Shown: piece after piece, positions 1 through 31,748 of the stretch
How positions within the stretch are numbered: position 1 is the first letter of the stretch
Layout: the number at the start of each line of letters is the position of its first letter
DNA from: a virus
Virus record (IMG/VR): IMGVR_UViG_3300024581_003596
Location: 1-31,748 of that record
Length of the DNA stretch: 31,748 bases
Reading direction: 5' to 3' (one strand)
Position numbers and translations under genes: made by a program
The notes under the pieces: generated by a model
What the model was told of the DNA's origin: nothing
Databases searched by the model: none
The model's input: only the letters and a program-made list of their open reading frames with translations

Positions 1-98
1 TTCCTGTTAAGTTGGTTTCTGGACTCCAACTTGAATAATGTATTTTACCCCAATCTATTGTATTGCTCATTTTATTCGTTTTTATGTAGGTACGTCAC
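1..98. repeat. Terminal direct repeat, copy 1 (identical to 31651-31748). It marks the assembly overlap of a circular or circularly permuted genome. Positions 1-70 duplicate the 5' end of the CDS 30920-31720.
   Basis: Read directly: 98/98 nt identical between both window ends. The minus-strand ATG at 68-70 equals the ATG at 31718-31720. Confidence 0.95.
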
Positions 99-858
99 TA
101 CTTCTTGTTACTCCATTCGTTAATGTTCCGTCATTACCACCGCTACCGCTATCTGTCGCAGTTGTTCCTGTTCCTTCAAATCGCCACCACGTTATTGGTG
201 TTGCGCTTAAATCATCTAGATTATTAGGTACTCCACTATTGTAAATTGCAGTAACATCATCTGACGATAATGCAGTTGTCCAAATTGCAGCTTCATCAAC
301 TAAACCGTTAATTGGGTTTGAACCATTATTTTCAGCACCTACGGAATACTTTTCTATTGTGCTGGAGTTTAATGTGCCACTTGCCAATGTATTTGTAACT
401 TTTAAAACACCGTCTTCGTAAACTTTTGCAGTCGTTGTTGCACCATCCCAAGTAAAACAAAGGTGATGCCATTGTCCGTCTACTAAATTTGCTACGCCTA
501 AATTTGTACCACCTCCTAATACAGCAAAAGAATTACCATATTCGCCTTTTACTATATAACTAAAAGTACCTTGAGTATTGCTATATAATGCTGAGTTTTG
601 TTTAATTTCAACGTGTTTGCCTACAAATAATAACCTACCTAAAGTTGTATACACGCTTGATTTAAACCATACAGAAACACTCATAGCCGTACCACTACTT
701 AAATGAGTATATGCCGCATTCGATACGACATAGTCATCTATGCCGTCAAATTCTACGCTTTTCGTATTAGAAAAAGACGAACTACCTACTTTAGCACCTT
801 GCCCGTAGCCTATCGTATTATTAACTGCACCTTGTCCATATCCTATTGTATTTGCCAT
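82..858 (-). CDS. LamG/ConA-like lectin-fold tail fibre / receptor-binding protein, paralogue A
   Basis: 258-aa ORF. LamG-type signature seen in the translation: SVEFDGIDDYV, SVSVWFK, WHHLCFTWDG, INGLVDEAAIWTTALSSDDVTAIYNSGVPNNL, WWRF. The N-terminus carries tandem NTIGYGQGA x2. It lies 1 nt after the tailspike gene and ends in DVPT, like the paralogue at 30920-31720. Confidence 0.7.
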   Translation of the reverse strand: MANTIGYGQGAVNNTIGYGQGAKVGSSSFSNTKSVEFDGIDDYVVSNAAYTHLSSGTAMSVSVWFKSSVYTTLGRLLFVGKHVEIKQNSALYSNTQGTFSYIVKGEYGNSFAVLGGGTNLGVANLVDGQWHHLCFTWDGATTTAKVYEDGVLKVTNTLASGTLNSSTIEKYSVGAENNGSNPINGLVDEAAIWTTALSSDDVTAIYNSGVPNNLDDLSATPITWWRFEGTGTTATDSGSGGNDGTLTNGVTRSSDVPT

Positions 859-859
859 A

Positions 860-2341
860 TTATTCTCTTATTACTAATTGTATGTCCCTTATTAAAATAT
901 CGTCATTACTACCAGTATTTTCTACATAAATTTCTATATAGTCTGTATTATTCATTAATACACCATATGTTAAACTCGTACTTAATTCTGATGCATCACC
1001 ACCACCTCTAATAGTTGTCTGTGATCCAGCTAATACAGAACCATTTTTGTAAAAATGAAAAGTATAATCGTCACTACCACCACCTTGTTTTTGATACGCT
1101 ATTGTACCATGTATTGATACATATATTTGTTTAGTACCATTATATGTACATCTACCAGCACCACTAACAGAAAATCGTACTGCACTTTGGCTTACTGCTG
1201 ATCCATTAGTATTAATTATTGCTGGTACTCCATTAGTTAATGCAGTATCCGTAGTATTTCCAGTCATAGTCATAACTACTCCTGATGTGCTATTCAATAT
1301 TCCTTGATTAGCAAATATGTCATAGTTATATGTTGCAGTCTGAGAGTAATCAGGTAAAGTACCTTGAACCGGTAAAAATACTTCACCGGTAGTTAAACCA
1401 GTATTTACAAAAGCATTGCTCGAAATAGTACCAAATCCTGTTGTGCTTGATGTATTTATTTCGATTCCGTTTTGTGTTTGTTGTGGGTGAATAATACAAC
1501 CGTTGATGTTTACTGCACCAAATGAACTAAGATTATTAGCACTTAATTTAATCATTGATGCTGTAGCATATCCACTTGGTGTTGGTAGAGTAGATTCGTC
1601 AAACCAACGTATAAATTCGCAACTTGTGATCTGAAGCTTACTAACGTCTTCAAACGTACACCCATCAGTTGTAGCTTTCACATAAAAGAATAAGCATTGA
1701 CTTATATCTATTAAATCAAATCCAGATACTTGCATGACGTTATAAGTACCTCTAAATTGACAATTCGATATTGATAAAACTTTGTCTCTGCCGTCATTAT
1801 AACTTGTACCGTCTACGTTTGTTCCTCTAAGTATTGTGTTACCTGATGTAGTAGCACTAAACTTAAGATTGCTTAAATTAAAATCAACATCACTAACTCG
1901 TAAAAAGCTACCACTACCAGCCCATACCATTTCATCGGTATTTCTATCTAGACCAATTATCTCGCATCCATTTGCTGTAACATTACGTAATGATGTAAAT
2001 GTAATAGAACCACGTATAACATATGTTGTATTTGCTACTAATGTACTAGGTAAATCTGTAGCTCTCGTAACTTCTACTATGTTTCTACCATTTGCATTTG
2101 TTCTGTCAAATTTACCCCCGTCAAATGCTAAACTCGTACCAATACTTGCCGTTCTTGCACCAACAATAGTATCATCAGCGGAATATATAGTATTAGGAGA
2201 TGATCCAGATGTTAACTCTGACCCAGTTATATATTTAGATACATAACCACCAGCTCCATCATCTTCTGAGATAATCAGTAAATCCGTTGTATCTAAATTA
2301 GCACCCTTTGCCGTTAAGTCGCTTATCTTTATTTCTGCCAT
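860..2341 (-). CDS. Tailspike / tail fibre protein, probably with a right-handed beta-helix (possible glycan depolymerase)
   Basis: 493-aa ORF. The N-terminus (MAEIKISDLTAKGANLDTTDLLIISE) looks like a phage spike anchor. The S/T/N/G-rich centre has recurring Cys-containing turns (NCQFRG, SQCLFF, TSCEFI, INGCIIH). It lies upstream of the LamG genes. The fold call is inference. Confidence 0.55.
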   Translation of the reverse strand: MAEIKISDLTAKGANLDTTDLLIISEDDGAGGYVSKYITGSELTSGSSPNTIYSADDTIVGARTASIGTSLAFDGGKFDRTNANGRNIVEVTRATDLPSTLVANTTYVIRGSITFTSLRNVTANGCEIIGLDRNTDEMVWAGSGSFLRVSDVDFNLSNLKFSATTSGNTILRGTNVDGTSYNDGRDKVLSISNCQFRGTYNVMQVSGFDLIDISQCLFFYVKATTDGCTFEDVSKLQITSCEFIRWFDESTLPTPSGYATASMIKLSANNLSSFGAVNINGCIIHPQQTQNGIEINTSSTTGFGTISSNAFVNTGLTTGEVFLPVQGTLPDYSQTATYNYDIFANQGILNSTSGVVMTMTGNTTDTALTNGVPAIINTNGSAVSQSAVRFSVSGAGRCTYNGTKQIYVSIHGTIAYQKQGGGSDDYTFHFYKNGSVLAGSQTTIRGGGDASELSTSLTYGVLMNNTDYIEIYVENTGSNDDILIRDIQLVIRE

Positions 2342-2404
2342 TTTCTACTTTTTTTATATACTTTTCAAGCTTTCGTATATTTTCTGCTTTTATTTTATAC
2401 TTTC

Positions 2405-2905
2405 TCATAATACCCAACCAGTGTATGATGTATCTTGATCAGGAAAAACATCAGGTGAACTATTTTGATAATATTCAGGAAAACTACTAGAATTATTAAT
2501 TACATAATCAATAAATCTCTGCTTATAATTAACCGCTGTTTGTCTTTGTTTTTCTACTAAAAAATCAACTTCTTGCTTAGATACTGTTTCACTATTTTCT
2601 GCACCATGTTTATAAACACCTTTATTTGATATTGTATATGCCGCATGTGGCAAATATTCCACCATTCCATAATGAATTAAGCAAGGCTTAATATATGTTG
2701 TTAGAAGTGATGTATATGGCTCTGATAATGTTCCTGCGACTATATCTGCTTGTATTTTTTCTAATAATCTAGTGCCTAACATTGCTTGTATATGAATATC
2801 TTGTGCTATAGCTACAAATTGAATAAATTTATCTGTATCTACACCTCCATTTACTGCTGTAAATCGTATAATATCATCTCTAGTTATTAATAATGCTTTC
2901 GCCAT
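2405..2905 (-). CDS. Virion protein, possible gp6-like head-tail connector/adaptor
   Basis: 166-aa ORF 3 nt downstream of the portal gene. The N-terminus (ITRDDIIRFTAVNGG..DKFIQFVAIAQDIHIQAMLG) weakly resembles head-tail connector proteins. Confidence 0.4.
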   Translation of the reverse strand: MAKALLITRDDIIRFTAVNGGVDTDKFIQFVAIAQDIHIQAMLGTRLLEKIQADIVAGTLSEPYTSLLTTYIKPCLIHYGMVEYLPHAAYTISNKGVYKHGAENSETVSKQEVDFLVEKQRQTAVNYKQRFIDYVINNSSSFPEYYQNSSPDVFPDQDTSYTGWVL

Positions 2906-2908
2906 ATC

Positions 2909-4672
2909 TTATCCTTTATAGTTTGGGTGATGTCCATTATTTGGCATATCTTTTGGTGCTATCTTAGAATCTCTATTTCCTGACGGAGATGGCTTATATT
3001 GACTAGGTATTGAACTAACTTCATCAGAACTGCTTAAAGCTTTATCTTCATAATAAGTACCATCTGCTTTTTTCTTTAGTCGATAGAGTTGCTCAGTCCA
3101 TACATGTCCACAATTAACTCCGCCTTTGAAGCGAAATAAACTATAATTCTGACCTTTATGACCGAATGAATTATTTACTCCTTGAAAAGATGCCATATCT
3201 ATATCTTCTTTGCGATATACTACACCACTTCTTGTTCTATTCATCATTTTTTTACAAAAATCTCTTGAATTATCTGAAGTATATTTTTCTGTGTATTTGT
3301 ATCTAACCTTATAGATCGATTTATCTAATGAACTTTTTCTATTAGGATAGCTTTTAATAATATCAGAAAGCTTCTGTAAAGTGCTTTTATTTTTATTCTC
3401 TACGTTTTCTATCCAATTATTTAAATTAGCATTTTCTTCACTATATTCTCTTTCATCTATAAGCTCATATATTTCACTTATTTCTTCTCCTTGTAAATGT
3501 TCAAGTATATGATCTCCTTCAGCATCAGAAAAATCTTTTTTTAATTCAACATTAGATTCTTCTTCTTCTTGATCATCATTATTTTCTAAATCAGTAAATT
3601 CTAAAGGCTTTAATGTTTTAAAATATAAAGTCAAGCTTACTTCATTATATGCTAGTATTTCGTCAAAGGCATCGATCAATAATTCTCTAAAAGGATTTAT
3701 AACCATGTTTTCAAACAATATAAAGCTATCTCTTAACTCATCAGCATTAGAACTAAATCCATTGCTACTTGCTATTCCAAATAATAAAGGAGAAGTTATC
3801 TGATGTCCTAACATGATCTTTCTAAGACATTCTTCTGCTAATGTAGAATATAAATCTGGTGCATCATTTACTGGCATAGAATCAACTGTTGTAGCTGATT
3901 CACTATTATTATTAAAAGAAATTATGACTTTCTCACCATGTGTTCCAGTTAATTGATTAAGCACTTTAGATTTAATCATCTGCTTTTCTTCTTGAGATGG
4001 CTGACCGTTATTAAAGTTGATCAAAACACGACCGCTAAAGCCTGAATTTACTTCAGTAATTAAGTAGTCTGATATTGATTCTTCAAGAGTGCAATATGGC
4101 GTCGATCCCACATAATCTGGAAGACTATAATATTTTAAACCTACACTATATGGCTTAATTACATATAATTCTAAAGCATCATTAGAGCATCCATAAGCTG
4201 CTATTCTTTTTGGCTTATATTTTTTAATATCAGACCAATCATCAGAATAATAATAAGCTTCTATTTTACCTTCTTCATTACACTTTTCAGCACGTAAAAG
4301 CTGCACAGGCATGTGATGTACAGATGCAATTTTTTTACGATCTTTAGTATAAATTACCTGCATAGCACATTGACCAAGCATTTTAAGATCTGTGCATAAA
4401 TGTCTCACACAATCTTTACTAAATAAAGACATCATGTGGGCGTATTCATTTGGCTTTCTAGACGCATCTACTGCACTTAATCCTTTTCCATAAATTAAAC
4501 GGCTTACATTATTGATTATAGCATTATTTGTAGTGCTTTTAGTATAACAATCTATAAGAAAATTATAATAATCATTAGACTCTCCAAATTCTACCCAATC
4601 TTCACGTTTAGCTTCCTTTATTACAGGAGGCTCATAAGCTGCTAATTGCAATATATGTACATTATCACTCAT
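2909..4672 (-). CDS. Portal protein with C-terminal MuF/SPP1-gp7-like minor-head domain
   Basis: The frame is open to 4717. The MSDNVHIL start at 4672 overlaps the upstream stop by 8 nt (ATGAGTGA), which matches the genome-wide packing. Size is about 590 aa. The C-terminal segment SRDFCKKMM...FKGGVNCGHVW resembles the MuF-type Cys/His motif. The family call is from memory. Confidence 0.65.
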   Translation of the reverse strand: MSDNVHILQLAAYEPPVIKEAKREDWVEFGESNDYYNFLIDCYTKSTTNNAIINNVSRLIYGKGLSAVDASRKPNEYAHMMSLFSKDCVRHLCTDLKMLGQCAMQVIYTKDRKKIASVHHMPVQLLRAEKCNEEGKIEAYYYSDDWSDIKKYKPKRIAAYGCSNDALELYVIKPYSVGLKYYSLPDYVGSTPYCTLEESISDYLITEVNSGFSGRVLINFNNGQPSQEEKQMIKSKVLNQLTGTHGEKVIISFNNNSESATTVDSMPVNDAPDLYSTLAEECLRKIMLGHQITSPLLFGIASSNGFSSNADELRDSFILFENMVINPFRELLIDAFDEILAYNEVSLTLYFKTLKPLEFTDLENNDDQEEEESNVELKKDFSDAEGDHILEHLQGEEISEIYELIDEREYSEENANLNNWIENVENKNKSTLQKLSDIIKSYPNRKSSLDKSIYKVRYKYTEKYTSDNSRDFCKKMMNRTRSGVVYRKEDIDMASFQGVNNSFGHKGQNYSLFRFKGGVNCGHVWTEQLYRLKKKADGTYYEDKALSSSDEVSSIPSQYKPSPSGNRDSKIAPKDMPNNGHHPNYKG

Positions 4673-4997
4673 ATATAATAAATTCATTATTTGATGCCCT
4701 GCTAGTAAATTCACCATTATTAATTGAATAAGTAGCGACAGGCTGATTAGTGCAAAAAATACGATCTAGATGTACTATATCAGATCCATTTTTAATAGTA
4801 AGATCATAAAAATGATTTTCTTTAATATCAAAAGTAGCTGTTATTGTATCATAATAATCTCCTTGACTGCTTGATGCAATAGTTATTTCTACTTCACTAT
4901 TTGTTTGATCATCTCTTACAAACATGCTATCATACACCTGAGATCTAGGTATAAAACTAAATGTCTGCTCTGTTGCTATTTCTTGCAATATAATCAT
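4665..4997 (-). CDS. Hypothetical protein of the head module
   Basis: 110-aa ORF, translationally coupled to the portal gene. No motif recognised. Confidence 0.6.
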   Translation of the reverse strand: MIILQEIATEQTFSFIPRSQVYDSMFVRDDQTNSEVEITIASSSQGDYYDTITATFDIKENHFYDLTIKNGSDIVHLDRIFCTNQPVATYSINNGEFTSRASNNEFIIYE

Positions 4998-5053
4998 CTA
5001 GTATAATAACTAAATTACATATTTTTTGTTTCTGTTTGTCAATATGATCACAT

Positions 5054-5080
5054 AAAAAAAAGGGAGTTATTAACTCCCTT
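5054..5080 (-). terminator. Intrinsic terminator downstream of the stand-alone gene 5147-5401
   Basis: Minus strand reads GGGAGTT-AAT-AACTCCC (7-bp stem) followed by TTTTTTTT. Confidence 0.8.
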
Positions 5081-5146
5081 TATCTTATCTCGGCTTTCGC
5101 ACAGGCTCCGAGGTAGCTCTTTTAAAGTGCTTTTTGGTTACTAATT

Positions 5147-5401
5147 TTAGTGTTTTATTACTCTTAATCTATCCTTCCAAGACTCAAATTTTTTCATATC
5201 TCTTTGCTCTAATCTCTCTCGGTCTAAGTCTGTCATTCTACTTGAAGATGCTTTCCTGTCAAGCCACTTCTCTACTATGTATTGTTCTACTTCCTCAAAT
5301 ATAAACTCGGTTTCCCTTTTAATTTGGTCTTGATTTAAGTCTGCATTCCAAGTACGATCATAGAACTTACCGTCAAAGTTAAATTGAATTGTTGTTTTCA
5401 T
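5147..5401 (-). CDS. Small stand-alone (moron-like) hypothetical protein, 84 aa
   Basis: The ORF is bracketed by its own promoter/leader cassette (5402-5480) and its own terminator (5054-5080), inside the structural module. Confidence 0.7.
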   Translation of the reverse strand: MKTTIQFNFDGKFYDRTWNADLNQDQIKRETEFIFEEVEQYIVEKWLDRKASSSRMTDLDRERLEQRDMKKFESWKDRLRVIKH

Positions 5402-5480
5402 TGTGTGTTTTTTTAAGTGTGTTAATTATTAATTACAGTGCTAATATAGGCATAATGTATATACAAAAAAAGTTTTGCAG
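5402..5480 (-). promoter_or_regulatory. Promoter/leader cassette A: palindrome TGTATATACA (5456-5465), TAnnTTAG box (5441-5448), leader AACACACTTAAAAAAACACACA-ATG
   Basis: One of four near-identical cassettes; the others are at 19897-19965, 21868-21933 and 28180-28255. Confidence 0.55.
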
Positions 5481-5508
5481 TATTTTTTTTTGTTTTTTTT
5501 CATGTAAT

Positions 5509-5537
5509 AAAAAAAGCGCCCATTATTGAGCGCTTAT
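5509..5537 (-). terminator. Intrinsic terminator ending the capsid transcription unit
   Basis: Minus strand reads AAGCGCTC-AATAAT-GGGCGCTT (8-bp stem including one G.U) followed by TTTTTTT. It lies about 30 nt after the TAA at 5566-5568. Confidence 0.75.
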
Positions 5538-5565
5538 CATTATGAAAGGAATATAAGAAAGAATC

Positions 5566-5760
5566 TTATGAAGTTACAATATTTCCATCATCAGTTCCAT
5601 TATTGAATACTGCTTCAAGAGTTGCTTCAGATGAACAATCTATAAAGAGAGGTGGAAGCTCCTCCTCTGCAGTGAAAGTCAATTGATAACCATTAAAATC
5701 TCCAAGAGCAGCACCTGATCCTATAGTACCAGCACTTACGTCACATCCTTGAGCAAATCC
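5566..5760 (-). other. ATG-less 64-codon open frame, in frame with and directly following the TGA of CDS 5761-6150 (candidate readthrough extension)
   Basis: My own translation: GFAQGCDVSAGTIGSGAALGDFNGYQLTFTAEEELPPLFIDCSSEATLEAVFNNGTDDGNIVTS, then TAA. It has no start codon of its own, and the terminator follows it. Confidence 0.5.
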
Positions 5761-6150
5761 TCATAAGAAAAATTGATCTTTCATATTTCGGCAGATTATT
5801 CTCGGACGTCCATAAGAAAGCAATTTTACTTGCTTATGAGTAACTACATCTTGTCTTTTTAAATTAACTACTAATTCTTGAGAAAAGAAAGTTGTTCCAT
5901 TATCTCTAGATGCATTAATTGTTGTATTCAACGCGTTAGCTGTTGATTTTAATTCATACTTGTACAAATTTAAAGCTGTAGCTGTATCTACAGGCGTCCA
6001 TGTATCAAGTTGATCTTCTTGATCTGTAGTAGTATCAAAAACAGCTGAATCTTCATTTAGATCATCGTAATTTACTATATAAATTGCTTTTAATCCAGAA
6101 ACACTATCCTTGCACTCTTCTACGCGACCGTGGCTAATCTCACATGCCAT
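5761..6150 (-). CDS. Virion structural protein encoded after the major capsid gene (possibly tail-tube or head-decoration type); ends at an in-frame TGA
   Basis: 129-aa ORF located between the hairpin that follows the capsid gene and the extension frame. No family recognised. Confidence 0.6.
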   Translation of the reverse strand: MACEISHGRVEECKDSVSGLKAIYIVNYDDLNEDSAVFDTTTDQEDQLDTWTPVDTATALNLYKYELKSTANALNTTINASRDNGTTFFSQELVVNLKRQDVVTHKQVKLLSYGRPRIICRNMKDQFFL

Positions 6151-6178
6151 AGGTATAAAATTTTTTTTGTTTATAATA

Positions 6179-6200
6179 GAGAGGGTTTTTACACCCTCTC
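6179..6200 (-). terminator. Stem-loop right after the capsid gene (attenuating terminator or mRNA stabiliser)
   Basis: Minus strand reads GAGAGGGT-GTAAAA-ACCCTCTC (8-bp stem) followed by TATTATAAAC. The U-tract is imperfect. Confidence 0.4.
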
Positions 6201-6214
6201 GTTAATTAATCATC

Positions 6215-7177
6215 TTAGTTAGCAGAATTTACGATTCCGTAAGTTACTACATCATCAACAATAGCATATTGAGCTCCTGCAGCCATTCTCATAATAATTC
6301 TAACATTATTAGAACCATCAAGATCTGACATATCTAACAATTTAACTTCTTGAAGATCACTTTGTAGTGAACATCCAAAGAATAAGTTAGATTTTTGAGC
6401 AGCTAAAGCTGTATTATCAGCAAGACCATTTGCCATGAAGATTTTAACACCGTCAAAAGTTAATGCTCCATTGTCATACCATTGAGTACCTTGAGCATTA
6501 GTACCATTAGCACCTAATCCAGAAGCACCAAAACCGCCCAAAGCTCTAATATAAGCTCTTGCAATATTTTGTGACACATAAATGTGAAGATCCTCAGCAC
6601 CATAGACTGTTGATGGAAGAGCATCGATTATACTTCCTAGCTCATCGATAACGTTCGCAGCAGTCACCGTAGTTCCAGCAACTTCTTGTGCAGCTGGTAA
6701 ATCTGCATCTACAGCTAATTGTGTCATGATACCATCATATTCACCTGATGTTCCTGTAGCTCCTCTCCAGAAATTTACTTCATTTCTAGCAGCAACTTTA
6801 GAAGCAACATATCCAAGAATATAATCTTCAAAAGATTTAGGTAAAGTATCAAAGCTTGAATATCCTTGCTCAATTCCTTGCCATGTATTATGAAAGTCAT
6901 TTTTGCAAATTTCAAGATTTACCATAAGATCTTTAACTTCAAGAACTCTTTCAGACAATGTGATAGCATCATCTGTTCTAGTAAAGTCACATGTAGCATC
7001 TGCTAAAACGTCTGTCAATGCAACTTTCTGCATGATCTGCTTAAATTTAATATTTGGAAGGATTTCAACTCCTCCTCTTTCAATAGTTGGGGCGCTTAAA
7101 AGAGCGGCCGCCACGTACTTACCTGCGAATTCACCTGCGTAAGTAGTAGTAATTGATGTAATTGATTTTTCTGCCAT
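6215..7177 (-). CDS. Major capsid protein, HK97 fold
   Basis: 320-aa ORF directly after an acidic scaffold gene. Size, Ala/Gly-rich composition and the segment LEVKDLMVNLEICKNDF are typical of HK97-type capsid proteins. Confidence 0.75.
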   Translation of the reverse strand: MAEKSITSITTTYAGEFAGKYVAAALLSAPTIERGGVEILPNIKFKQIMQKVALTDVLADATCDFTRTDDAITLSERVLEVKDLMVNLEICKNDFHNTWQGIEQGYSSFDTLPKSFEDYILGYVASKVAARNEVNFWRGATGTSGEYDGIMTQLAVDADLPAAQEVAGTTVTAANVIDELGSIIDALPSTVYGAEDLHIYVSQNIARAYIRALGGFGASGLGANGTNAQGTQWYDNGALTFDGVKIFMANGLADNTALAAQKSNLFFGCSLQSDLQEVKLLDMSDLDGSNNVRIIMRMAAGAQYAIVDDVVTYGIVNSAN

Positions 7178-7181
7178 TTTT

Positions 7182-7823
7182 TTATTTATTTAATTTTTCA
7201 AATATATTATCCATAAGTGTTTTTGGTCTATTGGCACTAAACTTAAACACTTCTTTTTCTTCTTTATTTTCAGGATTATGAGCAATAGGCTCAGTCGCTG
7301 GTTCTAATGTTTCAGCTTCTAAATTTACTCCGTTTTCTGATTCTTCTTTCTTATCTTCTGTTATGTCAGGCTTAGATAGTAATTCGATCTCAGCTTTAAG
7401 ATCTTCATTTTCTTTTTTCAAAGCTTCAATTTCAGTAAAAAATGTTTCTTTTACTATAGATTCAACAGTCTTTTTGACTGGTTTTTTCTCCTCTGCCATT
7501 TCCTCTTCTTTTTCTTCATATCCAGCTTCTTCTTTCTCCTCTTCTTCTTCCATTTTTTTATCTTCTTCTGCTTCTTCTGCTTCTTTAATTTGAGCAATAA
7601 TACCTTCTTGCTGTACAATTAATAGTTGACCATCTTCCATTTTATATTCACCTACAGGTAAAGCTATTTTTTGCTCATCTTCAGTTACTATAAATATTTC
7701 TGCTTCTGGTTCGAAAGCATCTGCTTCTACTACTGTAACACCATCTTCTAATTTACGCTGCTCAAGTTCTATTGGCATGCCTAATAGTGTTCTTACTTTG
7801 TTTAAAACTGTATTCGTGTTCAT
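7182..7823 (-). CDS. Scaffolding protein
   Basis: 213-aa ORF, highly acidic and helical, with an E/K-rich run (EEAEEAEEDKKMEEEEEKEEAGYEEKEEEMAEEKK). It lies immediately upstream of the capsid gene. Confidence 0.65.
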   Translation of the reverse strand: MNTNTVLNKVRTLLGMPIELEQRKLEDGVTVVEADAFEPEAEIFIVTEDEQKIALPVGEYKMEDGQLLIVQQEGIIAQIKEAEEAEEDKKMEEEEEKEEAGYEEKEEEMAEEKKPVKKTVESIVKETFFTEIEALKKENEDLKAEIELLSKPDITEDKKEESENGVNLEAETLEPATEPIAHNPENKEEKEVFKFSANRPKTLMDNIFEKLNK

Positions 7824-7891
7824 GCTAAAATGTTATTATTTTATATACTAACTACATTATAAAAAATCTGTTTCATTTTCAATATAAAAAG

Positions 7892-8251
7892 TTAAGGATT
7901 TTGAGTTTGACAATCAGCACAATCACTATATAATGTAGCTGATAATATTTTTAAACCTCCTGAAGATGTATCGCTACTTACAGTATAACAACCATCGTAA
8001 TTAGAATTTTGAAATTTAACAAAATATACTGAATTTAATGTTAATGTTTCTCCTTCAATATGAACATTATATCTTTTGCTATTTTCGCAATGTTCTAAAA
8101 TATACTTATTAGCACTATTTGGCACTTCAGCATTTACATTGCCTATTCCTTGAGCCCATAAGCTTCCATCGCAACATTTAGTGCTATATGTTCCATCTTT
8201 ACATAGACAAGCTCTATTGCCTCCTAATCTTCCAGATCTACTTGTTTTCAA
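7892..8251 (-). CDS. Cysteine-rich small protein of the head module
   Basis: 119-aa ORF with 8 Cys (CLC, CC, HC, GC, DCADC). It overlaps the protease gene by 14 nt. Confidence 0.55.
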   Translation of the reverse strand: MKTSRSGRLGGNRACLCKDGTYSTKCCDGSLWAQGIGNVNAEVPNSANKYILEHCENSKRYNVHIEGETLTLNSVYFVKFQNSNYDGCYTVSSDTSSGGLKILSATLYSDCADCQTQNP

Positions 8252-9122
8252 TTTCTTTTAGTTTAGATTCTGCCCATCTTTTTCCTGCTTTACCTCCCCA
8301 TAGTAAATAGCTTATATATCCACAATCTTGCTGATCACCTTTCTCATAATATACTTCGGCCCTGCTTAAATAAGAATACATCCGCTTAATTGTTTGTACA
8401 CTTACTGGCTCTTTATTTGCCAACTGCTGTGCTCTTACTTTACCGACTTGAGTAGCACATTTATTATTTACTTTCTTATTTAATTCTATGCCTCTCTTAG
8501 CATTATTACTTACTGCTTGAGGATAATCTCTATATGACTCTGCTTTAATGTCTAAAAGATCTCTTAATGCTTCTACAATTTCTTCTTTATGATCATCTTT
8601 TTTTCCAAAATCATATCTATCGGCAAAATATCCTTCAATGCTAAATCCACGAACAGATCCATTTTTTGCTTTTTTATAAAGCTCATCATCATCTATTTTA
8701 GCTGATACCATCCATGTACCTACAGGCACTTCCATTCCATATAAAGCAGTTTTATCTTTTTCAGTATTTTCTACTATCCATGACTCAACAAATGTGACAC
8801 CATTAATTTTGTCTTTATGTTCAAAAGTAGCATTCTTATGATTAGACTTTTTAAAGAATAATTCTGATGCTTTTCTTACTGTTTTTTTACTAAAATATAT
8901 ATAGTATTCTTCTCCAGCATCATTACGTCTGTAGATACTTTTATCTGGTATTAGAGCTGCACCCATTAAAAGACGTTTTTCTGCGTCTATTTCTTTTAAA
9001 AATAATTCATGTTTATTTAAAGCAATAAAATTGCTTTCTATCGCTGGTTGTTCTACTAGTGATATCGCATCAATTCCAGATGCTTCATCATTCTCATCAA
9101 TTATTAATTCTATTATCTTCAT
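8238..9122 (-). CDS. Prohead protease, XkdF-like, with conserved C-terminal domain
   Basis: 294-aa ORF. Matches the XkdF-like pattern as I recall it: LVEQPAIESNFIAL, LLMGAALIPDK, YYIYFSKKTVRK, NATFEHK, FVESWIVE. The C-terminus (YPQAVSNNAKRG ... LLWGGKAGKRWAESK) is common in phage head proteins. Confidence 0.55.
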   Translation of the reverse strand: MKIIELIIDENDEASGIDAISLVEQPAIESNFIALNKHELFLKEIDAEKRLLMGAALIPDKSIYRRNDAGEEYYIYFSKKTVRKASELFFKKSNHKNATFEHKDKINGVTFVESWIVENTEKDKTALYGMEVPVGTWMVSAKIDDDELYKKAKNGSVRGFSIEGYFADRYDFGKKDDHKEEIVEALRDLLDIKAESYRDYPQAVSNNAKRGIELNKKVNNKCATQVGKVRAQQLANKEPVSVQTIKRMYSYLSRAEVYYEKGDQQDCGYISYLLWGGKAGKRWAESKLKEIENK

Positions 9123-9142
9123 ATTATAATAACTTTATAAAT

Positions 9143-11569
9143 TTATAATGTTGCATTTTGTACTCTATTTCGATCTAATGCTTGACTTGTAGTAACTTCT
9201 CCACTTACTACATAAGCTTGCATGGGCTGCTGCTGAATCTGAGCAAGCTGATTTATTCCACTTTCACCAACTACATTAAATTGAGGAGTTGCAGCTTCAC
9301 CTCCACTAGATAAATCTGTCACTGCAGGAAGATCTCCACCACCACCTTGAAATTGAGTCTTTGCTATAGCTGCAATTTGAGCTGCACCTGCTGCTCCTAT
9401 AGCAACAGCATTAGCAATTCTTAAAGCTTGAACAGGAGTAAAGTCTGTAGTTTCTGCAAATACTTTTGTAATCGCTTGAGCTGTGTTAATAGTTGCTTGT
9501 GCGATACCTACAGCTTTTTGTATTTGAAAAGCTCTTTTCTGTTGTTTCTCGTTACCTTTAGCGAATAACTCAGCGATGTCATTTATAGCAGAAAGACCGC
9601 CTTGTATTACATTTATTTTGTAGTCTTGTAATGCTTGTGCGTCTGCTCTTTCTTTTTTGTCTCGTGCTTCTTTGTCTGCTTGTGCTTTGTCATCTAATGC
9701 TTTTTGATTGTTGTATGCCTCTTCTGCGTATTTTGCCTTAATTTCATTTTCTGCATTTAGACGTGCTATTTCTATTTCTTCAAGAGCTTCTGCATTACCT
9801 TGAGCCATAGCTTGTAATTTGTCATACTTAGTCGCTATTGCTAAAAGTTCGTTTTCTTCATCTGTTCTAAAACGTGCTTTATTTTCTTCTTTGATTTTAT
9901 CAAATTCTGCTTGAAGTTTTAATTCTTCGTCTATTTCTTTCTGATCGTACTTTTCACGAATTTTAGCTTCTGATTGCTCTTGCTGTTCTGTGTATAAATC
10001 GTTTAATTCCTTGCGTTCTGTTAAAGTTAGATTCGTGTTTTTCTCTGCATCTTCACGAAGTCTTCTAAACTTAACTTGATTAAGTTTTAATTCTTTCTCT
10101 ATGCCATCTTCCATCATAGAGTTTTGTATGTCCTCTATTTTTCTTTCGGCATTTAAACGATTTTGAAGATAATTTTTGTAATCGTCTTGCTTCTTTTTAT
10201 TGCTTTCTTTTGCTTTTTGCTCATCATCTCTACGTTGATTTTCTATAAACTCCCTTTGCTTAGTATTTATTTCAACAATAGACTGAAAGTCGTCTTCTCT
10301 TAATTGCTTTTTTAGTCTATTTACATACGCTTCTTGGTCTCTGTAATATTTGTAATATTTTTTAAGATTTTCTTGATTAATAAATATCGAATTATTTTCT
10401 TCGTTGTATTGCTTTTTAAGATTGTTTAGCCTTATAGTTGCGTTAGCTATTACAGTTTTTTGATTTTCTCTAATAGCTTTACGCTCATCTTCAAAACCTT
10501 TAAGAGTTTCCTTAATGATTTTCGCTTGTATTCGTGCCCTCTCCGCATCATTATCAGCAGCCTCTAAATCTAACTCTAAATTCTTTATTCTGTCTTCTCT
10601 ATATCTTGCTTCTAATTTTAACTGCTCTAATCTTCTAGCAATTTGTTTTTTTGTTATTTCTAATTGCTCATTCTGTAAGTCTAATTGTTTTTCTATCTGC
10701 TTTTCTTGCTCAGTATTTAAAATATTTAATTTTTCTAATCCTGCTTTTACTAAGTCAATAGCTGCTATTAATGGCAATAAAGGTAACATGGCAAGTTTTG
10801 CTACTACTCCCATCTTTTTAAATCCATCTATACCACCACCTAGCGCACCTTTTAACTTATCAAAGTTTGCTACTAGCAATCCTATACCAACTACGATCGC
10901 ACCAATACCTGTAGAGATGAGTGCTAATCTAAATACTTTTAATGCACCTGTAGCTGTCCCTGTTACTGCTGCATATGCTGCTGTAGCTGCTGTTAAGGCC
11001 TTAGTCCTTGCACCTTTTAAAGTAAGCATTAAAGCAGATTCTTTTTCTAATGCAGTAGCTACTTGGTTAATGCTATTCATTAATGTTTGAGCAGCTTGTA
11101 ATTTTACTAGTGTTTTTCTTAGCTCTTCACTTTCAACTCCAGTTAAAGCCATAGCACTTTGAATACCACCATAAATAGCAACACCAGTTGCTACTCCTTG
11201 CATGGCACCTTCTAGATTTCTTTGATCATCTGCTAGTCTCTTAGTTTCATTTTGAATATCAACATATCGATCTCTTAATTTAGCAGCTTCTTCTAATGCT
11301 TTTCTTCCAACAGGTGTTTCTCTACCTGCAGATAATGCTATTGACTGATAAGCTTGAATTTGCTTATTCATGTCTCTAACATTTAGAGGTGTTTCTTTAA
11401 CTATTCTATTAATATCCTCTAACTGCTGATCAAATGGCTTACCAGATTTTAAGACAGCATCATATTGCTTCTTAGTGTTGCCAAGTTCTTTATTATAGCT
11501 TTTAAAACTTTGCTCTGCCTTATCAGCATTCTCTTTTATGTTAATATTGATAGTCTTATTTTCAGCCAT
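9143..11569 (-). CDS. Tape-measure-like protein (or internal/ejection protein)
   Basis: 808-aa ORF with long coiled-coil stretches, a hydrophobic Gly-rich block (ISTGIGAIVVGIGLLVANF ... LAMLPLLPLIAAI) and a C-terminus (GGGGDLP ... QPMQAYVVSGEVTTSQ) of the kind seen in tape-measure proteins. Confidence 0.55.
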   Translation of the reverse strand: MAENKTININIKENADKAEQSFKSYNKELGNTKKQYDAVLKSGKPFDQQLEDINRIVKETPLNVRDMNKQIQAYQSIALSAGRETPVGRKALEEAAKLRDRYVDIQNETKRLADDQRNLEGAMQGVATGVAIYGGIQSAMALTGVESEELRKTLVKLQAAQTLMNSINQVATALEKESALMLTLKGARTKALTAATAAYAAVTGTATGALKVFRLALISTGIGAIVVGIGLLVANFDKLKGALGGGIDGFKKMGVVAKLAMLPLLPLIAAIDLVKAGLEKLNILNTEQEKQIEKQLDLQNEQLEITKKQIARRLEQLKLEARYREDRIKNLELDLEAADNDAERARIQAKIIKETLKGFEDERKAIRENQKTVIANATIRLNNLKKQYNEENNSIFINQENLKKYYKYYRDQEAYVNRLKKQLREDDFQSIVEINTKQREFIENQRRDDEQKAKESNKKKQDDYKNYLQNRLNAERKIEDIQNSMMEDGIEKELKLNQVKFRRLREDAEKNTNLTLTERKELNDLYTEQQEQSEAKIREKYDQKEIDEELKLQAEFDKIKEENKARFRTDEENELLAIATKYDKLQAMAQGNAEALEEIEIARLNAENEIKAKYAEEAYNNQKALDDKAQADKEARDKKERADAQALQDYKINVIQGGLSAINDIAELFAKGNEKQQKRAFQIQKAVGIAQATINTAQAITKVFAETTDFTPVQALRIANAVAIGAAGAAQIAAIAKTQFQGGGGDLPAVTDLSSGGEAATPQFNVVGESGINQLAQIQQQPMQAYVVSGEVTTSQALDRNRVQNATL

Positions 11570-11732
11570 TGGATTCTGCTTTTAGTTTTTTTAACATTTG
11601 TTCACGTTTCTTTTGCTTATATATCGCTTTTACTCCTGTTTCATAACTATATAGGCCTTTAGCTATTTGGACATTCTCAGATCCTTCATAAAAGTCATCT
11701 ATTTGTAATAATTCTATTATGTGCTTTATCAT
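11562..11732 (-). CDS. Small hypothetical protein, 56 aa (not in the ORF track)
   Basis: My own translation: MIKHIIELLQIDDFYEGSENVQIAKGLYSYETGVKAIYKQKKREQMLKKLKAESNG. ATGA overlap with the upstream gene and an 8-nt overlap with the downstream gene. Confidence 0.5.
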   Translation of the reverse strand: MIKHIIELLQIDDFYEGSENVQIAKGLYSYETGVKAIYKQKKREQMLKKLKAESNG

Positions 11733-14134
11733 GGATTTTGAGTTAAATAAATTTGTGTTGTTTGTACTATGCCATTTTGGAATGTATATGTAACTGTAAG
11801 AGTATATACAGTTGCATCATTCTGCTCTGTTTTTATTCTATCTACAAGATCTTCAGTATTTATATAATCAGCATTATCTTCTGTTTTTAAAACATTTGTA
11901 TTATCATTAGCTGGCACGCATACTTCAACAAATCCATCGCTTGTTAATGTGCTAGGTGTTATAGTAACTCCAGGATCTGATGTAGTAATATCTGCTTGTA
12001 CACAATTGACTGGCAATAATATTTTAACATCAACACAATTAGCATTACTTGGAATAGGTATTGGTTTTTCTTGAGGTGTATCTGGATCAGATAATACAGG
12101 CCTAAAATCATTGATCAATACAAAATCTACATCTCCGCTATTTAAGTTAGATTTCATAGATTCAATTATATATCTCTTATCTCTTATAATTAATCTATCA
12201 TTTAATCTAAGTTCTGTTAATAAGCTTACAGGTAAATTTGTCTTAACAATAGTTCGTCTATTTTTTAGACTAAATAGATTATTTAAATATCCAAAATAAT
12301 ATTCAGCAAATAATGTATTTTGCTCTGGTACTAAAGTAAATGTGCTTATTTCAGCATTAAAATTTAATGTATAATTTTCACCATTTAATGTCATGTCTTG
12401 ACCAAATGGCATATATTCTGTAAGATCTTGTATAGCTGTAGGAAAGCTTCCATCATCATATCTAAATGTAGCAGATGTTTCATCATACATATACAATAGC
12501 ATAGGCTTAGGAACATAACTATTTAAGTCTTTATTAACTGTATAACCTACTTGTAAATCGGTACCAGTAAACTTATTAAATTGCATGTTTTCAAACGGCT
12601 GCTCGATCTTATATTCTCCACCATCATATGGATATTGAATTTGAGCATCTCCATACTCTCTATTAAACAATTCTCTAAATTGTTGATTTAACAGATTTTC
12701 GCTTGGTTGATATTTAAATACTATATTTTTAAATAGCTTTATTCGATCTACTTTAATACTTTTTATATCAGTATATTGAGTAATATCTACAATAGCACCT
12801 TTAGCATACCAATCATCTAATGGCTCAACTTGATATACATCTTTTTCAATGCCATAACATGTTAGATTAAATTCTTTTAAAACACCATTAAAAAAATCAG
12901 CTACTTTCATATCAGGCAAGTAAGCTATTGGATCAATTTGAGCTTGTACTGTTATTGTAGCAGTATCAGCATAAAATACATTTTGTACTTGAGTAGTAGT
13001 ACCTCCTCCTAGATTAGTTCCTAGTTGCTGGTATTTACATCTAAATTGGATATCTTGAGTTGCTGTAGATCTAAACCTAAAGTATATACTCTTATTTAAT
13101 CCTTGTACATTTAAATCATTAGCTACAATAAACTCTTGAGCTCCACTGCCATCATATGTATTATTCAATACATTATTTATATAAACATCTAAATAATATG
13201 TATCTGATGTGCTTACACTTAATACTTGAATTGATGTTATATGATTAACTTGAACAGGCCCAGGGCTTACTGTTGGAAATAATGTAAACCAATCATAATA
13301 AGTATATGATAAAGTGTCCTCTGTTGTGTTAAAATAATTTAAGTATGTATATGTGCTTTGATTAATTAATTGTCCTCCTGTGATAAAATTAACATCTTGA
13401 GTGCTTGTAAGAAAAGTGAATTCTCTTTTATTCTTGCACCATAAAAAACAATTTTGAAACCTTTTATCTGATAAGAATGCTCCTTGTAAATCTATTCCAT
13501 ATTTTATTTGTATTGCTGCAAATATTCCTGATATTTTTATAGCAGGAAATAGCTCATTATAAGCAATCTCATCTGATCCAGTAGGAGATATATCTGTACT
13601 TGCACCATCACCATATGTTACTATTCTATCTGTAATTATAGGATAACGCATTACATAATTTGTAGATCCATCTGTGATTCTATTTTGTACTTCTGCTCCA
13701 GTAAATGCATGTCCATAACTTGATAGATATGTAAGATCTACTAGTTTTTCATCTCCAAATTTATCTTTTAAACTTGTTACTTCACCATAAAATGTTAGCT
13801 GATAACTATATGCTTGATTATTTTTTATTTCAGCTTTTTCTAATTGAATCTTACCTCTTCTAAATGTAGTATAATCGATCTCTATAAAAGCTTCTTTACG
13901 TATATTAACATCAAACTGTGTAGATACATCTTCTATGTCTCCAAAATCACTATTATAAAAGTATGATAATATATTATCATTATTAGGTGTGCTAGGTACC
14001 GAAAAGCTTTGAGAGTAGTCAGAAAATACTTTAGATATGTCATTAATATCTTGCTGCTTACTTGTGACATTAATCTGCTCATCTTTAAAAAGATCTAATC
14101 TCTGTCCTTCTATAAATACCTGTATCTGTCTCAT
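11729..14134 (-). CDS. Large tail / baseplate structural protein
   Basis: 801-aa ORF in the tail module, translationally coupled on both sides. No catalytic motif recognised. Confidence 0.5.
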   Translation of the reverse strand: MRQIQVFIEGQRLDLFKDEQINVTSKQQDINDISKVFSDYSQSFSVPSTPNNDNILSYFYNSDFGDIEDVSTQFDVNIRKEAFIEIDYTTFRRGKIQLEKAEIKNNQAYSYQLTFYGEVTSLKDKFGDEKLVDLTYLSSYGHAFTGAEVQNRITDGSTNYVMRYPIITDRIVTYGDGASTDISPTGSDEIAYNELFPAIKISGIFAAIQIKYGIDLQGAFLSDKRFQNCFLWCKNKREFTFLTSTQDVNFITGGQLINQSTYTYLNYFNTTEDTLSYTYYDWFTLFPTVSPGPVQVNHITSIQVLSVSTSDTYYLDVYINNVLNNTYDGSGAQEFIVANDLNVQGLNKSIYFRFRSTATQDIQFRCKYQQLGTNLGGGTTTQVQNVFYADTATITVQAQIDPIAYLPDMKVADFFNGVLKEFNLTCYGIEKDVYQVEPLDDWYAKGAIVDITQYTDIKSIKVDRIKLFKNIVFKYQPSENLLNQQFRELFNREYGDAQIQYPYDGGEYKIEQPFENMQFNKFTGTDLQVGYTVNKDLNSYVPKPMLLYMYDETSATFRYDDGSFPTAIQDLTEYMPFGQDMTLNGENYTLNFNAEISTFTLVPEQNTLFAEYYFGYLNNLFSLKNRRTIVKTNLPVSLLTELRLNDRLIIRDKRYIIESMKSNLNSGDVDFVLINDFRPVLSDPDTPQEKPIPIPSNANCVDVKILLPVNCVQADITTSDPGVTITPSTLTSDGFVEVCVPANDNTNVLKTEDNADYINTEDLVDRIKTEQNDATVYTLTVTYTFQNGIVQTTQIYLTQNP

Positions 14135-15216
14135 TACATGATGTTATTGATTAAATCATATGCAAAATCAAAATCAAGAGTATAATTTATCATTCCATTA
14201 TTTAATCCTGTCTGTTTTTGTAAGCTTTTAGTCTTTACTTTTACAGGTGCATAATCAGTATTATTTTCATAATCACATAATAGCACTTTTTCGCTTAGCA
14301 TTAACTGTTGTAATACTTCAGCATAGTTATCATTAACCCATCCTGTATTAAGCTTTATTGACTCTGTTGCATTTATATTAAACTCTTGAATCTGTCTAAT
14401 ATCTTGTGATATATAAGGTATAGTATTAGGATTAAATTTATACTCATTAGCTTTTACATTAATGCTTCTATTCTTTGCTTTTTGAAAAAATATTCTTGAC
14501 CATGATCCATACCTATTTACAAAGTCTACTGTTACTGGTTGATATTTTGGCTCACATTGAGGCTTAAAGTATGCTGTCCATCTTGTAGTACCTCCTACTA
14601 TATATTCTACTTTATTTCCATTAGGTGCATATGTTAGATAGACTCTTGCAAAGCTTTTAACACCATCAGATGCTGCAACATAAGAAATTTGAGATCCATC
14701 AACTAAATCAGTATAACGAATTATATGACCAATACTCATCTGAATATCAAAGCTTCCCCATATTCCATTATTTTGAGCTGTAGATATACTAGCATCATAG
14801 TTATAGAAATATGTTCCTTCATCTAATAATACAGATGGTGCTGATGGGTTATAACCATCTTCAAAATATCCAAAGCCATCTGAGAAAGTACCTGTTATAG
14901 TCGATCCTACTTGAGTATACACACCAGATACTGACTTAAATTTTTTAAGCTCATAATCAACAATATAATTTGAGCTTGTATCTTGATTGTATGTTAATCC
15001 TGTAGCATTTTGCCATTTAGTGAAATTAAAATATTCTCTGATGTAAGGAGATATGTTGTAATAAGTTTCTATCTTGTTAGATGCAGGTATAAGCTTAGAT
15101 AGTGTATAAGTAGCGTTAGAAGTGCCGATATCGCTTCCTAGATATAATTCTATCTTGCTACCAGTTTGCCCTGATTCAGAGATCTCAATTATATGTGGTG
15201 ATCTTGCTAAATTCAT
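14134..15216 (-). CDS. Tail structural protein
   Basis: 360-aa beta-rich ORF between the gp10-like gene and the 801-aa gene. Confidence 0.45.
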   Translation of the reverse strand: MNLARSPHIIEISESGQTGSKIELYLGSDIGTSNATYTLSKLIPASNKIETYYNISPYIREYFNFTKWQNATGLTYNQDTSSNYIVDYELKKFKSVSGVYTQVGSTITGTFSDGFGYFEDGYNPSAPSVLLDEGTYFYNYDASISTAQNNGIWGSFDIQMSIGHIIRYTDLVDGSQISYVAASDGVKSFARVYLTYAPNGNKVEYIVGGTTRWTAYFKPQCEPKYQPVTVDFVNRYGSWSRIFFQKAKNRSINVKANEYKFNPNTIPYISQDIRQIQEFNINATESIKLNTGWVNDNYAEVLQQLMLSEKVLLCDYENNTDYAPVKVKTKSLQKQTGLNNGMINYTLDFDFAYDLINNIM

Positions 15217-15752
15217 TTAGATAAATTATTAATTTGTTTAAAATTTTCTTGTGTTATGCTATTAAATAAAGTTTCTAAATCCTTTACATATTTCTTAGTC
15301 ACTTTTTTAGGTAATTTTTTATAGTATTTTTCAAAAGGCTTTGTAAACCACATTGATGGTTTTATGCCTTTCATCCAGATACTTCTAATAATGGTTCTAG
15401 CTGTCTGATCATAGCTCATGAATTGACCAGTCTCTTTATTTCTAAATTGTATCTGCTTTCTTTGCACCCATTCATTAATGCCTTTAGTTAATCCTCCTGA
15501 TTTTCCACTACCTGTTCCAAATTGATAACCGCTTAAGCTTTCACCACTGCTAACACCTTTAACTCCTCGATCTTGAAAGAATCCATATGACTTCATTTGA
15601 AAAGTGATCTGAATACTATTCTTAGATTCTTTAACATATGATTTAAGGCTTTTTCCTAGCGCGCCAGTATCTTTTGGCAAATTATTTCTTGCCTCTTTTA
15701 TAACTCTATCTCTAAAGTCATCTAATACCTTTTGTACTTCTCCTTTTTTCAT
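15213..15752 (-). CDS. HK97 gp10-like neck / tail-completion protein
   Basis: 179-aa ORF. The N-terminal pattern (VIKEARNNLPKDTGALGKSLKSYV) is typical of the gp10 family. Confidence 0.5.
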   Translation of the reverse strand: MKKGEVQKVLDDFRDRVIKEARNNLPKDTGALGKSLKSYVKESKNSIQITFQMKSYGFFQDRGVKGVSSGESLSGYQFGTGSGKSGGLTKGINEWVQRKQIQFRNKETGQFMSYDQTARTIIRSIWMKGIKPSMWFTKPFEKYYKKLPKKVTKKYVKDLETLFNSITQENFKQINNLSK

Positions 15753-16204
15753 CAGCAGATAGTCATGTCGTTAGGAATTAATATATCGACTGTCATAGTC
15801 CAGCCTGTTAAATTATTCTCCATCCTTTCTGTAAATGGCTCACATGTTGGAGTACCATCTACTTGAAATTTTTCAGTATATAATGCTCCTCTTCTTAAAA
15901 GATCATAACATCTATTTTGAACAGCTAGCATAGTATTAAGTATATATAACTCATTATTATTGCCGTCAAATTTATCTGTAGTTTCAGTCTTAGATGTGTT
16001 TACTATATCCATAGCTAGAATACTAATATTATAACGTATTACATTTTCTTCAAATGTTGCTGTATTTACTATAATATGTACTAAAGGAAATATAGTCTGC
16101 TTATTGAGATCTACGTCAAAAATATCTCCTTGACTTATTGTGCTTACTAGTTCATCACTTTCAAAGTGTGTTTTTAATTTATCTATAATATCAAAATAAT
16201 TCAT
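15752..16204 (-). CDS. Hypothetical neck/head-completion protein
   Basis: 150-aa ORF with an ATGA overlap to the gp10-like gene. The call rests on position only. Confidence 0.4.
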   Translation of the reverse strand: MNYFDIIDKLKTHFESDELVSTISQGDIFDVDLNKQTIFPLVHIIVNTATFEENVIRYNISILAMDIVNTSKTETTDKFDGNNNELYILNTMLAVQNRCYDLLRRGALYTEKFQVDGTPTCEPFTERMENNLTGWTMTVDILIPNDMTIC

Positions 16205-16214
16205 ATTTATTTTT

Positions 16215-16967
16215 TCATTTGTCTTTTAATTTCTCTGTCTTCAATTTCTCTTTTTTCTTTTTCGAAGGTAAGATAGGTAAGACATTGAGTAAGTCGTAAT
16301 TTAGTGACTTCATCATATTTGGATACATCTCCTCCAGCACATTGATAGATGCTTGAATACCATCCCCATTTTTTACTGAATTGGCTTCTTTCTGTATATT
16401 CGCTGAAGCTGTCATCTTCTTCGCTTCTTTCTTCAAATAATGAAGAGTAGCGTTTAATAATTCTATCCCTAAATTTTGAAAAAAAAAACTCGCAGATATA
16501 GCTACATCTAATGGTGCATACTTCATGAGCTCTTGCATATCTTCATTTGGCTCATAATCTACTATGCTATATTTATCCTTGTATTGATCTTTAATTGGTC
16601 TATACATTACAGCCATAGCTTTATGATATGTATCCCAGTTTTGCAAATGGCTTTCTAAGTCTATATATTCTCCAAAGCTTATATTTTCTATATTAGGAAT
16701 AAATCCAAACTTATACTTATCAATACTAAATTCTCTAATTAATTTTGGTCTTTGTTTAAACAGCTTTGTAAAGTGTACTATAAGCTCATTAAGATCTTTC
16801 ATCTTAATATGCATGACATCTTTTAATTCTATTCCACAGAATATTTGAATCATCTTTTGAGCAATAAATTCTTGATCATTGCTCTTATCTTTCATGTCAA
16901 TGAATTTTTGATACCTTGTCAAAGGTATTTCATTTAAGCTTGTAGGAAGTGTTATATCTATTTTCAT
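16215..16967 (-). CDS. Hypothetical late protein
   Basis: 250-aa ORF following TerL. No family recognised. Confidence 0.5.
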   Translation of the reverse strand: MKIDITLPTSLNEIPLTRYQKFIDMKDKSNDQEFIAQKMIQIFCGIELKDVMHIKMKDLNELIVHFTKLFKQRPKLIREFSIDKYKFGFIPNIENISFGEYIDLESHLQNWDTYHKAMAVMYRPIKDQYKDKYSIVDYEPNEDMQELMKYAPLDVAISASFFFQNLGIELLNATLHYLKKEAKKMTASANIQKEANSVKNGDGIQASINVLEEMYPNMMKSLNYDLLNVLPILPSKKKKEKLKTEKLKDK

Positions 16968-17013
16968 ACTCTCTTATATTAATAACTAAATGATTATATT
17001 TTTGTTATCAGTA

Positions 17014-18180
17014 TTACATAACTGAATAACTGCCATAATTTTTATTCAGGCCTAGTGTTTCCATCTCATGATATCTTAAAGCATCAATAGCATGATTAAA
17101 TTGATCTATAGGCTTATTTAATTTTTTGCCTGTTTTATCTACATCCCAGCAGTATGATCTAAATTCTTTGATCAAGTTTGTGCTGTCTTTTGTAACTAGA
17201 TATTCCTGCCTTTGCATGACATCAATACCATAATTAATCGAGTCTCTTCCTTTAGTAGCTCCTTTAATTAATATTCCTGGCATATATCTTCTTATTTCTT
17301 CTATTGATTTTGGCTCAGCACTATCTGCTATAATAGGAACATTTACAGGCAGCATGTTTGCGATATCGCTATTAAGCATCTTTATGTTATATGCTTTTTC
17401 ATTAATTATTCTTTTATCATTCCATTTATATATCTCTATAATAGCTGTAGGATCTACACTATATCCAAAGTCTAATCCTATGCCTATTAATCTTGCTTCT
17501 TCAGGTATTATGTCAATAGTGCTCCAATTACTAAATACTACGCCCTCTAATTGACCCATTTGCCCATGTACATATACTTTTACCCAATTGCGCCAGTAAT
17601 TGCTTGTAGCAGCTTTCTTTATATTCTTCTCTATTTGATCTACTATGCCTTGATCTAGAGCTTCATTATCTTTATATGTCAATATGATCTTATCACTGTC
17701 AGGCTGATCTTCTAATTCTGTCTGCACCCAAAATTCAGCTGTAGGATTATAATCAAGAAAAACCTCATCCTTGGTCCTTATTGACAGCTCATTATATGAT
17801 TCAAATGAGACTGAATTACACTCATTAATATATAAGATATTTCTTCTACCTCCTCTAAGCTTTCTACTATCATCAGCAGAAAAAAACTCTATAAAGCTGC
17901 CATTTGCAAATTCATATTTTAAGAGGCTTTTATTATATCTATCATCATAATATCTGCCAGTAAATTTCATGATCTTTAAGAAGTCTCTTAATGCTCCTCT
18001 ACGCAGATGAGGTATTGATTCAGCTACTATACTTATTTCAACATTAGATTTTTTACATGCTCTATCAATCAAGATCGGGATTATGCCAAAAGTTTTTCCG
18101 GCTGAAGTTCCTCCTTGTACAATTTTAACTCGCTTATTTAGAGCAAGAATTTTATTTATCGCTGTTGTCCTTTGAAACAT
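17014..18180 (-). CDS. terL: Terminase large subunit
   Basis: 388-aa ORF. Walker A motif VQGGTSAGKT, Walker B-like ILYINEC, and a C-terminal nuclease-like half. Preceded by a TerS-like gene. Confidence 0.85.
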   Translation of the reverse strand: MFQRTTAINKILALNKRVKIVQGGTSAGKTFGIIPILIDRACKKSNVEISIVAESIPHLRRGALRDFLKIMKFTGRYYDDRYNKSLLKYEFANGSFIEFFSADDSRKLRGGRRNILYINECNSVSFESYNELSIRTKDEVFLDYNPTAEFWVQTELEDQPDSDKIILTYKDNEALDQGIVDQIEKNIKKAATSNYWRNWVKVYVHGQMGQLEGVVFSNWSTIDIIPEEARLIGIGLDFGYSVDPTAIIEIYKWNDKRIINEKAYNIKMLNSDIANMLPVNVPIIADSAEPKSIEEIRRYMPGILIKGATKGRDSINYGIDVMQRQEYLVTKDSTNLIKEFRSYCWDVDKTGKKLNKPIDQFNHAIDALRYHEMETLGLNKNYGSYSVM

Positions 18181-18583
18181 CTGGAAATAATGGCTGCTCT
18201 ATGTTAGTCTGTTCTATATGTTCTTTAAGAGAATTTAATCTAGCTGTTATACTAGGATTATATTGACCTACCATGCCGCCTTTAATTTGATCATCTCTTA
18301 TTTCTTTTCGTATACGCGTAGAGATGGTACGAAATTTATCATATCGCTTCTCTGTATTCTCTAAATAATGCTTAACAGTAAAGTCAAATTTATTATAACA
18401 ATAGATCTCAAAGCCTTCTATAGTTAATGGAACTTCTAGTGGTTCAGGGATCATATCTCCTGTTCTATGATTTAAATGGTATTTATATCTAGGGTTTTCT
18501 TTAGTATAAGCTTTATAGGCATTGAATATATCTTCTAGCTGCTTAGGATCTTGTATTTTTTTTGGTCTACCTGCTTTTGCCAT
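18152..18583 (-). CDS. terS: Terminase small subunit
   Basis: 143-aa ORF. N-terminus AKAGRPKK, then EVPLTIEGFEIYC, a pattern typical of small terminases. It overlaps terL. Confidence 0.6.
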   Translation of the reverse strand: MAKAGRPKKIQDPKQLEDIFNAYKAYTKENPRYKYHLNHRTGDMIPEPLEVPLTIEGFEIYCYNKFDFTVKHYLENTEKRYDKFRTISTRIRKEIRDDQIKGGMVGQYNPSITARLNSLKEHIEQTNIEQPLFPDVSKDNSDK

Positions 18584-19014
18584 TAATTATTGTTTTCATT
18601 ATTATAAGCTTCATATACTTTCTTCATTTTTATAGCGATATCTCTTATACATGATTTACAATTAGTGTCTCCTTGTCTAGTGTTAAATACTCTATTATAG
18701 ATTTTGATCATTTCACGTTTGCCACTTGGTCTTACAGTTCCTTCTTGTTTAAAGAAATTATCTAACCATTTATATTCATTTTCTAATAGGCAATTAGTTT
18801 TTCTATATCGCCATATTTGATTTAATTTTTCTTTACGCTCTTCACAGCCACAATCTTCACCAGCTAACCATTTAACTGCTGCTTTAATTCCTGTAGCTTC
18901 AGTTATTTTTTCTATAGTATCGCCTAATCCTTCAGAAGGTTGTTGAGCTTTCCAATCTTTATATTCTTTAGTCCTTTTATCTAAAGACTCATAATATTCA
19001 TTATTGTTTTCCAT
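18583..19014 (-). CDS. Hypothetical protein (first late gene)
   Basis: 143-aa ORF containing GLGDTIEKIT..GIKAAVKWLAGEDCGCEERKEKLN. TAATG coupling to terS. Confidence 0.5.
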   Translation of the reverse strand: MENNNEYYESLDKRTKEYKDWKAQQPSEGLGDTIEKITEATGIKAAVKWLAGEDCGCEERKEKLNQIWRYRKTNCLLENEYKWLDNFFKQEGTVRPSGKREMIKIYNRVFNTRQGDTNCKSCIRDIAIKMKKVYEAYNNENNN

Positions 19015-19016
19015 GT

Positions 19017-19550
19017 TTATAATTTTTCGTAATCACCATTTATAAAATCTTCATAATCTTCAGCACAGTTTTTTCTTAATCTATCTTTACAATATTTTAT
19101 TGTTCTAAATACCGAAGCTGTTCCTATTCCTGTATTTTTTGAAGCTTCTCGCATGCTCCAATTATTTTCTCTATAATATTTAAATAGCATCTGATCATAC
19201 CAATGCCATGTTTCTATCTCTTTTTTTATTTTTCCTTCAAATTTATTACGGCCTTCATCCTTTGATATGTACTCAAACTCCACAGGGATGTGTTTAAGCT
19301 CATTTAGATCAACTTTCTTATGTTTTGAACGCTGTATACATAGATTTCTAAATATATTGCGTAAGGTGAAAAATATGTAAGCTTTATTTATTTTACCATC
19401 TGCCATGAAGATCTTATTTTTATCGCCGTATTTATCTAATCTTAAATACATCTCTTGTACTATATCTTCAGCGAATTCTGTTTCACCATAACTTCTTACT
19501 ATTCTTACAAAATCATTATGATATTTTGCTACATGTTCAAGCCAATGCAT
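19017..19550 (-). CDS. ECF-like sigma-70 family sigma factor (probable late-gene activator)
   Basis: 177-aa ORF. Region-2-like FAEDIVQEMYLRL and region-4 HTH-like SMREASKNTGIGTASVFRTIKYCKDRL. It sits at the early/late boundary. Confidence 0.65.
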   Translation of the reverse strand: MHWLEHVAKYHNDFVRIVRSYGETEFAEDIVQEMYLRLDKYGDKNKIFMADGKINKAYIFFTLRNIFRNLCIQRSKHKKVDLNELKHIPVEFEYISKDEGRNKFEGKIKKEIETWHWYDQMLFKYYRENNWSMREASKNTGIGTASVFRTIKYCKDRLRKNCAEDYEDFINGDYEKL

Positions 19551-19627
19551 CTGATTAGATTCTAAACAAATATAATGATTATTTTCTAATATTGTATAAA
19601 CGTAGTTTTTAACAAAAGGTTGCTAAT
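19551..19627 (-). promoter_or_regulatory. Promoter of the sigma-factor gene, with a Bacteroidota-type -7 box TATATTTG (19567-19574)
   Basis: The box lies 16 nt upstream of the ATG and directly downstream of terminator 19628-19654. Confidence 0.5.
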
Positions 19628-19654
19628 AAAAAAAAGCCTCCATTTCTGAAGGCT
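19628..19654 (-). terminator. Intrinsic terminator after the stand-alone gene 19678-19896
   Basis: Minus strand reads AGCCTTC-AGAAAT-GGAGGCT followed by TTTTTTTT. Confidence 0.75.
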
Positions 19655-19677
19655 CTCTTTTGTTTGTTTGTGTTAGT

Positions 19678-19896
19678 TTATTTTGTTTTCTTGGCTGCCT
19701 CAAATGCTTCCTGTTGAGTTTTAAATAATTTTGCTGAAACTACTGTCGCCTTGCCAAAGTCTTTATAGTTATAACTGTATGCATCACAGTCTACAAAATG
19801 AATTATATTAATATTTCTTAATACATAATCATTTACTACTGTCGTATTAAATACTCTTGTTACGTTTTCGATTGTTTTTTGGGTTAAATTTTTCAT
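19678..19896 (-). CDS. Small stand-alone hypothetical protein, 72 aa
   Basis: The ORF has its own cassette-B promoter and its own terminator. Confidence 0.65.
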   Translation of the reverse strand: MKNLTQKTIENVTRVFNTTVVNDYVLRNINIIHFVDCDAYSYNYKDFGKATVVSAKLFKTQQEAFEAAKKTK

Positions 19897-19965
19897 TGTG
19901 TTTTTTTAAGTGTTTTATTAATTTGTATATACAAATATAACTATAATAATTAAACCAGAAAAGTT
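19897..19965 (-). promoter_or_regulatory. Promoter/leader cassette B: -7 box TATATTTG (19932-19939) fused to the 14-bp perfect palindrome TTTGTATATACAAA, then leader AAAACACTTAAAAAAACACA-ATG
   Basis: Read directly. It shares its core with cassettes A, C and D. Confidence 0.6.
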
Positions 19966-19970
19966 TTTTT

Positions 19971-20006
19971 AAAAAAATAAAAAAAGCCATCCGTTAGAAT
20001 GGCTTT
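19971..20006 (-). terminator. Intrinsic terminator after gene 20026-20313
   Basis: Minus strand reads AAAGCCAT-TCTAACGG-ATGGCTTT followed by a T-rich tract. Confidence 0.75.
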
Positions 20007-20025
20007 CATGATAATTAATTATTAC

Positions 20026-20313
20026 TTAAAAAGGTAGATCATCATTGCTATCTGCAATGTCATTATGTGTTGACTGAATTTTATCCTCAACAAAATTTTG
20101 CTCAATGCCATCACGCTTTGGCTGTTCTTTCTTAGGTTGTGGATCTTGAAAGTTTAAGCTTAGATATTCAATACCAGTTTGTGAAGTGTTTTTCCAGGCT
20201 GAAATTTGTGTTTCCTTACCTCTTATGTTAGCAGTACCTGTATAATCTGGCTGCTTCTCATGTTCTTTCTTGCGGTTAACAAATAATGCTCCGCGGTTGT
20301 TTTTGTTTTCCAT
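20026..20313 (-). CDS. DUF736-like protein with SSB-type acidic C-terminal tip (putative non-canonical ssDNA-binding / SSB-interactome protein)
   Basis: 95-aa ORF. The segment KQPDYTGTANIRGKETQISAWKNTSQTGIEYLSLNFQDP matches my recollection of the DUF736 core (aPdyr...iGaaWkk.s..G..YLSvklDDP). The C-terminus is SNDDLPF (compare E. coli SSB DDDIPF). Confidence 0.5.
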   Translation of the reverse strand: MENKNNRGALFVNRKKEHEKQPDYTGTANIRGKETQISAWKNTSQTGIEYLSLNFQDPQPKKEQPKRDGIEQNFVEDKIQSTHNDIADSNDDLPF

Positions 20314-20318
20314 AACGA

Positions 20319-20447
20319 TTAATTTACTTTATTTAAAATATATGCACTTATTGTTTTTTGGCTTTGCTGTGCTTTTTCTTTGATCTTCTTTTTTTGATCT
20401 TCTGTTACACGTATAATTATTATTTCTGTTTTACGACTCTTTAACAT
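20319..20447 (-). CDS. Small ribbon-helix-helix (CopG/MobC-like) DNA-binding protein, 42 aa (not in the ORF track)
   Basis: My own translation: MLKSRKTEIIIIRVTEDQKKKIKEKAQQSQKTISAYILNKVN. It shows a beta-strand followed by two helices, as in RHH proteins. It overlaps the exonuclease 3' end by 17 nt and stops 5 nt before the next ATG. Confidence 0.45.
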   Translation of the reverse strand: MLKSRKTEIIIIRVTEDQKKKIKEKAQQSQKTISAYILNKVN

Positions 20448-21132
20448 GATTTTCAAATTTAGTTATTAGTGATTCATAATACTCTCTAGCATGTTCTATT
20501 TTCTCATAAGCTTTCTGTATATCTTCTTTATTATAAAATACTTCAAACTTTTTTACTCTATGCATGTCATTAAGATCATCAAAAATATGATTATGCTCTA
20601 CATGATTTCTGATCTCTTCATCTTCATCTATTTTTCTTTCATTCCAGACAGCTCTTCTTACTTCATCCTCTATAATATCTTGAGGAGTATTAGGTAAACA
20701 GTATATTAAGTAGGATTTCTTACGTCTAAATAAAGCCATATAACCCTGCATCTGCCAATAGTATTTCTTATTTTGCAATTCATCTTCTAGTAGATGCTCT
20801 GCATGTGTAAACACATCCCATGAAGATTTAACATCTAAAAGCACTTTATCAGTAATAACATCAGGTGTACCTGTTAAATAATCATTTTCTCTTTGCTCTT
20901 CATTTTTATAAAGAAAATTCCACTTGCTAGTATCTTGTACTAGATCTATAGATTCACGCTCTTGATCTATTCCTTTAGTTAAATATCTAGATGTAATTTC
21001 TTTTTTACGACCAAAATAATTCTCTATAGCTAGTTGCTTAATATAAGTTTTTGCAGTTTTAGATAGTACCTCAGATTTTGACCTAGCTGGAGTCATTATT
21101 AATCCAAGAGCACTGCATCGAATCTTCAACAT
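20431..21132 (-). CDS. YqaJ/lambda-Exo-like PD-(D/E)XK recombination exonuclease
   Basis: 233-aa ORF. N-terminus IRCSALGLIMT, then TKGIDQERESI, then GTPDVITDKVLLDVKSS (D...D-x-K). Adjacent to an annealase gene. Confidence 0.6.
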   Translation of the reverse strand: MLKIRCSALGLIMTPARSKSEVLSKTAKTYIKQLAIENYFGRKKEITSRYLTKGIDQERESIDLVQDTSKWNFLYKNEEQRENDYLTGTPDVITDKVLLDVKSSWDVFTHAEHLLEDELQNKKYYWQMQGYMALFRRKKSYLIYCLPNTPQDIIEDEVRRAVWNERKIDEDEEIRNHVEHNHIFDDLNDMHRVKKFEVFYNKEDIQKAYEKIEHAREYYESLITKFENHVKES

Positions 21133-21629
21133 ATCTCAAGTATTTTTTTCTGGTTAGCAGTTAAGGCATAATTCTCTGCGAAATATTCCTTCTTATATTG
21201 TCCTTTATTGATCATTTCAGAAGCTTTTTTAACTTCATCCATAGTAAGCTTTTTCTTTGGCTTAGATTTAACATTAGCAGCTTCAGATTTTTTACTATTA
21301 TCAATAGCATTTTTAACTTCTTCATAGCTAGCTATAGATGTCTCTATACCAATGCCTAAATTACCTAAAGCTCTACCCCATGCAGATGTCTCACAGTTTT
21401 CAACATAGCTTGTCTTATTAATAAATGTACTGCCTTTGATCTCTTCTGCAAGACCAGTAGCTATGATCTTACTTTCTGCATCTTTAATTATTGCTTTGAT
21501 CATGATAGAGCTATCTGTTTTTTCTAATACCTCTGATTCTAAACTATATCCTTTATAGTTCTCTCTAAAATGCTTGAGTCTTTCATTTACTTCAATATAC
21601 TCTTTGCCTTTGATATTGATCTTTTTCAT
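21126..21629 (-). CDS. Single-strand annealing protein, Rad52/Sak-like
   Basis: 167-aa ORF. YIEVNERLKHFRENY and VENCETSAWGRALGNLGIGIETSIAS parallel the Sak/Rad52 motifs (Y.t.RLnevFG and TDA..K....LGIG). Confidence 0.55.
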   Translation of the reverse strand: MKKINIKGKEYIEVNERLKHFRENYKGYSLESEVLEKTDSSIMIKAIIKDAESKIIATGLAEEIKGSTFINKTSYVENCETSAWGRALGNLGIGIETSIASYEEVKNAIDNSKKSEAANVKSKPKKKLTMDEVKKASEMINKGQYKKEYFAENYALTANQKKILEIC

Positions 21630-21648
21630 AACGATTATATTTATTTGA

Positions 21649-21867
21649 TTATTTTACTTCTATTGTGTTAGTTATTCCTCCACGTAATAAAAATTTTACT
21701 TTAACTTTAACTTTTTTGTTATTATCTAGATTTATTCCTGAAAATATTCTTCCACCAGCTCTCCATGGCTCTATAAAATCAACTTTAATATTTACGTATT
21801 TTGTTAATCTTGATGTAGGTATTAAGATAATATCTCCTACTTTAACTTCTGTAATATTCTTTTCCAT
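21649..21867 (-). CDS. Small hypothetical protein, 72 aa, beta-rich (VKVGDIILIP)
   Basis: The ORF lies directly behind promoter/leader cassette C. Confidence 0.6.
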   Translation of the reverse strand: MEKNITEVKVGDIILIPTSRLTKYVNIKVDFIEPWRAGGRIFSGINLDNNKKVKVKVKFLLRGGITNTIEVK

Positions 21868-21933
21868 TTTTTAAGTGTTTATTAATTAATTATGATGCTA
21901 ATCTACTAAAAACGTATATACAAAAAAAGTTTT
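21868..21933 (-). promoter_or_regulatory. Promoter/leader cassette C: CGTATATACA (21913-21922), TAGATTAG box (21898-21905), leader TAATTAATTAATAAACACTTAAAAA-ATG
   Basis: Read directly. Cassettes C and A share the 24-nt string GTATATACAAAAAAAGTTTT on the plus strand. Confidence 0.55.
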
Positions 21934-22449
21934 TTACAAGTTTTTTTTCTTTTTTTTATAAATTTCTATGATCTCTTTTAGATCTTCTCTTGTATACTTT
22001 CTGATTTTATGAGCTTCTTCATGCAGCTTTATTAATTCATCTGCACCTATTCTTTTTTGTATACCGATTTGATAATTTAAAAGGTTACCATGCAGATCTC
22101 TATTGCACCTTACACATTGCCCATGAACATTATTTTCATTAAAAGTAGTATTTTTATGAGTAGAGCTAAAATAATGACCTGCATCATATTTTGATCCTAA
22201 TGGTTTATTACAGCTTACGCATCCTTTACCTTTATCTCTTGCTCTTATAAAAGCATTAAAATATCTCTGCGCTTTCTTAGTAAGGCTTTGAACAGTTTCT
22301 AATTCAGCTTTCAAACGTTTTTTTTCTTTTTTCCAATTATCTTCTTTTGCTTTATTATACCATATTTTTGCACACTGTTCTTTAAAACAATATTTTTGAT
22401 TAAAATGTACTGCTTCAAATTTTTCTTTACAATGTTTACAGCGCGGCAT
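21934..22449 (-). CDS. NinG/Rap-like recombination endonuclease
   Basis: 171-aa ORF with Cys clusters: CKHCKEKF...YCFKEQC, then FIRARDKGKGCVSCNKPL...DAGHYFS...NVHGQCVRCN. This matches the NinG pattern as I recall it. Confidence 0.55.
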   Translation of the reverse strand: MPRCKHCKEKFEAVHFNQKYCFKEQCAKIWYNKAKEDNWKKEKKRLKAELETVQSLTKKAQRYFNAFIRARDKGKGCVSCNKPLGSKYDAGHYFSSTHKNTTFNENNVHGQCVRCNRDLHGNLLNYQIGIQKRIGADELIKLHEEAHKIRKYTREDLKEIIEIYKKKKKNL

Positions 22450-22742
22450 TATAAATCTTCTTTCTTTATTTTAAGCTGTAGTTGAAGCTCTTTTATTTTA
22501 AATTTCAGATCTGATATATTAGTTTGATGCCTAAAATTAATCTTACATTCCATTCTATATTCATGCTCAAGTTCTAAAAATATATTATTAAATTCTTCCA
22601 CATCTTTTAAGCTTTCAGTCATGCTATTTATCAGATCATGTCTATGTGGATTATTTTTTTTTAGATCTTTAATACTATTTTTAAATTTTAGTATTGTAGT
22701 ATTCATATTTACTTTTGCTATAAATATATCTAAACTATTCAT
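22449..22742 (-). CDS. Hypothetical coiled-coil protein
   Basis: 97-aa ORF coupled on both sides. Confidence 0.55.
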   Translation of the reverse strand: MNSLDIFIAKVNMNTTILKFKNSIKDLKKNNPHRHDLINSMTESLKDVEEFNNIFLELEHEYRMECKINFRHQTNISDLKFKIKELQLQLKIKKEDL

Positions 22743-23602
22743 TGTCTTAATTTTCTTAATGGATCTACTTCATATAATTTAAACCCTAAGCCATTGTTAA
22801 AGTCGCAAAAAATATAATCATCTAAAAGTGTTTGCTTACCTCCTGAGCTTACATCTTTAATTTTATCAACTGATATTAAAGTTACATATTTCATTGAATC
22901 ATGTTTAACTAGTCTATGTATTGTTAAAAATGAATCTGTTCTATTCAGCCAAGATTTACCACCTTCTACATGTGCTGCCATAGGAGGTTTAAGATGGCCT
23001 TCCCACATATGGCCTTTTGGAAATATATTTCCTGTTCTTCCACTTTCAGATGTAGGATGAGTATTTACATAAACACTTTTTTTTGTTTCATTTACATACT
23101 GCCTTATCATATTTAGAAATTCATAATTTGCTTCATATCCAAATTTACGATTTAAAGCTGTAAATGGATCTATTAAAAAGGCATCTGCTGAAGACTTATT
23201 AAATTCTTCTATTAATTTTTCAGGAGTATATAATTTTGAATTATCTATAAAATCAAAATACTGTTCAATATAAGCTGCATATGACATGATTTCTTGATCA
23301 TTTAATTCATTAAATTTTCTGCCTGCATACATTTGTATTAGATCTCTCATAATTTGGCCATATTGATTTTCGGCTGCATATATGCAAAATTTAAGATCAT
23401 GCTTTAATGCTACTGTCAAAAAATACCAAAATATCCAATAGCTTTTTCCTACATTATCATGCCCGCAAATAATTGTTAATTCACCAGGTTTAAATACATA
23501 ATAATCATCTAGCATACAATCAATTCCTAGGCCTTGTTTTATTCTACCATGTTTGTAATCTAGTAAGTATTTAGTATGAATTCCCTTATTTAACATATCC
23601 AT
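22739..23602 (-). CDS. DnaB-C-terminal/RecA-fold P-loop ATPase (replicative helicase or helicase-loader-like)
   Basis: 287-aa ORF. Walker [10 protein letters not shown], Walker B-like AFLIDPF. It follows the replisome-organiser gene. Confidence 0.55.
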
Positions 23603-24200
23603 ATTTTTTTGCTTGTTTAACTAATTTATCTTCTTCTTCTTTAGGAATTCTTTTAAGCCAATTTTTAGCTGTTAAATATAAAGACTTATAATTCTTATTA
23701 GATTTATAATTTTCTATAGAATCTAAGATCTCATCAATTTGTTGTTTAGAATATTCTTCTAGAAGCTTATTATATTGATCATGAGATATAGACAAATGAG
23801 CAAATTTCCTATATATATCTTCATTCTTTATATTCTTGTTACTGGTCACTTGTTGGTCACTTGTTGGTCTATCGTCGGTCTTTTTATTGGTCTCTATTTG
23901 ATACTTATTATAGTTAACTACTTGTATTTCAGTGCCTTGCCTACTAGATTTTACTGTCAGTTCATTGGTCAGTTTTAACCTATTTAGTGATGTTCTCACT
24001 TGTCGCTCACTTAATCCAAGCTCTCTACTTAATAATTCTCTACTGGTTAAAAATGTTCCTCTTTTTATGATCTTACCTCTATAGCTTTTATCTTTATGAT
24101 TAGCTTTTAATAAGCAGTGTAAGAATAAATGAACTGTTTCAGATTTATCGTACCATTCCCATTCTAAGAATTTACGATGTAATTTTACCCACCCTTCCAT
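23586..24200 (-). CDS. Replisome organiser / replication initiator (winged-helix N-domain)
   Basis: 204-aa ORF. The N-terminus ([15 protein letters not shown] ... [26 protein letters not shown]) is typical of phage replisome-organiser N-domains. An iteron array lies in its linker. Confidence 0.6.
23844..23900. repeat. Iteron-like array (candidate replication origin) inside the initiator gene
   Basis: Five direct repeats on the plus strand, phased at 11-12 bp: GGTCACTTGTT, GGTCACTTGTT, GGTCTATCGTC, GGTCTTTTTATT, GGTCTCTATTTG. AT-rich DNA follows. Confidence 0.55.
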
Positions 24201-24203
24201 ATA

Positions 24204-24626
24204 TTAAAATAATTTTTGCTGTAATAAATCTTTAGCATATACAAAGCATGATTTTTCTTCTTTCCAACTTTGCTTTGCTAAATTAAGAATTTGTTCCTTA
24301 ACATAAATACTTTCAATATAAGCAACTTTATCATGTATCTGTATAAAAACATAATAGTCAGCTTTTAAATGCTCATTAAGATCATCTAAATAGCAATTAA
24401 ATGTAAATGTTCTTGCTCTTGTTGCTTTAACTTGATAAGTATATCCTTTTTCATCTGCATAATCAATACCTTGAAAATCTCGATCTGCTTTTTGTTTATG
24501 TAAATGCTCAGCAAAATATGTTCTTTTAAACCATATTTCAAAAAGCTTTTCACCGATTACTCCTGTATTTAAATTAGAATTTAAACAAATTTGAGGTATT
24601 TCTATTTTTGCTAAATATGTTCTCAT
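24204..24626 (-). CDS. PD-(D/E)XK-like putative nuclease
   Basis: 140-aa ORF. GVIGEKLFEIW ... DFQGIDYADEKGYTYQVKAT fits an E...D...(E/Q)xK arrangement. This is a weak motif-only call. Confidence 0.35.
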   Translation of the reverse strand: MRTYLAKIEIPQICLNSNLNTGVIGEKLFEIWFKRTYFAEHLHKQKADRDFQGIDYADEKGYTYQVKATRARTFTFNCYLDDLNEHLKADYYVFIQIHDKVAYIESIYVKEQILNLAKQSWKEEKSCFVYAKDLLQQKLF

Positions 24627-24958
24627 TTTTCTTCTTTTATAAATGTTCCATTAACCATCTTTCCTTTTCTTTTATTGATTACCATATAAGCTGTATTTAT
24701 AGCGTATTCAATTGTAATGCGACTAACAGCCCCACCATTAAAATGCTTATCTGCTAGCTCTGCAATTGACGTTAAAACAACAGCACAATCTCCTATAGCA
24801 TCTATTATTTCAAATTCATCATTATTTAAGACTGCTTTGGATAATTCTCCAGCTTCTTCATGCAGTTTTAAAACCTGTGTTTTAAGATCTCCTTTTTCAT
24901 AGATTCCTTTTTCTTTTGCCCACTTTCTTATAGGCTCAAATTCATTATTTAAATTCAT
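24623..24958 (-). CDS. MazG-like all-alpha nucleoside-triphosphate pyrophosphohydrolase
   Basis: 111-aa ORF. KLHEEAGELSKAV and EIIDAIGDCAVVL match the EExxE...DxxGD metal-binding helices of MazG-like enzymes. Confidence 0.7.
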   Translation of the reverse strand: MNLNNEFEPIRKWAKEKGIYEKGDLKTQVLKLHEEAGELSKAVLNNDEFEIIDAIGDCAVVLTSIAELADKHFNGGAVSRITIEYAINTAYMVINKRKGKMVNGTFIKEEK

Positions 24959-25596
24959 TGTTTTTTATTTATAAAGTTATTATATAAGTGAATATTATTT
25001 GCGAAATGATAATACTGTCCTGGTTGAATATTTAGTTCATTAGAGATCATCTTTAATAGCTTACTAAAAAAATATTGATCATTACAAAAACCAAACCATA
25101 AATCATTAGATCTCATCATTACATTCATGTTAAGCTTATCTTCTAAAATATAGAAATGTATTGCATATGTGCAAGGAGTATCATTTTCAAAATTCCACCT
25201 GTTTTTTGCATCATATATACTTATGGCCGCTCTTCTTGTATATGGATTTTTTCTTAATTCTTCAATAACATATCCTATTTGATCATTTTGTTTCCAATGC
25301 CATCCATAATTACTATTGACTTCACCATTTTCATCCATACATTTTTTCCAAATTTTAGCTTTTTTTGATATTTCTATTCCTGATCGATCACCTGATAAAT
25401 ACCACTGCCATTCAAAATCAGCATATTTTATATTCCAATTTCTCCATGACGTTCTAATTAAATTATCAAGTGGATTTTTTATAGTAAAACCAACATTAAA
25501 TAATGCCATAGTTCCATTATAATCATAACCATTATTGCTGATATTTTCATATAGATAAATAAAAGCTTGATCTGCGTTTTTAAAATAAAGATCCAT
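24955..25596 (-). CDS. Thymidylate-synthase-fold deoxypyrimidylate C5-modifying enzyme, dCMP-hydroxymethylase-like
   Basis: 213-aa ORF. Motifs seen: FEWQWYLSG, NSNYGWHW, TRRAAISIYD, catalytic Cys in TPCTYAIHFY, MRSNDLWFGFCNDQYF, NNIHLY. The residue equivalent to ThyA Asn177 / T4 gp42 Asp179 aligns to Asp. Confidence 0.65.
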   Translation of the reverse strand: MDLYFKNADQAFIYLYENISNNGYDYNGTMALFNVGFTIKNPLDNLIRTSWRNWNIKYADFEWQWYLSGDRSGIEISKKAKIWKKCMDENGEVNSNYGWHWKQNDQIGYVIEELRKNPYTRRAAISIYDAKNRWNFENDTPCTYAIHFYILEDKLNMNVMMRSNDLWFGFCNDQYFFSKLLKMISNELNIQPGQYYHFANNIHLYNNFINKKQ

Positions 25597-26383
25597 TGTT
25601 TTTCTTTTTAAGTTTCCATAATGTGTTTCTTGACTGCTCTGGAAAAAATGGCGCCATTAAATTAGCTACTAAACATGGCATATGATATTTCTTTAATTCA
25701 TCAAACATGTTTTTTTGCCATTCATTCATAAATGGTTTATAGTCTCTTACTGAAGCAAATGTTCCAAAAGTATCTACAATTACAGCATGCTTAGAAAAAA
25801 GCTCTTTTAATTCATTATAGCTAAATTCTTGAATTGCTATGCCTCTACCATCTCCTGAATCATATGTATGATTATTGGCAGCTCCAACTTTTTCATCATA
25901 ATTAGGTGTTGATATATAGAATAAAGCATCTGGTTTTCCACAGTCTAAAAAGTTTTTCATAAACTTATCAGCATTCTGCTTTCCTACATGTTCTAAAACT
26001 TCAAATGAAACTACTCTATCTGCTTTAATAGATTTAAAATCTGTATTATTTTGAGGATTTACAAGATCTTCTACTATAAACTTTGCCCAATCTAATTCTT
26101 TAAGCTTTTCTTTAAATTTATCTCTAATATCTATTCCTATATAATTAGTTACTTCATCTTTGTTTTTTCTAAATAAGCAATTTCTATAAATTACTTCTAA
26201 TAAGTTACCACTGCCACAACCAAAATCGCATACAGTTTCACCCTTTTTTAATTCTTTTATAATATGACTCCATCTCAAATAATGAGCAAATTGATCTCTA
26301 TGAAAAACATGTCTTTCAAATGATCTTTCTGGATTAAGATCGGTCGTGTTATAATTTTTCTTGTCTAATTTTTGTCTATTCAT
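25580..26383 (-). CDS. Class I SAM-dependent methyltransferase, small-molecule (UbiG/Methyltransf_23-like) type
   Basis: 267-aa ORF. Motif I VCDFGCGSGNLLE, then YIGIDIRD, VVSFEVLEHV and FYISTPNYD. No DPPY/NPPY or PC...ENV DNA-methyltransferase motifs seen. Confidence 0.65.
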   Translation of the reverse strand: MNRQKLDKKNYNTTDLNPERSFERHVFHRDQFAHYLRWSHIIKELKKGETVCDFGCGSGNLLEVIYRNCLFRKNKDEVTNYIGIDIRDKFKEKLKELDWAKFIVEDLVNPQNNTDFKSIKADRVVSFEVLEHVGKQNADKFMKNFLDCGKPDALFYISTPNYDEKVGAANNHTYDSGDGRGIAIQEFSYNELKELFSKHAVIVDTFGTFASVRDYKPFMNEWQKNMFDELKKYHMPCLVANLMAPFFPEQSRNTLWKLKKKNNGSLF

Positions 26384-26384
26384 T

Positions 26385-26645
26385 TTATTGGTTTTTATAA
26401 TTGTTTAAAGCTGCTAAATAAGCCACTGCATCTAATAAGTTATCTTCTTTGTGATTATATGACTGTCTAGAAAGCTTTAATGCTACCATGCACATATACA
26501 TGTCATCAGCTGTTATCTTTTTACCAGTCGCCGCAGAAGCAATTACTGCAGCTCTTTCCATTCCTTCAGAAAAAGATCCATATTCTCTTTCCTTTTCTTC
26601 AGATCTTTCATTTATGATCTGATCTGCTTTTTGTAAAATATTCAT
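26385..26645 (-). CDS. Small helical protein, resembling the widespread phage family I recall as DUF6378 (often next to nucleotide-metabolism genes)
   Basis: 86-aa ORF. Pattern REYGSFSEGMERAA...ITADDMYMCMVALKLSRQSYNHKEDNLLDAVAYLA. The family name is from memory. Confidence 0.35.
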   Translation of the reverse strand: MNILQKADQIINERSEEKEREYGSFSEGMERAAVIASAATGKKITADDMYMCMVALKLSRQSYNHKEDNLLDAVAYLAALNNYKNQ

Positions 26646-26657
26646 TGATTATAATTT

Positions 26658-26729
26658 AAGGTGACGCTTTCAGGGAGGTGGGATTCCCCTACTCGCGCAA
26701 CACTTAAAAAAATTTTTGATTTTCCCACC
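26658..26729 (-). promoter_or_regulatory. GC-rich structured 5' leader (predicted H-type pseudoknot; candidate riboswitch or translational operator) of the modification operon
   Basis: Minus-strand pairings read by eye. GGUGGGA (26729-26723) pairs with UCCCACC (26683-26677). AGGGG (26690-26686) pairs with UCCCU (26676-26672). An imperfect outer helix pairs 26705-26695 with 26667-26658. The structure ends 12 nt before the ATG. Confidence 0.4.
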
Positions 26730-26742
26730 AGTTACAAATATA
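26730..26742 (-). promoter_or_regulatory. Promoter of the modification/replication operon, with -7 box TATATTTG (26735-26742)
   Basis: A TAnnTTTG box lies immediately after the stop codon of the upstream gene. Confidence 0.45.
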
Positions 26743-27120
26743 TTAAATTAATTCTTTATATAAGTTATTTTCTGTCCTACTTTTTATTTTATCTAGATCT
26801 CTTATTGTAGTAGCATGTAAAATATCTTTTTTAAGATCATAGGTTTTTTTCTTTATTTTCATCTTTCCTTCATAGCATGCTATATCTAATAGTAAAAGCT
26901 TATCATTATATGATCTTAACTGTTTATATTTTCTTATACCATGTAAAACAGTAGCATGATGATGTCCAAACATTTTACCAATACTTTCATATGTCATTCC
27001 AGATTCTCTTAATAAATTCCAAAAATACATTCTGCGATGTACATATTTTGGTTTTCTACTGCGACTTTTTAGATCATGTTTATCTATAAAGTATTCAACG
27101 TTTTTAATCAAGTCTTCCAT
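26743..27120 (-). CDS. DnaA domain-IV-like DNA-binding protein
   Basis: 125-aa ORF. YVHRRMYFWNLLRESGMTYESIGKMFGHHHATVLHGIRKYKQL parallels DnaA domain IV (ARQIAMYL.REL...SL..IG..FG.RDHTTVLHA..KI). Confidence 0.55.
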   Translation of the reverse strand: MEDLIKNVEYFIDKHDLKSRSRKPKYVHRRMYFWNLLRESGMTYESIGKMFGHHHATVLHGIRKYKQLRSYNDKLLLLDIACYEGKMKIKKKTYDLKKDILHATTIRDLDKIKSRTENNLYKELI

Positions 27121-27165
27121 AAATCCAATTTATAATTAAACAATATATATATTCAAATATTTTTT

Positions 27166-27396
27166 TCATGCTTCCCAAATTTTTATGATTAATTTAGGCC
27201 ACATGCCTGACATTTTTATCGCTTCATCTCTAGAGTAAGCTTCAACAGTTTTTATTTTTCTTCTTTCAGGATAGCTTGGATTATTTCCAAGATAATATTT
27301 GTATAAGATTTTAAAGGTTTTCATTTTTCCTATTGCTTTTAAGTATTTATTATATAATTGATCATCAAAATGATCCCATTTAAATGGTGCTTTCAT
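27166..27396 (-). CDS. Hypothetical early protein
   Basis: 76-aa ORF with an ATGA overlap to the upstream gene. Confidence 0.55.
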   Translation of the reverse strand: MKAPFKWDHFDDQLYNKYLKAIGKMKTFKILYKYYLGNNPSYPERRKIKTVEAYSRDEAIKMSGMWPKLIIKIWEA

Positions 27397-27668
27397 GTAT
27401 TTAATTTTAATTCTAAATGTCTACAGATCTCTTCTCTTTGCTTATCGCTTATTTCTAATCCATTTACGCTCTTTAATGTATCTTTTTGTACAAAGCAATA
27501 CATAAACTCATCCTGGGCCCAACAAATGCGATCATGAACATTATTATGACTTATTGGATATTCTGAGCTAATTACATTATTTTGATAATAGCATTCATAA
27601 TCCAGCCAATCAGCTGAAAATTCAATTTTTTCTTCAACTTCATGATCTAAATGTATTTCAATTTTCAT
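27393..27668 (-). CDS. Hypothetical early protein (start moved to MKIEIH)
   Basis: The track ORF extends to 27716. The ATG at 27668 forms an ATGA overlap with the small membrane ORF 27665-27760. Confidence 0.5.
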   Translation of the reverse strand: MKIEIHLDHEVEEKIEFSADWLDYECYYQNNVISSEYPISHNNVHDRICWAQDEFMYCFVQKDTLKSVNGLEISDKQREEICRHLELKLNT

Positions 27669-27760
27669 CTTGCAAATAAATTTATTAATACATAATACAT
27701 AATAAAAGCTCCCCAAATAAAAATCATTGCTAATATTAATTCTTTCTTTTCTTCTTTCAT
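27665..27760 (-). CDS. 31-aa single-TMD peptide (not in the ORF track)
   Basis: My own translation: MKEEKKELILAMIFIWGAFIMYYVLINLFAR. The ATG is 6 nt after the upstream stop and is preceded by a leader-motif variant (AACACACTTAAATAAATAGAT). Confidence 0.4.
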   Translation of the reverse strand: MKEEKKELILAMIFIWGAFIMYYVLINLFAR

Positions 27761-27766
27761 ATCTAT

Positions 27767-27985
27767 TTATTTAAGTGTGTTTGCTAATCTGCTAAATCTG
27801 TAATTAAGTCTTGCTATACACATATTATAAATAACAATAAGGTGCTGATTTTTACTGCAGATGCTTGAAAGTGCTAATCCAGCACCAAATTCATTTTCCC
27901 ATTCTTTTTCATCTATTTGATCTTCAAAGTATTTAATAGCTTCTAAGATCTCAATAAGTGTTTCACATTTTTTTAAGCGTGTCAT
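27767..27985 (-). CDS. Hypothetical early protein
   Basis: 72-aa ORF preceded by the leader variant TAATTAAATACTTAAAATT-ATG. Confidence 0.55.
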   Translation of the reverse strand: MTRLKKCETLIEILEAIKYFEDQIDEKEWENEFGAGLALSSICSKNQHLIVIYNMCIARLNYRFSRLANTLK

Positions 27986-28005
27986 AATTTTAAGTATTTA
28001 ATTAA

Positions 28006-28179
28006 TTATTTTGGCATTTTTAAATAATAATCCAATAATTGCGTTAAATCTTTTAAAGGCGTATTAGATTTTTCAGTTAAGGACAATAACAATTGCTCTG
28101 TTTCGTTTAATAATTTTTCTTTAGAAAGTTTTGATAAATTATTTAAACATTGATTTAATAATTCTTGTTGTGTTTTCAT
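28006..28179 (-). CDS. First early gene, 57-aa helical hypothetical protein (not in the ORF track)
   Basis: My own translation: MKTQQELLNQCLNNLSKLSKEKLLNETEQLLLSLTEKSNTPLKDLTQLLDYYLKMPK. It lies directly behind cassette D. Confidence 0.5.
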   Translation of the reverse strand: MKTQQELLNQCLNNLSKLSKEKLLNETEQLLLSLTEKSNTPLKDLTQLLDYYLKMPK

Positions 28180-28255
28180 TTTTTTAAGTGTTTTAATTAA
28201 TGTATATACAAATCTACTAATTATATTTTAATTAACTAACAAAAAATTGCACTTA
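28180..28255 (-). promoter_or_regulatory. Promoter/leader cassette D (main early promoter): -7 box TAGATTTG (28209-28216) fused to palindrome TGTATATACA (28201-28210), leader TTAATTAAAACACTTAAAAAA-ATG
   Basis: Read directly. It follows the terminator of the late operon. Confidence 0.6.
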
Positions 28256-28260
28256 TAAAC

Positions 28261-28290
28261 AAAAAAAAATAGCTACAAATTTGTAACTAT
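28261..28290 (-). terminator. Intrinsic terminator closing the late/lysis operon
   Basis: Minus strand reads AUAGUUACAAA/UUUGUAGCUAU, a roughly 9-11-bp hairpin with one G.U pair, followed by T9. Confidence 0.8.
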
Positions 28291-28322
28291 TTTATTTACA
28301 TACAGTTATGCAGTAAAAAAAA

Positions 28323-29192
28323 TTAGAAAATTCTATGAGAATCTATGTATTTAGCATATTTATCAACACCATCCTCACGATATCTTTCAATATTTATAGT
28401 CAAAATACGACCTCCTATTGGTTTAATTGGTGCTCCACGTTCTACATGCCAACCTTTCGATCCATCTTGATACTCTTCTTTATATGTTCCGGTGATCATC
28501 ATGTGTACTGGCTGATGTTTTATTGAATAACCTTTTTTTGGATTATGTATTACAGTATCTTGTACATCATTTCTAGCGCTATTTTCATGTATATGACCTA
28601 ATGTAAAAACATCCATACCTGAGTATTTTTCTAATGCGCGTGTTAGGTTTAAAGCTCCTTTTGTAACTATTCCTCCACCTCCTGAACCATGGAAATACTT
28701 TATTTTTGATGTAAACATATTAGTACCTCTATTATTTTTAACTATTATCCAACCTCCATATCCACCTGTATGCACATTAGAATGACATTTTAAATTAAGA
28801 AGATCTACAAAACGACGCAAAATATCACTTTCTTGATATCTGATTATTGCAGTCTCATGGTTCCCATAACCTATTACAGTAAGAATATCTGCATAAGGAG
28901 ACCACCATTCAACCGCTGTTTCTACAATTGAATCTAAGTATCTGCTATTATTATGCTCAGGTCTTATATCACTTTTATTACGACGATTATCGCCGCGCCC
29001 TTGCATGAGGCAGAACATGTCGCCATTGATCATAACAGGAATATTTTCTTCTTTACAATAATTAAGATGCTTCTTTAAAAGATCTCTATCGCATTTAGGA
29101 TTATCCCAGTGTATATCAGACAACATGGCAATGCGTACTTTTGTTTCATCAAAGTATAATTCATGAATATTTTTACCATGTCTTTTTATCAT
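28323..29192 (-). CDS. Calcineurin-like metallophosphoesterase
   Basis: 289-aa ORF carrying the full motif set: LSDIHWDN (DxH), INGDMF (GD), GYGNHE (GNHE), FHGSGGG, and GHIHE (GHxH). Confidence 0.75.
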   Translation of the reverse strand: MIKRHGKNIHELYFDETKVRIAMLSDIHWDNPKCDRDLLKKHLNYCKEENIPVMINGDMFCLMQGRGDNRRNKSDIRPEHNNSRYLDSIVETAVEWWSPYADILTVIGYGNHETAIIRYQESDILRRFVDLLNLKCHSNVHTGGYGGWIIVKNNRGTNMFTSKIKYFHGSGGGGIVTKGALNLTRALEKYSGMDVFTLGHIHENSARNDVQDTVIHNPKKGYSIKHQPVHMMITGTYKEEYQDGSKGWHVERGAPIKPIGGRILTINIERYREDGVDKYAKYIDSHRIF

Positions 29193-29623
29193 AAATACTT
29201 TTTTACTAATTTACCACCTATATACATTAAAAAGCCTAAAATACATATACATATAAGTAACAAATAGTAGTTAGGTTTTTTATTTGCTTTACCTTCAGCT
29301 TTAGCTTTCTGTACTTCTACTCGTGTTATCATTCTTATAGTATCTCTTTTAAGCTTATATTCTATTCTAGTCTCTAGCCTTGTTTTAGGTATTTCTACAT
29401 TCTTATAAAATACTATAGTATCTTTAGAAGTATAAAAATGCTCATATACGATCGTATCATGTTTAATTACTGGTATACTATCAATAGTAGTAATTCTTAT
29501 AGTATCACTCATTTCTACAACTTCTAAGCCCTTTTTAAGTGCCTTTCTATAGTGATAATTAGCTGAACATGCTAGAAGTGCAGAGAATGATCCTATTATG
29601 ATAATATAGCTAAATATTCGCAT
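29189..29623 (-). CDS. Unimolecular spanin candidate (N-terminal lipoprotein signal plus C-terminal TMD)
   Basis: 144-aa ORF. Signal peptide with lipobox LLAC (Cys19), a C-terminal TMD (YYLLLICICILGFLMYIGG, about residues 119-137), and a position directly after the endolysin gene. Confidence 0.55.
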   Translation of the reverse strand: MRIFSYIIIIGSFSALLACSANYHYRKALKKGLEVVEMSDTIRITTIDSIPVIKHDTIVYEHFYTSKDTIVFYKNVEIPKTRLETRIEYKLKRDTIRMITRVEVQKAKAEGKANKKPNYYLLLICICILGFLMYIGGKLVKKYL

Positions 29624-30023
29624 ATTCTACTTGTACATTAAATGACGGACAAGCTTTATTTGCAAATTCATTATGTCCATGAATAGTCATATCTTTATTA
29701 TATTTATATATAAGCTCATGCATAAGATATATTAAGCTGTCTTTTTGTTCTTTAGTTCTAGTATCTTTAGCTTTTTTCATGTCTTTATCCATACCTCCGA
29801 CATAGCAAATTCCTATAGAATTTTTATTTTGACCTGAACAATGAGCTCCTTGCTTTTCTATTGGTCTTCCTTTTTCAATTCTACCATCTATATGAACAAC
29901 ATAATGATACCCAATGTCAGAGAATCCTCTTCTTAAGTGCCAAGATCTTATATCTTCAACATTATGTGGCCTTCCTTCAGGAGTAGCACTACAATGAATT
30001 ATGATCTTATTTATCTTTCTCAT
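29610..30023 (-). CDS. Endolysin, N-acetylmuramoyl-L-alanine amidase (Amidase_2/PGRP, T7-lysozyme-like)
   Basis: 137-aa ORF. IIIHCSATPEG, DIGYHYVV, NSIGICYVGG and HGHNEFANKACPSF are classic Zn-amidase motifs. Confidence 0.85.
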   Translation of the reverse strand: MRKINKIIIHCSATPEGRPHNVEDIRSWHLRRGFSDIGYHYVVHIDGRIEKGRPIEKQGAHCSGQNKNSIGICYVGGMDKDMKKAKDTRTKEQKDSLIYLMHELIYKYNKDMTIHGHNEFANKACPSFNVQVEYANI

Positions 30024-30480
30024 TTATATTTTTAAAGTCTTGAGTAATCTCTTTAGCTCTAGCAAAAAGATTTTTTAAGCTTGCCCAAAGATCAATACCT
30101 TTTACAGCTTTATAATTCTCATTGATGCTTATTAATTCAATACTTACTAAGACTAAAGCAAGCATTTTAGTAACTAACATTTCTATGCTAAAAAATGATA
30201 ATACAATTTCATTTAAAAGATAATAGTCGATCAAATAAAATAAGATCACAGTTGCCTCATATAATAATATTTTTGACATGACAGAAGATAATCTTCTACT
30301 AGTAATTGGCTGCTTTAATTTACGAGCTTTCCAGATTCCTGTAATAGTATCTAATAAGACACATGATGCAATTAATATTAAGATCCCAATAATTGGCATA
30401 AAAAATGATAAAATAATCATAATTAATTTAGTTGAATAGGTTTGTAATTTAGTTCCTAATATATATACTTGATTTATCAT
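30007..30480 (-). CDS. Holin, Phage_holin_4_1 / LL-H-like
   Basis: 157-aa ORF with multiple TMDs. LLDTITGIWKA and VSIELISINENY are the hallmark motifs of this family. It lies upstream of the endolysin gene. Confidence 0.75.
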   Translation of the reverse strand: MINQVYILGTKLQTYSTKLIMIILSFFMPIIGILILIASCVLLDTITGIWKARKLKQPITSRRLSSVMSKILLYEATVILFYLIDYYLLNEIVLSFFSIEMLVTKMLALVLVSIELISINENYKAVKGIDLWASLKNLFARAKEITQDFKNINEKDK

Positions 30481-30481
30481 G

Positions 30482-30643
30482 TTATAGTTGTTCAGAAAGC
30501 ATGTAAGTATAGTAAAATAGCATTAATATACCAAAGCTTTGTAAGTAAATTGCACTAGTTGTAAATATTAAACTAAAAGCTGTAAAATATCCTGCTATAA
30601 AATAGCACACTGCCAATACATTTTGATGTTTTCTAATATCCAT
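30482..30643 (-). CDS. 53-aa two-TMD membrane protein (possible second holin or antiholin; not in the ORF track)
   Basis: My own translation: MDIRKHQNVLAVCYFIAGYFTAFSLIFTTSAIYLQSFGILMLFYYTYMLSEQL. TAATG coupling upstream. Its stop lies 1 nt before the holin ATG. Confidence 0.5.
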   Translation of the reverse strand: MDIRKHQNVLAVCYFIAGYFTAFSLIFTTSAIYLQSFGILMLFYYTYMLSEQL

Positions 30644-30897
30644 TATTCTACAGGTTCTTGTTCACTCCATTCTGCCGTAGCCATAACCGCCAAAGCTTCA
30701 GAGTGTGTTAATTCAGAAACAGGCACTACTGATCCGTCACTTATAAAAGTAGGTGTTGTATTCCACTTAATTACAAATTCAGTTCCAGCTAAATTATAGC
30801 GTAAAGTGTCTGCGCTTGTTTCTCCTATTTGGTCAAAATCTATGCTTGACAAATCACTTGCTTGTATTATTGCGTATGTGCTAAAAGATTTAATCAT
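30643..30897 (-). CDS. Hypothetical protein downstream of the fibre genes
   Basis: 84-aa ORF. No family name recalled with confidence. Confidence 0.55.
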   Translation of the reverse strand: MIKSFSTYAIIQASDLSSIDFDQIGETSADTLRYNLAGTEFVIKWNTTPTFISDGSVVPVSELTHSEALAVMATAEWSEQEPVE

Positions 30898-30919
30898 TTT
30901 AATTTATTTTAATTCGTTT

Positions 30920-31720
30920 TTATGTAGGTACATCAGTTACTCTATTTTCTTCTGCCATATTAACTCCTAAAGCATTATTACTTCCTTGTACGTCTTCTAT
31001 TGGATTCCATTCTCTGCCGTCCCAAGTTGCATTTTCGCCCATTCTGTACCAAGTTGTAGGATTTCTTGATAAGCCTATATTGTTAAGGTCATTAGGTACT
31101 CCGTTATTATAAATTGTAGCTACATCATTTCTTAAATCAGTACCACTCCATATAGCAAACTCGTCTATGTTACCCAAGAATGGATTATATTGACCACTTT
31201 GTTTTTCTCCAATATATAATGGACCTGTTGCGCTTGAAAATGTACCGCTGACTGATGTGGCAGATGTTGAATCCACTCCATTTATAAAAACTTTACCTCT
31301 TTGTGAACCTACACCTTGTGTTGTGTCAATACAATACATAACGTGAGTCCAAACATTTACATTTATAGGTGTAGAAGATGCTCTTATGTATTTAGAGGTC
31401 GAATCTATTGAAAACTGCAATGTACCTGCTGTTGTTAATTCAATTTGGAACTGATGATTAGATACGGTAGCGTTTTTAATTACTGATGCAATTATTTTAT
31501 AATTTGGTATACTTATTGGTTTTATCCAAAACGAAAAAGTAGCCTTTGTTTGTCCATCTAATTCAGAGTAAGTTGTAGCACTCTTAATATAATCATCTAC
31601 TCCGTCAAAACTAAATGAATATTGATTTTGATAACTTGGCGTACTTGCCGTTCCTGTTAAGTTGGTTTCTGGACTCCAACTTGAATAATGTATTTTACCC
31701 CAATCTATTGTATTGCTCAT
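30920..31720 (-). CDS. LamG/ConA-like lectin-fold tail fibre / receptor-binding protein, paralogue B (spans the circular junction)
   Basis: 266-aa ORF. Motifs seen: SFSFDGVDDYI, TFSFWIKP, WTHVMYCID, LGNIDEFAIWSGTDLRNDVATIYNNGVPNDL, WYRMGE. It ends in DVPT. Its first 70 nt are duplicated at 1-70. Confidence 0.7.
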   Translation of the reverse strand: MSNTIDWGKIHYSSWSPETNLTGTASTPSYQNQYSFSFDGVDDYIKSATTYSELDGQTKATFSFWIKPISIPNYKIIASVIKNATVSNHQFQIELTTAGTLQFSIDSTSKYIRASSTPINVNVWTHVMYCIDTTQGVGSQRGKVFINGVDSTSATSVSGTFSSATGPLYIGEKQSGQYNPFLGNIDEFAIWSGTDLRNDVATIYNNGVPNDLNNIGLSRNPTTWYRMGENATWDGREWNPIEDVQGSNNALGVNMAEENRVTDVPT

Positions 31721-31748
31721 TTTATTCGTTTTTATGTAGGTACGTCAC
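31651..31748. repeat. Terminal direct repeat, copy 2 (identical to 1-98)
   Basis: 98/98 nt identity read directly. Confidence 0.95.

Follow-up and report, generated by a model that had tools for sequence, protein, structure and literature searches.

An in-frame TGA within a predicted tail tube gene of a circular phage genome: probable private nonsense change or sequence error rather than programmed recoding

The window analyzed here is an entire viral contig of 31,748 nucleotides (IMG/VR virus record IMGVR_UViG_3300024581_003596, positions 1 to 31,748). The two ends of the contig carry an exact 98-nt direct repeat (positions 1-98 and 31651-31748); the contig thus closes on itself and represents a complete circular genome of ~31.65 kb. 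All 45 open reading frames (ORFs) of the window are located on the minus strand, and the following gene map was obtained from matches to PHROG families:

~19-31 kb, minus strand: replication genes
18152-18583, minus strand: small terminase (TerS)
17014-18180, minus strand: large terminase (TerL)
9143-11569, minus strand: tape measure protein
8238-9122, minus strand: head maturation protease
7182-7823, minus strand: scaffold-like protein
6215-7177, minus strand: major capsid-like protein
2909-4717, minus strand: portal

The closest cultured relatives of this phage are the Nonlabens (Persicivirga) siphophages P12024S and P12024L. When a 1.8-kb region was compared with GenBank phages by megablast, no match was obtained, and matches to P12024S and P12024L were found at the protein level only. 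The structural gene order along 2909-18583 (minus strand) is unusual in that the portal gene lies far downstream of the terminase genes: TerS and TerL are followed by several small genes, two ORFs of ~800 residues (one of them tape-measure-like), the protease, scaffold and capsid genes, a tube-like gene, and finally the portal gene. The longest portal ORF (2909-4717) overlaps an upstream 110-residue ORF (4665-4997) by 53 nt, and translation of the portal probably starts at a Met codon further downstream. Two paralogous minus-strand ORFs encoding 258 and 266 residues (82-858 and 30920-31720, respectively) adjoin each other across the circular junction; both have matches to phrog_8510 (virion structural protein) and weak ones to phrog_347 (tail terminator). 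Just upstream of the terminase genes, a 177-residue ORF (19017-19550, minus strand) weakly resembles a family of RNA polymerase sigma factors (phrog_1740, E 1e-6). The largest gene-free spacer (27986-28322, 337 nt) is AT-rich and contains a 36-nt palindrome (28262-28297) along with short direct repeats; it may act as an origin or in early regulation.

The locus of interest is the tube-like gene that follows the major capsid-like gene, and it is composed of the following features:

5566-6150, minus strand: gene of 194 codons plus a TAA stop for a predicted conserved virion protein (PHROG 19091 family, tail-tube-like fold), interrupted at codon 130
5764-6150, minus strand: codons 1-129, the stretch translated ahead of the TGA (from the ORF list; 95% identity to residues 1-129 of the intact homologue P0001)
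5761-5763, minus strand: in-frame TGA at codon 130, in place of a hydrophobic sense codon (from homologue alignments)
5569-5760, minus strand: codons 131-194, the C-terminal third of the same domain, untranslated unless the TGA is read through (from the PHROG 19091 match)
5566-5568, minus strand: TAA, the authentic stop codon, aligned with the TAA of relatives L002-L006
5504-5535, minus strand: terminator-like hairpin (5535-5514) and T-run, 3′ of the authentic stop (consensus match only)

Translation of the locus bore out the basic layout described in an earlier, sequence-only reading of this contig. An ATG-initiated ORF on the minus strand (6150-5764) encodes 129 residues that end in ...KDQFFL and are followed by a TGA (5763-5761), after which the same frame remains open for 64 sense codons (5760-5569, GFAQGCDV...GNIVTS) up to the TAA at 5568-5566. 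An open run of at least 64 codons has P ~0.003 in shuffles of this sequence (30.5% GC), and the only post-stop frames longer than 64 codons among the 45 genes are those that run into the next gene in the same frame. The extension was correctly described as lacking an ATG; an in-frame GTG is absent as well, leaving a TTG at codon 27 of the extension (5682-5680) as the sole alternative start in this frame. The reported position of the transcription terminator, after the second stop and not after the TGA, also held up: a consensus scan located a hairpin at 5535-5514 (a 9-pair stem with five G-C pairs and a 4-nt loop, then TTTTTATTAC), a consensus match only, with its T-run placed downstream of the TAA. 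On the other hand, the claim that spacers elsewhere in the genome measure 0-60 nt was wrong, as 13 spacers are longer than 60 nt, with a maximum of 337 nt; the homology evidence described below makes any argument from spacer length unnecessary.

The fused 194-residue translation matches PHROG 19091 over nearly its full extent, with residues 1-185 aligned to profile positions 1-175 of 181 (E 1.5e-32), and the 64-residue extension alone matches positions 121-175 of the same profile (E 1e-6); no Pfam match was obtained for either the fused protein or the extension. A search of 5.8 billion proteins returned ~995 homologues of the fused protein. The best 120 of these ~995 are 193-200 residues in length, share 70-95% identity with the query and cover all of it, and they include intact 194-residue metagenomic proteins that are 95% identical to the fused protein (e.g., P0001). 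Whether homologues are 190-200 residues long with a sense codon at the site of the TGA, a check proposed in the earlier reading, can therefore be answered in the affirmative for the best 120 of the ~995. Among cultured phages, P12024S gp03 (YP_006560343), a 181-residue protein encoded by a single ORF, was matched by tblastn over residues 1-183 (31% identity, E 3e-23). This similarity is accompanied by conserved synteny, with gp03 located directly after the capsid-like gene and upstream of the portal gene in P12024S (NC_018271 gp02-gp03). Both the full-length profile match and the position after the major capsid gene place the product within the PHROG 19091/gp03 family, and, on the strength of this homology, 5566-6150 (minus strand) is predicted to be one ordinary conserved virion-protein gene encoding ~194 residues.

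The stop itself is a private feature of this contig. Opposite the TGA, the 120 listed homologues have Leu (96), Met (23) or Val (1), and in 80 IMG/VR loci the residue is Val (24), Met (20), Ala (16), Leu (15) or Ile (5), all of them sense, with no stop anywhere in the alignments of these 80 loci. At the DNA level, codon 130 is CTT or CTC in the eight nearest relatives. Conservation of the TGA, which the earlier reading had proposed to check, is thus absent from the 120 listed homologues and the 80 IMG/VR loci, and relatives do not share a leaky stop of the kind known from Qbeta A1. A degenerate DNA pattern for FF[L/M/I]-TGA-GFAQG had no match in IMG/VR. A scan of JGI metagenome contigs for FF[L/M/I]-T[A/G][A/G]-GFAQG produced 14 matches, none of which proved homologous when the flanks were translated; these 14 were accordingly rejected as homologous stops, having arisen by chance in unrelated DNA; the TGG matches of the same scan were likewise unrelated. 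Among 15 billion proteins, the 129-residue product forms a singleton cluster that occurs only on this contig.

When 1.84 billion representative proteins were searched with a profile, 1582 family representatives at 50% identity were recovered. Among the best 150 of these 1582, 139 match beyond profile position 149 and 11 end earlier; none of the nine early-ending members that were aligned has a stop at codon 130, and they consist of fragments, frameshifted or garbled tails, and internal deletions. Five members that end near profile position 130 (P0147, P0229, P0145, P0275 and P0276) were considered as a potential recurrent truncation. This was rejected, as their alignment showed the same mixture of defects (tails that are frameshifted or garbled, internal deletions, fragments) and no stop in common. 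Since the early-ending family members are broken in such varied ways, sporadically broken copies of the PHROG 19091 gene are a normal background in metagenomic data.

To the nearest relatives, synonymous sites are saturated (dS > 1), and dN/dS amounts to 0.015-0.09 in the extension and 0.02-0.03 in the N-terminal part; purifying selection on the part downstream of the TGA is evident. The extension contains no indels relative to the 194-residue relatives L002-L005, and none of its 64 codons specifies a residue that is private with respect to the 120 listed homologues. With no private change over ~146 non-synonymous sites, neutral evolution after the appearance of the stop is limited to at most roughly 0.02 substitutions per site, which by our own calculation corresponds to a few percent of the private branch. 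Given the low dN/dS and the lack of private changes in the extension, the stop is very recent, or it is artifactual, or the extension is still translated. Only three states of the window copy have no counterpart among the 120 listed homologues: N122 and K124 (both in codons 118-129, 5764-5799) and the stop at codon 130. They lie in a stretch of just nine codons (P ~0.004). This clustering hints at a single local event, such as a multi-nucleotide mutation, low-quality reads over this patch or assembly along a chimeric path. A contig that is error-ridden in general was considered and rejected: the other genes are intact and uninterrupted, and their private residues occur at a rate that is normal for a divergent lineage.

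The position of the stop was also examined with respect to the predicted fold. In an alignment of 121 family members (roughly 30-65% identity), half of the ten near-invariant positions are located downstream of the TGA (G131, G135, G146, G154 and E163). Gly131, which immediately follows the stop, is present in 120 of the 121 members and Gly135 in 116 of 121; position 130 is hydrophobic throughout, and residues 131-175 are covered by all 121 aligned full-length members. An AlphaFold2 model of the intact homologue P0001, built on this 121-member alignment, consists of a single domain with a mean pLDDT of 90.7 and a pTM of 0.85 (an earlier model from a shallow alignment had a pLDDT of 65). In the P0001 model, a short strand (127-130) ends at residue 130; beyond it lie a pair of long strands (137-144 and 154-163, pLDDT 93-97), one further strand and a helix. 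Family members of 269-291 residues (P0221, P0252 and P0241) have a C-terminal FN3 or Big_2 Ig-like domain appended to the ~175-residue core, and because these add-ons appear only after the core, the natural extension point of the family is the true C-terminus and not codon 130. The TGA lies inside the core domain, so the arrangement is not that of a complete short form with an extra module as in Qbeta A1, and the 129-residue product would be a broken domain rather than a plausible major form.

As to the function of the full-length protein, Foldseek searches of the PDB with both models returned top matches that were almost all tail-tube-fold or terminator proteins, with probabilities up to 1.00 and otherwise weak scores (E at least 0.0096, TM 0.3-0.5). 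Sequence searches of the PDB with two family profiles gave nothing meaningful, and the matches in BFVD were uncharacterized siphophage proteins of 160-205 residues, including those of Nonlabens phage P12024L and Polaribacter phage Leef_1. C-terminal FN3/Big_2 Ig-like domains are typical of phage major tail or decoration proteins, and the genome encodes a tape measure protein and therefore needs a tube. Based on the weak tube-fold matches, the tape measure gene and the FN3/Ig-like add-ons of relatives, the product of 5566-6150 is probably a siphophage tail tube or major tail protein. PHROG 19091 is a very abundant family of marine Flavobacteriia phages (~1600 clusters at 50% identity) with no function assigned; a confident single-domain model is now available for it, and this model supports a tentative assignment of the family as tail tube or major tail protein.

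Several features of the window bear on whether the TGA is recoded. TGA ends 14 of the 45 called ORFs, that is, 13 in addition to the ORF at 5761-6150; in four of these 13 genes a second stop follows directly, and several others are part of ATGA-type start/stop overlaps. No other gene of the window contains an in-frame TGA. The earlier reading had called for a search of host and phage for a UGA-suppressor tRNA; this search was run for the window only, where ARAGORN found no tRNA encoded. Neither reassignment of the stop nor a suppressor tRNA was thus detected in the window. The stop context, TTA-TGA-G, is the same as that of the ordinary terminator of gene 2405-2905, the 131 nt around and after the TGA fold no better than shuffled sequences (z = +0.98), and a search of the entire window against Rfam gave no family at threshold; a stimulatory stop context or RNA structure of the type associated with readthrough was therefore not found. 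Translation past the TGA would stay in frame 0, and stops are abundant in the other frames; this is not the layout of a frameshift isoform. Selenocysteine insertion was considered and rejected in view of the Leu, Met or Val residues of the homologues and the lack of an Rfam match, and so was the action of a diversity-generating retroelement, as no reverse transcriptase was seen and the changes are towards A. The TGA very probably works as a normal terminator, with no programmed recoding involved.

In all likelihood, then, 5566-6150 is an ordinary conserved gene that carries a private nonsense change or a sequence error, and not a recoding site. Its homologues are intact, its stop is private and its downstream frame has not decayed, as is found in nonsense-interrupted genes; these observations support what the sequence-only reading had put forward as its secondary explanation, a normal 194-aa gene with a nonsense change or an assembly error. 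In the proposed sequence of events, hydrophobic codon 130 (Leu in the closest relatives) would have become TGA in a single contig. Translation would end at this TGA, yielding a 129-residue product that lacks the last third of the single beta-sandwich domain, and the truncated product should be non-functional. A real and very recent nonsense allele is estimated to have a close to even chance; such an allele would have arisen in the last replication cycles, the genome having been packaged with tube protein from sibling genomes. The chance of an error in sequencing, amplification or assembly we place somewhat short of even. The exact 98-nt terminal overlap suggests reasonable coverage, which argues somewhat against a plain consensus error, and the closed assembly therefore suggests a slight tilt towards a real allele; the local cluster of odd changes suggests a slight tilt towards an artifact.

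The explanation preferred in the sequence-only reading, a 129-aa major form accompanied by a ~194-aa minor form made by programmed readthrough, did not find support, and much the same evidence applies to any lineage-specific leaky or programmed UGA readthrough. Near-cognate decoding, e.g., by tRNA-Trp as in Qbeta A1, would in that case provide full-length protein in addition to the 129-residue fragment, and the phage would be viable. The absence of decay in the downstream 64 codons is also expected if these are still translated by leaky readthrough, and the perfect preservation of the extension (dN/dS 0.015-0.09, no private residues and no indels), the placement of the terminator after the second stop and the assembly of the contig as a closed genome are all consistent with it. 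UGA readthrough at a frequency of ~1 in 15 is, moreover, documented for Qbeta A1, in which it extends the coat protein (PMC8067240). However, the stop occurs in none of the examined relatives and is located inside the core, just before the invariant Gly131, where the short form is a broken domain; its TTA-TGA-G context is shared with the ordinary terminator of gene 2405-2905, and it is accompanied by no downstream RNA structure, Rfam match or, within the window, tRNA. Furthermore, virion assembly should consume tube protein in large amounts and would be expected to run short of it if readthrough occurred at a low level. Such readthrough is considered very unlikely. The nearest relatives are only ~80% identical in DNA and the lineage is thinly sampled, so that the stop could be conserved within a narrow clade. 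That the TGA is a fixed leaky stop of this lineage, with the tube-like protein made only by low-level readthrough or in a suppressing host and with an abundant 129-residue N-terminal fragment having a role of its own, is, as a joint proposition, very unlikely. Separate translation of a split gene into two polypeptides of 129 and ~64 residues that reassemble into the fold would agree with the intact and conserved state of both halves, but the second half has neither ATG nor GTG, initiation at the TTG at codon 27 would drop Gly131, Gly135 and Gly146, and no such split exists in any relative examined, which makes this highly improbable. Finally, the use of TGA as a sense codon (genetic code 4 or 25), or its decoding by a dedicated suppressor tRNA, draws on one observation, an in-frame TGA followed by homologous coding sequence, and is already effectively refuted by stop-codon usage, with TGA ending 14 of 45 ORFs, several of them in ATGA overlaps or with a second stop directly after. 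In addition, an in-frame TGA interrupts only one gene, the homologues encode Leu, Met, Val, Ala or Ile at this site rather than Trp or Gly, and the window has no tRNA according to ARAGORN.

With a private nonsense change or sequence error as the favored explanation, 5566-6150 is best annotated as a single ~194-codon gene, either disrupted or in need of re-checking; annotation as a 129-residue gene followed by a 192-nt spacer would be inappropriate, as would reporting a recoding site. A nonsense-interrupted gene is a phenomenon that is already known and carries little biological weight. If the stop were real and fixed, it would stand out as an unusual instance of a dsDNA phage reading through a stop within a structural domain.

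The locus resembles Qbeta A1 in that, within a virion-protein gene, an in-frame UGA is succeeded by a frame that stays open and looks coding. In Qbeta, however, the stop is fixed, termination at it yields the whole major coat protein and readthrough appends a further domain, whereas the stop in the window is found in one contig only and interrupts a single conserved domain. C-terminally extended isoforms of tail or capsid proteins are also produced by frameshifting, as in SPP1 gp17.1*, Listeria phage PSA Tsh and Cps, and T7 10B, where the frame is shifted at the end of a complete core domain. Like SPP1 gp17.1*, the product of 5566-6150 is a probable tail tube or major tail protein, and longer members of its family carry C-terminal FN3/Big_2 add-ons. 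In contrast to SPP1 gp17.1*, PSA and T7 10B, the window gene continues in frame 0 past a break that falls inside the core, with the add-ons of the family beginning only after ~residue 175; because the continuation is in frame 0, these three systems are not analogues. At the level of fold, a weak likeness is seen to the GTA tube (6TBA), the tubes of Agrobacterium phages 7-7-1 and Milano, the SPbeta-type tube in DSR2 complexes, T4 gp15, lambda gpU and Hcp, although the core is larger here than in known tail tubes (~175 vs ~130 residues). P12024S gp03 and PHROG 19091 are homologous to the gene over its whole fused length and occupy the same place after the major capsid gene; gp03 and all other family members are single uninterrupted ORFs, whereas the window copy has a TGA at codon 130.

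Follow-up and report, generated by a model that had tools for sequence, protein, structure and literature searches.

A family of SAM-dependent methyltransferases was found almost exclusively in viruses and almost always next to thymidylate-synthase homologues that carry the active-site signature of the T4 dCMP hydroxymethylase gp42. One member is encoded in the stretch of DNA analysed here (the window, 31,748 nt, IMG/VR record IMGVR_UViG_3300024581_003596), which is the complete 31.65-kb genome of a small, marine-type, flavobacterial-type siphophage, closed by a 98-nt exact terminal repeat. From gene content and signature residues, we lean towards a pre-replicative replacement of cytosine, in which a pyrophosphatase and a hydroxymethylase would supply the modified nucleotide and the accessory methyltransferase would act on the 5-hydroxymethylcytosine (hmC) product. 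The features of the region are listed in Table 1.

Table 1. Features of the cytosine-modification region and the basis of their assignment.
Feature	Position	Strand	Basis
DUF6378 protein, 86 aa, first gene of operon	26385..26645	-	Pfam PF19905
Class I SAM-dependent methyltransferase, virus-restricted, 267 aa	25580..26383	-	Methyltransf_23
Thymidylate-synthase homologue, 213 aa, predicted dCMP hydroxymethylase (5hm-dCMP synthase)	24955..25596	-	PF00303 + residue signature
MazG-like all-alpha NTP pyrophosphohydrolase, 111 aa, candidate dCTPase	24623..24958	-	Pfam MazG, PHROG 715
140-aa protein, narrow phage family, possible PD-(D/E)XK-like nuclease	24204..24626	-	Invariant D55...Q65-x-K67
TAtaTTTG, candidate Bacteroidota -7 promoter element	26735..26742	-	Position in 97-nt intergenic gap upstream of operon

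The preliminary description of this region, made from the sequence alone, had reported five coupled genes behind their own promoter and a structured leader. The five minus-strand open reading frames are real, their junctions are a 1-nt gap, a 17-nt overlap and two ATGA overlaps, and every peptide motif quoted was found in the translations. The family calls also held: PF00303 Thymidylat_synt (E=3e-28), Methyltransf_23 (61.9 bits, cut-off 27, E=8e-17), PF03819 MazG (23.2 bits, cut-off 22) and PF19905 DUF6378 (54 bits, cut-off 27.1, E=2e-14). The coupling cannot mark off a five-gene module, because tight junctions continue past 24204 through a DnaD-like loader, a helicase, a 97-aa open reading frame and NinG down to 21934, and 23 of the 44 junctions in the genome are 5 nt or shorter. 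The region probably opens a long early/replication operon. A TAtaTTTG element is indeed present in the upstream gap, but the TAnnTTTG motif was not enriched in the window (46 observed, 52.6 expected), so that its position is what makes it a candidate. The leader did not prove to be structured beyond expectation: its fold of -20.5 kcal/mol was not significant (z = -1.07), and 23 of 200 shuffled sequences were equally stable.

In E. coli ThyA numbering, the synthase possesses Asp177, Asp143, Asp169 and Thr147, which are the residues of T4 gp42. It also conserves Cys146, Glu58, Trp80, Tyr94, Arg126/127, Arg166, His207 and Tyr209, covering the thymidylate-synthase fold, the catalytic Cys and the phosphate and folate sites. 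The Asp proposed earlier at the position of ThyA Asn177 and gp42 Asp179 was confirmed by phmmer alignments to gp42 (1b49), its D179N mutant (6l18) and E. coli ThyA, and MAFFT and motif extraction concurred; the 'FGFCND' of the synthase pairs with 'FGFRND' in T4 and 'LGLPFN' in E. coli. Furthermore, 'NDTPC' places an Asp three residues before the catalytic Cys (position 143), and 'RSND' keeps Asp169. The four-residue signature was present in all 83 phage synthase homologues gathered, mostly beside a methyltransferase. In previous work, N177D was reported to give dCMP specificity, L143D/E a hydroxymethyl product and D169N a 5-hydroxy product (Lee et al. 2026, PMC13326640). The L143 rule is a published correlation and not a proven determinant. 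Moreover, Asp177 and residue 147 were the positions most associated with cytosine-modified contigs in a MetaGPA study, in which the TS domain co-occurred with a PRA-PH pyrophosphatase (PMC8670742). By its signature residues, the enzyme is predicted to be cytosine-specific and of the hydroxymethylase type. Since the diagnostic D169N is absent and Asp169 is kept, it is predicted to be folate-dependent with a hydroxymethyl, not a hydroxy, product.

Two other identities were considered for the synthase. A 5-hydroxy-dCMP synthase of the RB69 gp48 type was ruled out, as Asp169 is kept and not replaced by Asn in the window protein and the 83 phage homologues. A bona fide ThyA was ruled out by Asp177, Thr147 and Asp143 in place of Asn177, His147 and Leu143, and is also contradicted by the NCBIfam equivalog models, the best ThyA model reaching 79.6 bits against a cut-off of 327. 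The claim that the protein follows gp42 better than ThyA was borne out for the active-site signature but not for the overall score: phmmer gave 81.8 bits against a bacterial ThyA (6auj) and 63.2 bits against gp42, while in BLASTP the identity was 30.8% to gp42 (156 aa aligned) and 23.7% to E. coli ThyA (207 aa aligned). The synthase is a short form that ends just past the H-x-Y motif and has none of the roughly 50 C-terminal residues of ThyA. In addition, ThyX was present alongside this synthase type in Stenotrophomonas phage AXL3 and in contig L172, so the synthase would not be needed there for dTMP.

The pyrophosphatase gene matched PHROG 1992 (E=7e-30) and PHROG 715 (E=9e-28), and the EExxE...ExxD metal-binding motif is visible in its translation; no PDB sequence match was obtained. 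Of 80 loci anchored on the synthase, 77 have it directly beside that gene. Among 80 methyltransferase-anchored loci, a MazG-like gene was found in 31 and a dUTPase-family gene in 48, never both among the loci listed, and the T4 dCTPase gp56 is itself annotated as a member of the dUTPase family. The proposal that the MazG-like protein plays the part of the T4 dCTPase was strengthened by this pairing and by the substitution of a dUTPase-family gene elsewhere, and the protein is a candidate dCTPase supplying dCMP. MazG-like proteins are also common in phages with unmodified DNA.

The AF2 model of the methyltransferase (pLDDT 84.6) consists of alternating beta/alpha elements, in line with a Rossmann-like fold, and the protein carries a glycine-rich SAM motif, as expected of class I small-molecule enzymes (Methyltransf_23/11/12). 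Foldseek returned about 1000 methyltransferase matches at E<=0.001, headed by N-methyltransferases and cyclopropane synthases, with small-molecule methyltransferases at a TM of about 0.5. The closest PDB sequence matches were JHAMT, bacterial Hen1, PEAMT, CFA synthase and UbiG, and a regex search of the protein for the DNA-methyltransferase motifs (D/N/S)PP(Y/F/W), PCQ and ENV found none. These results, together with the Methyltransf_23 match, uphold the small-molecule class assigned previously. A DNA methyltransferase, amino or C5, was rejected because these catalytic motifs were absent and Pfam N6_N4_Mtase reached only E=0.025, no stretch passing on its own. Hen1, the RNA 3'-terminal 2'-O-methyltransferase, was rejected as well, with 28.5 bits for TIGR04074 against a cut-off of 340; the likeness is limited to the methyltransferase core and the E-x-x-E-H and STPN motifs. 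The family has an invariant His/Glu cluster (E128, E131, H132 and H172). As JHAMT, Hen1, PEAMT and CFA synthase score alike and the Foldseek TM is only about 0.5, O-, N- and C-methylation are indistinguishable by homology.

The genomic neighbourhood was more informative. The synthase type lay within about 5 kb in 78 of the 80 methyltransferase-anchored viral loci, the two exceptions being contig ends, and no methyltransferase locus with enough flanking sequence was without it. The methyltransferase homologues are almost always neighbours of nucleotide-metabolism genes, so that the lack of such an association, named in the preliminary description as grounds for refutation, was not observed. The same association was seen in all five records of the cultured/GenBank phage collection, whose methyltransferases are 27-31% identical and belong to differing phage lineages and gene orders, and in two NCBI metagenome contigs. 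Five full-length matches were obtained in GTDB: two with the synthase, one with a pyrophosphatase and a kinase, and two on contigs ending just past the methyltransferase. Conversely, only 5 of 80 synthase-anchored loci carried the methyltransferase, which points to a virus-restricted accessory enzyme depending on the synthase. Most related phages have no methyltransferase, and so the pathway does not require it. The five genes are not a unit: the core conserved across lineages is the synthase plus the pyrophosphatase, and about 6% of related synthase loci have the methyltransferase as an accessory. In methyltransferase-free relatives, the slot between DUF6378 and the synthase is often filled by another cassette of three genes that includes a PLP-dependent enzyme, which fits a variable tailoring position. 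The methyltransferase most plausibly modifies 5hmC.

The outer genes of the region gave less indication of function. The AF2 model of the DUF6378 protein is a five-helix structure (pLDDT 89.7), for which a fold search of the PDB gave no match (best E=3.2). The gene occurs in 72 of the 80 loci anchored on the methyltransferase and in 51 of the 80 anchored on the synthase; it was detected in neither the AXL3 nor the MW202510 cluster. A specific part in cytosine modification was not supported, for the domain occurs in many unrelated phages (BFVD) with no link to cytosine modification. For the 140-aa protein, the PD-(D/E)XK fold assigned previously is a possible one: D55...Q65-x-K67 is invariant in 38 homologues, with Gln replacing the Asp/Glu of the D...(D/E)xK that accompanies an alpha-beta-beta-beta-alpha-beta core in such nucleases. 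DUF6998 was matched below threshold in 22 of the 38 members (best E=0.002), and the window protein had no significant Pfam, PHROG or PDB sequence match. The gene lies downstream of the synthase and pyrophosphatase in 69 of 69 informative loci, a strict linkage that may be lineage synteny. Speculatively, its product could be a nuclease against unmodified DNA.

The T4 hmC pathway comprises the gp56 dCTPase, the gp42 dCMP hydroxymethylase, the gp1 dNMP kinase and the alpha/beta-glucosyltransferases. Like T4, the window has a synthase with Cys146, Asp143, Thr147, Asp169 and Asp177, a nucleotide pyrophosphatase gene beside it and a group-transfer enzyme in the same cluster. Unlike in T4, the pyrophosphatase is MazG-like and not of the dUTPase family (which relatives use), the synthase is a short form only 31% identical to gp42 (156 aa aligned), the group-transfer enzyme is a SAM methyltransferase, and the genome yielded no dNMP kinase, glucosyltransferase or phage DNA polymerase. 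The gene set had been described as matching none of the T4, SPO1, XP12 and 5-hmdU-hypermodification paradigms. The T4 set appears incomplete here, but a synthase with Asp177, a PRA-PH/MazG-like pyrophosphatase and an accessory transferase have a precedent in the 5-carbamoyloxymethylcytosine system of uncultured phages (Yang et al., eLife 2021, PMC8670742). In that system an O-carbamoyltransferase acting on the 5-hydroxymethyl group was biochemically shown (PMC8670742), whereas the SAM methyltransferase here is known from sequence. The window synthase also shares Asp177 and an acidic residue 143 with the 5-hydroxy-dCMP synthases of RB69, DLP3 and RL38JI, which take dCMP as substrate and supply a tailoring step, but it is without their diagnostic D169N (Lee et al., NAR 2026, PMC13326640).

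The closest cultured counterparts were AXL3 (gp27-gp31) and Pseudoxanthomonas phage PW916, together with two Manatee Spring virome genomes, in which the methyltransferase is 27-31% identical over its full length and has as neighbours an NTP pyrophosphatase and a TS homologue bearing Asp143, Thr147, Asp169 and Asp177. Unlike the window, these clusters encode a long form of the synthase (266-269 aa) as well as a kinase and a dCMP deaminase; DUF6378 was not detected in them, and AXL3 also has ThyX and its own DNA polymerase. AXL3 DNA withstood each of the 35 restriction enzymes whose sites contain G/C, and the only two enzymes that cut it recognise A/T-only sites; the AXL3 authors took the cluster for ordinary dTMP synthesis (PMC7504290). 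The methyltransferase cluster was already present, uninterpreted, in cultured phages AXL3 and PW916. The genes for bacimethrin biosynthesis in Clostridium botulinum pair BcmA, a thymidylate-synthase-like CMP hydroxymethylase, with BcmC, a SAM methyltransferase whose substrate is the hydroxymethylcytosine product. The end product of that pathway is a free-base antivitamin, and a glycosidase and ThiD are required, both absent in the window, and the likeness is one of described gene functions.

In the proposed pathway, the pyrophosphatase would convert dCTP to dCMP, and the synthase, as predicted from its four signature residues, would convert dCMP and methylene-tetrahydrofolate to 5-hydroxymethyl-dCMP. 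Host kinases would then phosphorylate the modified nucleotide and the host replisome would incorporate it; both would be needed, because no phage kinase or polymerase was found. As stated earlier for the first three of them, glycosyltransferase, dNMP kinase and dCMP deaminase, and also DNA polymerase, were not detected by Pfam and PHROG scans of the open reading frames of the complete genome, several of which have no family match and might include a novel kinase. The lack of a detectable dNMP kinase counts against the model, as T4-type pathways need one and AXL3-type clusters carry one. The methyltransferase would act on this 5-hydroxymethylcytosine product, either as a nucleotide or within DNA. 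The hydroxyl would be the most likely target, giving 5-methoxymethylcytosine in parallel with the glucosyl, arabinosyl and carbamoyl transfer of other phages.

It is rather unlikely, although worth weighing, that the DNA carries plain 5-hydroxymethylcytosine and that the methyltransferase targets another position (N4 or N3 of the cytosine or nucleotide) or another nucleotide (guanine N7), not the 5-hydroxymethyl oxygen. Profile matches to phosphoethanolamine N-methyltransferase and mRNA cap guanine-N7 methyltransferases had E-values comparable to or modestly weaker than those of O-methyltransferases, the top of the Foldseek list agrees with such an activity, and one GenBank homologue is annotated 'capping protein'. 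AXL3 resistance concerns sites containing either G or C and would be compatible with a modified guanine as well. However, strict dependence on a dCMP-specific synthase is hard to square with a guanine-directed enzyme, and all phage pyrimidine hypermodifications reviewed in PMC13326640 are group transfers to a pre-existing hydroxyl. The His/Glu cluster would suit hydroxyl activation, but the motif is widespread in this methyltransferase superfamily, which makes the argument a weak one.

There is little likelihood that the synthase is an XP12-type dCMP methylase, the DNA containing 5-methylcytosine and the SAM methyltransferase doing something unrelated. Asp177 alone turns ThyA into a dCMP methylase (Liu & Santi 1992; Hardy & Nalivaika 1992, as cited in PMC8670742), and full 5mC substitution would also account for the AXL3 restriction resistance. 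Yet residue 143 is an Asp, shared with gp42 and MilA, and not the bulky hydrophobic residue tied to methyl products. Hence, of the two bases first suggested, 5-hydroxymethyl-dC fits the signature, while 5-methyl-dC is disfavoured. The near-absolute linkage with the methyltransferase would also be left unexplained, and the synthase is without the C-terminal portion of ThyA. These roughly 50 residues close the ThyA active site for hydride transfer. Equally improbable is a methyltransferase outside DNA-base modification, acting on RNA (as Hen1 does on the 3'-terminal ribose) or on a host metabolite and sharing only the early-operon position: bacterial Hen1 is among the best sequence matches, small phage operons often keep gene order by descent and most synthase-bearing relatives have no methyltransferase, but the Hen1 model score is far under its cut-off, every sufficiently flanked methyltransferase locus has the synthase, and the association persists at 27-31% identity across Bacteroidota-type siphophages, Stenotrophomonas and Pseudoxanthomonas phages and a podovirus, among which gene order and pyrophosphatase type vary.

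Within the hydroxymethylase pathway that we favour, O-methylation of the product may tentatively be proposed, which would place 5-methoxymethylcytosine in the DNA of the window phage, of AXL3 and PW916, and of hundreds of uncultured Bacteroidota-type phages from marine, gut and other samples. To our knowledge, 5-methoxymethylcytosine has not been reported in nature. If the proposal is true, the virus-only methyltransferase family would be a new class of DNA-base tailoring enzyme.

The 213-aa thymidylate synthase (TS) homologue fell far short of all NCBIfam ThyA cut-offs (79.6 versus 327 bits), and its chain ended shortly after the H-x-Y motif, so that about 50 C-terminal residues of ThyA were lacking. 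In phmmer searches against the PDB, the window segment 'MRSNDLWFGFCND' aligned to 'MRSNDVVFGFRND' of T4 gp42 and 'QRSCDVFLGLPFN' of E. coli ThyA. The last Asp of the window segment therefore corresponded to gp42 Asp179 and ThyA Asn177, as the preliminary description had held, and the register was confirmed by the deposited gp42 D179N mutant (6l18). Asn at position 177 (E. coli ThyA numbering) specifies dUMP and Asp specifies dCMP, and the synthases of cytosine-modified contigs are set apart best by positions 177 and 147 (PMC8670742). Furthermore, an acidic residue at 143 accompanies hydroxymethyl rather than methyl products, and Asn169 is characteristic of flavin-dependent 5-hydroxy-dCMP synthases, a recent discovery (PMC13326640). 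The window synthase possessed Asp143 ('NDTPC'), Thr147, Asp169 ('RSND') and Asp177, identical to gp42, and kept Cys146, Glu58, Tyr94, Arg126/127, Arg166, His207 and Tyr209. The same Asp143/Thr147/Asp169/Asp177 signature was present in all 83 phage synthase homologues gathered. The earlier claim that the protein tracks gp42 better than ThyA thus held for the signature residues but not for the overall score, which was 63 bits to gp42 versus 82 bits to bacterial ThyA (phmmer); identity to gp42 was 31% (156 aa aligned), and to E. coli ThyA it was 24% (207 aa aligned). By the published signatures, the protein is predicted to be a 5-hydroxymethyl-dCMP (5hm-dCMP) synthase and would be neither a ThyA nor a 5-hydroxy-dCMP synthase, and a dCMP methylase is unlikely. 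A route through 5-hydroxycytosine and O-methylation to 5-methoxycytosine was rejected because Asp169 was kept in every homologue. The cultured Bacteroides fragilis phage BF486P2 (L001, OP172667) carried two TS homologues, both with Asp177, and a dUTPase, without the methyltransferase; one homologue was 48% identical to the window protein, and the other was divergent (Leu58, Tyr80 and Gln127).

Relatives of the 267-aa methyltransferase numbered at least 504 IMG/VR loci and 827 protein clusters. The preliminary description had staked its proposal on an association of these homologues with nucleotide-metabolism genes, and the association was found: among the best 80 of the at least 504 relatives, the synthase adjoined the methyltransferase at 78, the other two being contig ends. 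DUF6378 was present at 72 of these loci and dCMP deaminase at 11. A MazG-like pyrophosphatase occurred at 31 loci and a dUTPase-family gene at 48, and the two were not detected together at any of the loci listed (L018-L094), a pattern suggesting that non-homologous genes stand in for one another in one function. When the 80 closest viral loci were anchored on the synthase, the pyrophosphatase was found at 77, DUF6378 at 51 and the methyltransferase at only 5. The methyltransferase was thus almost never without the synthase, whereas the synthase was usually without the methyltransferase, the pattern to be expected if an optional enzyme works on what the synthase makes. Close relatives differed in gene order. 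In relatives lacking the methyltransferase, DUF6378 and the synthase were in many cases separated by a different cassette of three ORFs of about 300 aa, of which the last encoded a PLP-dependent (PALP) enzyme and the first matched two PHROGs without an assigned function (13881 and 17781). This cassette is a candidate for another hydroxymethylcytosine hypermodification cassette, and the position fits a variable tailoring slot.

The GenBank phage collection held methyltransferase homologues in only five records (27-31% identity), namely Stenotrophomonas phage AXL3 (two), Pseudoxanthomonas phage PW916 and two Manatee Spring virome genomes. In all five, an NTP pyrophosphatase, a TS homologue and a dCMP deaminase came after the methyltransferase in this order, with a kinase between the pyrophosphatase and the TS homologue in AXL3 and MW202510. 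The aligned TS homologues of AXL3 and MW202510 showed the signature of the window synthase. In addition, 185,579 species-representative genomes yielded only five full-length relatives, each on a MAG contig (3.8-41 kb), so the family is essentially virus-restricted. The synthase adjoined the methyltransferase in two of these contigs, a third carried a pyrophosphatase and a kinase, and the other two ended just after the methyltransferase. Two further metagenome contigs had the same arrangement, one of them also with ThyX.

The methyltransferase contained a glycine-rich SAM motif and no DNA-methyltransferase motif. A profile of seven diverse members matched juvenile-hormone acid O-methyltransferase (JHAMT), bacterial Hen1, phosphoethanolamine N-methyltransferase, cyclopropane-fatty-acid synthase and UbiG with E-values of 1e-12 to 1e-6. 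The AlphaFold model was good (pLDDT 84.6), and its Foldseek matches were all small-molecule methyltransferases of a generic class I type, at a TM of about 0.5. These results agreed with the small-molecule class assigned beforehand. The polar residues invariant in the family outside the SAM site were the N-terminal H-R-D-x3-H-x2-R-W, E128/E131/H132, N171/H172 and R252/N253. Several of them are basic and might accommodate a substrate that bears a phosphate. Homology does not reveal the methylated atom. A Hen1-like metal site was discounted as a sign of O-methylation, since the E-x-x-E-H and STPN motifs occur in UbiG-type enzymes too.

The MazG-like protein, with its EExxE...ExxD motif, had no sequence relative in the PDB. 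It is a candidate dCTPase, as suggested by its near-universal pairing with the synthase at the synthase-anchored loci and by its replacement at other loci by a gene of the dUTPase family, to which the T4 dCTPase gp56 belongs by annotation. That PRA-PH and TS domains occur together on contigs with modified cytosine (PMC8670742) points the same way. DUF6378 had 18 invariant positions in 28 sequences and a confident AF2 model of five helices. It was rejected as a pathway-specific MazG-like or nucleotide-binding subunit, because neither a profile search nor the fold of the model matched the PDB, BFVD placed it in many unrelated phages including mycobacteriophages, Gordonia phages and Salmonella phage 9NA, and it was not detected in AXL3-type clusters. 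For a conceivable relationship of DUF6378 to DUF1599/Nmad1, Pfam gave no match of the window protein at E ≤ 0.1, and the protein is treated here as a neighbour with no assigned role. The family of the 140-aa protein was narrow (164 clusters), with an invariant D55...Q65-x-K67 and only sub-threshold similarity to DUF6998. Nothing significant was found in Pfam, PHROGs, NCBIfam or two PDB profile searches in which a PD-(D/E)XK fold was sought, and a PD-(D/E)XK nuclease acting against unmodified DNA, as proposed from the sequence, is kept here as an idea. Among 69 loci with enough upstream sequence, the synthase was present at 69 and the pyrophosphatase at 66, and the 140-aa gene always followed the pyrophosphatase at the informative loci. 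The family was limited to one syntenic phage lineage, in which linkage by descent and functional linkage are not separable.

All long ORFs of the window lay on the minus strand, and an exact 98-nt direct repeat at its ends indicated that the genome is complete and was assembled as a circle of 31,650 bp. Pfam and PHROG scans identified portal, protease, tape measure, terminase and lysis genes, together with a lambdoid-style replication and recombination set (a DnaA-C-like HTH protein, a DnaD-like loader, a DnaB-like helicase, NinG and an exonuclease). DNA-level searches gave no useful close cultured relative, and the portal protein shared only 33% identity with its counterpart in the marine Nonlabens phages P12024S/L. 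The Pfam and PHROG scans of the complete genome, in which several ORFs had no family match, revealed no DNA polymerase, nucleotide kinase, glycosyltransferase or dCMP deaminase; for the last three, this was in line with the preliminary description. The quoted peptide motifs were all found in the translations, and the five ORFs were joined as described, by a 1-nt gap, a 17-nt overlap and two ATGA overlaps. However, tight junctions ran on past 24204 through the loader, the helicase, a 97-aa ORF and NinG to 21934, and 23 of 44 junctions genome-wide were ≤5 nt, so coupling defines no five-gene unit. The 97-nt gap contained the proposed TAnnTTTG promoter as TAtaTTTG, yet the motif showed no enrichment (46 found versus 52.6 expected); it was rejected as statistical evidence and is a promoter candidate by position alone. 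A riboswitch or other structured leader ahead of the operon was also rejected, as the fold was no better than that of shuffled sequences (z = -1.07). The 17-nt overlap length recurred at three gene junctions. A 79-nt intergenic element occurred in two copies (78% identity), both in gaps upstream, in the minus-strand sense, of gene blocks, and may be a terminator or else a repeated promoter or other regulatory element. A pair of paralogous ORFs (about 260 aa each) neighboured each other across the genome junction, each preceded by a similar 43-nt sequence.

Features of the window and of related phages, with the module genes in the order 26645 to 24204
Record	Feature	Position	Strand	Match or remark
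Window	Five chained ORFs	26645-24204	minus	
Window	86-aa protein		minus	DUF6378, 54 bits
Window	267-aa methyltransferase		minus	Methyltransf_23, E=8e-17
Window	213-aa TS homologue		minus	Thymidylat_synt, E=3e-28
Window	111-aa MazG-like protein		minus	MazG, 23.2 bits (cut-off 22); PHROG 715, E=9e-28
Window	140-aa protein		minus	no significant family
Window	TAtaTTTG	26735-26742		
Window	98-nt direct repeat	1-98; 31651-31748		
Window	17-nt overlaps	25580-25596; 23586-23602; 30007-30023		
Window	79-nt element	5422-5500; 21879-21957		
Window	Paralogous ORFs	82-858; 30920-31720		same part of virion-protein PHROG 8510
AXL3 (L012, MT536174)	Methyltransferase cluster	5974-9116		
BF486P2 (L001, OP172667)	TS homologues	3168-3929; 6001-6681		
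IMG/VR relative L114	Three-ORF cassette	4276-7017		
IMG/VR relative L120	Three-ORF cassette	4312-7017		
IMG/VR relative L163	Three-ORF cassette	4297-6989		

From the gene content, the active-site signature and the co-occurrence statistics, all observed directly, the following pathway may be proposed. The MazG-like protein would convert dCTP to dCMP, from which the synthase would make 5hm-dCMP, and the modified nucleotide would enter DNA via host kinases and the host replisome. Trace incorporation of modified dC without a phage kinase was seen by Lee et al. (PMC13326640). The methyltransferase would then methylate the 5-hydroxymethylcytosine (hmC) moiety, and O-methylation would give 5-methoxymethylcytosine. 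We consider an hmC pathway with a dependent tailoring methyltransferase to be somewhat probable. O-methylation agrees best with the chemistry known from phages, in which groups are transferred to a pre-existing hydroxyl (PMC13326640), and as the specific reaction it is put forward only tentatively.

The gene set had been described as unlike the known paradigms. A precedent exists: the core is of a known kind, namely pre-replicative cytosine replacement by a TS homologue and a dCTPase, with the MetaGPA carbamoyltransferase system as its closest parallel, and the methyltransferase is the new element of the module. Known phage pyrimidine hypermodifications load sugars, amino acids, polyamines or a carbamoyl group on a 5-hydroxymethyl or 5-hydroxy handle, and no description of SAM-dependent methyl transfer onto such a handle was found in the literature searched. 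That literature assigned no function to this methyltransferase, and searches for a methyltransferase acting on hmC, or for 'methoxymethyl' with phage, found nothing. In the cultured phages AXL3 and PW916 (L017), the methyltransferase, pyrophosphatase and TS homologue are annotated as ordinary thymidylate metabolism; AXL3 also encodes ThyX. The AXL3 authors interpret the cluster as ordinary dTMP synthesis, and AXL3 DNA was resistant to all 35 tested enzymes with G or C in their site (PMC7504290).

The module is widespread, and the methyltransferase predicts a neighbouring dCMP hydroxymethylase almost perfectly. Moreover, two cultured phages carry it, one with unexplained restriction resistance, which makes the prediction directly testable. 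If the prediction is true, the methyltransferase might serve as a tool enzyme for labelling 5hmC, and a new small, chemically stable cytosine derivative would bear on the reading of viromes prepared with modification-sensitive enzymes and on phage evasion of restriction and CRISPR.

Follow-up and report, generated by a model that had tools for sequence, protein, structure and literature searches.

The window analysed here, that is the whole stretch of DNA, is a complete viral genome of 31,748 bp with direct terminal repeats and a G+C content of approximately 27%. All genes surrounding the leader element described in this study are located on the minus strand. On the upstream side lies a gene (26743–27120) for a 125-amino-acid protein with a helix-turn-helix domain of the DnaA C-terminal type (PF08299, E = 1.2e-11) and no match to a Q family. 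On the downstream side, a gene for an 86-amino-acid DUF6378 protein (26385–26645) heads a modification and replication operon, in which it is followed by a SAM methyltransferase, a thymidylate-synthase-like enzyme, a MazG protein, a 140-amino-acid open reading frame for which no family match was found, a DnaD-like loader and a primase/helicase. The two genes flank a spacer of 97 nt (26646–26742). In the interval 26500–26699, which includes the start of the downstream gene, the GC fraction is 0.385 compared with approximately 0.27 around it. No tRNA or tmRNA was found here.

Read on the minus strand, the spacer opens with the octamer TATATTTG (26735–26742), a putative promoter box of the Bacteroidota-type −7 form TAnnTTTG, placed directly after the stop codon of the upstream gene, so that the last stop codon of the upstream early operon abuts the box. 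Thus, the element stands right behind such a box and in front of the operon, as the first-pass annotation had proposed. The parts of the element follow in the order of transcription: the 5′ strand of a pseudoknot, GGUGGGA (26723–26729), a single-stranded linker (26706–26722) composed of the A-rich AAAAUCAAAAA and a run of seven U, and a long hairpin. The outer helix of this hairpin, P1, is formed by 26694–26705 and 26657–26667; inside it, AGUA (26690–26693) and GAAA (26668–26671) make up the two sides of an internal loop, and the inner helix P2 pairs GGGG (26686–26689) with CCCU (26672–26675). The apical loop holds the pseudoknot 3′ strand UCCCACC (26677–26683), the partner of GGUGGGA. UUAAAUUAUAAUCA comes after P1, and 12 nt separate the end of the outer helix from the ATG at 26645. 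The two pseudoknot strands and the imperfect outer helix (26705–26695 with 26667–26658) had already been assigned to these positions by the first-pass annotation. Its inner hairpin, AGGGG (26690–26686) with UCCCU (26676–26672), is possible in this copy as well, the register used by the family being shifted by one base. Our covariance model R1 matches 26644–26736 on the minus strand with 65.4 bits (E = 2e-11) and finds no other copy in the genome; a script that searched the genome for terminator loops complementary to upstream sequence found none either.

The word TCCCACC/GGTGGGA occurs twice in the 31.7-kb genome, both times in this spacer, where 0.48 occurrences are expected; at least two occurrences were seen in 9 of 100 shuffles. 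Single-sequence folding recovers the outer and inner helices with −20.5 kcal/mol, so the proposed helices are reproduced, but the energy itself is no better than that of shuffled controls (z = −1.25, second estimate −1.45; 22 of 200 shuffles were as good). In relatives z ranges from −0.9 to −2.8, and because these scores leave the pseudoknot unscored they are not decisive either way. P1 of the window is the most degenerate of the family, with 8 of 12 pairs in the family register, and the model score of 65 bits is the lowest among close relatives, most of which reach 85–100 bits. P1 can be extended here (UUUAAG with CUUAAA) to at most 9 nt from the ATG, and the linker carries AAAAUC where nearly all close relatives have ACAAUC. 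The internal loop bears, as judged from its bases, the signature of a loop E or sarcin-ricin (bulged-G) module, AGUA opposite GAA (26690–26693 and 26669–26671), a signature that close relatives and several distant ones share. Within 26657–26705, the sequence after P2 (CACCUUAAAUUAUAAUCAAUG) resembles the standard early leader of this phage (ACACUUAAAAAAAUG); the P1 3′ strand may be derived from this early-leader motif or may double as it.

Relatives of the element were collected by several routes. Loci reached through the downstream DUF6378 gene mostly lack it: among 80 such loci, two (L058 and L070) have a divergent, terminator-like leader with a kissing loop that was recognized by eye, and a convincing match to the covariance model was found in none, these two included. 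The leader is therefore not tied to the DUF6378 gene. Loci reached through the upstream helix-turn-helix gene, in contrast, gave homologous spacers in which matched changes were evident at once. From conserved words we built a DNA pattern, which retrieved 68 viral loci, about 60 of them real. As this pattern fixes the box and the internal loop, an independent set was gathered through the commonest downstream gene, which encodes a protein of approximately 190 amino acids matching primosomal and replisome-organiser PHROGs. Among 80 loci with this gene, 71 carry a covariance-model match that ends just before it, and in six further ones (L320–L325) the layout recurs in divergent form, with kissing loops, a 5′ hairpin and a terminator. 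Two loci (L276 and L312) are without the element and one has no upstream DNA; setting the latter aside, the element lies just upstream of the replisome-organiser gene in 77 of 79 relatives.

The helices are maintained by compensatory changes in all alignments, each of which was controlled by sliding the partner strands against each other and by 500 shuffles. In a plain MAFFT alignment of 38 members, 90.6% of the cells are paired compared with 40–47% after sliding, and 16 of 23 pairs have changed on both sides. The corresponding values are 88.1% against 38–48% with 22 of 23 pairs in a model-based alignment of 64 hits, and 93.1% against 38–50% with 18 of 23 pairs in the gene-anchored alignment of 71 hits, which is independent of the search pattern; in none of the three did any shuffle reach the observed pairing (0/500 each). 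RNAalifold, run unguided on the sequence-only MAFFT alignment of the 38 members, predicted P1 and P2. In P1, 12 of 12 pairs have changed on both sides in the model-based alignment and 10 of 12 in the gene-anchored one, many of them involving G-U, and the helix stays paired through G-U intermediates. All four pairs of P2 have changed on both sides (GGGG/CCCC, GGAA/UUCC, ACAG/CUGU, GGCA/UGCC, GGCU/AGCC, GGAG/CUCU and others). The pseudoknot exists in about 25 distinct complementary versions, among them GGUAGGA/UCCUACC, GCUGGGA/UCCCAGC, GGCGGGA/UCCCGCC, GGUCGGA/UCCGACC, GCUGGGG/CCCCAGC and many others, always of 7–9 bp and with a single mismatch in only a few members; in the gene-anchored set this helix is 92.5% paired, and five of its seven pairs have changed on both sides. 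An apical loop that pairs outside its hairpin, with compensatory changes, is what defines an H-type pseudoknot or kissing loop. The search for covarying homologues thus bears out the structured, pseudoknotted RNA that had been noticed on the minus-strand transcript, and we regard it as practically certain that the structure is real and conserved.

The pairs also tell which molecule is folded. P1 and P2 are rich in G-U: in the model-based alignment one pair is U-G in 41 of 47 rows, and two others are G-U in 16–17 rows. The frequency of G-U pairs shows that it is the transcribed (minus) strand and neither a duplex nor the opposite strand, on which these pairs would become A-C mismatches. This bears on the idea that GGTGGGA ... 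TCCCACC are inverted half-sites in DNA that a protein binds, for instance the helix-turn-helix protein encoded next door, or that they belong to a replication origin. Such an idea draws on a 7-bp inverted repeat beside a DnaA-domain-IV-like gene and upstream of replication genes, and on the pseudoknot, the pairs of which are almost all Watson-Crick. However, the half-site varies among its roughly 25 forms in phages whose helix-turn-helix proteins are 58–80% identical; one arm always falls exactly into the apical loop of a covarying, G-U-rich hairpin, and in distant relatives the other arm sits in the loop of a second hairpin, an arrangement that makes sense only for a folded single strand. We consider a DNA-level element extremely improbable. 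The helix-turn-helix gene is often, but not always, the direct upstream neighbour of the element. In many phages its stop codon adjoins the box, while others have extra genes between the two; the 125-amino-acid DnaA-domain-IV-like helix-turn-helix protein (in the window and in L089–L109) has a conserved C-terminal end ...LYKELI.

Across the family, the RNA is about 85–90 nt long. The box TA..TTTG is kept in the gene-anchored loci and its two middle bases vary (TAACTTTG, TAAATTTG, TACCTTTG, TAGCTTTG, TAATTTTG and TATCTTTG); a −33 promoter motif upstream of it is not evident. The first structured base, which belongs to the pseudoknot 5′ strand, follows about 4–14 nt after the box. Behind this strand, nearly all close relatives have ACAAUC and then a U-rich linker. 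In distant members (L110–L113, L058, L070, the second copy in L160 and L320–L325) the 5′ strand itself forms the loop of a small hairpin at the 5′ end, which makes the contact a true kissing loop. The small stems that folding predicts at this place in the close family do not covary, and we claim no conserved 5′ hairpin (P0) for the window copy. The long hairpin consists of P1 with 10–12 bp, the AGUA/GAAA internal loop, P2 with 3–5 bp and an apical loop of 9–10 nt that holds the pseudoknot 3′ strand. Loop-loop complexes such as ColE1 RNA I/II likewise accommodate seven or eight pairs in a loop of this kind. AGUA/GAAA is kept in the gene-anchored set too and is replaced in the most divergent members.

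The suggestion of the first-pass annotation that the structure is a metabolite-sensing leader was not supported. A riboswitch that binds SAM, folate or a nucleotide and controls the modification operon would be in keeping with the compactness of the pseudoknot, its place in a 5′ leader and the conservation of some unpaired bases (ACAAUC and the AGUA/GAAA loop), and with genes downstream in the window that use SAM, folate and nucleotides. Rfam 15 was scanned with all families, and no relevant match was obtained in the whole window at the gathering score. The permissive scan of 26550–26850 (E up to 10) returned six weak, unrelated families with a best E of 0.4 and no riboswitch class, which leaves the suggested resemblance to SAM-II and SAM-V cores without a counterpart; SAM-II (RF00521), SAM-V (RF01826), THF, ZTP and preQ1 all failed to match. 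A scan of 11 related loci (E up to 1) gave nothing. Furthermore, covariation in the pairing loops is unconstrained, the internal loop, although conserved, is a module common among RNA structures, and we saw no second fold to which a ligand could shift the RNA. Since their sequences vary freely, neither the pseudoknot nor the inner hairpin contains a conserved pocket. A generic metabolite riboswitch, for which we looked for a conserved pocket together with an association with genes of a single pathway, was likewise rejected, as neither of the two was found.

The gene context points away from a riboswitch as well. By far the most members stand before a gene for a replisome organiser or a homing endonuclease and not before SAM or folate enzymes. 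In a minority of phages, the modification genes form an insert that separates the leader from the replication genes. Altogether, we judge a metabolite-binding riboswitch very improbable. Two riboswitches resemble the element in part. The guanidine-II (mini-ykkC) riboswitch is a leader with two hairpins whose loops kiss, but its invariant ACGR loops form the ligand sites while the loops of the element are free to vary. In cobalamin riboswitches, too, an upstream loop pairs with the apical loop of a regulatory hairpin before the gene (L5-L13), but the element is without an aptamer domain, a ligand pocket and an Rfam match, and its loops covary instead of being conserved.

In several relatives a free-standing homing-endonuclease gene of the HNH or GIY-YIG type directly follows the element (L118, 7957–8463; L136, 1012–1485; L160, 4163–4633; L157, 5501–6010; L154, 3200–3781) and starts 6–10 nt past the end of the P1 3′ strand; apparently it is an insertion that separates the leader from the replication genes. 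Contig L160 carries two elements on the minus strand, 4631–4719 and 6826–6926, with unrelated pseudoknots (GUUACGG/CCGUAAC and CCUUCGAC/GUCGAAGG), the second with a clear 5′ hairpin. Several such gates per genome would therefore be possible, each with its own "address".

The 3′ end of the element suggests how it may act. Of 43 distinct full-length relatives, 40 have a U-run directly after P1, as in an intrinsic terminator, and the ATG of the next gene comes 6–19 nt past the end of the P1 3′ strand in full-length members. A simple promoter and terminator scan did not call the family hairpins, because their loops exceed the limit of the scan. With a U-run followed so closely by a gene, every transcript that enters the operon must cross the terminator-like hairpin; there is no room for a promoter between the two, so transcripts from the box as well as those from the early operon have to pass. 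For this reason we read the family as a promoter-proximal transcription gate, that is an attenuator, at the boundary between the early genes and the genes for replication and nucleotide metabolism. This is our best explanation, although we rate its chances as somewhat below even. We infer the transcription start, the termination and the gating role from sequence features: transcription would start a few bases after the TAnnTTTG box, and the same type of box precedes the early genes of the genome at a promoter-like distance. The 5′ strand, GGUGGGA in the window, would then pair with the apical loop of the long hairpin, and a gate that terminates would yield a compact RNA of approximately 90 nt. 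The pseudoknot might adjust termination, present a shape that a factor recognizes, or protect the 5′ end. How it would influence termination directly is hard to see, because it pairs with the loop of the terminator and not with its stem. Neither an alternative antiterminator pairing nor a candidate factor was found.

The window copy deviates from this picture. It shares the absence of the U-run with two relatives of the same gene order (L083 and L084); as UUAAAUUAUAAUCA follows P1, it is not an intrinsic terminator in the sense of a stable stem followed by a U-run. Since it keeps the fold nevertheless, termination cannot be the whole function. This brings in a cis-acting leader for stability or translation, in which the pseudoknot would lock the 5′ end of the mRNA against decay or P1 would limit the access of ribosomes to the first gene. 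Such a leader would agree with a pseudoknot strand within a few bases of the presumed transcript start, with a fold that outlasts the U-run in the window, and with a P1 that ends close to the ATG here and can be extended even closer. Most members, on the other hand, have an unstructured stretch between P1 and the ATG, 6–19 nt in all with the U-run included, and the terminator-like end, which is the rule, would need an explanation of its own. For the family as a whole we regard a cis-acting leader as unlikely. With its U-run lost and its P1 weakened, the window copy itself is most likely only a structured 5′ leader of the DUF6378, methyltransferase, thymidylate-synthase-like, MazG and replication operon, and a role in the stability or translation of the first gene is at most what can be claimed for it. 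A translational operator acting in cis on the first gene, the other function suggested by the first-pass annotation, may exist in this copy; it is not a common feature of the family.

The proposed gate has partial parallels in known systems. The lambdoid late-operon unit, with its PR′ promoter, a short 6S transcript that ends at tR′, and release by Q, likewise combines a promoter, a short transcript and a terminator-like hairpin just before an operon, often with a gene of the DNA-binding type directly upstream. In lambda, the 6S RNA has no conserved tertiary fold, and Q works by way of a DNA site and a pause close to the promoter. Here, in contrast, the RNA contains a covarying pseudoknot, the operon carries replication genes and not late genes, and we found neither a Q-like protein nor a binding site or pause signal. 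The layout also recalls cro-nutR-tR1-O-P, as a resemblance only. Transcription attenuation by antisense RNA, as in plasmid rep genes of the pT181 and pIP501 type, combines kissing contacts with an intrinsic terminator inside a replication-gene leader. In these plasmids a separate countertranscript acts as the kissing partner and redirects folding; in the element, one transcript contains both partners, and we found no alternative fold. The HK022 put RNA and the lambda nut sites are promoter-proximal hairpins of phage RNA between early and replication genes that govern the passage of terminators. The put and nut sites are not terminators themselves and have no loop-loop pairing; the leader element, by comparison, is terminator-like with loop-loop pairing, and its action on RNA polymerase is only putative.

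A further lead comes from the early genes of the window. Several early-gene cassettes on the minus strand (28180–28255, 19897–19965, 21868–21933 and 5402–5480) share a TAnnTTTG-type box, a palindrome GTATATAC right after TTTG and a leader AAUUAAUUAAAACACUUAAAAAAA just before the AUG. Related phages have palindromes of the type TGTATACA at the same place, and the position of these palindromes suggests that they are operators for a repressor. The U7 linker and the start of P1 (26699–26713) could act in trans as an antisense RNA that pairs with the early mini-gene leader AACACUUAAAAAAAUG and shuts off its translation; conversely, early leaders could open P1. A perfect match of 15 nt lies at 28178–28192 and overlaps the start codon at 28179, with further matches of 14 nt at 19901–19914 and of 13 nt before two more early genes. 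The duplex has −15.3 kcal/mol compared with −14.3 for the best of 100 dinucleotide shuffles, the closest relative has two 14-nt matches, and in one relative element and leader have changed together (to UUUCUAG and UUAGAAA, respectively).

Other observations speak against the antisense idea. In 27 contigs that carry both the element and early-type leaders, the seed of each contig performed no better than foreign seeds (typical rank 8–19 of 25), and lineages with other P1 sequences have no significant targets (p 0.3–0.9), the contigs being fragments, so that a missing target is weak evidence. Moreover, the leader motif ACACUU resembles the P1 3′ strand, and its ability to pair with the P1 5′ strand may thus follow from the hairpin itself. 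We consider the antisense RNA rather unlikely. Less likely still is a combination of both ideas in a self-contained RNA gate of a kind not yet described, in which the 5′ loop or strand would clamp the tip of the operon terminator. In this phage the early leaders, with their 15 nt of complementarity to the linker and the P1 5′ strand, would accumulate, bind the nascent leader in trans and disrupt P1; transcription would thereby shift from the early to the replication and DNA-modification genes, and the early leaders themselves would be silenced.

As to the distribution of the element beyond viral contigs, a scan of prokaryote genome contigs with one representative genome per species gave 64 pattern matches, of which only three were real by the model. 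These are two contigs from a Flavobacteriaceae MAG (metagenome-assembled genome) and one from a Lacinutrix MAG (L195, L201 and L233), and they may be phage DNA that was binned with its host. Marine Flavobacteriaceae as hosts would fit these contigs, the TAnnTTTG boxes and the lack of Shine-Dalgarno sequences. A blastn search with the element found no match to it in cultured phages; the single short alignment, to Flavobacterium phage MaF61, is confined to the AT-rich upstream part. The Olleya phage Harreka_1, which encodes a distant homologue of the helix-turn-helix protein, has no such element near that gene. Our literature searches yielded no description of such an element, and the leader RNA family is thus undescribed, being absent from Rfam and, as far as these searches reach, from the literature.

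In conclusion, a compact, covarying RNA fold in the transcribed strand precedes the replication genes of many of these phages and would be a new regulatory part. Gene regulation is almost unexplored in Bacteroidota phages, which are abundant marine and gut viruses; their hosts do not use initiation led by Shine-Dalgarno sequences and have unusual promoters. The finding corrects the tempting view of a DNA-modification operon controlled by a riboswitch. It provides a small, testable RNA for the effects of a loop-loop clamp on termination or RNA stability, and it points to the place where these phages switch from early to replication genes.
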